Part shown: positions 1 to 64,000 of the stretch, piece after piece
Numbering within the stretch: position 1 is the first letter of the stretch
Layout: every line of letters begins with the position of its first letter
Assembly (NCBI GenBank): GCA_965113315.1
Contig: OZ220364.1
DNA: 64,000 nucleotides
Direction: 5' to 3' (one strand)
DNA from: Podarcis vaucheri
Taxonomy: Eukaryota
Made by a program: the position numbers and the translations under genes
Notes under the pieces: generated by a model
The model's input: only the letters and a program-made list of their open reading frames with translations
Told to the model about the DNA's origin: nothing
The model's database searches: none

Positions 1-872
1 AACCTGAATGCTCAAGTGTTACTGTTCTAGGTTTGTTTTGAAAGTAAGATTTAACAGTGGCCATTTCAAATTTCACAATCTAGGGCTGCACCAAGAAGTC
101 TGTGCTCTTTCTATACAGTCAGTTCTTCTGCAACTTCATGATCTCTAACGATCCAGGAACAAAATACCAGCTGCACCCAGTAGCTAAACTGAGATGTGTC
201 ACAAAACTTTCACACTGCGTTGTATCTTGAGTCACAAGTGACTCAAGTTTACCTAATGGAAAACATTCCTTTATCTATTAGTTTTTGCCATTAAAGACCT
301 AATTCCTGATGATTCCTTGAGAAGAAGTATAAGTTGGATAGCTGATAAGATGCTATATATTTATATTTGTCTCATAAACGAGAAAGACATAATTTGGATC
401 TGCTTATTCTGCTAGTGTGATCTAACAGCACAGTTACCCAAATTCTTGTGAACTGTTTTTGGACTAACTTAAGAGTATGGGGCCTCCATGAACCTATCAC
501 TTGTAATCATTTGGTTGGTAAAATATACATACAGTACTCAGCACCATTTTTAGAACATGAAACTGGATGGGCTGAAATTGGTAATCTTTTAGGCCCTGAA
601 GCTAAAACACCATCAACAAAACACATACAGGGCAGATATCCTTCCATTCCCGTCTTAATTACTCTTTACCCAAAAGGCTGTTGAAGATGGCCCTCATCAC
701 CTGTGGACAGAGGAACTTGTTACTTTTCAGCTTCCTCTAGATATGGCTGGTTGTGTTTTGTGTAGGGTAGGGGTTTTTTTAATACCTCTGCCAGTCTGGC
801 TTTTTCTGGACCTACAGTTCTGCACTCTTGCTTGCCACTTGGATCTACCATTGTTAGCTAATAGATTGATGC

Positions 873-873
<1 letters not shown>

Positions 874-919
<46 letters not shown>
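874..919. repeat. (TTA)n microsatellite
   Basis: About 15 perfect units. Confidence 0.97.
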
Positions 920-920
<1 letters not shown>

Positions 921-2659
921 ATGACACGTTACAGATTTTTTTGTACCTTCTGTTGCCATTGTTTTTGGAGATAGTTGAGACAAGCACTTGTAGCAGCATC
1001 TTTGGGTGTTTTGGTTCAGTGCAACAACAGTTCAGAAAGCAACTTTCTGAAATCCCCCAGAGCATTCCCCATGAGATCCCAGCCAGTTACATCTCCATTT
1101 CAATTTGCATAGAGGCAGTGGGACAACATCATGAGAAAGATGAGAATGAAATATTATGCTGGCTGCAGGGCCTAATCTGTCCAACTGACTGCTTATTTGG
1201 TATTTGGTGATGGAGGGAGAATGGATACCAGTAACTTGATTGCAGTAGAATTCAGCATGAGACAAAAAACTAAAGAAGTAATAGCTGACAAATCTTCTGC
1301 TCTGGAAGGGCAGAGGGACATTCGTCACTGATGCTCTGGAATTGTGTCAGTGCTGTAGTGATCTTCTTCAAGTAATAAAGCAGTGATCCCTTATTTTAGA
1401 TTCAGACATGAAGTTCATTACCACCATCAGTTCAAGACTGGAATTACTAATATATGCTATCTGAAGCTATCATTTTTGAGTGTTCAGACACAGGTTCTTT
1501 TGCTTGGAACACATCAATGCACTTCTACTGACTCCCTTTAGGATTGAATTCAAACTCTTGATTTTGACTTAAGTACACAAGTGAAATGTACTGTATAAGA
1601 ATGCTGTGGCCCATATACCCTGTCCATGATCTCTTGCTGAGCTCCATGCCATATTCATTCATCCATCTATGTGAAAGGGCAAATCATAACATACTTTTTT
1701 TTAAAAAACCAATTGTGGGCTGGGGAAACAAATACATTTAGAATTCTAAGATACAATTCAAGGGCTGTCTTCCAGATCTCTGGTGGTTCAGGCTATACAG
1801 TAAGCCACCTTTCCCATCAGCAAAATGTAACAGGATTCAGGTTACATTAAAATGGGCAGAAGTCCTTCTCACTTTAAATGAGAATGAGCTCAATTTCTTA
1901 ACATCAAGCAAGACTCACTGGGCTCAAAAGTACCAGCTGCAGAAGGCAGGTTAAGGACTTGGAGCATGAATGGCATCCTCATTCATAGTAACTGAGACTA
2001 TTTTACTCAGTGATCATGAGCCCAGTCAAGGCTGCTCCTTTGCTATTAAATAGATACAAGAAGCAACACTACTGATAAATTTAGATAAGAGGCTGAATTG
2101 TAGTCAGTGTCTGAACCTACAGTGATTTCTCCAGTCCAATATACTTTGATTTTGTTGGAATTTTTGTGTCATGAATCTTGCCACCACTGTTACCATTTAA
2201 CCATTCCTTTCCCAAGTTGACAGTTTTTTCCACCCCAAACATATACAATAGCATATACTCAAAGTTCTGTACCTAGAATTATCAAGCAAGCCGATTGCTG
2301 TTTATTTATTTAGATTTCCTCCTCATCCTTTACCATAAGATTCATGGGTGTGAAATGAATCAACAGAATGGTGCACTAAATTTTTTGACTAAAAATAACA
2401 ACAAAAAAGTTCAATTCATTGAGTTCAATGTGGCAAAAAACATGAGATCTGCCAAGGGCACCCATTGAAGGATTTACTCATTGGACTTGGTGGAGACAGC
2501 AAGGGGACACAGAGTTATTTTTAGTGCTCCCAGTTAAGGATCCCTGGTCACAGATGATTCCTTAAGTCAGTGTCTGAAGCTGCAGGGAATGGAATTAAAG
2601 AGCGGTGCTATCTTGTGATATTTTTAGAATTTTAGCAACACACTGGGTTTTCCACAAAT

Positions 2660-4633
2660 TTCTCAAGCACAAAAATGTTTTATTTTGTCTTCTCTTGAAT
2701 ATATACAATCTCTTGGGAGTGAGGAGTTAGTGCCCCTGACTTGTCGGCTTACAAGGGGCACGGCTATACAACAGGCAATACCAACAAACCGAAGGTTTCA
2801 GTGCAAGCCAAGGGGGGTAGGAATAGTGAGAACAAGATTTTCCATATTTTGCTCATAAAGCATACAGACATGAATCTAAAATAAAGTCTCAAACAAATGA
2901 AATATACATGTTACAGAGAGCAGAAATCTCTTACTACAGCATGTATTTTGCCCAGGCAGATGACTCTGCACCATGTTCTACAAAATTCAATTCTAACCGA
3001 ATTGATGGAATAATATAAACTAAATGGAACCAACAAAACGTTTCAGACAGTTCTTAATGCTCAAAGTACAATAGAACTATACAATTCACAGATCGGCAGC
3101 GCAAAACAGCCCCGACTCTTCAGCAGGTAGTTCAAAAATGTCATTGCCATAAAGAGAGAATGTGAGTGCAGTGTGCCTTCAACTTTTCTGCTGCAAAGCT
3201 TTTTATTTTAAAATGTGTGACATTATGCTTGTCCTAGTTTTTTTTTTAATTTCAAGTAAATAGAGACTTACCAATCTGCAAATCAATCTTAGTAGTTACC
3301 TTGTGCCTTTATACTGAGAGGTGAAGGTGCAAAGTCTATGTACAGTTAAGTGAACCCAATGAAAGAAAGCTCAAGTCAAAAAAAGAAAGAGGTGCCCATT
3401 CTATCTACAGTGCAAACGGAGTGAAAAATGACAAAATAAATTCAAATGTGGTCAAACACCAACACTACTCAATAAGTAGGGTGGATAATAATAAAGAAAG
3501 CTTCACATTTAATTCCACTTCAGTGAAAATACTGTAAGCACTTCAAATATGGTTCTGAACTACGACTGTTGTTGGAATAAAGGCAATGGCATGCAAGTAA
3601 AGTTCTGTACTTACATACTTTTTTTAAATAGTAACTTTGGGATGGGCTCTCCTATAACCAATATTTTGATTAGTTCATTTCACAAATGAAACATGCATGG
3701 ATTGAATTTAAATTACATAATTTGTTCAGAATATTTTTTGTTTTTTGCTTTTGCGGCTAAATGAGAAAAAGAGGGAGGGAAGGAGAGAAAAGGGGGAGGA
3801 AGAGAAAAGCATCTTAAACTGCTTGCCAAATTTGCTATTTCATATTAAAACAGAAGTTTTCACTTGCAACAGCTTTTCCAGAAAGATTGCATAACAAAGT
3901 GAATTGCACTGCCCAAAGCTATTACCTGCACACATATATACAACTTAAGTTCAAGCTCTTGTAAATGCTCCTATTGAAAAAGAAAGCTACTCATGTTATT
4001 ACTCTTCATTAAAATGAAACGTCTTCCATCAGTAACTCACTCTGTAAACATTTAAGCCACCCTTTTTCTTTTTTAAACTCACCCTTTAACCACCAGTTAA
4101 AATAAAAGCATTTACAGGAGAAAAATGGAACAAAACTGGGCAAGAGATTCAAATGTAAACCTTCAACATTTTTTCCAATATATTTATATTTATATATATA
4201 TTTGCAAATTAAAAAAAAATTAACCTCACACAAGCAGATTGTAAATAAAATACACTTTTCAATTATTCTTATTATTTACATCTTTCCAGCGAGAACTGAA
4301 AAGCTTGAATTCAAGGCACTAATACTCCTGCAGGATTAATACAGTTGTCTTAACCATCAATTCAAGTACATTAACGCTGAAGTTTGCGGTTTCAAACACC
4401 AGAGCACAAAATAAAGTGATCTTCGGCAAGGAAGGAGAAGCAAATATTGCCATAACCACAAACGAATCGGTGTGAAAACATTTCACAGTGATTGCTTGAT
4501 TCAGTGTATGGATGGTGTGCACGCTAGCAGGCCTGAACCGAATGCTGGCAGGTCAACACACCCCGTGCATAGGCTCAAACGCGCCGCCCTGGCGATGTGG
4601 GAAAGCACCGTCAGCTATCGAAAGGCGGCCGAG
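2660..4633 (-). other. WNK2: WNK2 3' UTR (end approximate)
   Basis: AU-rich sequence with no recognisable repeats downstream of the stop, ending near an AATAAA with a GU-rich downstream element. Confidence 0.65.
2679..2684 (-). terminator. Candidate polyadenylation signal AATAAA
   Basis: Plus-strand tttatt; followed on the minus strand by GU-rich tttgtgg...gtgtgttg. Confidence 0.5.
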
Positions 4634-4984
4634 CTAAGTTATTCTCATGTTCGAGCCTGGCGGGTTGACCACAGGTTGCTGCAGCGGCACTGGAAACAGC
4701 TGCAAGCCGTTTTTGCCCAGAGGTGGGAATGGCGCAACGCTCTGGCCTCCTACAATCCCAGGCTGTGTGGCTGGGCCCAACCACTGCACTCCAAAAACAG
4801 ATGTAGGAAAAACTCCTCCATATTGACAAAGAGGCATCACATAAGGTTTTACTGTGCCAGAAAGGGTAGTACCTGGCATAGGCACTGGCAGGGATGGTGA
4901 AACTCCAGGAGTTAATGCAGCTGGCACTGGGCAAGAGACTGGAACAATTGTCTTTTCCCCCACTCCTGTTCTGACTGAATTAAC
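4634..4984 (-). CDS. WNK2: WNK2 terminal coding exon ending ...NPPGSNMRIT*
   Basis: tttgtttttgtag|GTTAAT...ATAACTTAG; in frame with ORF 4634..4963; C-terminus resembles WNK1 NPPGSNLRTT. Confidence 0.88.
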   Translation of the reverse strand, partial: VNSVRTGVGEKTIVPVSCPVPAALTPGVSPSLPVPMPGTTLSGTVKPYVMPLCQYGGVFPTSVFGVQWLGPATQPGIVGGQSVAPFPPLGKNGLQLFPVPLQQPVVNPPGSNMRIT

Positions 4985-6798
4985 CTACAAAAACAAACAT
5001 AAAAAGCAACAGCTATTACGCTTGTACCCTCCTAGCTGAGCAGTGAGACATCATCGCTTTATGGCAGTTTATCATTTCAAACTCAACAGTTGCATCACAC
5101 TCGGCTACTCTGTTCTGAGGGGACGTCCTGGTTCTGCGCCCTCCAGTAGAGGAGATTGTAGATTGTGAATGGGGCAATAAATGCAGAAACTTGGCCAGTT
5201 GCTTTAACATACACACACACCCTCTAGGTTTTCATAGACATAATGACTTCAGGGGGAATCCTCTGAACTGTCTACATTCCACATGAAATTTAGGCAATGT
5301 GGCGGTCTGCAAAATACCTGCATTATTTCTCCGTCAGTATATAAGAGCTGATAATCAATCATTGCTTTCCTTAAAACAATAACAACCCACCCATCCAAGT
5401 CCCACACCTATCTCCCTTCAACACAATCTGGAGAACAGTGTTGCTGTATTGGCTGTAAGCAGCATATAGCCAAATCTGGGGGGAAAACCACCCAAAACTG
5501 TTGTCCACAAGATATTCATGTGTAGGTAGAAAAAATATATGTACCAGTGAACTCCCTTCCGTGCTTTCAGCCACCCCATAACATCTTTTCACTGGCTCTC
5601 CAGAGAATTCTTTAAACACACACACACAGAGCTCTTGGGACTATATAGCTCAGCTCCACAGCTCTGAAAATATCTAGACAATGCAGAACTGGATGAGAGA
5701 AAGGGCTTTCTTTTCTAAACACTGAGAACAGCTGACTTCCTGAGAATTATGAGCTTAAATATAGTCCAAATGCCACAAAAGCAATTATTGTACAAGAGAT
5801 CTGTCTGGTTCCCCCATGGATTTGGTTAGCAGGTTTTAATTTCACATATAATTTACAACTTCTGGCAGTGATTTCATTAAGTCAGCACCTACTCCTGAAT
5901 GATGGTTCTTTCAGGCAATCCCTTTGTCTATAATATCAGGGTCAAATTGGTAATTATACCCAGGAGATGGAGTGAGAATTTTTAAGGCAGAAAATGTGCA
6001 TGAACTGAAATGAAAGCATTTTGAGGGAGTTTTGCTTGCAATATCTAGACTGAAAAGTCAATAGTACTATCCTAGGCATAACTACTGAACAGGGTTCCTA
6101 CTCCTTACCCAAAACTAAGCTCCATTGAACTCAGTGGGACTAACTTCTGAGTAGAAATGTGTAGGATTGCACGTCAGCTACCGATTTTGGCTCCAAGAAT
6201 GACAACCTCAAAATATTTATTTCCTTTAAAAGATACAAGGGAGATGAGAGGCTTTCCTAACAATCTTAAAGAGACTCTATTCACCGGTAGCCCATTTAGC
6301 CAAGAATTAGTTCTTCATGGAATGAGCAGTTGTATGCGGGCAACAGATTTGCAGAATGTTGATAGCTTCTCTTAGCAGCAATTGGCAAGAGTATTACAAA
6401 GTACAAGACGTATGTGCCATGAAAGTGAGCACTCTATCATAGAACCTTAAAAAAGAAAAGGGAAAAAAAATCATGTACTATTTTTTACTTTGCTCAGGCC
6501 ATCTGTGGTTGGATAACATTGTTTTGCGGGATGAATTTGGTTCAAACTTCTCTATTTAGGCATTTTTGAAGTAGTTCTAGCTTTCATGCCCTACAGTGGC
6601 TAATATTAGCTCATTGTCTTGAAGACTGGAAGACTAATTAAATACTACTGAGAAGGAAATAATATTGTGCTTTTTCTCTCCTAATAGCTCCAGATTCCAT
6701 CATTTCTCGAAATTGCCTATCCTAGCCTATCTATCCTAGAGGTTTCCAGATAGTGTGCTGGCCCTGAGTCCTAAATACAACCTAAATGCATACCTATA

Positions 6799-6868
6799 CA
6801 GTGGTACCTCGGGTTAAGTACTTAATTCGTTCCGGAGGTCCGTTCTTAACCTGAAAGTGTTCTTAACA
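6799..6868. mobile_element. Truncated Tc1/mariner-type MITE end (same family as 61574-61817)
   Basis: TA-cagtggtacctcgggttaagtacttaattcgttccggaggtccgttcttaacctgaaa, nearly identical to the left end of the 61574 element. Confidence 0.8.
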
Positions 6869-9800
6869 GGTAATAGGCTACCTTATAATGGAAGTTCACA
6901 TGCATTCGTGAACAACTATATATATATATATAGAGAGAGAGAGAGTTATAGTCTAATATGGGGGGAATATATTGGCCTAGTTAGGTGGTCTGAGGTTAAA
7001 CCTTGTTTGAGGGCCTAAAAAAGAGGAAAGAGGAAGACAGCAGAGGCCTGAGGCTTGACTAAAGGGGAGCAGGTGATGCAGCAGAAAAAGACAAGGAAGT
7101 GAGAGGATGGCACAAGGAAGAAGAGGCAGGGTACCTAACAGGAGGAAAGGCAAAATTAGAAAGATGGAGGAAAGCCAGCTAGGAATATGAAAGGGAAGCT
7201 GGGGCTGGCACTTGCCAGCTGCTCAGCTACGGCTCATCTTTATCACTATGTTTCCATAAAGGCTTGCTGCATTTGGATGGGAAACTTACTGGCAGTTTTA
7301 TAAACAACAATAATGTGCTCAGACCTTCAACTTTTTTGAAAGCCAGAGAATCCAAATGGCACTGTGTATACGCATGAGCTTTCTGCTAAGGCCAGTCCCT
7401 GGGTGGATACAGCTTATTTAGGATTCTCTTCTCTCAGTATGTTTTGCTCATCTGTCACTTTGCTGTTCAGTCAACCAGCTTGAAGACATCCTTTGGGAGA
7501 TCTTTGGATGAGCCAAACTACACATTACGTTGGTTGCATGTTTGCCTTTTGCATTGATATTTTATTTGCAAATAGCCAGCCCCGCCCAGTATGCACTTCA
7601 ACCCTCCTGGCACATATACACACAGCTCCCTCACCAATAGAAGCAGTGGAAACTATTTTACTACCATAGAATGCAAAGCCTTTTCAAACTGATTTTCATT
7701 ATGTGCTCCCAAATTGAACCCACAGCATCCATGCTAATTTATATAAGAGAGCCATACCCCCATAGTTTTGCATACCCTTTGGGCATTTGTGGATTCTTCT
7801 GATATTTGGCATATATTAATCTGGCAGTTACAATAATCAACACCTTTCTGTTTAGATAGCAACTCTTTCAACACTGTGAGAGCTTTTTAATATTGTGACC
7901 GCTTTCTCCCCTCAAAACAAACAATAGTCGTGGCGGGTGGCCTGAAACAGGTCAGGGCCACAGCAAGGGAGAAAGGGTTAAAGTACTCCTAACCTGCAAG
8001 GCCAGCTCACAATCTTGATCAAGTCCACCAGGCTGGCTATTGAATGAAAAATCTTGCACACAAATGACAAAACATGTGACTAATGTGATGTGCTAATTGG
8101 TCCATAGGCTGAATAGGATTTTTAGTGTTAGTTGTTATAATTTTTAACAATTTGCTCTTCAAATTTCAGTTTTACATTTGCTTTGTCAGTTTTACTGTTT
8201 TGCTTTCTTCATTCGCTTCCCCTCCAACATCCAATAATGTTGACCACCTTTTGTGCTTCCCCTCCCTGCCTTTTGTAATTAAAGGTATGCATTTTATTTG
8301 AGCTCTTTTAATTTCTTTTAATAAGCTCCAAAATTCCCAAAGGAAAATGATGCTTGTAACTGAACATTTTAGCTTTCTATCAACATCTTGCCATATTCTC
8401 ATATTGAAACAGCGTGTAAGTTCATTTTGGGCCTTTGTCATACATACTCCATGGCAACCACAGCCATGATTTTGCTTTCCAGAGAGAATAAGAAAATTGT
8501 TTCTCCCTATTAAGGTCTCCATATTTTTTTTAACGCTAATATGAATCACACTCAAGTCTTTCCTTGTTTGAACATTCATCTTTTCTTTCTTCATGTTTCT
8601 TTCAAAAACCACTTTCCCCTTCTTACAAGTTAGTAGAGTTCTGTATAAGTCAAGGCTGCAATCCTATGAACACTCACTTGTAAATTTCCATTAAAATCAC
8701 AGCGACTTACTTTTGGAATTGTGCTGCATGTCTGCTCAAATCTTGTTGAAATCAGTGGAGCATAAGGACACTGATCTTCCTGTGGATTATGTCCAATATC
8801 GCCTTAGATTAAATTACCATTGTCCAAATCCAGCAAGAAAACTCTGCCTATGCTAACCATTCCTTTTAGCTTGAATTCCCAGTTTTTCTCTATTTCAATC
8901 ATGGCTCTACCACTAAAGGCAACTTCCTAGCATGTTTGCAATGTGGATTTAGATGTGTACCTGCACGCACACAATACCCATGGGCCCAATAGAATTGACT
9001 GGATGTGTCTTTTGTTACAAATGAAAATGTACAGCCACACCAGGGACCACCAGTTGTGATATGTGAACAGGGATCAAGCCTTGTTTTAACAGAACTAAAC
9101 CTCAGCAGCTCTACACGACCTCTTTATCTGGATTCCTTCTAGTATTTTTGACAGGTTACTATGTTATCTTTCCTATATTAGGGAAGATAATGGTGAATTG
9201 CAAATGCTACTCAAACTTATCCAAGGCAAGGCAATAGATATGAAACACGGAGGACTTTACCCCCTCCTATTTTTAATTCTCCATTCTTCACCCACACAAG
9301 AATTATTGCTTCCTTGCCAGCTAGCATCAAGCTCAAACAGATGTAAAATTCTGCTGTTTCCAGTTTGTTTAACATATCACCTACCAGCCACTGAAACAAG
9401 AACTGCACTCTTAAGGTTCCTTTAGCATTTTCTTCCCGTCTCACAGCTTTCCCCCCCCCCTACCCCATCTTCATCCCTTTGGAGTCCTGGTCTGACACAT
9501 TTATTATCACGCAAAAGAAAACACATATTGTTTTGTACAACCTCCTGTTAAGATAATTTCTTCCAGTTCAAGGAATTCTATATGCAGTACAGCTCAAGGT
9601 GCTATTTTTAGCTTGTAGCTCTCGCATCCACTGAAGTTGTTGAACATGGGTTACAGTAGCATTAATGAAAAGCTCGTAGATGATGGGCTGCCACCAGTAC
9701 ATACTACTTATCTCCCTTACTGTTTGAAAATTACATTCCATGCACATTTCATGATGTTTTTTTAAAAAACTAACAGCTAGCATGGCCACCCTTGCCTATC

Positions 9801-11685
9801 AGTGGCTTTGAATACAAATGAACAAATCTGTGCTGGCCATTCGTGCTTCATTGCCATATTTATTTGATGTACTTTATTGTAGGAGTTCTTACTGCAACAG
9901 AAGTAAAGAGAAGTGAGTTCCTTTTAATCCAAGAAAGAAAAAGCAGAGATGTGGGTTGCACTGTCTATCGTGCTTTTGATAAGCAAATAAAACAGGACAA
10001 GCAAATTCTTATAAGCTTTTATGCAATTGATCCAAGAAGAATCACCATTCCCCCCCCAAAAAAAAATATACAAAGATTTGTCTTAGAGAAAGGATGATGC
10101 TGAAAAGCAACAGTACCATTGGTTGAATAAAAAATATCACAGGGCGAGTACTCTGTATAGCTGGGCAAAGAGAGAGACAAATAGGAAATCTGTACTTAAA
10201 CAGTGTGCATGCAACTCTCATTATCTGTAGAGACTTGCCCATAGACCCATCACGTACGAATGTATATAGTAAGAATGTACAAAATATGGCAGAAGAAGTT
10301 ACGTATTCTTCTTCCAATGCAGTGCTTCTCAGCCCTTTTCTTCTCTTAGGACTGGATACAAAAGTATGAACACATTATTTGCAGAAGCTTAGCACCAGCT
10401 TTATCAAAGCCCTGACTGCCGCAGCTGAGCAAACCTGGTATGTTTGCTCCACTGCAACTGCTGTTCCCAACTGGACAGACAATTAGGGAAGTGCAAGCCT
10501 ACTTTCTGCATTTATCTGTATCACTGGAAAGGGGAGAGAGAGAAAAAATATAGAGAGAGGTTGCTGGGCAAGGAGGCTTCACTGCTCCAAGACCGCTTTA
10601 TATTTCCATCGTGCTTCTTGCCTTGATTAACCCTGTAGCATTGTCTTGGTGCTCTAGTGCTGCAACACAAGTATAGTTACATCACATGCTATTTCCTCAA
10701 GTAATGGAAGCTGTGCAAGTGTTTGAGAAAATATTTCGGTGAGTGCCGACATGCAAATCAAACGGATCTCAGTTACCGAAGGTATGTAGGAAGCGTGTTC
10801 TTGTAGACAGACACCGCAGCTTGTAACCATTTGCAGCTAACGAGGCCAAAAGCCCTCTGAAGAAACAAGACCTGAGATTGTGAGAACTTTCCACCTTGCT
10901 AAGACAGCCTCCTTATACCAAGTTCCTTTATTTTTGCTATTCTACCTTAACAATATGATCTGTTAATTTTTAAAACAAATTTAAAGTGTCATTTTCATAG
11001 GAAAGCTGCTACTGCTAAAATGAAGCATTTAATTAAAAAAAACACTCTACTAGAGAAAGCCAGTTCAAACATTAATGCTATTGTTTTTAAAAAGATGGTA
11101 TTTCCCATCAATATTGAATAACTGATAAGAGCACATAGCTCTTCCTCTTACTCATTCCCTTCTTGCTTCTTGGTTTTCTCGTGTTACCTTTCTGGCCGGG
11201 TTCACATATCACGCTAAGCCAAACTATGCATGGGTGCACTGTGTTACCACAGAGTAGCTCACAGCTGCTTTGCTCCTGCTGCTGTGCTGCACTGCTTGAA
11301 GTCAAAGCTTGGCTTCGCATGTCATTCAAAACCAAATTCATGTTCGAGCTCCCTTCCTGAAAAAGCTAGGCGCTGTATCCACTTAAGCCGTTGGGTGCAC
11401 AGAACAACAACTGCTCACGCAGCAAAACATCCCCTCCGTCTCCTTTCCCTGTGTGCCACTGGCAATCCTCCAACCCCAAATCTGCTCTAAGGGTTCCACC
11501 AACCCTCTGCTTGTACAGCTTCACCTTGTGCCTTGGCCTGTATGACACACTAAGCTGAACTTGGCTCAGCTTAGTGTAGCAGCAAAAGGGATCAAGGAGG
11601 AGAAAATCGGCTGTGGCCTCCTCTCTGGGAACATGATGTGTGAGCCAGGCTTCTGAGTTTTGACTCCGGCATAAATCTGACACTG

Positions 11686-11711
11686 ACACACACACACACA
11701 CACACACACAC
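11686..11711. repeat. (CA)n microsatellite
   Basis: Direct observation. Confidence 0.95.
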
Positions 11712-12286
11712 GTTCTTTGATTTCCATCTGCTGGATTTAGGTATGTATTTGTGTTTCCCATCACTATGTTTTATGGTTACAGATTTCCAGCTCTAAACAT
11801 CAGCAATTTGTCAGGGAAGTCCAAGAAATGGATGTAACCTAAGCATGCCACCTACAGTTTTATAAATTCCATTTGCCAGATACTGCCTCTGTCCGATAAG
11901 GGTTGTATTCCTTTGTGAATAGAAGAACTCCTTTCATTGATTCATTCTCTGTGTCACCCCTCTTTTCCCAGTCTGCACCCCCCCCCCTGGTATCTTCCAT
12001 GTCATTCTATCAGTCCCTGCAACCCTCTGGAATACTTTTTGGTTGGTGTAGGGAGCCACAGAGGGGAGAAATGTATTTGCAAAAAATAATCTCCCTTTCT
12101 CTTCTATCAGTGGAAGCATCTGCTTGATCTAAAGCCCTTTCACAAACAGAAGGGTGCACTGGATTCCACACACAGTATATTAAGTTCCTGGTCTGCATGC
12201 ATCTCCTCTAATAACATGTGCCCTAGTTCAGCGGTTCCAATGTGTTATTTGGGACTTGGAGTGTGCACAAACAGTCACACAGACAT

Positions 12287-12334
<48 letters not shown>
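12287..12334. repeat. Compound (CA)n(GA)n microsatellite
   Basis: Direct observation. Confidence 0.95.
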
Positions 12335-12337
<3 letters not shown>

Positions 12338-12700
12338 TGTCTTTGAAGAGGGCTTGCCCCAGTCTCTTCAAATAGAGTGGATTCACCAAATTTACCTAAA
12401 AAAGGGGATGGGGACATTCCTTGATTGCAGTATCTTTGTGTGTGTACACTATAGGGGAGTGGAGCACTGGTGTTATGATTTAGTACTAGCCTTTTTAACA
12501 ACAACAACATGCAGTTAGAAACATGTGGCGGTTGGGAATAATCAGTTGTAGCATTGGAATGGGTGGCAGTGATGAAAGTGGCGTGGTGAGGAGATGACAG
12601 TGTGTCCATCTTTCATCTTTCACTTTAAACCACATTCACATCATTAAATTAGGGTTCTATGAAGTATTATCAATGAAATGTAAAAAAGAACACTAAAACG

Positions 12701-12835
12701 GCAATCCTGTACCCAATTACCTGGGAGTAAGTCCCATTGAACTCAACGGGTTTCATGTCTGAGCAGACATGTCTAGGATTTTGCTGTGAGACTGCTCTCA
12801 ATGGGACTTAACTTCTGAATAGACCTCCATAGGAC
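12701..12835. mobile_element. Old palindromic interspersed repeat (gcaatcct...cccattgaactcaatggg...taggatt family)
   Basis: Diverged copies also near 6095-6170, 8655-8725, 21930-22010 and 43520-43600; self-complementary ends; family not identified. Confidence 0.6.
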
Positions 12836-13318
12836 CACAGTACCAGTTGCCGTCCTCCCCTTTAAAAGGCAAAAGTACTGGCACAGTCTCTCGCAGAAGA
12901 ACAGCCTACAAACTGCTACCAGCAAGCTATTACAGCAAACCAACAACTGGAAGATTAATGACACAGTTGGAAAAGGAATTAAATAAAAAAAAAACTTCAG
13001 CAACCATTGTTTAAATTTGTTTTAAGACAAAGCAACATTTGATTACCAGTAAATGTATTGCTGTGTATCAACTATTCTCCATTCGTATTCTTCATTTTGT
13101 CACAATTCTCCATTTGTAAAAAGTTATATACTGAACCAAACAGTGTCAAGATGAAGTCCAAGTAGATAAAAATTCTTAAGCTATTTTTAATAGTTAATGA
13201 AGTGAAATGGATATTTATATGGAATATGCTCCTTAAGCTTATGTCCTCCAAACACCAGCTCTGCAATCTCTTTCAGACACAAAGTAAAAGGTAACGCTCT
13301 TCAAGGAGCGCCACTTAC

Positions 13319-13578
13319 TCCACACGTCTCATTCTGTGTCTGCATGGGGTTAGCCTTTGGCTCCATGTCTTGCCGCTTTTGGTTCTGCTTAAGTTGATTT
13401 AAGGATGGTTTCGCCTGCACAGCGCCCACGGTTTTGCTTGTCCATTGATCCACCAGTTTGTGGAGATCATCTGTGAAAGTTCCTTTCTTGTTGTTGCTGT
13501 TGTTGGCTTGTACTTGTACTTGCAGCGTTGTTTGTGGTAGAGGGTCCGGATATGCTACAAGGCTGTTTGTCGAGGATC
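13319..13578 (-). CDS. WNK2: WNK2 penultimate exon ([21 protein letters not shown]), phase 1->0
   Basis: gcatcttag|GATCC...TGTGGA|gtaagt; conserved WNK C-terminal motif. Confidence 0.96.
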
Positions 13579-15258
13579 CTAAGATGCCACAGAAAGATAA
13601 GAATCAGCTGCACGCATCAACAAAGCCGTACGACATTCCACTTTTGCTTTTGTTTACTTCATCGCACAACAGTTCTACAACCACACAACTATCTGGTTTT
13701 CACCCAGCTGCTTCTCCTGAAGAACTTTTTTTGCTTCAAAAATGGTTTAAGAAATGATATGCATTTCACCAGTTAGGTGCAGCTTTCGAAATGGCACTGT
13801 AAATAAATTTTTCATCCAAAAAATAAATAAATATTGGTGATTATGTCTTTATGCAAATCCACTGGAATTGACAGAGGAGAGAAGAATAGAAAAGGAAATA
13901 TGGATAGCCTAAAGATGACACAGATATCAGGGATATGTTACTCGTGCTCTGCACAATCACAATTGGCTCCACTTTAATAACCAACACCATGATTGGTTTG
14001 GGATTTACAGATTTCCTATCCAGGACCCCAATTACCCTCCTAAAAAAGCTGATAAGAAGGACTCAAGTTTTCTTTCTAGGCTGGTGAAATCCCATCCTTC
14101 ATGTACATAATTCTGATTCTGCAGAAATCCTACATGACTCAAGAAAAGAGTATATCTGCTGCCATCCAAACCTTCTTGCTTCCACAAAACTCCCATGTTT
14201 CTCTTTCCATTTATCTTTCCAAGTTTACAAAGCAGTTAAAATATTTTACATGACAAACTTTTAAAGATAAATGTGCTAAAGCTATAGGCACCAGCAGTGG
14301 TAATAAATTACACATAGTAACAGTCAGATGTCATGTTACTGATTCATGAAACCATGATTTGGAGGATTAGAAACATGGTGTCTACATATACCCAATATAT
14401 AGTAATGTAATGTAATGTAGCTTGGCTGTGGAAACAATTATCTCACTTACATCCTGAAACTCGGATACCTAATGTTGAACTACAATTTATTCACAGCAAG
14501 ATGATAAAACCAATATCTAACATAAAGTGAAACAGTCTCTAATATTGTTTGGTAGGTGAATCTAAAATGAAATCTTTTTTTTAGTTTTTTGAAAAATATT
14601 TGAATTCTAATTCCTAAAAATACCAATTTGAAGCAAAAAAGTTCAAAGCTGTATTGAAATGACATTATTTATGATGAGCCAATGTGCTATAATCTTATTT
14701 CTGCTGCCATGGAGACTGTGAGGTGTGCTATAAGTAAATCTATTAGTGATTTGTTCGAATGAACACTCGCACCTTCCTTTAAAAATAATTGTGCTCCAAA
14801 CTTTTGTGAATTCTTAGGTTCTTTTGAAAAAACGAACCCATGAAAAGGTAAGTTCTTTTTTCAAGGATTGAATCTCAGCAACTATTCAGTACTTCAAGCA
14901 TCTCAATAGGTGTGAGGAAGTGTTAGGTTGCGTTAGCCAACCAGCAGCAAAACAGCATTGTAAAGAAGCAGTGTTAATTGACATTAGATGAGCACACTAC
15001 CCAGCTTTGTCTCATATACACACATGTACATACTGAGATTAAGATCATCTTGCAGCATGCAGGCATCCCAAAGCATCACCGGCATGCAAAGCTACCAAAA
15101 GGATACCTGCACTTAATTCAGATGCAGCCTAACTTAATACGATCATGAATGCAACGCCTGTTGTTTAAATAAACCACTAGATTACATTTAAATAAAGCAG
15201 CTCATGCTCAGAAAGAAATAACAAAAACCCAAAAAACAAAAGAGAGAGGGATAGTTAC

Positions 15259-15303
15259 TACTACTGTGATCTTTGCCTAGACATAGTCGTTTCAGGGTGG
15301 ACC
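15259..15303 (-). CDS. WNK2: WNK2 45-nt cassette exon (WSTLKRLCLGKDHSS), phase 1->1
   Basis: ccttgtag|GGTCC...AGTA|gtaact; matches recalled WSALKRLCLGKEHSS. Confidence 0.92.
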
Positions 15304-17382
15304 CTACAAGGTAAAATGATACAAGACATACAGAGTTAGGCAAGACTAAAAAGGGGGGAAAGAAAAAAGTCTGATGGAAAATCTTCTGCATTTTTAAACA
15401 ACAAAAAAGTAACCATTATGCAAGAAGGAACAGACAGAAAGTCAGCAGTTCAGGTGTGAAAAGAAGAAATAACTGGGCAGCTCAAAACCTACAGAAATTT
15501 GATGCTATCCAAACAAATGCTATGCAGTTTTTATTTGGACCTGCATAAATCTGAAGGTGAATTTTAAAAAGCACATTTTAAAAAATATGTTGGTGCCTGT
15601 TTTAATTGTGCTTCAAAACTATATTCATCTGATTAATCAATGAATAATAAATATTAAGAAAAAGGCAAAACTAAGCTGGCTATACATTGTTTTTACAAGA
15701 CCACAAAGTTCTGCAGAGCTGAGGACTATCCAATTCAAATTATGTGTCCAAATACAAAATACTGAGCCCTCTAATCTCTATAATATGTTCAAAATGCATC
15801 TGGATTCTAATAGATCTATTGGGGGTATTCCAATTCATCAGTTTCAAAAGCTTGGTGAGATGCTATGATACATTCAGTGATGTACTGCTCATTTTCCAAA
15901 TGTTAAGTATAGTTACTTCTAAGGGAGAAGTCTGACAAGAGCATCATTTGCTATCTATTTAATTACTAGATTCCTTAAACTATTTTTTTTAAACCCTCAA
16001 TATTAAGCAGATAGACCAAAGCCATGTTGTTGTTTGAGTCATTCTGCTGCTGTACTGCATTGAACTAAGCCATGGTCTGGCTTGGTGGGTTGTTCCAACC
16101 AGGGCTCCAGGTTTCGCTTTCCCAGACAAATCATGAGCTACAACTCTAGGACAAACCTTGCTTACAGTTCATGGTTTGCCTGGAGAGAACTAAACCACCA
16201 GCCCAGGTTTGGATGACATGCTAAACAAAAGCATGCCTTGCCAAACAGTCCCACCTGCTTTACCTGCAGCCTCATGCTACTGTAAACTAGGGAGAGGCCC
16301 TTACTGCACATTTCTCTTAGCCATATGAAACATTTAATTAGCATTTTGCTGAATGTCATTAAGTATTCCAAGCAGACTCCACATGCTACTGTACACAAGT
16401 CAGAAATTGTGTTTTGTGCCTGAAAAATAAAACCAGGCTAGATTACTCCACATCTGTCGATGCTGCATGTGAAATGGGACAAGAAAGGCCCTGGGTATGA
16501 AAGCCAACAATAGTATTTTTTACTTCAGGAATGATGACCAGTATTGAATTTAAGTGTAATAAGTAAAGAATAGAAGTTCCACAACAGATGTATCCCTCAC
16601 ACCTCCACAACCCATCCCTGTAAAGAAGAGGGACTTTCAGTTATGATGTGAGAGAGATATTTTGTCCAAATAAACATGGCATGGCAGAGCTGGACCAGCT
16701 ATTACTTTCTCGAGTTGGGGAACACTTTTCTCTTTAGGAAGTAACATTAGCTGCTTGATTCGGCTAGAACTCTTTCAAACAGCACCAACAGGATGATATC
16801 TTTAATCAAACAAACTGAAAGTATTTTTTTTCATTCATATTAACTGTTAAGACATCCCTTTCTTTGGGAATGTTCCCATTTTCCCTCAGTGACTGTATGC
16901 AAAGTTATGTTATTTCCAGGACAAGAGGAATCAAAATTCACATCAACTGCATGATAAGAATTCTTCTTGCCATGCATCAGCTTAACTGAATTACAATGTA
17001 AATAGAAAGGTACATTAGATACACATTTTAAAAAATATCTGTCATCTTTTAAAAGAAAGAAATAAAATTCTATTGCTATGCAAACTGCCACCAAAATTAG
17101 GTATTTTTCTAGACACGATTTCAAGGCACCACTTTAGTCCCACTAAAAGGCAGTATATGGAGTTTCTGTCATGCCCTTCAGATATGTATATAATGAAGAA
17201 GGAGAGTACAAGTCAACCTTTTTTTGGTTGAAGTATCAACCAATATATCATCCCAGCAAAATGCAAGGAAAGAGTTTGCACTACAGAAAAGCAACACTTC
17301 AGCCCACAGTAGGGAGGGGAATCCGGAAAGTACTTTGTACTTCCGATAACTTTCTCTTTATGGAGATTAAAATTCAGATAGG

Positions 17383-17384
<2 letters not shown>

Positions 17385-17442
<58 letters not shown>
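17385..17442. repeat. (AT)n microsatellite
   Basis: Direct observation. Confidence 0.97.
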
Positions 17443-17444
<2 letters not shown>

Positions 17445-20002
17445 CTCCAGATGCACATAAGGCTTTTTTTTTTAACTGAAATGTGGCCATACCAGTCTTG
17501 CTCAAGGGAAAGAAGCATGAGGAGAATGGAAAAGTTGTCACTGGACAAGGGGCTAAAATGCTTTGAAATTTCAGAAGACTTAGCCCACCATGCCCAAGTG
17601 TTTCTCCACAATGGGAGGGACAAGACAGTTACTTTTTATTTTAATGGAAGTTGAAGTTCATTATCCGATATGATGCTTGCTCAGCGATGTTTATGCACGT
17701 GCAGACGGAGGTGAGGACCAGCTAAAATGAGAAACATTTCGTTCTAGACTATGAAGTCAACTGCTTTTATGCAGTACGTTTTAATGCTTTTGTTTTGTTT
17801 TGTTTTGGTTTTAACTTTTGTTAACTGCTCTGGGAACTGATGAGGTAGAAAGCTCTAAAATAAATAAATAAAATAGAAATAGGAATCAGGTAACCAATTC
17901 ATTGTGTTGGACAACTGAAAGGTATCAGATATTGTGGTGGCCCCATTATCCTCTTGTGTGTCCTGGGCATCAAAATTGAAGTTGTTTTTTGCTATACTAG
18001 CCAGATAACTTGAAGCGGATGATGTCAAATTATATGTGAGATTCAGTCTAACAAAGTTAGAACTTTGGGCAAAAGATTTATTAAAAATGGCAAAGTTCAC
18101 CCAACAGATCACATCCACTCTCTGCTTTCAAACCAGATGACAACATCTGATAGCATATTCAATTAATTGATTTGTTTTCCCTTTAGAATGCTTTGCTAAA
18201 GAATTGCATCACCATGCTAAAAAATTGAGGGCTCATGTGAGTAGTTAAAATGACTAGTTTAAGAATGTAAGTTGTGTGTTATCTTTGTCATTACTGTCAT
18301 GGAACCAAATGCTAAGAACATTTAATGTTTAAAATTAGAATGGGTTGTGTACAGCAAAAGTGTAGAAGACAAATGGAACTATTCTGACTACTTGTGACTA
18401 CAGAAAAAGTTACAACCACATCCAGATTGTTAACAAGAATAATTATATACAGAAAATTTCAGTAGTACTTAGCAATATCCAATGTTGATCATACTTGTAA
18501 CTGACCCATTGAAATCAACTATTATGTGTATAACTTAGTTGGATATTATCCATTAGTTCTAGATCTTGAAAGTACTGTTAAAGTTTAAGGTGACTTGCTT
18601 CATACACTGATCTCTATATGTATCAGTTCTCACCAGCCCTTTATAATCAAATATTAATGAAGCTTTAAAATAAAAAATATAATTATTTGGGAATCAAGGA
18701 GGATGCATTTTGAGTAGTCTTGTGCCTTTGATCTGCATCACCTCAATAATGATAAAAAATGCATAGTTCCAATGGTAAAAGTTTGATACAAATGGAAATG
18801 AACACTGAATTAACTGGATGTTTAGTTGCCAAAACGCTGTCCCTGTTTTTTGGCACTACATGTAACAAAGGTCTAGATCACCTTATCAGTACAATGTATC
18901 TTGACTGCACAGTAAAAAAATCTATTTGCCTTATAATTAATACCTGCTTTTAAAAAGTTAAATATATGTGAGAGTTGATTGAACTGCCAATTGGTATACT
19001 TGTACAATTAAGGAAACATCTACTTGCTTTTAGTTGTATGGCTATTTGAAATCAATCCAAACATTGTATCAGTGAAACATTCTAGAGTGCCATTAGAACT
19101 TTAATTTTTCTTTAAAAAATATTCTGTGCTTTGATGAACTGCTTATTGACTTCATCTCTGAGGTCACGTAAGGTCATAGTAAAAATCAACCGAGTAAAGT
19201 GCTCCAGCTAGGTGAGTTAACAATAAAAGCCACACTGCACTTTGTAGCAGAATAACTCGACAGTTGCATTTAACAAAATTCACTTAAAGAAACCCAAAGT
19301 ATACATTGTGTGTGTGGGGAGAGAATACTGCTCATAAAAGATGTTAAAAAAAAAACTAGCAGGAGCATTTCTCAGCATTTCCACATGCAAGGGATAGAAC
19401 AAATAAAATGATAATAATAGTAACAGTAATAAAAAGGGTGGATATAAACAGTACTGTATATTGTTTGAATACAGCCCTTGTGCAGAGGTTATACCCTTCA
19501 GTGACCTTCTAGTATTGTGTCAGCTTGCTACATGCATGTCTTCATAGTCCAAACATGTGTGAAAGAGACCATTCGTCTACAGAACGTTGGATTTCTTTTT
19601 GGTATCGCTGGAACTGGGACAGCAGACATTTATAACTGCCACATTGGAAATTAAAAGTTACTTAAACGTAAAATCACATAAAAGATATGTCCAGGGTAAG
19701 ATTTGCCATAAGGCTATAGAATAAATTATGAGATCTTCCACACATGCTTTTGGTACCCAGGCATGAGCCAAAAGCAGTGCACAAAAGCTTTCCACGTGAA
19801 ATAAATAAATAAAAAATAAATAAATAAAAATAGTGTCAATGATGATTAACTTTTAAAGAAGGAAATCAAAGAGAGTGTCTAGGTGGGGGGGAAAGGACAC
19901 CCGGTCAAACGTTTTAGATATATATATATGAAAATGAGTTTTGGAAAAAGGGGGACAAAAGAAAGATGGGCTATGATAAAATACAAAAGAACAAATACAA
20001 AC

Positions 20003-20101
20003 AGATGGACAAAGACACAGGTCCACTGAGGAATCTGGTACGAGGTTTGCTACTAGATTTATAGGTCACTCTCTCAGACGTTTGGTGGAAAACCGTCCAG
20101 C
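20003..20101 (-). CDS. WNK2: WNK2 99-nt cassette exon (GWTVFHQTSERVTYKSSSKPRTRFLSGPVSLSI), phase 1->1
   Basis: catttgcag|GCTGG...ATCT|gtttgt (weak donor); peptide matches recalled WNK2. Confidence 0.92.
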
Positions 20102-21063
20102 CTGCAAATGAATATAAAGGGAAGAAAACAAAGACACTTATAAAGTACAAATAGCTGAGATCAGTTGTCACCATCAGTCATATCAGCTTTGTTAGTTTAT
20201 CATCCACATCTCCATTTTAGCCTTGCCAAAGAGGAGTAAGTTCATTGGCTATATGCAAAAGGATGCAAAAAATAACAGCAGAAGAAAATAGATACTTTGT
20301 AGGATTAGTTTGGCAGGACATGCAGAACTGAGTAAAGTATTGTTTCTTTAATCATCATTACACTTTGCAACAAATATTGCTACACATATCGTGACTAATC
20401 TATGGAACTGTGCACTGCAAGATACGAATACTACAATTATATGAAACTGTGTCTCAAATGAGATAGAGATCTTCTAGTGAAGCCAGAAACCCATGAGAAT
20501 AATGGAACTAACTTGCAAGGTGGTAAAAGCTTAATTGCTCCCATGCTATATTTGCATAGGCCCAATATGAAAGAATGTCTTAGGAACAAAATTCTGCACC
20601 AGATTTGGATCTAAGAATATGGACCAAAAGAAAAGTAAGCCAGCCTTTCCCTCCTACCAAATTGTTTAAATGTACAAAGGACCATTTCCTTATTTTTTTA
20701 AAAAAAGATGTACAATTCCTTGAAAACTAAGAAATGTGATACCTTCATTTTTCACACACTACTAACCTTTCAAATATTGCTCATTATCAAAAGATGCATT
20801 AATGACTTGGACATCTACAATTTCACGATAATTGAAGACCCATTATAATAATGTTATCATCACTATAGGACCCTTTCTGTTCTTATCACATTTATCCTAT
20901 TAACCGCTCTATAAAGACTGCGAGACGGTAACTTGCCCAAGTCAGTGCGCTGAGCAGCTATTTGAACCTGCAACTCCCAACGTCATACAAATTCACTTTT
21001 AATGTTGAAATAATTGCTAATTTCAGTATAGAAGGAATGATGACCCCAAGTATATAGAATCAC

Positions 21064-21279
21064 CTTGGGCAGAATTTTCATGGGCATCGCCTCCCTCAGT
21101 AGCTAATCCAGAGCAGATGTCAGTGGACAAGGAAGCCTTGACAGAGCAGGGCTGCTGGGTCTGAACGGACTTTCCAAGTATGGCGGATGTGGACGAAGTT
21201 AGTGCCGCCGCTTCAGTAGAACCAGTTTGAGCTTTAGCATTTTCTTTAGCCAGAGTGTCTTTGCAGTCTGATACACTAC
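21064..21279 (-). CDS. WNK2: WNK2 exon (…KSVQTQQPCSVKASLSTDICSG…), phase 1->1
   Basis: ccttttttag|GTAGTG...CAAG|gtgatt; 216 nt. Confidence 0.93.
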
Positions 21280-23419
21280 CTAAAAAAGGAGACATGCAAA
21301 AATCACCAAACGCCAAGAAATAAGATTGGCTGCCAACTAGCAGGTCATTACTGAAGAACGCTTCAAATATTTTGAAGCAGTGCAAGAAGTCTACAGCTGC
21401 ATGAAGCTGCACAGTTGAAGCACTTCCAACTGCAGGTAACCAACCTGCTGTTCAGCTTGCAAGTGTTGATGCCAATATAATATGAAATAAAACTGACAGC
21501 AGCTTTACAATAAAGTAGCTTTAAAACAGTAGCTGTACAATAGGCCCATAGCTAAGCTAAGCTATGGGCCTTTAGCTAAGCTATGGGCCTACAGATATCC
21601 TTGGACTACAATTCCTATGATCCCTGACCAGTAGTGGGTGGCATAGTGGTACTCACCTGATCTCCCAACAGCTGAATCACTTCTCCTTACCAAGAAGGAG
21701 AAGGTGAGGAGGTGGGAAGTTTGGCACAATGCAAACACACCAGCAAAACCAATCTAGTGTTTGCACCATGCTGACCTTCCTACCACCTCACCCTGGCACC
21801 ACCTTCTAGTAAACAGCAGTGATTAAGTTGTCAATGGGTCAGGCGAGTGGTCATGTGGTCATGCTGGCTGTAAACAATAGAAGTTGGTCCAACAAAATTT
21901 GCAGAGCCACCCCATTTTACATTTTTTGGACATAAGCTATGTTTGTATGCTGACTAACCCCACTGAATGCAGTGAGATTTTACATCTGAGTAGACCTACA
22001 TAGGATTATTGATGGATGCCATGGCTGAGAGCTACATTAGGTGATGGCAAAGGTTTTTCAGGACTTTTCCATTGCCATATCCAAACTATTTTTAAAAAGG
22101 TGTATTTTAGAAATCTGGTGTATGTATGTGTTTGTGAAAGACTGCTGTTTGGGAAACACAAGATGAAAACCCCAATGGGCACATAAAATGGGGACACAAA
22201 ACAGTGTTGTTATTGTCTGGATTTTTTAAGAGACTTGAAAGAGTTACTCGTGGCCTCGTCCTACACATGACCACTCAGAAATAACTAAAAGTTTATGCAA
22301 TGGGATTCACTCCCAAGTAGGTACATAAAGGATTAAAGTCTTAGTCCATCCAGAGTCTGGGCGGAATGCACCCCCCCCCAGCCACCCAAACTTAAACCCA
22401 TTTTCACAGGAACTCATCTGGCCTTCCCTTAAAATGATCTCCAGGGAAAGGAGAGACCATCACTTCCCTGAAGAAGCTTGCTTCATTTCCCAACATCCTA
22501 TGAATGAATAACCCTAGAAGAAGAAAAAACTGGATAAAGGGCAGAGATGAAACTGCACTTCTGCATTGTGAGAAAAAAAGCAATACTGCTCACCTGGGTT
22601 GAGGGCAGTTGGGGGGAAGACTGAAAGGAATCATTTCAGAAAAACAGTGCAAGATTGAGCCACTCTATCAGATGGAATGGCTGAGCAAAACCCGTCCTCC
22701 CTTTCTCCAGGAACTACAATGGCCTTCACATTTAAGTAGAAATTAGTCAGAAATAAAAATTAAAATACTGAATTTCATTGTCCCATTTTCTGGAGAACAG
22801 AGATTAGGGAGAAAAGATGGTCTTCACCTATCAACTTTTATGCAATGAGTAGGTGTGGTAATGAATATATTAAAGAGTTTTACAAGGATTCTTTCCCTCT
22901 GCCCCCAATTTACTTTAAAACTGCTGACAGTGGTTGGAAACCTATGGGATGGAAGCAAAAAATCCCCATGTAAACAAGTTTCAAACACAAAAAGTTCATA
23001 ACTTAGTATAGAAAAATGCTACAGCATTTTCTATGCAAAGGTTGTAGGGAAGATGCCCCACATCAGCTACAGCAAAGACTGCGGGAAGTGGGCGATTCCC
23101 AAGGGTAGCCCATTCTTCCTTTTGGGCAGACAAAAATGAGAGGTGGGAACATGCAATTTAAAAGGTGCTTTTTAATATCACCCATCATATCTTCAGCCTG
23201 GTATACAGAAATAATAAAACAAATGTTAAAAAGGTAAGTCATCTACCCCATTCCACTAGGAGAAGCCAGTGCAAGGGGGCTTGGCTCCCATACCCCACAC
23301 CCCTCCCTCAAATCTACTCTTGGAAGATTCCACAGAACAGTGTGAGGTGTGGAGGACGGCATTCTATCAGCAATCTCCTCAGCACTACATTGAGTTCCAA
23401 GTCCACTCATCCTTTCGGT

Positions 23420-24160
23420 GAGGCAGTGTTGAAGGACAGCAGAGGTTCCACCACACCCCCTGATGAGAGAATCCTAACATCAGTGCCCCTTCCTGATAGG
23501 TGGCATGGGCATAAGCCTGAGCCACCTATCAGGAGCCGGATCCTGGCCTGCATCCCGGTTTGGTGAATGGGGATGCAGGCTAGGACATGGGCTTGGCGAG
23601 GGAGTGGAGCGGGTGGAGCAGGAAGGCTTCCCTTGGGTCCGCTCCCTGGCCATTTAAACGGCCCACACCTGGGGCCCTACCTGCTTTTCCCTCGTCGGGT
23701 TCCTCACCCTTGGTTCAAGTTGATAGTCAAGGACTTTGCTGTGGTCGCCATTTTATGGGGCTGGGTAGGACTTTGTCCACCGGGCAAATTGGCTCCAACC
23801 TGGTGGTTTTGCCTACCTCATAGCAATCGTCGCAACTGAGTTGGGCATTGGGACAATCCTTTGTCTTGGATGGAGAGGGGGTTGTAGTTTCTGCCTGCTG
23901 CTCCAAACGCTGGGGTATCCCGTTAAAGGGATTTGGGGGTCACCCTATTTGATGTAAGTCTTAGGAACCCCTGCCTGGATTGACCTATGTGTAACTTCCA
24001 GTGGGCAGGCCGGAAGTATTTTGATTGTCCCATGCCCAAGCCAAACCTCTTTCATCTGTATTCAATAAAGTTGTGGCCTGTTTCGATCCAAACCCAGTCT
24101 CAGTGGTCTTTTATTTATCTGAGGTTGGGGAACGGGGAGCACAATGCCTGGACCCGCAAC
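23420..24160 (+). mobile_element. GC-rich retroelement terminal-repeat-like segment (LTR or DIRS/Ngaro-like; family uncertain)
   Basis: Abrupt GC-rich block; caataaagttgtggcc...ttatttatc...gacccgcaa end is shared with 31460-31775. Confidence 0.5.
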
Positions 24161-24994
24161 TACTGAAATCAATGCACATAATGTGGTCATGTTCATTCAT
24201 ATCAGTGGGTCTATTTTGTGTAAAAAATAGTTGGATACCACCCAACAGAAACAAAAAGCAACTAAATCATAAAACAGTCTGTAGGGTTTTAAAGTGCATT
24301 ATGAGAATTAGGGTGGTCCCCCCCCATTATTTCTTTTAACAAAAAAATGGTGTTTTGCTATTACTGATGTTAATATAAATATATCCTATATAGGTACTGC
24401 CACATGTGGAGGAACTTGAATGCCATGCTTCTTCTGTGCCCATGCCACCCTCCCCATGCCTACTAATGGCTTGGTGTGCCAAGGGGAAGAAAGACATAAG
24501 CAGAACTCTATCGGGCCTGGTGCTTCCCCAGTACTGAGCTGGATCATGCTCAGACCATAGAGACTAAGCTGCAACCAGGCAGAAGAATACCATTTTCTAA
24601 TCAAGACACAGTCTTATACCTATAAATAAGGTTTTACAAATGTTTCCGTATGCTGTTGCTGCAGTGGTGTTTAATGTTGCTTCAGTGCTGGATTTACGTG
24701 TTAATTTACGCAACAGGAAAATGTGCTAAAGGTCAATTTAAGTAAATCCATTTTAACAGGCCTTCGTTTGTTCTGGGGTCAAATAGGGCAAATGTAAAAA
24801 CAAAAACAAAAAACCCACTGCCTTACAAAACAGTCCTCAATTTGAAATCTTGAGTCTCTCTGCGAGAACAATGCAAATGTAAAACTGACACAGATGCTTT
24901 TCACTACACATCATGTGCACTTCATAAACATGTGGCAGCAAAAGGATAGCACTGGTAAAGTTACTCATAGGAGAAAGTTATCTGATGTACGTAC

Positions 24995-25209
24995 TTGTAC
25001 TGGATGTTGTTGTTTTGAGCTGTTGAACAACAGGATTTATTAATTTCCCAGTTTTTAATTTGCTCTTGCTGGTTCTTCGTCGACGGCCAGTTGGCGGGGC
25101 AGAATGAAGGAACCCGATATTTGGTGGTAAAGGCTTCCCCAGTCGGATGTACAGGGCTTCTATTTCTTTCTTCTGCTGAGTCTGCAGCTCAGTAATTTCT
25201 TTCATGTGT
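24995..25209 (-). CDS. WNK2: WNK2 exon, C-terminal coiled coil (HQ motif), phase 2->1
   Basis: ttctacag|ACACATG...ACAA|gtacgt; HMKEITELQTQQKKEIEALYIRLGKPLPP. Confidence 0.96.
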
Positions 25210-25253
25210 CTGTAGAACAGAAACAGGTTGTTACATCAAATTCAAAGTGCTGC

Positions 25254-25255
<2 letters not shown>

Positions 25256-25294
<39 letters not shown>
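25256..25294. repeat. (TG)n microsatellite
   Basis: Direct observation. Confidence 0.97.
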
Positions 25295-25295
<1 letters not shown>

Positions 25296-25828
25296 GGAAA
25301 AGGCTCAGAAAAGGGCAACGAAAATAATCAAGGGGATGGAGCAACTCCCCTATGAAGAAAGGTTGCAACTTTTTAGTTTAGAGAAAAGGTGAATAAGAGG
25401 TGACCTGATAGACATTTATAAAATGATGCAGAAAGCACATAGAGAAAAGTTTTCCTCCCTCTCTCATAACACAAGAACTCATGGACTACTGATGAAGCTG
25501 AATGTTGGAAGATTCAGGACAGAGAAAATAAATGCCTTCTTCACACGGCGCACAGCTGAACAATGGGACTCACTCCAACAGCGATGGTCACCAAGCTGGA
25601 TGGTTTTGAAAGAGGATTAGACAGATTTAAGTAGGAAAAGGCTATGGGATGTTACTAGCCATGATGGCTATGCTCTGCCTCCACAGTTGCAGTTGAATAC
25701 TTGTTGCTGGAAACCACAGGAGGGGCGAGTGCTTGGATCCTGCCTGCAGGTTTCCCACAGGCTTCTGTTTGGCAGCTGTAAGAACAGGATTCTGCACTAG
25801 ATGGGTCATTTGCCTGATCCAGAAGGCC
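25295..25828 (+). mobile_element. CR1 LINE 3' fragment (decayed ORF2 C-terminus plus 3' UTR)
   Basis: LEKAQKRATKIIKGMEQLPYEERL-like and RTHG..MKLNVGRFRT..FFT motifs typical of the CR1 ORF2 end. Confidence 0.9.
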
Positions 25829-26059
25829 GTGTGCATGTGTGTGCGTGCGTGTGCGTAAAACACCCATCCACCCACCCACCCACCCACCGAGAGAGCATAT
25901 GCCTAATATATAATTTGTACATAGTATCCACATTAGGATCACAGGCAGTCTTTTTCATGCACACTGCATGAGATATGTCCCAACCTCTGAGTTAAGCAAA
26001 TATTTCAATAGAAAACCAGTCATATGATACCACCTTGGACACACACACAAACTCCTGTG

Positions 26060-26990
26060 TAGGAAAAGAAAAGGAGGCATGACCACGAAGGCTATTAAAA
26101 GTTAATACTGAAAAGTTTGTGCATGATGCAGGAGTAGACAGGAAGCCAGTGCAGAGCTTTAAAAAGGAATGACACACGAGAAGAGCAATGAAAAGGGTGA
26201 ATTATTTTGAAAGAGTATGGAATAGAGGTGAGGGGACCAAGTTAAGAAAATGGAAAACCAAACAGGAGAAGGTTGCAGTAGTCATGGTAAGAAATAGTGG
26301 TGGATTAGCTGGAGGTGCACTGGTCCAGGATGCCAGGATTGAACAACTAATTGAATAGTCCTGGTTGCTCCTCCTTTTCTGTGGCTGTAGGCGACCAAAA
26401 CAGGGTGGTACTGGTAGCAACTACAGAATAGTAAAACCCAGCTGGCAGCACTGCAGGGCTGTTGGGCAGCTGTTGGACAAGAAATAGGTGTGCAAGGCTT
26501 TCCTGAGCATCCTCCCTTTCTCCACAAGTAAATTACTGGTGATTTGGGTGAAAGGAGCATTAGTGAAATGCTGAAGGTGGCCACCGTTGGGAGAAAGGGT
26601 GGTGTAGAAATTAAGTAATTAAATAAATGTAATGTAATGTGATCACAACAGCAGAGTTGGAGGAAACAAAGTAAGAAGCAAGCTGAAATACGCAAAAAGG
26701 AGGAGTTAAAGGTCAGAAGAGAAATTGGAGAGGGAGACTGGGATAAGAAATTGGGTGAAGAGTGGCATATATGAATACAGAAGGGGAGGAGTTAGATGAA
26801 AGGCGTAGGTTGATACTGTGATGGAAAGGAGGAGAAATGACAAAGAAGATGGCTATGTGGTTTTAGAAGAGGACAGGATCAAAGCTTCACATGAAATTAG
26901 ATGAGGGCAACAGAATAGTGAGAGAAGGAGGAACAGTTTTAGGGGCATGTGGGGGGGGGGCTGGAAGACGTATCCTGTTAATGGAAAGAA
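26060..26990 (-). mobile_element. Decayed L2-like LINE fragment
   Basis: Purine-skewed block; the minus strand has a LKALHWLPV-like remnant (aggaagccagtgcagagcttt on plus). Confidence 0.55.
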
Positions 26991-27202
26991 AAACTGTGTT
27001 TACTTTATATTAAGCTAACATCCACAAGTGTCATGGATCATGATGACCTTATTGCTTCTCAGATGTTCTGATATAGGCCTAGTTCTTACTGTGTTGGGAC
27101 TCTACCACTTCAGACTAAGTGTGAGGTTCATATAACAATTCTATCTTCAACAATGGAAAACACCTATAAAATAAAGAGAAGGGGGATAAGCTGCTCCAAC
27201 TG

Positions 27203-27450
27203 AAGAACATAAACCAGAGCCTGCTAAACCAGCCACTGGGTCCACCCTCCATTTCTCACAGTCGCCAACCAGATGCCCATGGGAAGTCTGCAAGCAGGAC
27301 CTGAGCACAACAGCCCTCTCCTCTCCTGAATTCCAGCAACTGCTATTCAGAGGCATGCTGCCTCTTAACAATAGAGGTAGAACATAGGCATCAGTGTTAG
27401 CAGCTACTGACAGCCTCCATGTATTTGTCTAATCCTCCTTTGAAGCCATC
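27203..27450 (-). mobile_element. CR1 3' UTR fragment
   Basis: Reverse-complement similarity to 25620-25828. Confidence 0.75.
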
Positions 27451-27675
27451 CTTCAACCTCAGCCCTTCACCTTTAACCTTACGTGATGCCGTCCAGATAC
27501 TTGACTGCCAGCTCGGGAGAACTAGGCCAAAGGAAGGAAGTTGATTTACTTAGACTATCAAGCGACTCCAACTTGTAATAAACGCGCAGGAAAGAAACAG
27601 AAACGGATTAAATGCTGTAAAAATATCACAAACGCACAAAATGACACCAGACATTCTGATGGAAATGAAACATAC

Positions 27676-28292
27676 TTTTCCCTCAGGTGCTGCAATTCTT
27701 TCTTCATGTCTGCATCTTCAAACTCTGAGTCATTGTCACTGCTCACATATGATGATTGTGAATGGAAAGAAGTTATGTTGATGGTTGGGATTTTTGATCC
27801 ATGACCATTAGGAGAATCAAGGCCTTGTGAACTGGACTTTCCAGACTTTTGCAGAAAAGATGAGGTCTTTTTCACGTAGTCATTTCCTGCACTACTGCTC
27901 TGTGGTGATGGTGGAGCTGCAGATGGTTTCCTTTGAAGAGATTCATCACCAGAATCACTAGAATCCTGACCACAAAGTACATCAATAGAGGATGCTGTCT
28001 GCACACGCCGCAAAGAAGTCTTCATATCAGGGCTAGAAGGTTGATCATCTAGATAAACATCTGGTGGTGCAGAGTATCTCAAGGAATGCACAGGTGGTAA
28101 AGTTAACTCATCCTGTGTACTGACCACTGAAAATCTGCCAATAGTTTTTGCTGGTGTGCTGTCGTGTGTGTCAGCTTGTTTCTCACTACAGCTTGAGTCC
28201 ACAGAGTCATCCTTTTCAGATTTACTTTTCTCTTCAAGTAACGGCGCAGTATTTTCCTTTTCACTCCTCATAGAAGCATCTTTCTGAGCAAC
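27676..28292 (-). CDS. WNK2: WNK2 exon with RFxV SPAK/OSR1-docking motif (GRFSV) and start of C-terminal coiled coil, phase 0->2
   Basis: ttacttcag|GTTGCT...GAAAA|gtatgt; PAKTIGRFSVVSTQDE...SSDNDSEFEDADMKKELQHLREK. Confidence 0.95.
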
Positions 28293-28761
28293 CTGAAGTA
28301 ACATACAAGAACATGGTCTAGTTGGAGAACATGGGTTGTATCTAATGCTGCTGTTACTTGTGTAATGGACTTCCACTTATGCAACAGAACTTCACTTTCC
28401 TCTTCCCCCGCCAGCCTACCACACACCCTCAAAATCTGCTCAATGATTGGGGACCCTCTGAGTCAGATCTGTGGGTGCAGAGAAAGGGTGAGTGGCTTGT
28501 GCAGCACTAGTTTTGATTACTACACCAGAACACGGAAAGCTGCCTTGTGGTGTGCCAGATCATTTGTCAATTTCTGTATACTGACTGGCAGCAACTCAGG
28601 GTATCTAGCAGGAGTCTTTTCCAACCCTATCTTGATATGGGAGAGATTGAATTTGGAACCTGCTGTATGTAAAGCAGGTGCTTTAACACCAAGTGCTTTA
28701 AGAATGATACGACAACGTAGAAAGGAAAACAATACACAGGTAAATTGTAAGTTCAGAATAC

Positions 28762-28817
28762 CTGAGGGAGTCCTGATGGTGTGCCAACAGAAGCGGAAGT
28801 AATGTTTGCAGCTTGTC
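28762..28817 (-). CDS. WNK2: WNK2 small exon (GQAANITSASVGTPSGLPQ), phase 1->0
   Basis: ttaaacag|GACAAG...CCTCAG|gtattc; bridges the phase to the next exon; ends PSGLPQ versus recalled human PSVPQ. Confidence 0.7.
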
Positions 28818-29043
28818 CTGTTTAATGCATTGGAAACAAAAATGGACACACATATGAGCAGACATATTTTGTTAAAAAGCACACACAACGCACACGTAGC
28901 TTAATGCACAGATGCTGCACAAGGCTGAAATCCCGGTGTCAATGGGTCATAGCAATGTGCAAGATTACAGCTCATGTCTATAGAACACAATGTAAATTAT
29001 GGTGGCAGATACAAGTTTTGAAACCACCCCAACGTTCATGATG

Positions 29044-29175
29044 TAAGACTATAAAGAAGAGCCTGCTGGCGATCTGATCCAGCATTCTGTTCTCACAAGT
29101 GACCAACCAGATGCCCGTGGGAAATCTGCAAGCAAGAGCTAAGCGCAGGAGCTCTCTCCCCCACCTTTGCATATT
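29044..29175 (-). mobile_element. CR1 3' end fragment
   Basis: agcattctgttctcaca...ccaaccagatgcccgtgggaa, similar to 27203-27330. Confidence 0.7.
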
Positions 29176-31197
29176 CAGACACAAGTTCAGTGTAATGAAC
29201 TGGCCTTTCCCACATTTCTCTGCAGAATTGAATGAAAAAGATTAAGAAGGCTTTAATGGAAAGAATTGGATGTTTATCTGCACGCAATGGATGAGCTTAA
29301 CAGCTCTGATAAGCCTTTTCCTTATAAAATCTTTTACACCCTATATTTTGGTCCATAAAAGGGCTCCCTGGGCAGTGCAATTGAATATATGTGATAAAGG
29401 AATGAGATCACAGCTGCTTGCCCCACCCACAGTGAGCACATGGTCAGCCCCAGTGTCTGATCTGTGGGTGTTTGATTTGCACTAGAGCTTACATGCAACA
29501 ACATCCAACATGTGTAAGCTTGAATTGTAGGCTTGATTCCAATATTATATGTGCAATAATTGTCCTTGCTTTTTCATGCATTCGCCCTATGGAAGCAAGG
29601 TCTAAAGGAAGGAGATGTGCCCATGGTGAGTGAGTTTAATACGTGTAGCTGCTCAGCAGATCAGGCTGCATCTACACATTTTACCTCCTCCCAGTCCATG
29701 ACAAATTACTTTCAGTATTCTAGATTTCAAAATATGAGGGTGGACTGACTTTGAACACAATAGGTATATATGTTCAAACCTCCACCTTTTGCATCTACGC
29801 TATAGCATCTAGTTCATACTGGGAAAGTTTTGCAGATCATAGATGGTCATGCAGTCTGCACATGCCACCTCCGGCCACATTAAGACTCCTTAGAAAGGTC
29901 AGAGGTATATATGTACACAGGTCAGGTAATTTGGCAACCGGAAATCTCAATCAGATTCTGTATAAAGATGTCTATGATTTTTTCCTTAAATCTTTTCTTT
30001 GCTATTGTGACAGGTTGATACTGGCTGTTGTTGTTGATGATGATGGTGGTGATGATTTTTTTTGGCCTGTATAATGCTTGCCTCCTTTTAAAACATAATT
30101 ATATTTGAAAGAATAAAGGTGCAATCTTAATCCTCAATCCATGATACTTGAAGGGATTAGGAGCTAGTGGGTGTTTCATCAGCAGGCAGGGGGTAGGATC
30201 TCTGCCTCTGCAGAGGCCTGAGCTACAGCTGCAGAAAGCATGGCAGAGTCAATACTACAACTGATGGTGTTCCTACCAGCAATAGCTGAAACAGGGGATC
30301 AAACAGCACCGTGTTGGGAGCAGAGTTGGTCTGGCCAAGAATCTGCTGGATCCTAAGGGGTCCAGCTGCCAGAGATCTGGTACAGCAAAAAAGGGGGGGG
30401 GATTAAGTTCCCCTCTACCTTCTGCCTTGACCTGTGCAAGTGGCAAGGTTTCTGATGTGCCTGTAGTTCTGCTGTTCTATTCACCCTGTTGCTCCCAGAA
30501 AGGAGTTAGGATGCTCAAGAATGCAGTTCAGTTAATAGCAAGAAAAACATTTCTCCATTTGATTGAGATTCTGCATGGAAATATCAGTCAATATCTTTCA
30601 GATTCTAAGTGGTACTAAAACAAAACCCTTTAAAAGGCACTCAGTTATCTGCAAAAACACCCAATGTGATTTTTTATTAAAAGCCATGACTTCCTTCTCA
30701 TAAATAAATAAATAAATAAATGGGAGGTGGGATGAGTGCACTCCTCAGTATATTTGGAAATACTTTCCCCTACCTTCTGTCTATGTGTAGAACAAGACTT
30801 GTATAGCAGCTAGATCTATGCCAAATTTGGATAGGGTATATATACATATAAAATATAATGTTTATCGGCCCAGGCCATGTGGTCAAATTAATGTGATCTC
30901 ATTCACACATTACATGTTGGGGCAAGTATTATCCAAACTGGGTTTAAATGTACCATATTTTGTATCATATGTTAAAAATTTAGATATATTATAACATATC
31001 CTTATGCATAACTAGTAAGTAGTTACATATGAATAAAGGCAAATATTTAAGTTTCTGATGTAGTTGCTGAAGCTATATCTGAAGGAACATTCCCAACTGC
31101 ACATAATTTGATTCCTAGAATTATTGCCAGTCATTGACGTTAGTTGGTCTGAAGAGTATCTATTAGGAAGAATAGACATTAAATTCATTGATGCTAC

Positions 31198-31270
31198 CTG
31201 CTCTGCTTGTTGATCCATGAGTTGTTTCTGAGGGCTGGATGCTGGTAGAAGTAACTTCTGCTTTTCTCAC
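31198..31270 (-). CDS. WNK2: WNK2 small exon (VRKAEVTSTSIQPSETTHGSTSRA), phase 0->1
   Basis: ccttttattaaag|GTGAGA...GCAG|gtagca; position and size resemble the recalled human VEKSELAP... exon. Confidence 0.7.
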
Positions 31271-31459
31271 CTTTAATAAAAGGACCATAATACAAATTAA
31301 CCTTTCAAAAGAAAGCAGAATGTTTGATTTACATAGAAATATGTATGCATCGTCTCTCAAGCTTATTTCATATTTATCCTAAAACAGGTATATCACACAC
31401 CAGTAACCTGCTTTCTTCCATTTTCCAGGTTCCATGTTAGTCTTTCTTAGATAGCTGAA

Positions 31460-31775
31460 TCTGGGGGTCGTGGATCCTGTCCGATGCCCTGCTGGTGGCT
31501 AGGGCCATGGCACGACCCCCGGTGACATCAGGGGAAGCTTCCAGTTGTATTTGCATCAACAAGCTCCTCCCACTGGTTGTTAACCTTCAAATGACTCCCC
31601 GCTGAGTAGGGTGGAGTCATATATTGATTGATTGATTGATCCAATTCCTAAGCCAATACCACTTACATGCTGTAACCAATAAAGCTGTGGCCTTATTTAG
31701 CCCATTAACCTAAAATGCATGTGTCCTTTGTGTCTTATTTATCCCTAAGTGGATGGTGGGTTCTCGACTCACAAA
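31460..31775 (+). mobile_element. Terminal-repeat-like fragment related to 23420-24160
   Basis: caataaagctgtggcc...ttatttatc...gactcacaa; internal hairpin gggggtcgtg/cacgaccccc. Confidence 0.5.
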
Positions 31776-32406
31776 CACCAATTCATTAAATTCCAGTGTT
31801 GGAGTCATAAGTATGACATAATATGTGTGGAGTGTTTAGGTGTATATTGCAATTTTTAGTAAATTCTAGGGGAATCTAGTTACTATTATGAAATCATCCA
31901 TACGCCAAGGATAATCAATTGAATTTGTTATTCACCTTTGGCCCACCCCTGATTAATGCCTTATAAAGAAGGTAGGCATTTCATGTGGTTATGGCACCCA
32001 GGAGGTGCCAGACTGCACTAATAGGACACTATCAGCCAAAGTTGGTAGTGTGCCAAATCCTGGTTAAAGAGTGCAGGGACTAGCAAATGGCTCAAGCACA
32101 TCTCTCTCGTGCTCTCCAGTCCCTGGAACTAGGGCCTTTATCCTGAATGAACCCATGCACTGGAGAAAAGTTTCATAGGGTGGGATTCAACTAAGTATGC
32201 AATAGTGTGGATGTAATAATGAATTCACAGAGCTAATATTCAACATGTGTTCATGCTGCTGGCCAAAATAACATCACAACAACTGATATTAGGGTGGGCC
32301 CTATTAGGCTTTTGGCAGTTCAGGATCCCAACATGTACTGGATTCTTCTGACAACTCAGCTTCATGTAGCTTTCATTAAAAAATAAATAAATCTGTTCAC
32401 TTGTTA

Positions 32407-32759
32407 AAAAGGTAAAGGGACCCCTGACCATTAGGTCCAGTCGTGGTCGACTCTAGGGTTGCGGTGCTCATCTCACTTTATTGGCTGAGAGAGCCGGCGT
32501 ACAGCTTCTGGGTCATGTGGCCAGCATGACTGAGCCGCTTCTGGAGAACCAGAACAGCGCACGGAAACGCCGTTTACCTTCCCGCCGGAGCAGTACCTAT
32601 TTATCTACTTGCACTTTGATGTGCTTTCGAACTGCTAGGTTGGCAGGAGCAGGGACGGAGCAACGGAAGCACACCCTGTCGCGGGGATTCGAACTGCCAA
32701 CCTTCTGATCGGCAAGCCCTAGGCTCTGTGGTTTAACCCACAGTGCCACCCGCGTCCCT
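32407..32759 (-). mobile_element. Full-length Sauria SINE (Squam1-type)
   Basis: tRNA-like head GGGACGCGGGTGGCACTGTGGGTTAAACC...GTTCGAATCCC, ACCTTT tail, 11-bp TSD ttcacttgtta (32396-32406 and 32760-32770). Confidence 0.92.
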
Positions 32760-33662
32760 TTCACTTGTTACTTTGCCCCAAATTCTTCCCAGGGCGAGAT
32801 TAGGAGCAGATGTCTGATTTGTGCACGCCTCTCCTCACTTCTATCACTACAGGAAGAAGTTAATCAATGTACTGATAAATGTGTTTATCAGAACAGGAAA
32901 TCTTCCTTGGGAAACAGAACCCACTAGAAAGGGGCAAAAGATATTGCAGAGTCAATATCTACATGCAGACTTCTTCATTAGACTTGGGGGGAAGGAAGAG
33001 CACAGAATTCCTACCTTGATCTCACCTTTGGCAAAATCCTATACATCAAATAATGAGCAGCCAGCCAAATGAGAGAAATAAGGCTATGAATGCAATATAC
33101 CTTATTTTCATTCTCATATTCCAATAAGCAATTTCTTAGTTGAAAAAAAATGTTAAGTTTAAAATAAGGCTTGGTTTCACCAATGTTCAGAAAGTAAGGG
33201 CCAATGGTAACAACACATTAGAATTTATTTTGATCATGGGCACCAGATTTTTCTCTCTGTGCATAGAACTTTTGAGTGGAGGAGGAAGTAAAGTTTACTT
33301 TAAAAAAAATAATAATTAAGAGGACTTTGTACTATCTTGGTAGTTAGACCTCAAATACCCTGAAACATAATGCACCCCTCTCAAATGACAAATTTGTTTT
33401 TTGTCTCTTAAGGATAATGACAGTGAGTTTGCAATGTTTGATGAAGGCATGTATTGTACACCACAAAGAAAGAATATTTTTAAAATTTGCACCAATAACT
33501 GAGAACCATGTATTTGCTTTGTGAAGCAGACCACACAGCATAACAAGGGCAATAGTTTGAAAAAGGCTACCATCGGCTCTTCGTTTCTGAATTCTGGTTT
33601 ACAAGGCCCATAAACTGCAGCACTCTTAGCAGAGGTTTGCATGATTTCTGTGTCAGTGGTAC

Positions 33663-34735
33663 CACAGGCACCACAGCCACAGGTTGACTTGCCGGAACAG
33701 GAGACGTGGTGAGTTCAGGTTGATCCTCAGCTGACTTAACATCCATGCCAGCTGCAGGAACTTTCAGGTCCAACACAAGCGCAGGCAAAGGTGCCAAGTT
33801 AAATTCACCATCTCCTTGGTCTATAGGTACAAAGCTGTCCGGTGTTGCTGCAGATGCAGAAGATGTCGGGACATACTCCTGGTAGAGCAAGTTGCGCAGC
33901 TTCTCATCCAGACTCTTTATTGTGTTGTCAGCAAAATCAACTCTTGGTGGCCCTTCACCGTCTGATTCTACAGCACAAGGCGGCTGAGGAGCGCTAACTG
34001 CAAGGCCAGTGGATGACGCGGGCTGGGACTGGGCTTGTAACTGGGATGTAGCTGCTGATGAGTGAGGGGGACTTGAAAGCTGAGGTGCTACTGGAATCAG
34101 AGGATCAGGGACAGCAGACACAGGAGCTGCCTGGCTTGCAAAAGAAGGAGGCATCTGACTAGGCTGACTGCTGTCTGGCAAGCTGAGGATTTGTGTTGGA
34201 GGCTGGTGTTCCAAAATAGTCGCATCAGAGACAGCAGGGAGTGGGTGGGCTTCTGCTGCCTGTGCAGGAACAGTCTGGATCGGCTCTGGCAGCCCAGCAG
34301 TGCCCTGTTCAGCCTCTGTCTCAGGGACACAAGGGTTTTCATCTATTCGTTGGAGTGCCTGCAATGGGGGATTTAGAGGAAGCTGAGCCTCAGGACGTTC
34401 TTCGAGTGAAGTTGCACTGGGGGCAGCAGGTGTACCAGGCTGACTGGATGCAACAGGCTGTTGTTGCGGAGGGTACTCTGGTTGGCCTGTGTTGTCAGCA
34501 ACCTGTTCTGGAGCACATGGAGCCGTCACTGGGGGTGTTGCAGTGGATGTTTCTGGCTGGACCTGTGGAAGGGTGGTTGGTGCTGCAGTGGAGACTTGTG
34601 TCAGAGGAGCAGGAGCAGGAGTTGCTTTGGGGCTGTCCGTGGCACTCCTTTGACTTGAAAGCTGCTGATGGGCTGTGTTTGTGGGTTTGTCTGTTGCTGT
34701 AGAGCTCTGCTGCTGATCATCTGACTGTTCTACAT
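33663..34735 (-). CDS. WNK2: WNK2 large Pro/Ser/Gln-rich exon including ESDGEGPP...[15 protein letters not shown], phase 1->0 (3' boundary uncertain)
   Basis: ttatttacag|ATGTAG...; frame is continuous with ORF 33567..34529; best in-phase donor is CCTGTG|gtacca. Confidence 0.88.
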
Positions 34736-35689
34736 CTGTAAATAACAGAAAAGGAAACCCTGAGTTCAGAGAATGGCACTTCCGTTTGTAGCCTCAAATG
34801 GAGCCTCAAACATATGACCAGAAATGTAAGAGCAGAATGATAAAATGCTTTAAACAGCTGACGTGCTCTCCTTGTCTTAAAGCAGTTTTAAAACAGATGA
34901 TTTTCTGTATGTAAACAAGAATATTGTGTACATTTTGTTTTACATCTACAGCTAAAACGTGATCATAACGACAGGCTACTCTCGCTTACTATAACAGCTA
35001 TATATAGCAATTTTTCTAATGCAAGATGTATTGCCCCTTATTGGCTATTAGTAGTAATGATGCACTGCCCCATTTCAACCAACTGGAAAATTGAGATTAA
35101 TAACAAGGTGGTGCATGCATTACAGAGTCTTTAAAATTCATTTATGTGACAGGAACTTCAATTACATCTACGCATGTAAAACAAAAAGGATCAAGTTCAA
35201 TGTTCATAAATGCGTACTCTTTTGTAGCAAGGTTTTGACACTAATTTGCCTCTAACTTGTTCTGCTTGCCCTTGGCTATTCCAATTCTCTTGAGTAATGA
35301 ATGATTGAAATAAATGCCTTTTCCGGGGAAAGCTAATTGCTACTTTAAAGCTATGGGACCCACACATTTGTGGATGGCTTCTGCGTGCAACTGCCTCTGC
35401 ATTATTGATTGTGGCCCATCAAACCCTGGTGACAAAAGAAATGAAAATCCTGAAGATGGTATCTTAAATAACTCCAAATATATTTTTATTGGCCACGTAG
35501 TTAGTTTTAAATGCTTTCCTGCTATATCTTTTCACTTTCCCATGTGTTTCCTTTTTGAAAAATAGTAAATGAGGTTTTAAAAGGTAGCGAGTTTTCTCTT
35601 ATGCTATGATTTTTGTGTAAGTGCCTGGAAGGACAGGAACATATAGGAATTCTATGATTTGTTCTTAAATCTTTAAAGTTCTCAAGTAC

Positions 35690-35806
35690 CTGGAGCGTCG
35701 GCCTGTTTTGCACTTTGAGGAGCTGGTGAAGTGAATTCTGGTGCTTCAGCAGCTGGATTTTCCACAACAGGACAAATGATAAACCACCGCTTTCCTGTAT
35801 GCAGAA
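35690..35806 (-). CDS. WNK2: WNK2 exon (VLHTGKRWFIICPVVE...), phase 1->1
   Basis: tgtgattag|TTCTG...CCAG|gtactt; 117 nt. Confidence 0.93.
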
Positions 35807-36094
35807 CTAATCACAAAAGGAGGGTTGGAATGGTCACTATTTCTATATCAAACACAGGCAAGAGGCTGATATTGCTCCAATGAAATCAGCACATAATGCA
35901 AAAGATACACTGTCTTTAATTTCAAGAAGAAATTCAAAACACAGTAATGCAGGATTACCACATTTAAAGATGATGCTTCCCCAAGGCTGATAGAAATAAT
36001 GAAGTCTAGAGCAACGGCTACCGTCATGCTTGCAGCCTAATCCTAGACATGTTTCTTCAAGAACAGGGGTGAGCAAACATGCCAATATCAGTTT

Positions 36095-36460
36095 CTCCCA
36101 ATTTTTTATCCATCTTAAATTCAGTTCTCTACATTTCCATAGGAGTTTTATTTTTTTTCTTTAAAAAAGTCATCATGAAAATTCATTAGTAAGTTTCTCC
36201 TAATATACACATTTTTGTACAGAGTTCTGTGGAATATACGCAGAGCAATTTCCCCTGATATATTGCATTTTTATGCACATTTCATTGTAGTATATGCATT
36301 TTTGTAAACATTATTGGACTGGAGAACTGCAATGCAAAATTTGGAAAAGTCTGAATTCTGACTGATGGCAGTGTTTCAGTTCTTATATTTTTTTCAGAAA
36401 GTCTGAGCAAGGTAGGTTCACTTTTAATGCAAACAGAATTGAATTTCCCTGCCATCCCTA
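36095..36460. mobile_element. Decayed interspersed repeat (probable non-autonomous DNA element)
   Basis: Resembles a squamate repeat recalled from memory; a related fragment may lie near 47690-47900. Confidence 0.4.
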
Positions 36461-37143
36461 CTCAGAAATAAATCTCACCGTGTGCAGGCAATTGTGCACA
36501 GATGCACAGTGTTGCATTCAGACCATGACAAAATTGGGTTCATTAATTTCAACAGGCTTACTATGAACAAAATTTAGAATAGCACCCATAATAAGTGAAT
36601 TGAAAGCTAGAAGCAATCTTTGCAGGATTTTGAGGCTTAGGCTATGTGTTTTAGATTTCATCTTCTGCCAAAACCTGTAGACTACCAGAAAGCCACAATT
36701 AATATGCTTACACTTATCTTTTATGTCTGAAGTAGTGCATATATGCACATGTAGAGACAAACCTCTTTTGAGGTGGAAAGGTATCCTGAAGGATGGAAGT
36801 GTCACCAGCACAGCGCTACTATGATATTCATAACTGATTTGCCAACGTAAGTAAGAGTCAGGAAGAAACATTACTTGCAATAGGGAGAACAATCAGTCAG
36901 TGCTCATTTCCCTTTAATGTAATGGTGCCATCTAGCAAGACTAATAGCAGTTGGAAGACTGTTCCCCCGTGACACTAATCAGACTTAAGCTTGGGGCTTG
37001 CTCTGTAGAATGTTTAGTGGCTGGGCTGATGAACTCTAAAAATAGATAATTGTCAGTGATATCCAATATAGATTAATTGCTTTACAGGGGTTTTTTTGGG
37101 GGGGGGCGGGTTGTCACTTATATAATCATGGAAACACTTTTAC

Positions 37144-37189
37144 CATTCTGTTGGTACACTGGCATTCTTGCCTGGGATTGCCGATTCAC
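37144..37189 (-). CDS. WNK2: WNK2 small exon (VNRQSQARMPVYQQN), phase 0->1
   Basis: taaatag|GTGAAT...AATG|gtaaag; 46 nt. Confidence 0.88.
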
Positions 37190-37370
37190 CTATTTAAAAT
37201 GAAAAAGACCATTAGTAGTCTGCAGGCATTTATCTGTGGTTGAAAGTTCTGCTTAATGAAATAAGCAAAAAATATTATACTATTACATAGTTCTTTTAGT
37301 GGAAGCTGTTGAAGACAATTAGAGTAGACTTTCATCTACCTTTGGTGGGATGGGTTTTTTTTAGCAATAC

Positions 37371-37538
37371 CTCATTGTTTTCCAGCCTGCAGGTGTCTTG
37401 CTGAGGGCTTGCACCCTGATCAGAACTTCGTTCCCCTTCTGTATCTTCACTAAGCATATCTTCTGCTTTGTCAATTATTTCTTTCAGTTGCTCTATAAAT
37501 ATCTCTTTCTCAGTAGGCAATATAAATTCGTTTTCTAC
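37371..37538 (-). CDS. WNK2: WNK2 exon (VENEFILPTEKEIFIEQLKEIIDKAEDML...), phase 0->0
   Basis: ccctatag|GTAGAA...AATGAG|gtattg. Confidence 0.94.
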
Positions 37539-38632
37539 CTATAGGGATACACAGATATATATATTTTAAAACTGCATTCTCTTTAGTGTTCGCTCTGTAG
37601 TAACTTCATAACAAGAAGTAACTGTATGGCCAATTTAAATCTTTTAAAAATAGCATGCAGTGGAAAGAAGTTCCACATATATGGAACTGGGTGTGTATGA
37701 CGCTTTACATTTGAAATGAACGAATCTTTTCCCTGGCCAACAGAGCTGAGCAAAGCTACAGAAATTATTCATTGCTCTTATGTAACTGACCTATCTTGAT
37801 TGAGCAGTAAATGAATGCATTAGCGCATGAGAGGCATTTCAAAATATGCACAAGCTTCAAGGACTAGTTGATGGGTCACTGGGAACTTTCAACTTGCCCT
37901 GCTTATGCCAGAGCAATTAAGGATAGCATATTGAATATCTCTGAGCCAAATTAGCAACAGTATTCATGAACACCTGAAGCATCTGTTGCACATATGCAAC
38001 AATAATAAATTGTGACTAGCATGTATGAAGGCCAGAGTAGCACCTCTCATCCCACACGGCACACTGACTTCCCAAACAGTAAGGAGAAGAGTGCAAAAGT
38101 GGGTCACTCATTGGGAGGTAAGATAACATCCCCTCTTACTATTAGCCTGTGTGTATAGTCTAAGTCTAGCTTCCCCTTCCTGCTTACCAGGCATCAACAA
38201 AGAGACCCCTTTTTCTTTTATTCTTCTTCTGGGAGGATGAGCACACTGCAGAGCAAAGCATCAGCTTGCAACCATCAGCCATAGTCACTTCCCAAGAACT
38301 CCTCTGGGTCCATATGGGTCCCAGGGTCAATTTGAAGAGGCCAGCCCTTCGCTTTGACGTGATCCCAGCCAACTCAGAAGGTTTAAAGAAGAAGAAGTTA
38401 AAAATAATTAAAAATAGGAGGGGTAGGAAGCCTTGGCATGTGGTTTCCATGGGTGCCAGGGTGTCTATCAGCACCATACTGGGCACCAACACACATTCAG
38501 AAATGGGATGCTAAACAGAAATCAGGCTGCACCTCAATAGCTCCCTTCTGAACGATCAGAAATACTTTTCTGTGGCTGTACTAAGAAGGCGGTGGCATCA
38601 ATTCAGCTAATGAATCTAAAGAAAGATCTTAC

Positions 38633-38749
38633 CATGTAAGTAGCAATTTCTTCTGGTGCATCGCCATCTAAATCAAACTTAAATGTAACCATTTTGTGAT
38701 TGTGTGTTTCTAGCTGGCATTCCACCATCTTATCCCCTGTGTTGCATAC
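38633..38749 (-). CDS. WNK2: WNK2 exon, second CCT/PF2-like domain, phase 0->0
   Basis: tttttatag|GTATGC...TACATG|gtaaga; [39 protein letters not shown]. Confidence 0.97.
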
Positions 38750-38954
38750 CTATAAAAAGAATCAATAATTATTTCTAACACTCCCAAAGGAGCCCAGGGT
38801 GGCAAAAATATATCATTCATAAATATTCTGTCATTAAAGTAATTCTCCCAACCAGAAATTTCAGGGTTGCCAGAAATAGTATCTTTTACTCATGCGTGGG
38901 TAGAACAGGAATATAAATATATAAGTAAGTCTTAAGCAAATGTAGCTGACTTAC

Positions 38955-39120
38955 ATTTAAAATTGTCAGTTTGGGCCTGTTGGATTTTTCCTGGCGTGAA
39001 CGAGTACGTGTTGATTTCTTATGCTTCTTGGAAGATTTTCCTTCCTGTTTACTACTTCCACTTGTCCCTTCAAAACTGTCACTCATCTCTTTACCAGAAG
39101 CCACATCAGGACTCATGTAA
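38955..39120 (-). CDS. WNK2: WNK2 exon (SYMSPDVASGKEMSDS...RPKLTILN), phase 2->0
   Basis: ttgcaaag|TTAC...TTAAAT|gtaagt. Confidence 0.95.
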
Positions 39121-40135
39121 CTTTGCAATAAGGAGTAAAATGAAGACAGAAGACAAATAGTATGAACATGCAGCATTCTTTTAAAAGCTCCCCCCTCAAA
39201 ATCAGCACAAACTCTTTAGAACATGCCTTTTTGCAAGAGATCAAAGGTCCACCTCATTAGGTAGTCCGTCTCTAATGCTGCCAGCAAGATTTTTACTATG
39301 AATTTTAACTGCCATGTTGACTGACAGATCTATCCATCAATGTGTCTAAATTTAGTATTTCTTTTTATTTGTCCAGAACCTACTGAGAAGCAGTACTCAC
39401 TTGGTGACCTACTGGCAAACTACATTTGGCTTGGAGGGTCCCAAGCTATGCATTGGTAGAAGAGGATATTTATAAATAAATTTTAAGATTCTGTGCTTCC
39501 TTTTTCATCCAGGCTTTGACTGCACAGAATTTGCTCAAATCAAACAGTCCCTCATATCAAATTAGGAAACAGACATCAGATGGACAACTATTTCTTTCAG
39601 CTGTTTAAATGCATTTATGTTTTTAATTAAAAATATCCTCATGCTCTTCTCTCAGTGTACCTTCGGAAACATAATGACTAAGAACAACAACAAAACTGAA
39701 GATTTGGGGGGGGGGGTCTGGAACAGTTTTTTAAAAATAGTGTTCTGATTAGATGATCAACAGCGGAAGACAAGTTGTTGAAAATACAATTTCTCCATTA
39801 TTATTAAATGTTTCTGCGGTACACATCAGCACAGTCTTGGGAACTGCAGCAGCAGGGGTGTTGCTAGCCACATGCTTGGTGTTTCACAGGGGTTCTTTGG
39901 CTTCATGTGCCTGTTTCTCTGCTGTAACAAGAATACACAAACCAAGGATGTAAACTGCAGGTTTCTTTCTCCCCCAGCCCTAGACAGAGGGGAGAAATAA
40001 GTGCTTTTCCAGCCCTAGGCTCCTTGCTAGCCCCTGTCGTTTGGGAACGGCTAAGCATAGGGCCAGCAAAATGCTTCTTTCTCTTTTTTTTAACTAATCA
40101 CCAGTTACTCAACCCCAGCTGTTGAGTAGAGATTA

Positions 40136-40304
40136 CCGTATTTTTCGCTCTATAATACGCACCCGACCATAACACGCACGTAGTTTTTAGAGGAGGAAAA
40201 TCTGCAGGCATGCCACCCATAGGCATTCCCTCCATAACACGCACAGACATTTCCCCTTACTTTTTAGGAAGAAAATAGTGAGTGTTATGGTGCAAAAAAT
40301 ACGG
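40136..40304. mobile_element. pogo/Tigger-like MITE
   Basis: TA-CCGTATTTTT...AAAAATACGG-TA terminal inverted repeats with TA duplication. Confidence 0.85.
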
Positions 40305-40615
40305 TAATTCCCACTTAGTTTGGCTGCATGCACCTTCTGGGAACAGGCACCCACACCCAATGCAGTACTGAACCCTCATCCTCCCACCTATCAGTTGACA
40401 TCACAAGGGATGTAGGATGATTGACAGGCTTGGGGAAATGGCCTTGTGGGCCAAACTGGACTCTTGAGTGGACAAAGATTAGCCTGCAAGCTGGAGGTTC
40501 TCCACCCCTGCCCTAGAAAACGTTTCAAATCATCTTCACCTCTGCAGGAATTTGCGTAGACATGATAACAGTTAACAATTGGCATGCCACTGTACTAGAC
40601 AAATGGTGAGGATAC

Positions 40616-40665
40616 CTTTCACAGCTCTGTGATAGTGACTGCTGCTTTTCCATTATTCCATGCTC
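40616..40665 (-). CDS. WNK2: WNK2 small exon (EHGIMEKQQSLSQSCE), phase 0->2
   Basis: ccattttag|GAGCAT...GAAAG|gtatcc; 50 nt; supplies the phase needed by the next exon. Confidence 0.88.
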
Positions 40666-41284
40666 CTAAAATGGAAAGAAGAAACAGATTTTGCACCAGA
40701 GGCATGCTGCAAAATTAATATTTGTGTGCAAATCCAGCCACGGCCTAGCACTTGTAATTCCCATTGATTTCAATGGCCAACTTTGTGCCAGCACAGCAAA
40801 CAATCTTTGAGGACACCATCTCTTTGAGGAAATTACTAGTCATAATGCCTTTGAAGCTGTTCCCCCTATGGAGCAGCCTCATGTGCTAGCACTGATATCA
40901 GATGAATCAGCTGGTAATATCCGCAGTGGCAAGTTTCAGCCAAAGACTAACAAAAGACCAATCTTTACAATGCAGGTCACTTTATATTATTATCACTATG
41001 CCATTGTGGTGGGGAACTGAATAAAGAAGCATTAGTTTATGGAAAGGAAGGTACTCAGAAAGCTGTGGAATGAATATAAATATGAAGAACAAAGATTTTG
41101 AATTATTTCTTATAAAGAACTTATAAATATCATTGAGAGGAGGATCATAAAAAATTCACAGGAGGTGAATTGATTTTAGGAGACTCTACCCTGGCAATTG
41201 AGAAAACAGCTCATTCAACTAGACCAATGAATTTTCTGATAGTTAACAGCACTAAGGATTCATTAGCAAAAAAACAAGTACTAC

Positions 41285-41590
41285 CTCTTGAGAAGATTCT
41301 GTAGCCTGTGGCATAACTGGGCATGAAGTTTGGACCTGCTGACCCAGAGGCTGGTGATTATCTGGCTGAGGCGGCAGATAACCAGTAGACTGGAGAGGCA
41401 GCCCATGATCTATAGGCATTGCTGCATTTGATGGAGCAATGGTGCTTTGTGGAAGACCTTCTGGACCAATACAGGGTTGCAATGCTTCAGGCTGCAACTG
41501 CAATGGTGGTGACATAACTGCAGAAGGCTGCACTGGCAATGCAGGCATCTGGGTCCCAATATCCACAGTATACTGAGGGTGTCCAATAAT
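41285..41590 (-). CDS. WNK2: WNK2 exon (102 aa), phase 0->0
   Basis: TACTAAC branch point, gttgcaacag|ATTATT...CAAGAG|gtagta; IIGHPQYTVDIGTQMP...ESSQE. Confidence 0.9.
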
Positions 41591-41762
41591 CTGTTGCAAC
41601 ATAGCACACACCTGTTAGTAACATCAATTCCATTTATGATATTAATAATTCACGTAGCTAAACTCATAATTGTTTTTTTTTAAAAAAAACCTTTTTAATA
41701 CAAATCATTGCACTGTAGTGTGATGAAACCATACTTAAGTGCTTTTTGTTTTGAAAAACAAA

Positions 41763-41816
41763 GGAAGGAAGGAAGGAAGGAAGGAAGGAAGGAAGGAAGG
41801 AAGGAAGGAAGGAAGG
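41763..41816. repeat. (GGAA)n microsatellite
   Basis: Direct observation. Confidence 0.97.
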
Positions 41817-43080
41817 CCCATTCAGACACAGTGACTTATCATATGCAACAACTCACCAAATAGACCTGAAAATTTTCAGCATACCACTGCAGATAACTAA
41901 AGCGAGTTGTGAGTTAAATCACCAGATCTGCGTGGCAAGTTGCTGCACATGAATGCTTTATTTTATGAAGCAGCTTCTAAGAGCCCATACACATCTATTT
42001 CACCACATAGCTAAACCTCAGATCTATTCACACCTTCCTTACAACTTGTCAGGATGATAAAGATTACCAACTTATCCCACGGTGAGAGAGCTCACATCAG
42101 GGAAGTTTAGTTGTATGTACAAGGTGAGAGTGGTTGCATTTCAGACAATCACAACATCGTTATTTCTGTGAAATGGGGCTCAGTTCAAGAATTAGGAACT
42201 GGATCAAGTCATAATGTCTAAATGCTGGATGTAGATTTTTAAAATATAAAACTAGGGTCCTCCCCACAATCAACAAAATAAGCATAATGTCACATCTTTG
42301 CACATTGCTGACACTATACCTTTCTTTGCACGTAACACTAAGCCAAATTACGCCTCAGAATGAGCGAGAAAACTGCAGGCTTCCAGGGAGAAGTTATTTA
42401 GCAAAGCGCAACAACAAAATTGCTGGAGAGCAGAGAATTCGACACAATCTCTGCTCCACAAGCCCACACGTTTCCTTGTTTGCACTAAACCATGGTTTAG
42501 CACATGGTGGTGGGAAAACCAGACTTCTGTTTCCTTGCGCATATTAATTTGGTTATTGCCTTTGAAAACCATTTCAAATGTTTGGGGCAGAAAATGCCAC
42601 TTATTCCACAAATCCCCTGTGTGGAATATGTGATGGTCTCTAGAGCAGCTTCAGATGAAATGGATTCTTCCAAGTTCTAAATCTAAAGGATGAGTTCTAC
42701 AAATGCTTGTGTTATGCAACAGGTATTCTGCGCCAATTCCAGTCATTTTGTCATGAAAATCACGTGTTCAGGCCTTATATTACTGAATCCCACATAGTTA
42801 AAGAAGCAAACACCTCAAAGTGTTTGCGCTAAAGAGACTCACTGAAATGAGTGTTTAAGAGCCTTTTCTTTGTGTACAAATGACCTATGATTTACAAAAT
42901 TATAGAACTGTAGAGTTGGAAGGGACCCCAGGGCCATCTAGTCCAACCCCTTGCAATGCAGTAACAAAAGGGAAGTTCTCCATAACAGCACTGAGTATGG
43001 GCACATCATTATGCATATATTTCTCCTTGGTACAAGAAGCTAGAACTGTGCAAGTTTCAAATGACTGAATCAAGCTTTAC

Positions 43081-43092
43081 CTGAGCAGGAAG
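43081..43092 (-). CDS. WNK2: Putative 12-nt microexon (LPAQ), phase 0->0
   Basis: About 80-nt pyrimidine tract with multiple TGC motifs, then ccctgcttcag|CTTCCTGCTCAG|gtaaag; in frame between the flanking phase-0 exons. Confidence 0.7.
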
Positions 43093-44799
43093 CTGAAGCA
43101 GGGATGGGATACAGAAGAGAGACACAATAGAAGAGGCAGCAGCAGCAAAGGAAAGCACAGAAGACAGAGAAAGTCACTTTTAGTACTATTAATGTGCCTT
43201 ATAATTGATGTTTGTGTGCATTTTATATGTAGTGTGTGTTGTGACGCCAAGACAGAAAGAAGAAAAATAGCCTGCATTGTTAGCATTCACTGCACATAGT
43301 TTTAAAGTAGTTTAAATTTAATATAAAGGGATGTTGTCAAGTTTACATAATTGTTTCATTTTGGGTGAAAATGAACAATGCTTCCTTGAAAGGAACATGT
43401 GGACACAACAGTCCAGTAGAGCAGTTCCTTCACAATCTCCATGCACTGGGGAAAGATGAGGAAAGCCTATATTTTTGATCCATTTTAAAAGACTGGGTTC
43501 TAGGCAATGCTAGCCCTGCTTTGAGTAGGCCTGCTGAAATCAATGGACTTCTCCTGTCTGTGGCTCTACTCTGAGTAGGACGAGTTATTGGCTACAACTC
43601 ATTACAGTTAAATTACAGCCAAGGGAGTTCCACGATTTCTAAATCTGAAGACAGAAACTAACTTAGTGATCAGTGCAAGTGAAATAGAGGCAATCTGGGG
43701 TGCCAATTTTTTCACATTCCCATGGCAAGACATAAAACATAAACATCTTCTGGTCAAGGCTCCTCATCATGTACCACAAGTCTCCTTTGAGAACAAATAA
43801 GGAATCATGAATTTAAGTCAAAACTGATAGACTTTTATCAGTATGTGACAGGCAATGCTTAGAGAGCTACAAGACCTGGTGCAACTATTATGGAATCCAA
43901 TGGGAGTAATACCATTGGTTCAGTGGAGGGTAGGTGGGAATCACATGAACTTAAGTTCTTCACAAACAATCTATGTGTACCAAATATATGGCTGAAGACA
44001 GAAACTTAGATACAGTAAAGCTGAAGATACAGAACAATAGGTTGAGATGAAATGTTATGAATTTTAAGAAGGTGGACGATAATGATAAAATGCAATGGCT
44101 TCTTATAAAATTCCCATTTTTATCATTCTTAAGCAGTCTTCATTCTCATTATAATCTCCTTTCTGCTCAAATTGTGGTTAATATTCTTTAATTCTATATT
44201 CTGTTATAAACTTGTTTTATTAAGAGACTCCTATTTTTGTCTCTGTAAATGCTAGTATAGATTGCTTCAGTGACCCTAAAAATCTGCAGTTGCAACAATG
44301 CAGAATAATATTTGTTACTATTATATATAAATATCCTCAAAATAATATTTCTGAAATTAGTCCCCAGTAAAAATCCCTTTGTTGAAGAACAGTCTGCTTT
44401 TAAAGCAATTTTGGTGGTATATAAGCAAAATTATAAATGAATTAAATATAAGTAGATCTGTGTAGATCACCTACTTATTTATTTCTTAATTGCAAAAGTA
44501 AAATTTTCTTCACTGTTGATAAGATATTGTACCATCTCCTGCAACAGGAGATAGAAGATGGGGCACTTGATGCATGCCCATCAACTATCGTTTGCCAGCC
44601 ACTTGCTATATTCAACTTTTCATCACCCTAAAACTTTTATTAAACAAATTTCTTTTACAAAGTGACTGGTTTTCTGGTTCTACCTCCGCAGGGCAAATTC
44701 CCCTATTTGCTTTTATAGTGAAACAGGCTACAGAACTGTTACTTAAGAGTGATACTCCTATGTTCTAGTACCGAGAAAGTCCAATGTCAAACAGATTAC

Positions 44800-45351
44800 C
44801 TGATTACCAGCCCCAGATGCAGACATAGTCTGTTCTGAAGGATGAATTATGCTTGGTTGAAGTGACTGAGGAAGTGGAGGCAGCTGCTGCTGCTGCTGTT
44901 GTGAAACTGCTTGCATGTTCTGGGTGTGATGGGGAGAGGGAAGAACTTCATTCTGAATTATCTGCTGGAGGGTAGCCTGGTACATCTGCTGCTGGGAGAG
45001 CTGGGCTACTGCATGATGTGCTGGCAAAGCTGACACTCCTGGCGGAGCTACAGCGAGTAATGGTACTGGAGCAGCCGACATATTTGGCACAATTGTTTGG
45101 CAGGGCAAGACCAAGGAAGCCACAGAAGTATGAGGAAGGTTGACCGCTTGCATGGGCAGGGCAGGGGAATTTGATGTCAGTGGCAGAGCAGGGTTCATGG
45201 GGAAGCTTGGTAAAATCACAGCTGGAGGAAAATACTGAGAAGGAGCAGGTATAGGGGCCGCATTTGCAGCAGGTATATCAGACAAGTTTGGAGGGTGGCT
45301 ATCAAGTCCTGCCAGAGGAGTAACTGCAGGAATGACGGGAAACTGAGGAAT
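44800..45351 (-). CDS. WNK2: WNK2 proline-rich exon (184 aa), phase 0->0
   Basis: ttttttcag|ATTCCT...AATCAG|gtaatc; IPQFPVIPAVTPLAGLD...QYFPPAVILPS. Confidence 0.92.
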
Positions 45352-45694
45352 CTGAAAAAAAATATAATATTACGTGAATTGCAAAGAGCGTTCCAGGCTG
45401 GCACATTTGCCTTACTAATATGATAAGTACGATGAATAGTGATTTCCGCCCATTTTCTTGGGTCTACGCAGAGAGCAAGCAAGATTGATTTTAGAACAAA
45501 CAGAGAAGAAGACTTGAAAGCAACTGCGTGTTAATCTGAGCAGTTCAAAATTATTGCAAAGGAAACTTATTAATCATGCAGCAATCTATTAATAATCGCT
45601 CGTTCTATGTACCTGCACTAGAAACACCTTTGGGCAGGTGTTTTGCACATCTCCCACACACAGGTTCTAAATACCACAGCCCTGATTCAGAGTT

Positions 45695-45853
45695 NNNNNN
45701 NNNNNNNNNNNNNNNNNNNNNNNNNNNNNNNNNNNNNNNNNNNNNNNNNNNNNNNNNNNNNNNNNNNNNNNNNNNNNNNNNNNNNNNNNNNNNNNNNNNN
45801 NNNNNNNNNNNNNNNNNNNNNNNNNNNNNNNNNNNNNNNNNNNNNNNNNNNNN
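45695..45853. other. Assembly gap (159 N)
   Basis: Run of n. Confidence 1.
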
Positions 45854-46849
45854 TACTATACATACAGTATACATGGAGCTCCTATTTTGAACAGGCTTTC
45901 TTGTTCAGTTCAGCCGAGTGCCATGCTATGCAGAGAGACTCTTGTAACCTGAAGTGAAGGGAGAATTTCCTGACCCGAGCCAGCCCAGGTATTAGGCAGG
46001 GTGAGGCCCCACCACCTCCACCAGCAATGGAGAAGCACCATCACCATCAGAGCCAATTTCAGGCAAGATCACATCCATTTTGGGCAATACCTCACTAAAA
46101 ATTGGTGATCTTGCCTGAAATCAGGGTTGATGGCGGTGGTGCTTTTCTGCCAGCAGGACGGCACTTCCAGTTTTGCCTCAAGCAGTGAAGAAGGAAACAC
46201 CACCCCTGATTCTGCCCATATTGAAGTTGCTGCAAGTCACTGCAAAGTTACAGCCAAGTCAGGGCAAACTTATTTTCTTCTGCATGCAGCTTAATTTTTG
46301 CAGTGTTTCTCAAACTAGAAGTCTGTGCAAGGGTTTGCATGTTGTATTGGTAGAAGACCTGCAAGTGTTAAAATTCAGCATTTTCCAAAGTGAGGATTGG
46401 AAATCCACTAGAATCCTTGATAAGGAAGATGGGGGTGTTGAAAGGTCCCAACTGCTGTAGGTTCTTTTATTCCAACTGGAGACGATGTGGTGGTGGGGGG
46501 AAAGCAGGTATGCAAAGGATGGGGAGATAGAATACTGCAGTTTGTGTGGGTGGAAGCAATGCAGGGGATATAAGAGCTGGGAAAGCACCCTTAAGGAAGT
46601 TCAGGATGGGCAAAGCATGTTAGACTGAACACAATTAGAAGCTGGGACGCAATTACATATAGTTTGAGAAACACTTAACTTGCATAATAAGCCTCCAATG
46701 CATGCCATTCAAGTTACTATATTTTATACATTTATTATAAATTTTTAAAAACTGGGTAATAACTATATACATATGATTAATCCTAATCATTACAAGCAGA
46801 TATGCACAAAAGTGTTCAGCATTAAACAATAAAAAACCTCATTTAATGC

Positions 46850-46893
<44 letters not shown>

Positions 46894-46944
46894 GGTTTTG
46901 GTGTCTTCGGGTGTCTTCCCGTGTAAGAGTCGGGGTGTCTGTGC

Positions 46945-46978
46945 GACGTTTCGACGAGGTCTCACTCGTCATCTTCAG
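46945..46978 (-). ncRNA. Minimal type I hammerhead ribozyme motif (Penelope-type)
   Basis: CUGAAGA-U-GACGAG(ugagac)CUCGUC-GAAA-CG-UC on the minus strand. Confidence 0.7.
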
Positions 46979-47465
46979 GCTGGTGCTTTCGGCTTCTTGT
47001 TACTGGAACAGAGCAGAGTCTGGTGTTTGAGTTCCTATAAATACTGTTGAGAGGTGTGGTGTATAGCCTCCAACGTTCTGGGCAGAGAGGAAGTTCCTAG
47101 ATTAGTGTGCCTTTTCTTCTTTTGTTCCTTAATTACTTGAGGGATATCTTGGGTGATTTCATGAGTGATATTCTGAATACCACTGGGTGGGTCATTAAGT
47201 GTAGATTAGTTGCTAAAGCTTTCGTGTCTTGACCTCTTGAGCTTGTGAAGAGTTTTTCTGAGAAGATGGCTGTGCTGCATTTAGTTGTGCTCTGGCTTGG
47301 CTTCGTGTATAGGGGCGAGCTGTGGTTTTGTGCCTTGTGCCAGCCAGATCTGTGTAGGGATTGCAGGGGGGTGCAGCATCCGGAGGTGCCACTATAGTTT
47401 GGCTACTGGATGGAGTCTGTAATATGTCTGTGGAGTTACTGGAACAAGAAGCCGAAAGCACCAGC

Positions 47466-47499
47466 CTGAAGATGACGAGTGAGACCTCGTCGAAACGTC
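47466..47499 (+). ncRNA. Minimal type I hammerhead ribozyme motif (Penelope-type)
   Basis: ctgaaga-t-gacgag(tgagac)ctcgtc-gaaa-cg-tc. Confidence 0.7.
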
Positions 47500-47581
47500 G
47501 CCCAGACACCCCGACTCTTACACGGGAAGACACCCGAAGACACCAAAACCTGCATTCCTGTACCCGTGAAAATCTACGAAA

Positions 47582-47616
<35 letters not shown>

Positions 47617-49218
47617 AGGATAGCATCTACTGAAGATATTAATCCTTGGAGTTACAGGGATGCAAACTGACATGCATTTGAATTTTCTGCACTAAACCAT
47701 TTTTGGAAGCTCCTGCTTCCCTCATTTAATGCACATTTAAATATTATTGCACACTAGCTTGTGTTCTAAAGATACTGGGGTACATTTTTTTAAAAAAATA
47801 AAACATGTATGTTTTAAAGTAGTTTGCATTATTGGATAAAGGCACGATCGCTTGGTTGTGTAAAATTTTGGAAATGTTAAAATTGATTATACAAGGATAC
47901 AAATTGCACTTTTTTCATCAGTTATGGTGACTAACAGTTGTATCTAGGTATAAAATGCATTTCTACTCCTATGTTTGCTTCCATGTTGAATGCTCTAGGA
48001 TTCAGCACTTGACAGAGATGAAGCTATTTACTGCCCACTCTTATCTTCCTTTGATAATCTTTCTCTCCTCTATCTCTGAACAGCCAATCCATGCGGGTAA
48101 ACACCAGAACTCTGAAAGCAATTAGCGTTGGTGAGCACAAACCTTCTAATTGTATATGTACTATCTGAGGAGGCCTCGATTGGTAGCAGGAGAATTTAAT
48201 TTGGCTATGGGATACAGGCCAAGCTACAAGCAACTCAGTTTCTGAAAAAGAGCAGGACAAGTACCGCATCTCCTCAAGTGGAAAAAAGGCAGGAGGGAAT
48301 CTGAGCAGAAATCCAGAAGATAAGTGAGCCATTTTCCTTTGAGTAAGGAACAAAACCATTCTCTTCTTCTCTCTCTACCCCTCAATTATATGTCCATTCT
48401 TATATATTAAGCTAAGCATTTAGGGGGAAAGAACCAATTTCCTGGAATCCTAATTTTAATTTGATGTGGGCTTTAAGAGCAGCTGAAATTTCCCACTTTG
48501 TGGAAAAAACCGAGGGAATCAGAGTGTGAAGGGACTTCTGAAAATATTGTCTGAGCAATGTGTCTGCCTCACTGTGTTCTGCATTTTTACTTTTCTCATT
48601 CTTTTAGTTTTAAAAATATGGTGAGTGGCTTGATATTGCCAGTCCTACTACTACTGAACTAAACATTTTATTTACCACCTCTTTATCCACACTCACCAGT
48701 ACAGACAATCACATTCTTTCTGGTGGACTGAGATCACAAGGACTTGTCTGTGTGTTTGCGCACACGAGAATGCATATGCAGTATGCACAGTGCTCCAAGT
48801 GCTTCTTTGTGGACATGGATTTGTCAATCTTTTCCTTCTTGTGCACCCTTTGTGTGTCATGGAATGCTGCTCTCGAGTCACCCAACCTTACACTGGCTTT
48901 TGAGGAAAGGAAGGGGATGATGACAGGAAGCTGAAAAGCTAGTATTTGTGTGCAATATATTGTACACAACCACTGTCCTGAAGCAGAAAGTTTCCTTCAC
49001 AAATACTGGTGGAGCAATTACACTAAATGCTCAAAATTTAAAAAGTTTGTTGCACCAGCAAAATAAATGGACATAACAACTGGTGTAACTGTTCAGAAAT
49101 ATTTTGCAGAGATACTGAAAAAAATAAAAACCGTGTGTTATAGAAAGATATACCCACACAATTTTTTAGACTCAAGAAAAAATATATGAAAATGTAAATG
49201 CTTTCAAAATATGTGAGC

Positions 49219-49222
<4 letters not shown>

Positions 49223-49258
<36 letters not shown>
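49223..49258. repeat. (CT)n microsatellite
   Basis: Direct observation. Confidence 0.97.
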
Positions 49259-49261
<3 letters not shown>

Positions 49262-50052
49262 AAGAAGCAAATGCATTTGAACCCAACATAAGGCAGTGTC
49301 AGCTATTACTTAACATGTGGATTTAACATAGGAAACAAAGTGCAGAAAAATCTAATCAGGCCAGGGACCTTGTCTTCAATGGGCATCTTCTGTTCTGGAA
49401 CAAAGCATTGTCGGTTCCCCCTCCCCCATTTTGATACAGTCAGAAAAAGAGCAAAGGTACTTGTTCACCTTCAACTTATTGTTCAGAAAATCTATTATAA
49501 GCCACTGAAAAGCATCTATATTTCTGCTACCGCTAAAGGAAGTAACAACCTGAGCACTACAATAAGAAATGAAGGTGGGGGAGGTGATGAAGGTAAGTGA
49601 GAGCTCATGGGGGGAAATAGAGTCATATTCTGTCCATCATGCAGAATTTTCAGTATCTATAGCCTGTCTACCCTACTACTAATTAAATTTTCAACAAAAC
49701 AATTCAGAAAAATTAAGACCAAATGGAGGACAAGGAATGTAAATAACACAATTTATTCAAAGAAGCCCAAACGTTATCTTTATTGCTATCTATTTTGGTT
49801 CACTGGTTGATTGGTCTTTGTTTTTGCTTTTCTTTGGTAATCCCTGTGTGTCAGCTGTTCTGTTGTTTTCACTGTCCTGCTTTGCTTTTCCTATGGCTGG
49901 AAGTCTCTTTCCACTGTTCCCTTCCTCAGTTGTTTTTGCATACATTCAGAAAATGCAAAGCAATAACAACAAATGGAGACCGAGGAACGTTAAAATACTA
50001 ACTGGCTTATTATGGCACAGAACTTATTGTGGGCTAGAGCCCATGCCATCAG

Positions 50053-50628
50053 ATCATAGACTTGTAGAGTTGGAAAGGAGCTTGAGGATCATCTAGTCCA
50101 ACCCCCTGCAAGGCAGGAATATGCAGCTGTCCCATATGGGGATCAAAACTGCAACCTTGGCATTATGAGCACCTTCTTCTTCTTTGGCGATCACTTGTAG
50201 CCGAGTAAGATTGTCTTCCATAAACACAGTTTTAACAATGAGTCCGTAAGTGACTGGGGAGGCCAATTCTGGACCCACACGTCCTTTCACAGTGGGGACA
50301 TTGGTTCCTGGGTGGGGGTTGATCACGATGTGGATTTCCCAAGCGTGCCTTCCTCCTAGCATGTTTCTCCCTTGCGTTCTGCGTTTGAGTGTCTTCAAAG
50401 CCCATGGCACCTTTGGTAAAGGCTGTTCTCCAACTGGAGCGCTCGCAGCCAGTGTTTCCCAGTTGTTGGTGTTTATACTACTTTTTTTAAGATTTGCCTT
50501 GAGACAGTCTTTAAACCTCTTTTGTTGACCACCAGAATTACACTTTCCATTTTTAAGTTCAGAATAGAGTAGTTGCTTTGGAAAACGATAATCAGGCATC
50601 CCACACTCTAACTAACTGAGCTATCCAG
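50053..50628 (-). mobile_element. tRNA-derived SINE with CR1-type tail, split by an RTE insertion (pieces 50053-50173 and 50601-50628)
   Basis: Head ctggatagctcagttagttagagtgtgg rejoins tgctcataatgccaaggttgcag...; CR1-like tail ccaactctac...ctatgat; tail fragment also near 42900-42960. Confidence 0.8.
50174..50600 (-). mobile_element. RTE/BovB-type LINE 3' fragment
   Basis: MPDYRFPKQLLYSELKNG...GGQQKRFKDCLK motif; (GAA)n tail. Confidence 0.9.
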
Positions 50629-51230
50629 GTTGATGCACAAAGCGACATTCTTTGCACATAACACAAAGCCAGTAAACCATGGCTTACTTCAACAGAACAG
50701 ACGGTGTTCCAGCCTCTGGAATTTTTCAGTAACAGTGGCCATGTCTGGGCTGGTTTCAACAACGGGACACCAGTTCCAGATACTGGTACTTAGAGGCTAG
50801 TTGAAGTTCAATCCTGACAAGCCACAGTTTTGGTTCAAATACATTCTCTTTCTTCTCTTATAGTTAAAACCTAGCATTTTTGTTTGCTTTTCCTACTTTT
50901 ATATTTTTCTTAAGCGAGAAACAATTTGCTCTGCTTTATAAATGATACCATTTGCAAACTATAACCACCCCTTCTCTTTTGTGTCAGTATTTAGATTGTA
51001 AGTCTTCAGGCAATGATGTATCTCCTTTAACTTTTTTGGATGTGCTCAATTTATTTTATGCACTACACAATTAAGTAATAAAAATAAATTTCCTAAACAA
51101 GATGCAAATGCACAGAAGCCACACACTAATTGCGAAGCCTGCCATACCAACTATTAGCTGTGAAGTTCTACCAAAATTAATTACTTAAAACAAAATAAAT
51201 AATGCTTATTGAATTTGAAGGTCAGCTTAC

Positions 51231-51422
51231 CTGGCCAGGTGGGACTGTTGGAAGTTGCTGCACAGGGGGAATCTGCAGAGGTGTGAGAGATGCATTGCTA
51301 GCTGCCACCTGAGAACTGGGAGTTTGATACTGGGGCAATAGGTGAGGTGCAGGTTGTTGCACTGGGCAAATGGGCTGGTTGGCTAGAACATGCTGTAGAG
51401 GAGCTGGAGGTGGGATGGACTG
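51231..51422 (-). CDS. WNK2: WNK2 Pro/Gln-rich exon, phase 0->0 (NAGNAG acceptor; alternative start 51419)
   Basis: tctctaccag|CAG|TCCATC...GGCCAG|gtaagc; QSIPPPAPLQHVLANQP...VPPGQ. Confidence 0.9.
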
Positions 51423-52176
51423 CTGGTAGAGAGAAAAAGAGAGTACACCGTAAGTTCCCAAAGTGCTCTGGCCATGGGGGATAATTTATTTGTCATAGGC
51501 ACTACCTGATACCTCAACATAGGTGTCAACAACAAGAACTCTCTTTACCAGCTTAAGTGCTAAGAAAACAATAAATTAACACTGTTAAGAGAAAAGTTGA
51601 GGGGGGAAATCCATGTAGTCTAGGAAAAGCCGTCGTCTACCACCTGCAGACTGGCTGAATCATGCCATAGTGATGTAGCGCCATTCCATTGTGCATTGTG
51701 TCCCAGGACTGCACCAGAGGAGCAGCATGTTCCGATTCCACATCCCCCACAGAAAGTCACCAACTACCTCCCCGTTTTTGTGAGAAATGAAGCAACCTGG
51801 GAAACTGCAGAGGCGCTATCTGGGTCAGTACTAGGTAGGTCACTCAAAGTTATGATGGATGAAAACCTTATTTTCCATCTCCAAAGAATGAAATGTATCC
51901 TCTCCTCCTGGTCATGGAAGAAAATTGAGGAGATGAGCTGCGGAAAGGACCGCAGGTAGGGATGGAGGCTTAAAAATTCAGTGCTCCCTGTCTTTCTTGC
52001 ATATTAAATGGATGCAGCACAATTATAATAACTCATTTTAGAATTTGAGCACTGCATTTGAAGATTACACCACACTTGTAATAATGCACAAGCAGGCTTG
52101 ATATAAAGGGTAATAAAACACCCCTATGTTTATTCAGCATCTTCACTTAAAAGCAAAACAACCACTAACTACTTAC

Positions 52177-52329
52177 CTGCTGGCTGGCTAACACAGGCTG
52201 TGATTGTCTCATCTGGACAGGGGCAACGGAGGTGGGATGGACGAGAGGGAATGGGATTGCTGGTTCTTGATAATGTTGTGGTCGCTGAGAGACAACAGCA
52301 GGTGGAGCCTGAACCACTGGAAGTCCAGG
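52177..52329 (-). CDS. WNK2: WNK2 proline-rich exon (51 aa), phase 0->0
   Basis: ttcccttcag|CCTGGA...CAGCAG|gtaagt; PGLPVVQAPPAVVSQRPQHYQEPAIPF...ASQQ. Confidence 0.88.
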
Positions 52330-53701
52330 CTGAAGGGAAGAAAGAGGGGGGGGGACTACTTTAGAAAACTACAAGCTACAAAAATTATTGGCTGTCAGGA
52401 CAGCCAGGTTGTGTTGTGAATCACTCCTTAATGGCAATCTCGTAGCTGTTCAAGAAGTGAGGCCCATAAACTGAGTGGACCTTTTCCTATGGTAAGCAGT
52501 GATGACAAAACTCAACACCCAAGTTTTGTAATCCATACTTGGTATAAAATACAGAAAAGAAGACACAGGAGTTACAACTGAAAGGATGGAACGAAGCTGC
52601 TGGAACCTCAATTCCAGTGCTGTGATCCTATGAATACCTTGAATACAGTATACTCAAAATGTGTCCACAAGAAACAATAACAATGTATGCATACATGCCA
52701 AGAACATAACCTGCTGGTGCAGTAAATGTTTACTGGAGATTTCCCTCCTTCCCTTGTAAGTGGGCAAGGAGATTTCTTTCTTTCTCTTTTTCTAAAAAAA
52801 ATCTTTAATAAGTATGAGCATTGGAGCAGAAAGTCACAGATGGCTTTCTGTTTTTTACAGCCTTCATTTACACTGTTCTCTGCCTTTACAATGCCCAAGC
52901 TGGCTGGTGTCATGGTGTCCACTGTTTCCACCAAGGCATGCAAACTTGCTACTCGAGCAATTAGCACTAAACGGAGGCAATTATCTTATGCCTGTGAGAC
53001 AAGGCAAGAATGGGATGAGACGTTATTTATTTATTTTACAACTGATGCAATCTGCCTTTTAGCCCATTATGGCTCACAAGAGAAGTATATTAAAATATGA
53101 ACATTCAAACAAACAAATATTCACACTAAAGCAACTAGCAATAAAAGCAAGGTTGTAAAACCCAAGCATATTGCGTGATGCCTATACTTCCCTTTTCCCT
53201 ATGACTCAGATGACAGGTGTGGGAAAACCCTGGAAGCATGATTATGTTACTGAGAAATGGTAGGGGGACTGAAGGGTAGGGGGAAAGAGAGTGGAGAGGA
53301 AACTGAGGCATGCTGACCTACACTGAATCTCCAAGTCACCACCAACAGTTCCTAGCAGTTCCACATGAAGGTAAATAATGTATTTACAGTGCAGTAGTGA
53401 CCATTTATTTCTTGGGATTGTCAGAATGAGTCAAACCAGATGTGGGACAGGAGATTTGCCATTAGATCTCCTGACCTTTTGACTGTGTACATATTACTGG
53501 CTTAAAACACAGAAAGGCTCATACTTATTTTCAATTCAGACTGAAGCTGGTTTTGGGGTGGAAATGCATCAGAACACAGTGTTTCAGAATAAATGACAGG
53601 ATAGATATGGATTGTGGCTAACTGCTTCTCAAACCAGAAGTGGATGCAATATAAATGGGAGTGTGTACACAGCCTTCCTTAAACCAACAAAAGCAAGCAA
53701 G

Positions 53702-53703
<2 letters not shown>

Positions 53704-53734
<31 letters not shown>
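53704..53734. repeat. (GT)n microsatellite
   Basis: Direct observation. Confidence 0.97.
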
Positions 53735-53735
<1 letters not shown>

Positions 53736-55493
53736 AATTTGAGCAGGACCAGTTACAAGGGTAAGGGGGATTAACTTCACATATGCCAAAATTCCCCTCC
53801 CTGCAAAAGCTAATATTTCCCCCCTACATGATGTCTAAACATACAGCCTACTTTTCAACTATCTTCCTTTTGTGGATGGTGGTTTTTGTTTTTTAAAGGA
53901 AATGCTGGAGCATCCCATCTAGTTGGACTCTAAGATGTTATGGGAGGGCGGGGGAGAAGGTGATAAAGCAGAGAGCAGGCACACTAGGGCATCCACGCAC
54001 CAGTCAGATTACAGAATAATGTTTAGTTTTTAAAAGGAGAGGTGTCAAAGACTCAACCCTTTCTGAGAACATTTTCACTATTCCCAAAATGTATGGCAGA
54101 GTGTGGACTGGTTGTGGTGAGGGGAAATCATTCCATTCATTCTCTCCAGGGCACTGAAAAGTAATAAAAGAAGAGCCCCATGAGCTGATGCCTGCCCACA
54201 GCATATTTCCTACCCCGACTGTAACTTTGGCGGTTGGGCACTAATGCCTTAGAGAAGTCTTGTTTATTCACTAGACTCCACTACCTGAACAGCTTACGCA
54301 ACCATGAAAAATGCATAAACAAAAATGACTTTAAAGAAAACAGAATTGAAACACATAAAGCACACTTTACATTTTCATGAAAGGCAGGCAAGTGATTAAA
54401 AACAGCTGATAAACTTTGGGGGAGGAGGGGATTTGCAACTAAAAGCATGCTGTAACACATTAGGAAAGGGAGAAGTTACTACATATGTGAGTTGCTTTAT
54501 ATTTTTATGAATGAATAAAAAACAGCCATGTTAGCACTAGGTAGTCTACGAGTCGATAAAGAGCAGCTTTTTTTCAGAAATAAAAATGGCTAGCCGAAAA
54601 CAAATAATGGCTTGTTAAAAAAAAAATAGTATTGTTATTTTTTTACAGAAAGGCAGGAACTCTCTACAAAACATCAGAATGTATGTGGCTGGATGCTGAA
54701 TGAAAACTTGATGAGTTAAAAGTCATATTACAAAGGATGACTTATAGCACTTTTCTTTGTAAGTGATTAATAGGAATATGTTATATGTCAAAAAGACCTC
54801 ATTAAAGCATAATGTCATCTATTTGAAGTCTTACTCTGATGTAAACGGTGTTGAAGAAAAAAATGAAACACAACTGATCAAATATAAATAATTGTTGTGA
54901 TGACTAAAATTAAGCAAAGTGCATCTTTATGAAAAAGTATTTTGCTTTTTAAGAGTTTCCATTTAGATAAAAAAAGCAATAACCAATGTTTCTCACAAAT
55001 GTCAAGTTAAAAGTATTTTGCTTTTTAAAGCTATCAGGAGTGTCACATCCATACTTCACAACTGAAAATCAAATGTTGGGTGGGCACTGAGGCAGCCAGC
55101 TACATTGCTGAATTTTGCAATTGCACAAAGTTGCAGGCCTTTTGCTTTATATAATAAAGCAGCAACATAAGATTAAAACTTAAAAGGAGGGTAGTACATT
55201 TATCTGAGGAACCGTTGCAACAACAAAGGAAGGCTGGTACAATCACCAAAGCTATTCCCCTCCCCCGGGTTAAGAAAGTGATGCTGTCATGGAATTCATG
55301 GGACCATACAAACTAAGTACACCTTAGGTTTTATTACAGGCATTTTGGAGAGAGAAAAGGGAAAAGTAGGGCAAGCATGATTTTTCTAACTGATTCAAAG
55401 TCATTCCGGGTCAAAGAGGATGCATTCAGTATCATTCTTGGAATTGTTCGATCTTCTAAGTCAAGTGAGGAAGCAATGAGGCATTCCACCTAC

Positions 55494-56510
55494 CACAGCT
55501 CTGGCATCTTTTTTACAAGCTAGGCTTCTCCCAATGTTTGGTAGGCCTTGAGTCAGGTAGTCATTCTGCATCACTGAAGTCTGATCTGGACCAAGCTTGT
55601 GGCAACACTGGGTACATTCTGCCTTGCTGGCTTGTTCAGAAATAAATTCTGAACATGGGGTTTTCATAGGCGTGCCTGCTGTTTTTACTGAGGCAGAGCT
55701 ATTTTGTGGGTTAATTAGATGCTGCACAGATTCATTTAATAAAGGCAGGTCTAAACTTTTGCCATAAAGCTTACTAGTTTCGTGATGTGGTTGAGATGCA
55801 GAGCTGGTTTTTAGACTATTGCAGAGGACGGAAGGAATGTGTATAGCACATTTAAGAGGCATTAATAATTCAGTTTTGTTCAGATCTGCTCCAGAATGCA
55901 GCAGATGAGCCAAGCACTCGTGGCAGGTTGGTTTAATGAGCATAAACTCGGCAGAATTTGAAGACTTCCACAATCCCGGTAGCTGTGATTCACTGGTTTC
56001 ATTTTCCTTCTCCTGCAATGGCTTTAGGCTTGATCCCAGCAGTTCTGCTGTGAGAGGCATCGCATTTGGTGTCAAAGCCACCACTGAATCACTATGGCGA
56101 CGGCAGCTGAAGGAACTGCTGTGCAACGCAGGTAGCAAATACTGTTGAGTACAGAAGCACTGTGTCCCAGGGGTCTCTGAGGAGGAGCACACAAGACACG
56201 TGCCAGCTTTGTCATTGAATAAGACTGAAGGTTCGTGTTCGGCTTCTCGCTGTTCTTCTTGCAGTAGCAGTTCCATTAATTTTTGCTGGTTGTTGAAACA
56301 GGAGCATGAGAGCAAGTGTGAATGACTTCCTAGGTACTGGTTGTTAGATTTAGGAGCTTCTACAACAGAAGTGCTTCTTCGCCTCTCTGAAATATTCAGC
56401 CCAACGAAAGAGCTACACAGGTACTGAACAGATGCCTGCCCTTCAGAACAGCTGGAAGAAATATCTGACCCGAAAGATTCTCGAGAAAATGAAGGAACAA
56501 TAATATGTGG
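55494..56510 (-). CDS. WNK2: Putative large alternative cassette exon of WNK2, HSN2-like (339 aa), phase 0->0
   Basis: ttttctcgctgtctctatag|CCACAT...GCTGTG|gtaggt; 1017 nt without a stop. The frame opens exactly at the acceptor and closes 33 nt after the donor. Contains ISERRRSTSVVEA. Confidence 0.8.
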
Positions 56511-56690
56511 CTATAGAGACAGCGAGAAAACACAACAAATGAGAGAATGCTTAAAACAATAACGTTTAGGGTTCTAATTTGGTTACAGTTAAAGTAAAAC
56601 ACATTTGGGTTGAATTAAATGTATTGTACCTGCTTAGTTTGTTAGAGTACACAGCTAAAGCAAACATACATACTGAGTAGATAAGCAATA

Positions 56691-57105
56691 CAGTGGTGCC
56701 CCGCAAGACGAATGCCTCGCAATACAAAAAACTCGCTAGACGAAAGTTTTTTCCGTTCGCGATTTGCCTCGCAAGACGAATTTCCCCTATGGGCTTGCTT
56801 CGCAAGACGAAAACGTCTCGCGACTTTTTTTCTTTGACTAAAAACAAAGACATGTTTTGTTTATAAAGTTAATTTATTTTCCCTTAAATTTTTGAACTGC
56901 TCTTTACAGTATGTGTGACTTTAAAGAGCAGTTAATAAACTGTTGTTGTACCAAATTTGGCTTTGTTTGGACTTCTTTTGACCATAGGAACGCATTAATT
57001 GATTTTCAATGCATTCCTATGGGATTTCGTGCTTCGCAAGACGAAAAATTCGCTAGACGACAAAAATTGCGGAGCGAATTAATTTCGTCTTGCGGGGCAC
57101 CACTG
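56691..57105. mobile_element. Tc1/mariner (Tigger-like) MITE
   Basis: Perfect 22-bp TIR CAGTGGTGCCCCGCAAGACGAA, TA TSD, internal cgcaagacgaa subrepeats. Confidence 0.92.
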
Positions 57106-57266
57106 TATGTGTTTTTATGGCACCAATTCATATATATGGGGGAGCTTCATATATTCATGTGGGGAAACTGGACTCAGAGTCTAGAATCTGAAAAAGAATT
57201 TGTTCTTAAAGGTTATATGTGGGGATCCATAAATACAAAGTATTTTAAGGAAACTGTTATGCTTAC

Positions 57267-57463
57267 AACTGAAGGCTGCTGGTAGGGTCCCAGCTGCTGA
57301 AGACCATGGGGCAAAGTCTGGTTTTCGCTGAGAGGTGGGCTATAAACCCGCTGAATTGCAGGAGGTATTGCATCAGGCATAGATGAGTAGATGACACTTT
57401 GCTGGCTGCTCTGGGAGTCTGAATACACGGTTGATCCCTGCCCACTGTCGAATGTGCTATCCG
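57267..57463 (-). CDS. WNK2: WNK2 exon (DSTFDSGQGSTVYSDSQ; acidic/KLHL3-degron-adjacent region), phase 1->0
   Basis: ccttcag|CGGAT...TCAGTT|gtaagc; 197 nt; continues the previous exon's frame. Confidence 0.95.
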
Positions 57464-60400
57464 CTGAAGGATGATTGGGGGGGGAAATAAAGGGTGTGTT
57501 AAAAATCAAAGGAAATTAGTTCTGATCCCCAACTCACTGATGTCCCAGCTAGCCTGCAACAATGCAATGCCTATGTAATATCACAGCCTGTGCAATGGTG
57601 TGCTAGTGCAGTAGCCCATATACCTTCTCCTAAAATTATAATGCATTTATCAGCTTGCACAGCATGTCTCAGAATTGGCCCACTGCTCAAATTCACTTTA
57701 GTTGTTATACACTAAATGGATGTTGGGTTACTTTCTCTACCAATTTTCTCATTGCCATCTTTATCTGGATAGAGCCATACTGAAAAATTCATGTCAAGGC
57801 TAGCATGTTTTGCTCGTTTATGTCTACCAAACACTATTACAGGCCCATAGCACAGTGGATTTGATTATGATTTCAACTTGACATGAGTTAGCTGAACACC
57901 ATGCTGGAATATTTTTTCTCTCCTGTATTTTTAATTCTCTTTTATTCAGTGATGATATTACAAATTCCAAGGGGCCATATATACAGGACTGAAGCAGTCA
58001 AGTGTGCTAGAATTTTGTTACTGCAAATTTCCTCTAAGGTAGGTGTGGAATTAGGGGAAAATATTAAATGTAGGAGTGGGATGGACGGATGGATGAAAGG
58101 AAGGAACTGTTCAGCAGCCTGCTTGCATACTCCCCTGCTTAAATCAGCCTTTATGCTTTGACTTTATAGGAAATCATCATGGCCATAGCATGTCATTCAA
58201 GTCAATCTTAATGTGGAGTATTCAATAGATATTTATTGGTGCAGTCCAAAGTCCTGGTCATGCTGACACTACAATCTCTTTTCTATACAGCTCAGCGATT
58301 TGAATGTTGGTGATTCTGTGTTATATTTCCTCTGCTCATAGAGGGAGCAAATAAGCATAGAATATGGGCTGCATGCAAAAGAAGTGTGAGCAGACTCCGG
58401 CTTACTAATGTCCATTAGCAAAATATTTTTTTATATATATACTTTTAGTAATGCTGATGGACATGTAGTAGAAAAAAACAAAAGTAATTTGGGGATATTA
58501 CTTTCTGAGTGATAGAAATACAAAGAGTTCTTTGTTCTATTGTTATTTATTGCTGGGAGAAAACAACTTAAGAATTAAAGTTCAAGTGCCACTTGCTCTG
58601 CAATGATACATGGCAAAGAACAGAGAATTTTCTAGTGAAAGAGTGAGTTCAGTTTACTTTATATCGGGGTGAAGAACCTCCAACCCAGGGGTCAGATCTG
58701 GTAAGGTTCCAATTTGGCCCACACCACCTTTCAACCCCAAACGATGCACACCTGACACCATATGTGGTCATATGTGTGGGGCTGTACAGACACAGCTGGA
58801 TTAGCTGCCCTACCAAGTTCGCTGCAAGGAGCTCAACCACATAGCCAATCCTTGCAGAAAGTAGTTTTGCTAGCCCTGTGCTTGATGCTTTTTCCAAGTA
58901 TAGGGCTGGCAAAGCCCCAAGTACTGCGGTCCCCAAGCACCCAACGGCCAGCTGGCTGTCAAGTACTTGGGAAGCACCATGGAAGAGACTTTGACAAGTG
59001 GGCAAGAGAATCTGCCTGTTAATGTCATAAGAACATCAGGTGACTGACAGGTCACTTGCCCAAGCTGGCCTGCAGAGTTGGGGGAGATAGTGGGCAAAGA
59101 AATTCCCAAACTCTGCTTTATACGAATGCTTCCTGCCCTAGTTTCTGCATTTACAAGGACACTAGCTTATTTAACCAAACCCTAAAGCAATTTGATCCCA
59201 GCTAACCAAGCAATTTTTTTCTCTGCCCCAATGGCCCTACTGATCTTGGCAGTGGCAGCAAAAAGAGGGGGGAGGGAATCGAAGCAGACACAGCACTAGG
59301 GAGGGCAGAGCCCAGGAACCTGACTATCAGATTGATCAGCTGATGAGCAGAGAATGGGCATCAGCCTGCCTTCTCAGCTGATGGGCTTTAAATATGTCTT
59401 TGGCGTGTGAAATGTTTAAACACTATGCTATGTTATTGTATAGCTGTTATCAACAGTCCAGCATCTCCAAGTTTGATAGAGTATTATATTAAATATAATA
59501 AACACAATATAATAAACATATTAAAATAGTTTCTCTTTACAAAGCAGAAAAAGGAACATATGCCACGCAATTCCTAACTGGAGCCAAAATCAAGATAAAG
59601 CTCAGGCTTAATAAAAGTATTTGGGAAGTTACATTTCTTCTGATTTTGGGGGATTCAGCTCTAGCTCTCATAGGTTTGGGCCAAATCGAACCATTAGCTG
59701 ATGAAAATTCACCATGGTCCAATCAATCTTCCTTTTAGTGGGGTGGGAGAAGCCACTTCAAACTTTGCTCATGTATTTGTTTATAAGCAAGACTCCATGT
59801 ATTTTATAATGTAGAGATGTTTACAGCATAGATATTTTAATCTATTACAGAAATTATTTGTAACCACAAATGTGGGGCTGGGGGGGGCTGGGAGTGTAAC
59901 TATACAGAGTTGAAGTAGCAGTAGGAAGCCAAGTCTAGATTTTTATGGCTCATCATGTCGTACAGAGATGCTAAATTATTTATCTTCATTTCTGCCTTCT
60001 TTGAGTATCACAGGCAGCGTAAAGGAAATTATTTATAGGGCTTTTAGACACAAAAGCACTATGCTACCATCCAAATAGCATATGATACTGGTGCTTTAAA
60101 GTACAGCAAAAAATAAAAATAAAAATGGAAGTGGTGGGATTAAACGGCATCTTATTTTTAAACATATTTATGTTTTGTAAGCAGCTCTCATTGAATAATT
60201 ATTTTATAGCTAGATGTTTTAACTAATTTAGTTAAAATGTATATTGTTATTTGAGGTCTAGTTCTTATATTAGGAAATTCAATCTGTTTTACTGAAACAG
60301 AAAATTATAGTTGTCCATTATGATATTATTTCAGTTATTTCTGTAGTCAAAAATATTATGTCTCATCTTCGAATATAGTGGCCTACAAGCTTCAGCAATG

Positions 60401-60554
60401 AAACAGAATTCTATTGTGCTGGTAAATATATTCAATCCTGACCCAATCCATTGTGCTTGGACAGAACAGTTTCAGAATTATAATTTTCTTGATAAGTTTT
60501 TGCAGGGGTCCTACATGACTCCTGCTGTAGGGACTATCTGCTACTATATAGAAT

Positions 60555-60663
60555 TTTAATTCTATTAATGTTTAATTGCTTTTTAATGGTTTCTCCCCTG
60601 TGTTTTAGCTGTTCTTATTTTATCTGTAAGCCACCTTGAAACCCTGTCAGGGAAAAGGTTGGA

Positions 60664-60710
<47 letters not shown>
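60555..60710 (+). mobile_element. LINE/SINE 3' end with (AAT)n tail
   Basis: tgtaagccaccttga...gaaaagg motif followed by (AAT)n at 60665-60707. Confidence 0.55.
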
Positions 60711-60711
<1 letters not shown>

Positions 60712-61485
60712 CGATCCATGGTGGCTGCTGGCCATATATTAGTTAGTGCTTCACTCTAGCAGGAAACACCACCTGGGATGAAAATAATAGGTGTGGAATA
60801 TGTAATCTCATCAGGAAGTAAGTCGCAAGAACACCTCTGTTAGTTGAAGCTCTATGCAAGGATATGCAGAGAGTGCTAACATGCTCCAGTCTGACTAACA
60901 TCCCCTGGAACAAGAAGGATGTCAGATACTGGCAATGCTTTGCAGCTTTCTTTGAACTGTTTAATGAAATCTTTAGCCCTCATCCCATTTTCATGTTTAC
61001 TGTGTTCCAGATTCAAAGAGAACCTCTGGCCCCTGGCAGAACACCACTTCCTTCCATTTCTCTTCTCAACTGGTTGTCACTTTTTTCCATCTTTCAAATC
61101 AAATATTCCATGCTATTGTGAGCTTATGGGGCTAGTTGTTTCCCCCCCACCCTACTTGAGGATATTTTTTCCTGAAGATATTCTGAGCATCTGCAAGCCT
61201 CAGAGCTACTTTAAGCCTGCCAGCACCTCCCACTTGTATATGCGTAGTGCTGTTTTGGCTACAGCTCCATGAACATAGGAAGATTTGAACAAGAAATACA
61301 GGTCATGATAGCTAACTGCTGACCCTTGAGAAAATGTTTCTTTGCGGATCGCTTATTTATTTTAATCACAAATACGTGGAGTGTTTGGAACCATGCATCC
61401 CAGTCGTTTTTCTTTCCCTGCCAAATTTGCTGGCACGGTAACTGTGCCTATATGATTCTGTATTAGACTTTAATTAGTTTACATG

Positions 61486-61901
61486 CAGTGCTTTTTTCTT
61501 TAAAAAAAAATGTTTAGTGGTACTCTCAATTTGACTCAAGAAAATCAGCATTTTATATCGGGGAAAATAAATATAGTGGTACCTCTGGTTATGTACTTAA
61601 TTTGTTCTGGAGGTCCGTTCTTAACCTGAAACTGTTCTTAACCTGAGGTACCACTTTAGCTAATGGGGCCTCCTGCTGCCGCTGCGCTGCCGGCGCGCGA
61701 TTTCTGTTCTCATCCTGAGGTAAAGTTCTTAACCTGAGGTACTACTTCTGGGTTAGCAGAGTCTGTAACCCAAAGTGTTTGTAACCTGAGGTGTTTGTAA
61801 CCCAAGGTACCACACTGTACAGTAAATGGACAAAAGTACAAAGATTCACAAAATGTTTAGGGGTATACGTCCCCCTGCATCCCCCCAGAAAAAAAGCACT
61901 G
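61486..61901. mobile_element. Non-autonomous hAT element
   Basis: TIR CAGTGCTTTTTT; perfect 8-bp TSD tttacatg (61478-61485 and 61902-61909). Confidence 0.9.
61574..61817. mobile_element. Tc1/mariner-type MITE nested in the hAT element
   Basis: TA-(t)agtggtacc...ggtaccacactg-TA; repeated ttaacctgaggt units. Confidence 0.85.
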
Positions 61902-61982
61902 TTTACATGTATTATTCACCACCAGTGCCTTGTTATATACTCTCAGTTGGGCTTCTATGAATACTGAAACCAAGCCACTTAC

Positions 61983-62271
61983 ATGCAAGTGAAGTGACGC
62001 TTGTGGGAAGATTCTGCTGAGAAAGATGCTGGTCAGCTTCAGGCTCTTCTGGTTCTGACAGGATGTGATGACCAGTGTGAGAAAGGTACATAACCTGAAC
62101 TGGTTGTGCTTGTGGAATCTTCATTTTTTCTAAACTCTCGGGATCCCGTTGCTCTTCTGATTGCAGGAGAGGCCAAATCCTCTCCCTTCTCCACTGTATT
62201 AATGCTACTCTGTCACGTATTGACTTTGCAACAATTTTGACATCGCTCTCGTGAAAAAATCCAGCATCAAC
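61983..62271 (-). CDS. WNK2: WNK2 exon (end of autoinhibitory CCT/PF2-like domain, coiled coil, [10 protein letters not shown] motif), phase 0->1
   Basis: tttcag|GTTGAT...GCAT|gtaagt; encodes [34 protein letters not shown]...[10 protein letters not shown]...SVTSLA. Confidence 0.96.
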
Positions 62272-62935
62272 CTGAAATAAAGCCATGATTGTTCAGCTGT
62301 GAATCCACATACATGTAGGTGTTCATTCAGCAGAGTATTTTCTAAAGAGTTTTCGAAGAAGTGTGATATAACGCATGCCACAGTTTTTCATAAAATAGTG
62401 ACGTAGCTGCAAAACCAGCACCAGATCAAGCAACTATTATTCTATTTAAACATATGTCTGTCAATCATTCTAATTTGAAGATCACTGGAGCACCATATAA
62501 AATCAGTTGTTAGCAAGTGTTACTTTTTCAGTCAAAGCATAACAGATGGCTGACAGGAAGGGGGCATTTATAAGAATAATTAAACCCAGTGCACACTGCC
62601 ATCATATTTGGCATAATCTCAGATGTCTGTTTCATGAATAACCTACAATTTTTCCAAACTGCATTGCAGCTTAAGACTACAGCTTTTCAGGAACAAAACC
62701 TTACAGAGATTACCTCTGTTTCAAGTTTTTCAGTAAGACAGGTTTGCAGCAATGATATTTTCAAAATGGAACTAGGCACCTAGGCCAGATATTCAAGTTG
62801 CAATGTTTAAGACAATCACTCATTTTATGCTGCCTTGCATCTGAAATCTACTTTACAATTTCATTTACATGTATTAATCTCTGTACTTGAAACAGAATAC
62901 ATATCATAATGGAGAAAACACAGAACATATAACAA

Positions 62936-63152
62936 GAGCCAGTGTGGCGTAGTGGTTAGCGTGTTGGACTAGGACCTGGGAGACCAGGGTTCAAATCTTC
63001 ACTTGGACATCAAGCTCACTGGGTGACCTTGGGGCCAGTCACTGCCTCTCGGCCTAACCTATCTCAGAGGGCTGCTGTGGGGATTAACTGAGGAGGGGGA
63101 GAACCATGAGCTCATTGGAGAAAAATGTGGGATATAAATTCAGTAAATAAAT
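62936..63152 (+). mobile_element. tRNA-derived SINE (Squam3/MIR-like)
   Basis: A box gtggcgtagtgg, B box ggttcaaatc, gtgaccttgg core, taaa tail. Confidence 0.85.
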
Positions 63153-64000
63153 GCCTTTCCTATTGTGAATATATCATTTGTGCAGCTGCTCCTGCAAACG
63201 TAGGCTCACCACGCCATGTACCAATCTTTAGGTACTATGTAAAAAAAGTCACCTCATGTCACATTGACTACAATATAAGCATATTCAGCTGATATCATTT
63301 CAAAAGCTCACTTGGCACTGATACTTTTACTTTTACCTCTTGGGTGAAGTCCTGTCTTTCACCCAATCAGAAATGTATGTATTTCCATATTTATGTTAGG
63401 GTCTAAGACATGGTATGGAACTGAAACAAATTCACCCCATGATTTTTAAAATGAAAAATGAAACATTAAAACATTTAAACCAAAAGGACTCAGGTGTAAG
63501 TGATTTGTGTAGTATAATTAAGCCTTTTAAAATATATGCGTGCTGATTAAAAAACTGGCATATCAGCATTAGCTTGCTGCATGGAAAAGAAACAGAGTTT
63601 ACTGCAAAAATCTCATTTATTACTCAAGCAAACAAATAGATTTGGGCCCAACTGATACTGCCTAGCTTATTGGAGCCAACCTGCTTTTCATTAAATACAT
63701 CCTGATTGAAGAGACAGAAGAGTACAGAACACTTTTGGCTAAGCAAGGCTACAGAGCTTCCTTGTTCCTTCAGGAGTACTTCCCATGAAGAACTGAATTC
63801 TTGCATAACTTCCACTGGCAACTTCACCAATGTATTTGCTAACACAGCAACTTTGTGCTTCACACAAGAGCTCTTCATATACCAAGCAAATTTATTCTAT
63901 GTTGGTAAATCACAGTATGACGGACCCTATGGCAAACAATCTGAAAATTACTATACTGTACTGGAACCAGTGAGAAAAGTTTTTTGGGGGGAAACTTCCT

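Follow-up and report, generated by a model that had tools for sequence, protein, structure and literature searches.

In Podarcis vaucheri, WNK2 contains a genuine coding exon of 1017 nt, conserved for more than 400 million years, in the intron between its DSGQG exon and its proline-rich PGLPV exon. We consider it probable that this ancient, alternatively used exon is, in this lineage, a composite exon employed mainly as an alternative last exon, because no sampled RNA uses its donor and the contigs run on to a stop codon and end soon after. All positions refer to the window, that is, the whole stretch of 64,000 nucleotides analysed (contig OZ220364.1 of assembly GCA_965113315.1), and the features are collected in Table 1.

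Table 1. Features of the WNK2 alternative exon and its surroundings in the window, in order of transcription.
Feature	Coordinates	Strand	Evidence or remark
Upstream constitutive WNK2 exon (DSTFDSGQGSTVYSDSQSSQQ...QQPSV)	57267..57463	-	Donor gtaagc after 57267; X1, X2 and X5 contigs end the exon exactly at 57267
Polypyrimidine tract and AG acceptor (ttgttgtgttttctcgctgtctctatag)	56511..56545	-	Sequence and RNA joint 57267->56510
Alternative coding exon, 1017 nt, 339 codons, phase 0-0	55494..56510	-	Open frame, fish WNK2 homologues, transcribed in three runs
Conserved block 1, ISERRRSTSVVEA(PKS), residues 40-52	56355..56393	-	RRxS site = residues 43-46 (56384-56373)
Predicted helix, residues 71-91 (QQKLMELLLQEEQREAEHE)	56238..56300	-	Highest confidence within the model (block mean pLDDT 75-83)
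Conserved block 2, RRHS of CRRHSDSVVALTPN	56091..56102	-	H139, S140, D141 nearly invariant
Conserved block 3, CxxC and short helix (CHECLAHLLH)	55896..55925	-	C196, C199 nearly invariant
Conserved block 5, LDLPLLNESVQHLINP (fish: DLSLLHESLHHIISRKTS)	55713..55754	-	Predicted helix at residues 256-266
Proposed donor gtaggt	55488..55493	-	Conserved in homologues; no RNA joint from 55494
Read-through tail VGGMPHCFLT and TGA stop (55463-55461)	55461..55493	-	Sequence; stop 10 codons after donor
Transcribed stretch past stop, 3'UTR-like	54957..55460	-	RNA contigs end at 55190 (X2), 55125 (X1), 54957 (X5)
Downstream constitutive WNK2 exon, cag-CCTGGA... (PGLPVVQAPP...)	52177..52329	-	Joined directly to 57267 in main transcripts

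Translation of the minus strand of the window from 56510 to 55494 yields 339 codons with no stop. The acceptor's own TAG ends the open frame upstream of 56510 (...ttttctcgctgtctctatag/CCACAT...), and the opposite border reads ...GCTGTG/gtaggt. The preliminary description had proposed precisely such an exon-shaped unit, with a frame opening at the acceptor and in phase 0-0, and sequence and translation agree with it; its reading of residues 40-52 as ISERRRSTSVVEA is likewise reproduced, together with its remark that only the last part of the unit, from 56315, appears among the listed open reading frames. In fact, the listing is limited to 55461-56315 because it begins at the first start codon, which in this unit occurs only at residue 79. 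As to the phase, the end of the upstream exon and the start of the downstream one both fall between codons; therefore, inclusion and skipping of the 1017-nt exon both preserve the frame. An open frame of 339 codons is far beyond chance. In particular, in 200 shuffles of the window the longest open stretch averaged 149 codons and never rose above 246, as compared with 349 codons when the 10 codons past the donor are counted in, and the only longer open stretch of the window is a 408-codon WNK2 exon (33570-34793).

The age of the exon is documented by its homologues. An exhaustive phmmer search with the exon against a library of 1.84e9 proteins (E<=0.001) matched P0001 at 1e-75, P0003 at 3e-40 over the whole exon, and the sturgeon ORF P0009 at E=3.1e-5; at this threshold, nothing other than WNK2-type ORFs was retrieved, and no HSN2-type sequence. 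Proteins named WNK2 carry the exon at the equivalent position in sturgeon (P0028), gar (P0029), bowfin (P0031/P0032) and tarpon (P0044), and so do, at the same position, those of osteoglossomorphs (P0073/P0086) and percomorphs (P0066/P0068). Accordingly, the claim of an ancient WNK2 coding exon holds, and its suspected presence, unlabelled, in predicted isoforms is borne out by the NCBI models of Amia ocellicauda (WNK2 isoforms X1 and X2) and Lepisosteus oculatus (isoform X3) and by sturgeon, tarpon and teleost models. Bowfin isoform X3 (P0034) lacks the exon that isoforms X1 and X2 include. The flanks of the fish exon match those of the window (...YPQPPA/RHSSVP...RRSNM/PGFSMIQ); in other words, it occupies the same intron, after the DSGQG exon and before a PG(L/F)-type exon, with its donor at an equal place. 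No description or name of the fish exon was found in the literature. Word-seeded protein searches listed only fish WNK2 matches (at least 120 for the search with the DSGQG core); with the gar exon (E<=10) they missed the tarpon and teleost carriers, and blanks in them are uninformative on tetrapod WNK2 isoforms and on WNK1. Queries throughout were the exon by itself or retrieved proteins in unmodified form.

The identity between fish and reptile exons is only 22-26%. The alignment reveals five blocks whose order is kept from fish to the window, namely RRxSTS..EAPKS, RRHSDS, CxxC-LAHLL, CxC and DLxLLHESLxxII, the last also written DLSLLHESLHHII. The first of them takes the form RR(G/R/S)STS(L/V/I)(I/V)EAPKS in gar, bowfin, tarpon, P0003 and the window, which is in keeping with the proposal that an RRxS(T)S..EA motif is a conserved core, kept from fish to reptile. 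Specifically, the two most conserved blocks of the exon are its RRxS sites, and L255, S261 and I266 join the nearly invariant residues of blocks 2 and 3. Percomorph versions differ in being enlarged by tandem RRGSAP... modules. The product of the exon is disordered in an AlphaFold2 model, apart from three short helices. Neither a Pfam scan of the 339-residue peptide nor an ESM Atlas search for look-alikes of the exon product gave a match (in the latter case, a usable one). A folded or zinc-binding domain, suggested by the CxxC...CxC pattern, was considered and set aside in view of the disorder of the model.

The RNA evidence consists of assembled contigs from related species, with X22 as the only raw-read run and with tissues given as codes; such contigs drop rare forms, conserved exons can be filtered out of them, and holes in their depth prove nothing. 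Of the two junctions expected from the preliminary description, 57267->56510 is present and 55494->52329 is not. The former is carried by an X5 contig 1769 nt long, at depth 11.3 and with a shorter flank of 191 nt, and it confirms the acceptor; the latter was seen in none of the four runs. The use of the exon varies strongly between samples. Skipping, by a joint 57267->52329, is found in X1 (depth 36) and X2 (depth 94), so that in organism A an inclusion depth of about 5-8 stands against 36-94 for skipping. X5 yields only the included form; skipping is absent there and the depth of the next exon is zero. In X22, zero reads fall on the exon.

Three contigs, from three samples and two related species, are unspliced across 55494 (X1, 55125-55637; X2, 55190-55806; X5, 54957-56510). 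They cross the donor without break or branch, and coverage ends 300-540 nt beyond it; depth is zero in 53756-54859 in every run and, in X1 and X2, below 55044. As written, the term cassette is not supported for this lineage by the sampled RNA. The peptide encoded past the donor resembles VGKVLHLILT of P0003, where the stop has an equal place, and VGAVPHLLVM... of P0001. Further on, three hexamers of the poly(A) type follow the stop (AATAAA, 55335-55330; GATAAA, 55204-55199; TATAAA, 55151-55146), the last of them standing 21 nt before the end of the X1 contig; no poly(A) tails are visible in the contigs, as assemblies are unable to show them. Composite exons with intronic polyadenylation share with the WNK2 exon a readable 5' splice site, an early stop, hexamers and a coverage that ends within the intron; the cleavage site of the WNK2 exon is a putative one.

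The strongest rival to an alternative last exon is a pure cassette, spliced at both 56510 and 55494 where it is needed, for example in sensory neurons, with the read-through RNA being partly processed. Fish WNK2 models use the exon in this manner and with the donor at an equal position, and HSN2 is itself a cassette (PMC3365125). Moreover, the donor is conserved as GT(A/G)GGT in all homologues, appearing in translation as 'VG' in each ORF match and in the alligator-gar model P0030 (...RLSIM/VGNSK), and this conservation, together with phase 0-0, would be expected if cassette splicing were still under selection, which speaks against a terminal exon; so does the coding of the tissues, since neural tissue with cassette use may be missing from the sample. 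However, squamate RNA continues through the donor of an exon that in fish is annotated as an internal cassette. None of the four runs contains the joint 55494->52329, the contigs cross the donor unbranched, depth stops 300-540 nt past it with the 3.2-kb intron left unfilled, and in X5 the included form stands by itself with a next exon devoid of depth. All considered, a pure cassette appears possible but rather unlikely.

It is improbable that the exon is a decaying relic, weakly transcribed by way of leftover splice signals and functionless in this lineage. Such a relic would agree with the low inclusion in organism A and with the homologous ORFs P0004, P0026, P0027 and P0008, which are diverged, with broken frames and degraded RRxS motifs. 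Substitutions are of some help to it as well: four of the six listed in the exon are non-synonymous, and constraint on the exon is not strong for this reason. Against decay, the 339-codon frame is intact, the five blocks are kept with respect to fish after more than 400 million years, and inclusion is the sole form assembled in X5. Divergence points in the same direction. Between X1 and the window, the exon differs by about 1.0% (8/777 nt) and the flanking exons by 2/153 and 2/197, as opposed to at least 3% (at least 11/369 nt) past the stop, a segment that also contains every one of the X5 contig's four indels; the slow divergence of the exon is thus close to that of constitutive exons and several-fold below that of the post-stop sequence. 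It is highly improbable that the exon is a transcription unit of its own, lying inside the WNK2 intron and outside the WNK2 mRNA. HSN2 was initially given that status within WNK1, and the X1 and X2 assemblies show a discrete transcribed block (about 56441 to 55125) that is joined to nothing. Against it, the X5 contig connects that block in frame, through a canonical AG, with the DSGQG exon, the frame opens at the acceptor with no start codon before residue 79, and fish models place the exon within WNK2.

If the exon is indeed mainly an alternative last exon, its mode of action could be envisaged as follows. In the sampled squamate tissues, most transcripts skip it. In the included form, the acceptor at 56510 is used and the RNA proceeds through the donor at 55494, meets the stop 10 codons on and ends 300-540 nt further. 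About 340 residues, predicted to be intrinsically disordered, would thus be added after the kinase and autoinhibitory domains. Their motifs, in fixed order, comprise two putative sites for basophilic kinases (RRxSTS..EAPKS and RRHSDS), a CxxC-helix, a CxC and an amphipathic helix (DLxLLHESLxxII). The outcome would be a C-terminally truncated WNK2 that retains the kinase and is deprived of the CCT-like domain, the coiled coil and the SPAK/OSR1-docking region. Cassette splicing of the fish type, by way of the conserved donor, probably persists in tissues outside the sample. As to the RRxS sites, those of WNK4, targeted by PKA, PKC and SGK1, switch kinase activity (PMC9496095), and in both proteins R-R-x-S lies in disordered parts of a WNK kinase. 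By analogy, the sites of the exon may place its isoform under PKA/SGK/PKC-type control, with the difference that the WNK4 sites belong to constitutive N- and C-terminal regions and those of WNK2 are predicted sites in an alternative exon.

We infer that the WNK2 exon may be the counterpart of the HSN2 exon of WNK1. Both are large (over 1 kb) alternative coding exons of a WNK paralogue with no known domain or motif, and the WNK2 exon displays all of these features, being large, frame-preserving, alternatively used and domain-free; HSN2 differs in being a cassette that is sometimes accompanied by exon 8b. Exon 8 of WNK1 is presumably the DSGQG-type exon, in which case the HSN2 intron follows that exon. 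The preliminary description had presumed for HSN2 the motif ISQRRKSTSFLEA, a string of which no occurrence was found in a literature search; nor did that search bring up a paper describing an HSN2 counterpart in WNK2. The position of HSN2 within WNK1 is intron 8 (PMC3365125, PMC3536653). Comparison of four short zebrafish HSN2 oligos with the WNK2 exon gives weak agreement at three places, with a rough, post hoc chance of about 0.05, and the supplement of the same study contains no alignment (PMC3536653). Specifically, one oligo translates in one frame as RACLVPS, to be compared with C[QRE]AC[LI] in the WNK2 exon, while the zebrafish exon starts with KYSFS (compare KNSSA/RHSSV) and ends with DA/GT (compare DV/GT).

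Taken jointly, these elements allow a broader reading, which we hold tentatively and with less than even confidence. The exon would be a counterpart of HSN2 dating from before the WNK1/WNK2 duplication; RRxSTS..EA, RRHSDS, CxxC and the LLHESL helix would form the functional core of HSN2 that has so far escaped identification; and the exon would work as a composite one that can end the message, giving a truncated kinase devoid of the C-terminal docking and coiled-coil regions. In at least one lineage of tetrapods, perhaps that of the mammals, it appears to have decayed. To our knowledge, no part of WNK1 other than HSN2 leads, when lost, to congenital loss of pain sensation. If the paralogy is true, WNK2 would offer the same module in a second copy that evolves independently, and comparison across the paralogues would point to the residues that matter. 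Candidate key features are the two RRxS kinase sites, the CxxC/CxC cysteine pattern and the amphipathic helix, all directly testable in WNK1/HSN2. In addition, WNK2, as far as we know the least studied neuronal WNK, would possess a large regulated isoform, which may be truncated; we know of no standard description of mammalian WNK2 that includes such an isoform. An unexplained 125-kDa form of WNK2 has been reported in mouse brain (PMC3191056). Should the paralogy fail, what remains is an undescribed yet already machine-annotated alternative exon, mainly of annotation interest.

Minor observations concern the sequence context. Rfam and tRNA scans of a high-copy intronic element gave no match, and a run of N occupies 45695-45853 inside the window. 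The X5 contig ends in 30 letters that do not align. A splice to another WNK2 exon was considered as their origin and was discarded, since these letters occur nowhere in the window. They begin at the border of a local duplication of 76 bp.

On sequence grounds, the gene carried by the minus strand of the window is WNK2, and all named homologues of its DSGQG exon and of the candidate exon, among the matches listed, are labelled WNK2 (NCBI/UniRef). Inside the gene, 159 consecutive N (45695-45853) mark an assembly gap or masked sequence. At the candidate exon, the minus strand reads ...ttgttgtgttttctcgctgtctctatag/CCACAT at the acceptor and GCTGTG/gtaggt at the donor, and the 1017 nt between these sites translate into 339 stop-free codons, residues 40-52 of which are ISERRRSTSVVEA (56393-56355). 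As a TAG within the acceptor shuts the frame upstream, the frame begins precisely at the acceptor, and the ORF listing gives only 55461-56315 because it starts at the first start codon. The exon is in phase 0-0, so that the frame is preserved whether it is included or skipped. In all these details (length, splice sites, codons, phase, a frame opening exactly at the acceptor, and an ORF track showing just the last part, from 56315) the preliminary description is confirmed by sequence and translation. Past the donor, ten more codons (VGGMPHCFLT) stay open before a TGA at 55463-55461, for a total of 349; shuffling the window 200 times gave a longest open stretch of 149 codons on average and 246 at most, and the only longer one in the window itself is a 408-codon WNK2 exon (33570-34793).

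Features of the WNK2 gene in the window and conserved blocks of the alternative exon, in their order
Feature	Position	Strand	Remark
Autoinhibitory-domain exon	near 62 kb	-	WNK-family type
Upstream (DSGQG) exon, DSTFDSGQGSTVYSDSQSSQQ...QQPSV then gtaagc	57463-57267	-	terminates at codon boundary
Alternative exon	56510-55494	-	
AATAAA	55335-55330	-	after in-frame stop
GATAAA	55204-55199	-	after in-frame stop
TATAAA	55151-55146	-	after in-frame stop
Downstream exon, cag then CCTGGA (PGLPVVQAPP...)	52329-52177	-	begins at codon boundary
Coiled-coil exon, HMKEITELQTQQKKEIEALY...GRRRRTSKSKL	near 25 kb	-	WNK-family type
Further exon	near 13.5 kb	-	WNK-family type
Block (R/H/K)-x-S-S-V-P-x-I-V-x-E-P..SDVSS.CS			exon start
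Block RR-x-STS-(L/V/I)-(I/V)-EAPKS			
Cys cluster			between RR-x-STS and RRHSDS blocks
Block RRHSDS-x-V			
Block C-(Q/R/E)-A-C-L-A-H-L-L			
Block C-x-C			
Block DLSLLHESLHHIISRKTS			last in order

The unit is a real, ancient and alternatively used WNK2 exon. Its peptide, searched exhaustively with phmmer against 1.84 billion representative proteins, gave ten relatives, each a short ORF called from public assembly contigs, the best being P0001 (1e-75, 55% identical), P0002 and P0003 (3e-40), the last of which spans the entire exon, from QEPLGSE... to ...DVVG. Another of the ten, P0009, is from sturgeon, and its cluster includes an Acipenser sinensis WNK model (P0028, 1967 residues) in which the unit is internal (...YPQPPA/RHSSVPAIVQEPF...RRSNM/PGFSMIQNP). 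A region search with this model led to WNK2 isoform X3 of Lepisosteus, WNK2 of Atractosteus and WNK2 isoforms X1 and X2 of Amia (NCBI). The Amia X3 isoform is without the unit (...YQQPPA/PSFAMAP...), which makes it an annotated cassette in this fish, and recognisable versions occur in WNK2 isoforms of tarpon, Paramormyrops, Scleropages, Chaetodon and Mugil. The alligator-gar model passes through the donor (...RLSIM/VGNSK...), whose position is thus the same as in the window. The suggestion that predicted isoforms may already contain the exon without a label is borne out for fish (NCBI WNK2 models of gar, bowfin and others): annotation pipelines have placed it there, and no description was found in the literature searched. 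When exon-only peptides are aligned locally, and likewise in the alignment on the columns of the window exon (A2), ray-finned fish and reptile share one block order, with near-invariant residues at H139, S140, D141, C196, C199, L255, S261 and I266. This colinearity makes the exon at least as old as the bony-vertebrate common ancestor.

In the Mugil cephalus WNK2 isoform X2 (P0068), residues 671-990 form four repeats with a period of 80 residues, the repeated module being the RRGS block and its following helix (RRGSAPAMD.QRAN.I.QLHALIQ.QRSISP), of which Chaetodon P0066 has a single copy. That this module alone is amplified in Mugil suggests that it is the working unit. In several exon-including fish isoforms (gar P0029 versus alligator gar P0030; P0044, P0066, P0068) the DSGQG exon is shorter (...AGQQ/KNSS...) and lacks about 40 residues (VCSPP...QPSA) that other isoforms have; such an early end points to an internal alternative donor used together with the cassette.

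Parts of the exon are held by thirteen small contig sets, most from organism A and one each from organisms B and C (A and B being related species), which are RNA-derived, as spliced joints are present. Sets X1 and X2 (organism A), X5 (organism B) and the raw-read run X22 were compared with window positions 52100-57600 (5501 letters). The main WNK2 contigs of X1 (depth 36) and X2 (depth 94) connect 57267 to 52329, skipping the exon. Inclusion is found in X5, where a 1769-nt contig (depth 11.3) connects 57267 to 56510, the predicted acceptor, and is the sole form assembled over this junction; its upstream exon is full-length, unlike that of the fish isoforms with the shorter DSGQG exon. Of the two junctions foreseen for a cassette, 57267 to 56510 is therefore present in organism B, and 55494 to 52329 did not appear, no joint from 55494 being seen in X1, X2, X5 or X22. 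From 56510 the X5 contig continues colinearly past the donor to 54957, and low-depth contigs (4.8-8.5) span 55494 unbroken in X1 (55125-55637) and X2 (55190-55806). Depth is zero at 53756-54859 in all runs and below 55044 in X1 and X2; in X5 it is also zero on the next exon, 52177-52329, although depth holes prove nothing by themselves. In other words, the transcribed block is discrete, ending 300-540 nt past the donor, and is not a uniform retention of the 3.2-kb intron. The X1 contig ends 21 nt beyond TATAAA. The ten-codon tail is alike in P0003 (VGKVLHLILT, stop at the identical position) and P0001 (VGAVPHLLVM...).

An alternative last exon accounts for the sampled RNA better than a cassette does. 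A pure cassette exon, as originally proposed, would agree with a donor conserved in every homologue, with the retained phase and with cassette use in fish, as in the annotated Amia isoforms (X1/X2 versus X3); it is nevertheless the less likely reading, since the available squamate RNA crosses the donor, with coverage stopping soon after it, and points to terminal use. The alternative last exon would then be one face of a composite exon, whose terminal use appears dominant in the available samples. The last 30 letters of the X5 contig, which do not fit, match nothing in the window and begin at one edge of a local 76-bp duplication; a splice was therefore rejected in favour of a species difference. 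In this post-stop transcribed stretch two identical 20-nt repeat copies (54933-54952 and 55009-55028) are offset by 76 bp, and 55128-55151 holds a third copy, which is degenerate; the organism-B contig ceases matching at the repeat edge.

Constraint was gauged by counting mismatches between RNA contigs and window. Relative to organism A, mismatches number 8 in 777 nt of the exon (1.0%), a rate similar to that of the constitutive exons on either side (2/153 and 2/197), and no fewer than 11 in 369 nt of the post-stop stretch (at least 3%). In the organism-B contig all four indels fall after the stop and none inside the 1017-nt frame. Four of the six exon substitutions listed alter the residue, in line with a disordered region that is moderately constrained.

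The interesting part that remains of the finding is the proposed link with HSN2, the large alternative exon of the paralogue WNK1 mutated in hereditary sensory neuropathy. For the comparison, WNK1 exon 8 is assumed to be the DSGQG-type exon. Two papers locate HSN2 in WNK1 intron 8 (PMC3365125, PMC3536653), and the HSN2 letters compared were the translations of four short zebrafish oligos printed in the latter. In one frame, the reverse primer reads RACLVPS and fits the near-invariant C-(Q/R/E)-A-C-(L/I) block of the WNK2 exon, whose four-residue pattern occurs seven times in eight fish WNK2 proteins totalling 21,176 residues, six of these occurrences being at the site of this block. After the AG, zebrafish HSN2 starts with KYSFS and the WNK2 exon with KNSSA or RHSSV; at the end, HSN2 has DA then GTATGT and the WNK2 exon DV then GT. 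Chance agreement with the four oligos is about 0.05 on a rough post hoc estimate. At E<=0.001, the exhaustive phmmer search matched only WNK2-type ORFs, and word-seeded protein searches gave fish WNK2 only, among the matches listed. Titles and abstracts of the 21 papers mentioning both WNK2 and HSN2 report no WNK2 counterpart, and in the literature searched 'HSN2-like' is used for zebrafish wnk1b only. The oligo agreement is weak support; paralogy of the WNK2 exon with WNK1 HSN2 is plausible and moderately favoured.

A diverged group of ORFs (P0004 with 14 cluster members, P0026, P0027 and P0008) keeps the exon start (QPHIIVPSF...), with frames shortened or shifted at differing places and RRxS motifs degraded (QRWQRTS, RCHSDP). 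Broken frames and degraded motifs together suggest that the exon decayed in some tetrapod lineage; that this lineage is the mammals is a guess. The 434 residues of P0026 happen to equal the length published for the original human HSN2 ORF, but P0026 is clearly of WNK2 type, starting QPHIIVPSF like the window.

A Pfam scan of the exon peptide gave no match, and the AlphaFold2 model (on A2) is disordered (mean pLDDT 45.5), so that the exon would be a carrier of short linear motifs. Three short helices are predicted, at residues 71-91, 197-205 (the CxxC-LAHLL block) and 256-266 (the LLNESVQHLI block), in a peptide rich in Ser (15.6%) and Cys (5.3%). The two most conserved motifs are R-R-x-S sites, a type whose phosphorylation in WNK4 by PKA, PKC and SGK1 switches the kinase (PMC9496095). 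The exon might put WNK2 under the control of basophilic kinases, and the terminal form would also lose the C-terminal docking and coiled-coil regions. In mouse brain, WNK2 immunoprecipitates are reported to contain an unexplained 125-kDa form, ascribed to an unknown splice form (PMC3191056). A WNK2 protein terminating in an exon at this position could have roughly this size; the N-terminal exons are located outside the window, and in mouse the exon may have decayed.

A very high-copy element occupies window positions 56516-57251, in the intron that separates the alternative exon from the DSGQG exon. Scans of it for Rfam families and tRNA-like genes were negative. Its contig depth reaches about 12,000-28,000 in X1 and X2, and X22 contributes hundreds of raw reads. 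Numerous loose ends occur at 56688/56689, 56823, 57028 and 57107, and opposite-strand joints are also present. The element is probably a transcribed interspersed repeat of high abundance.
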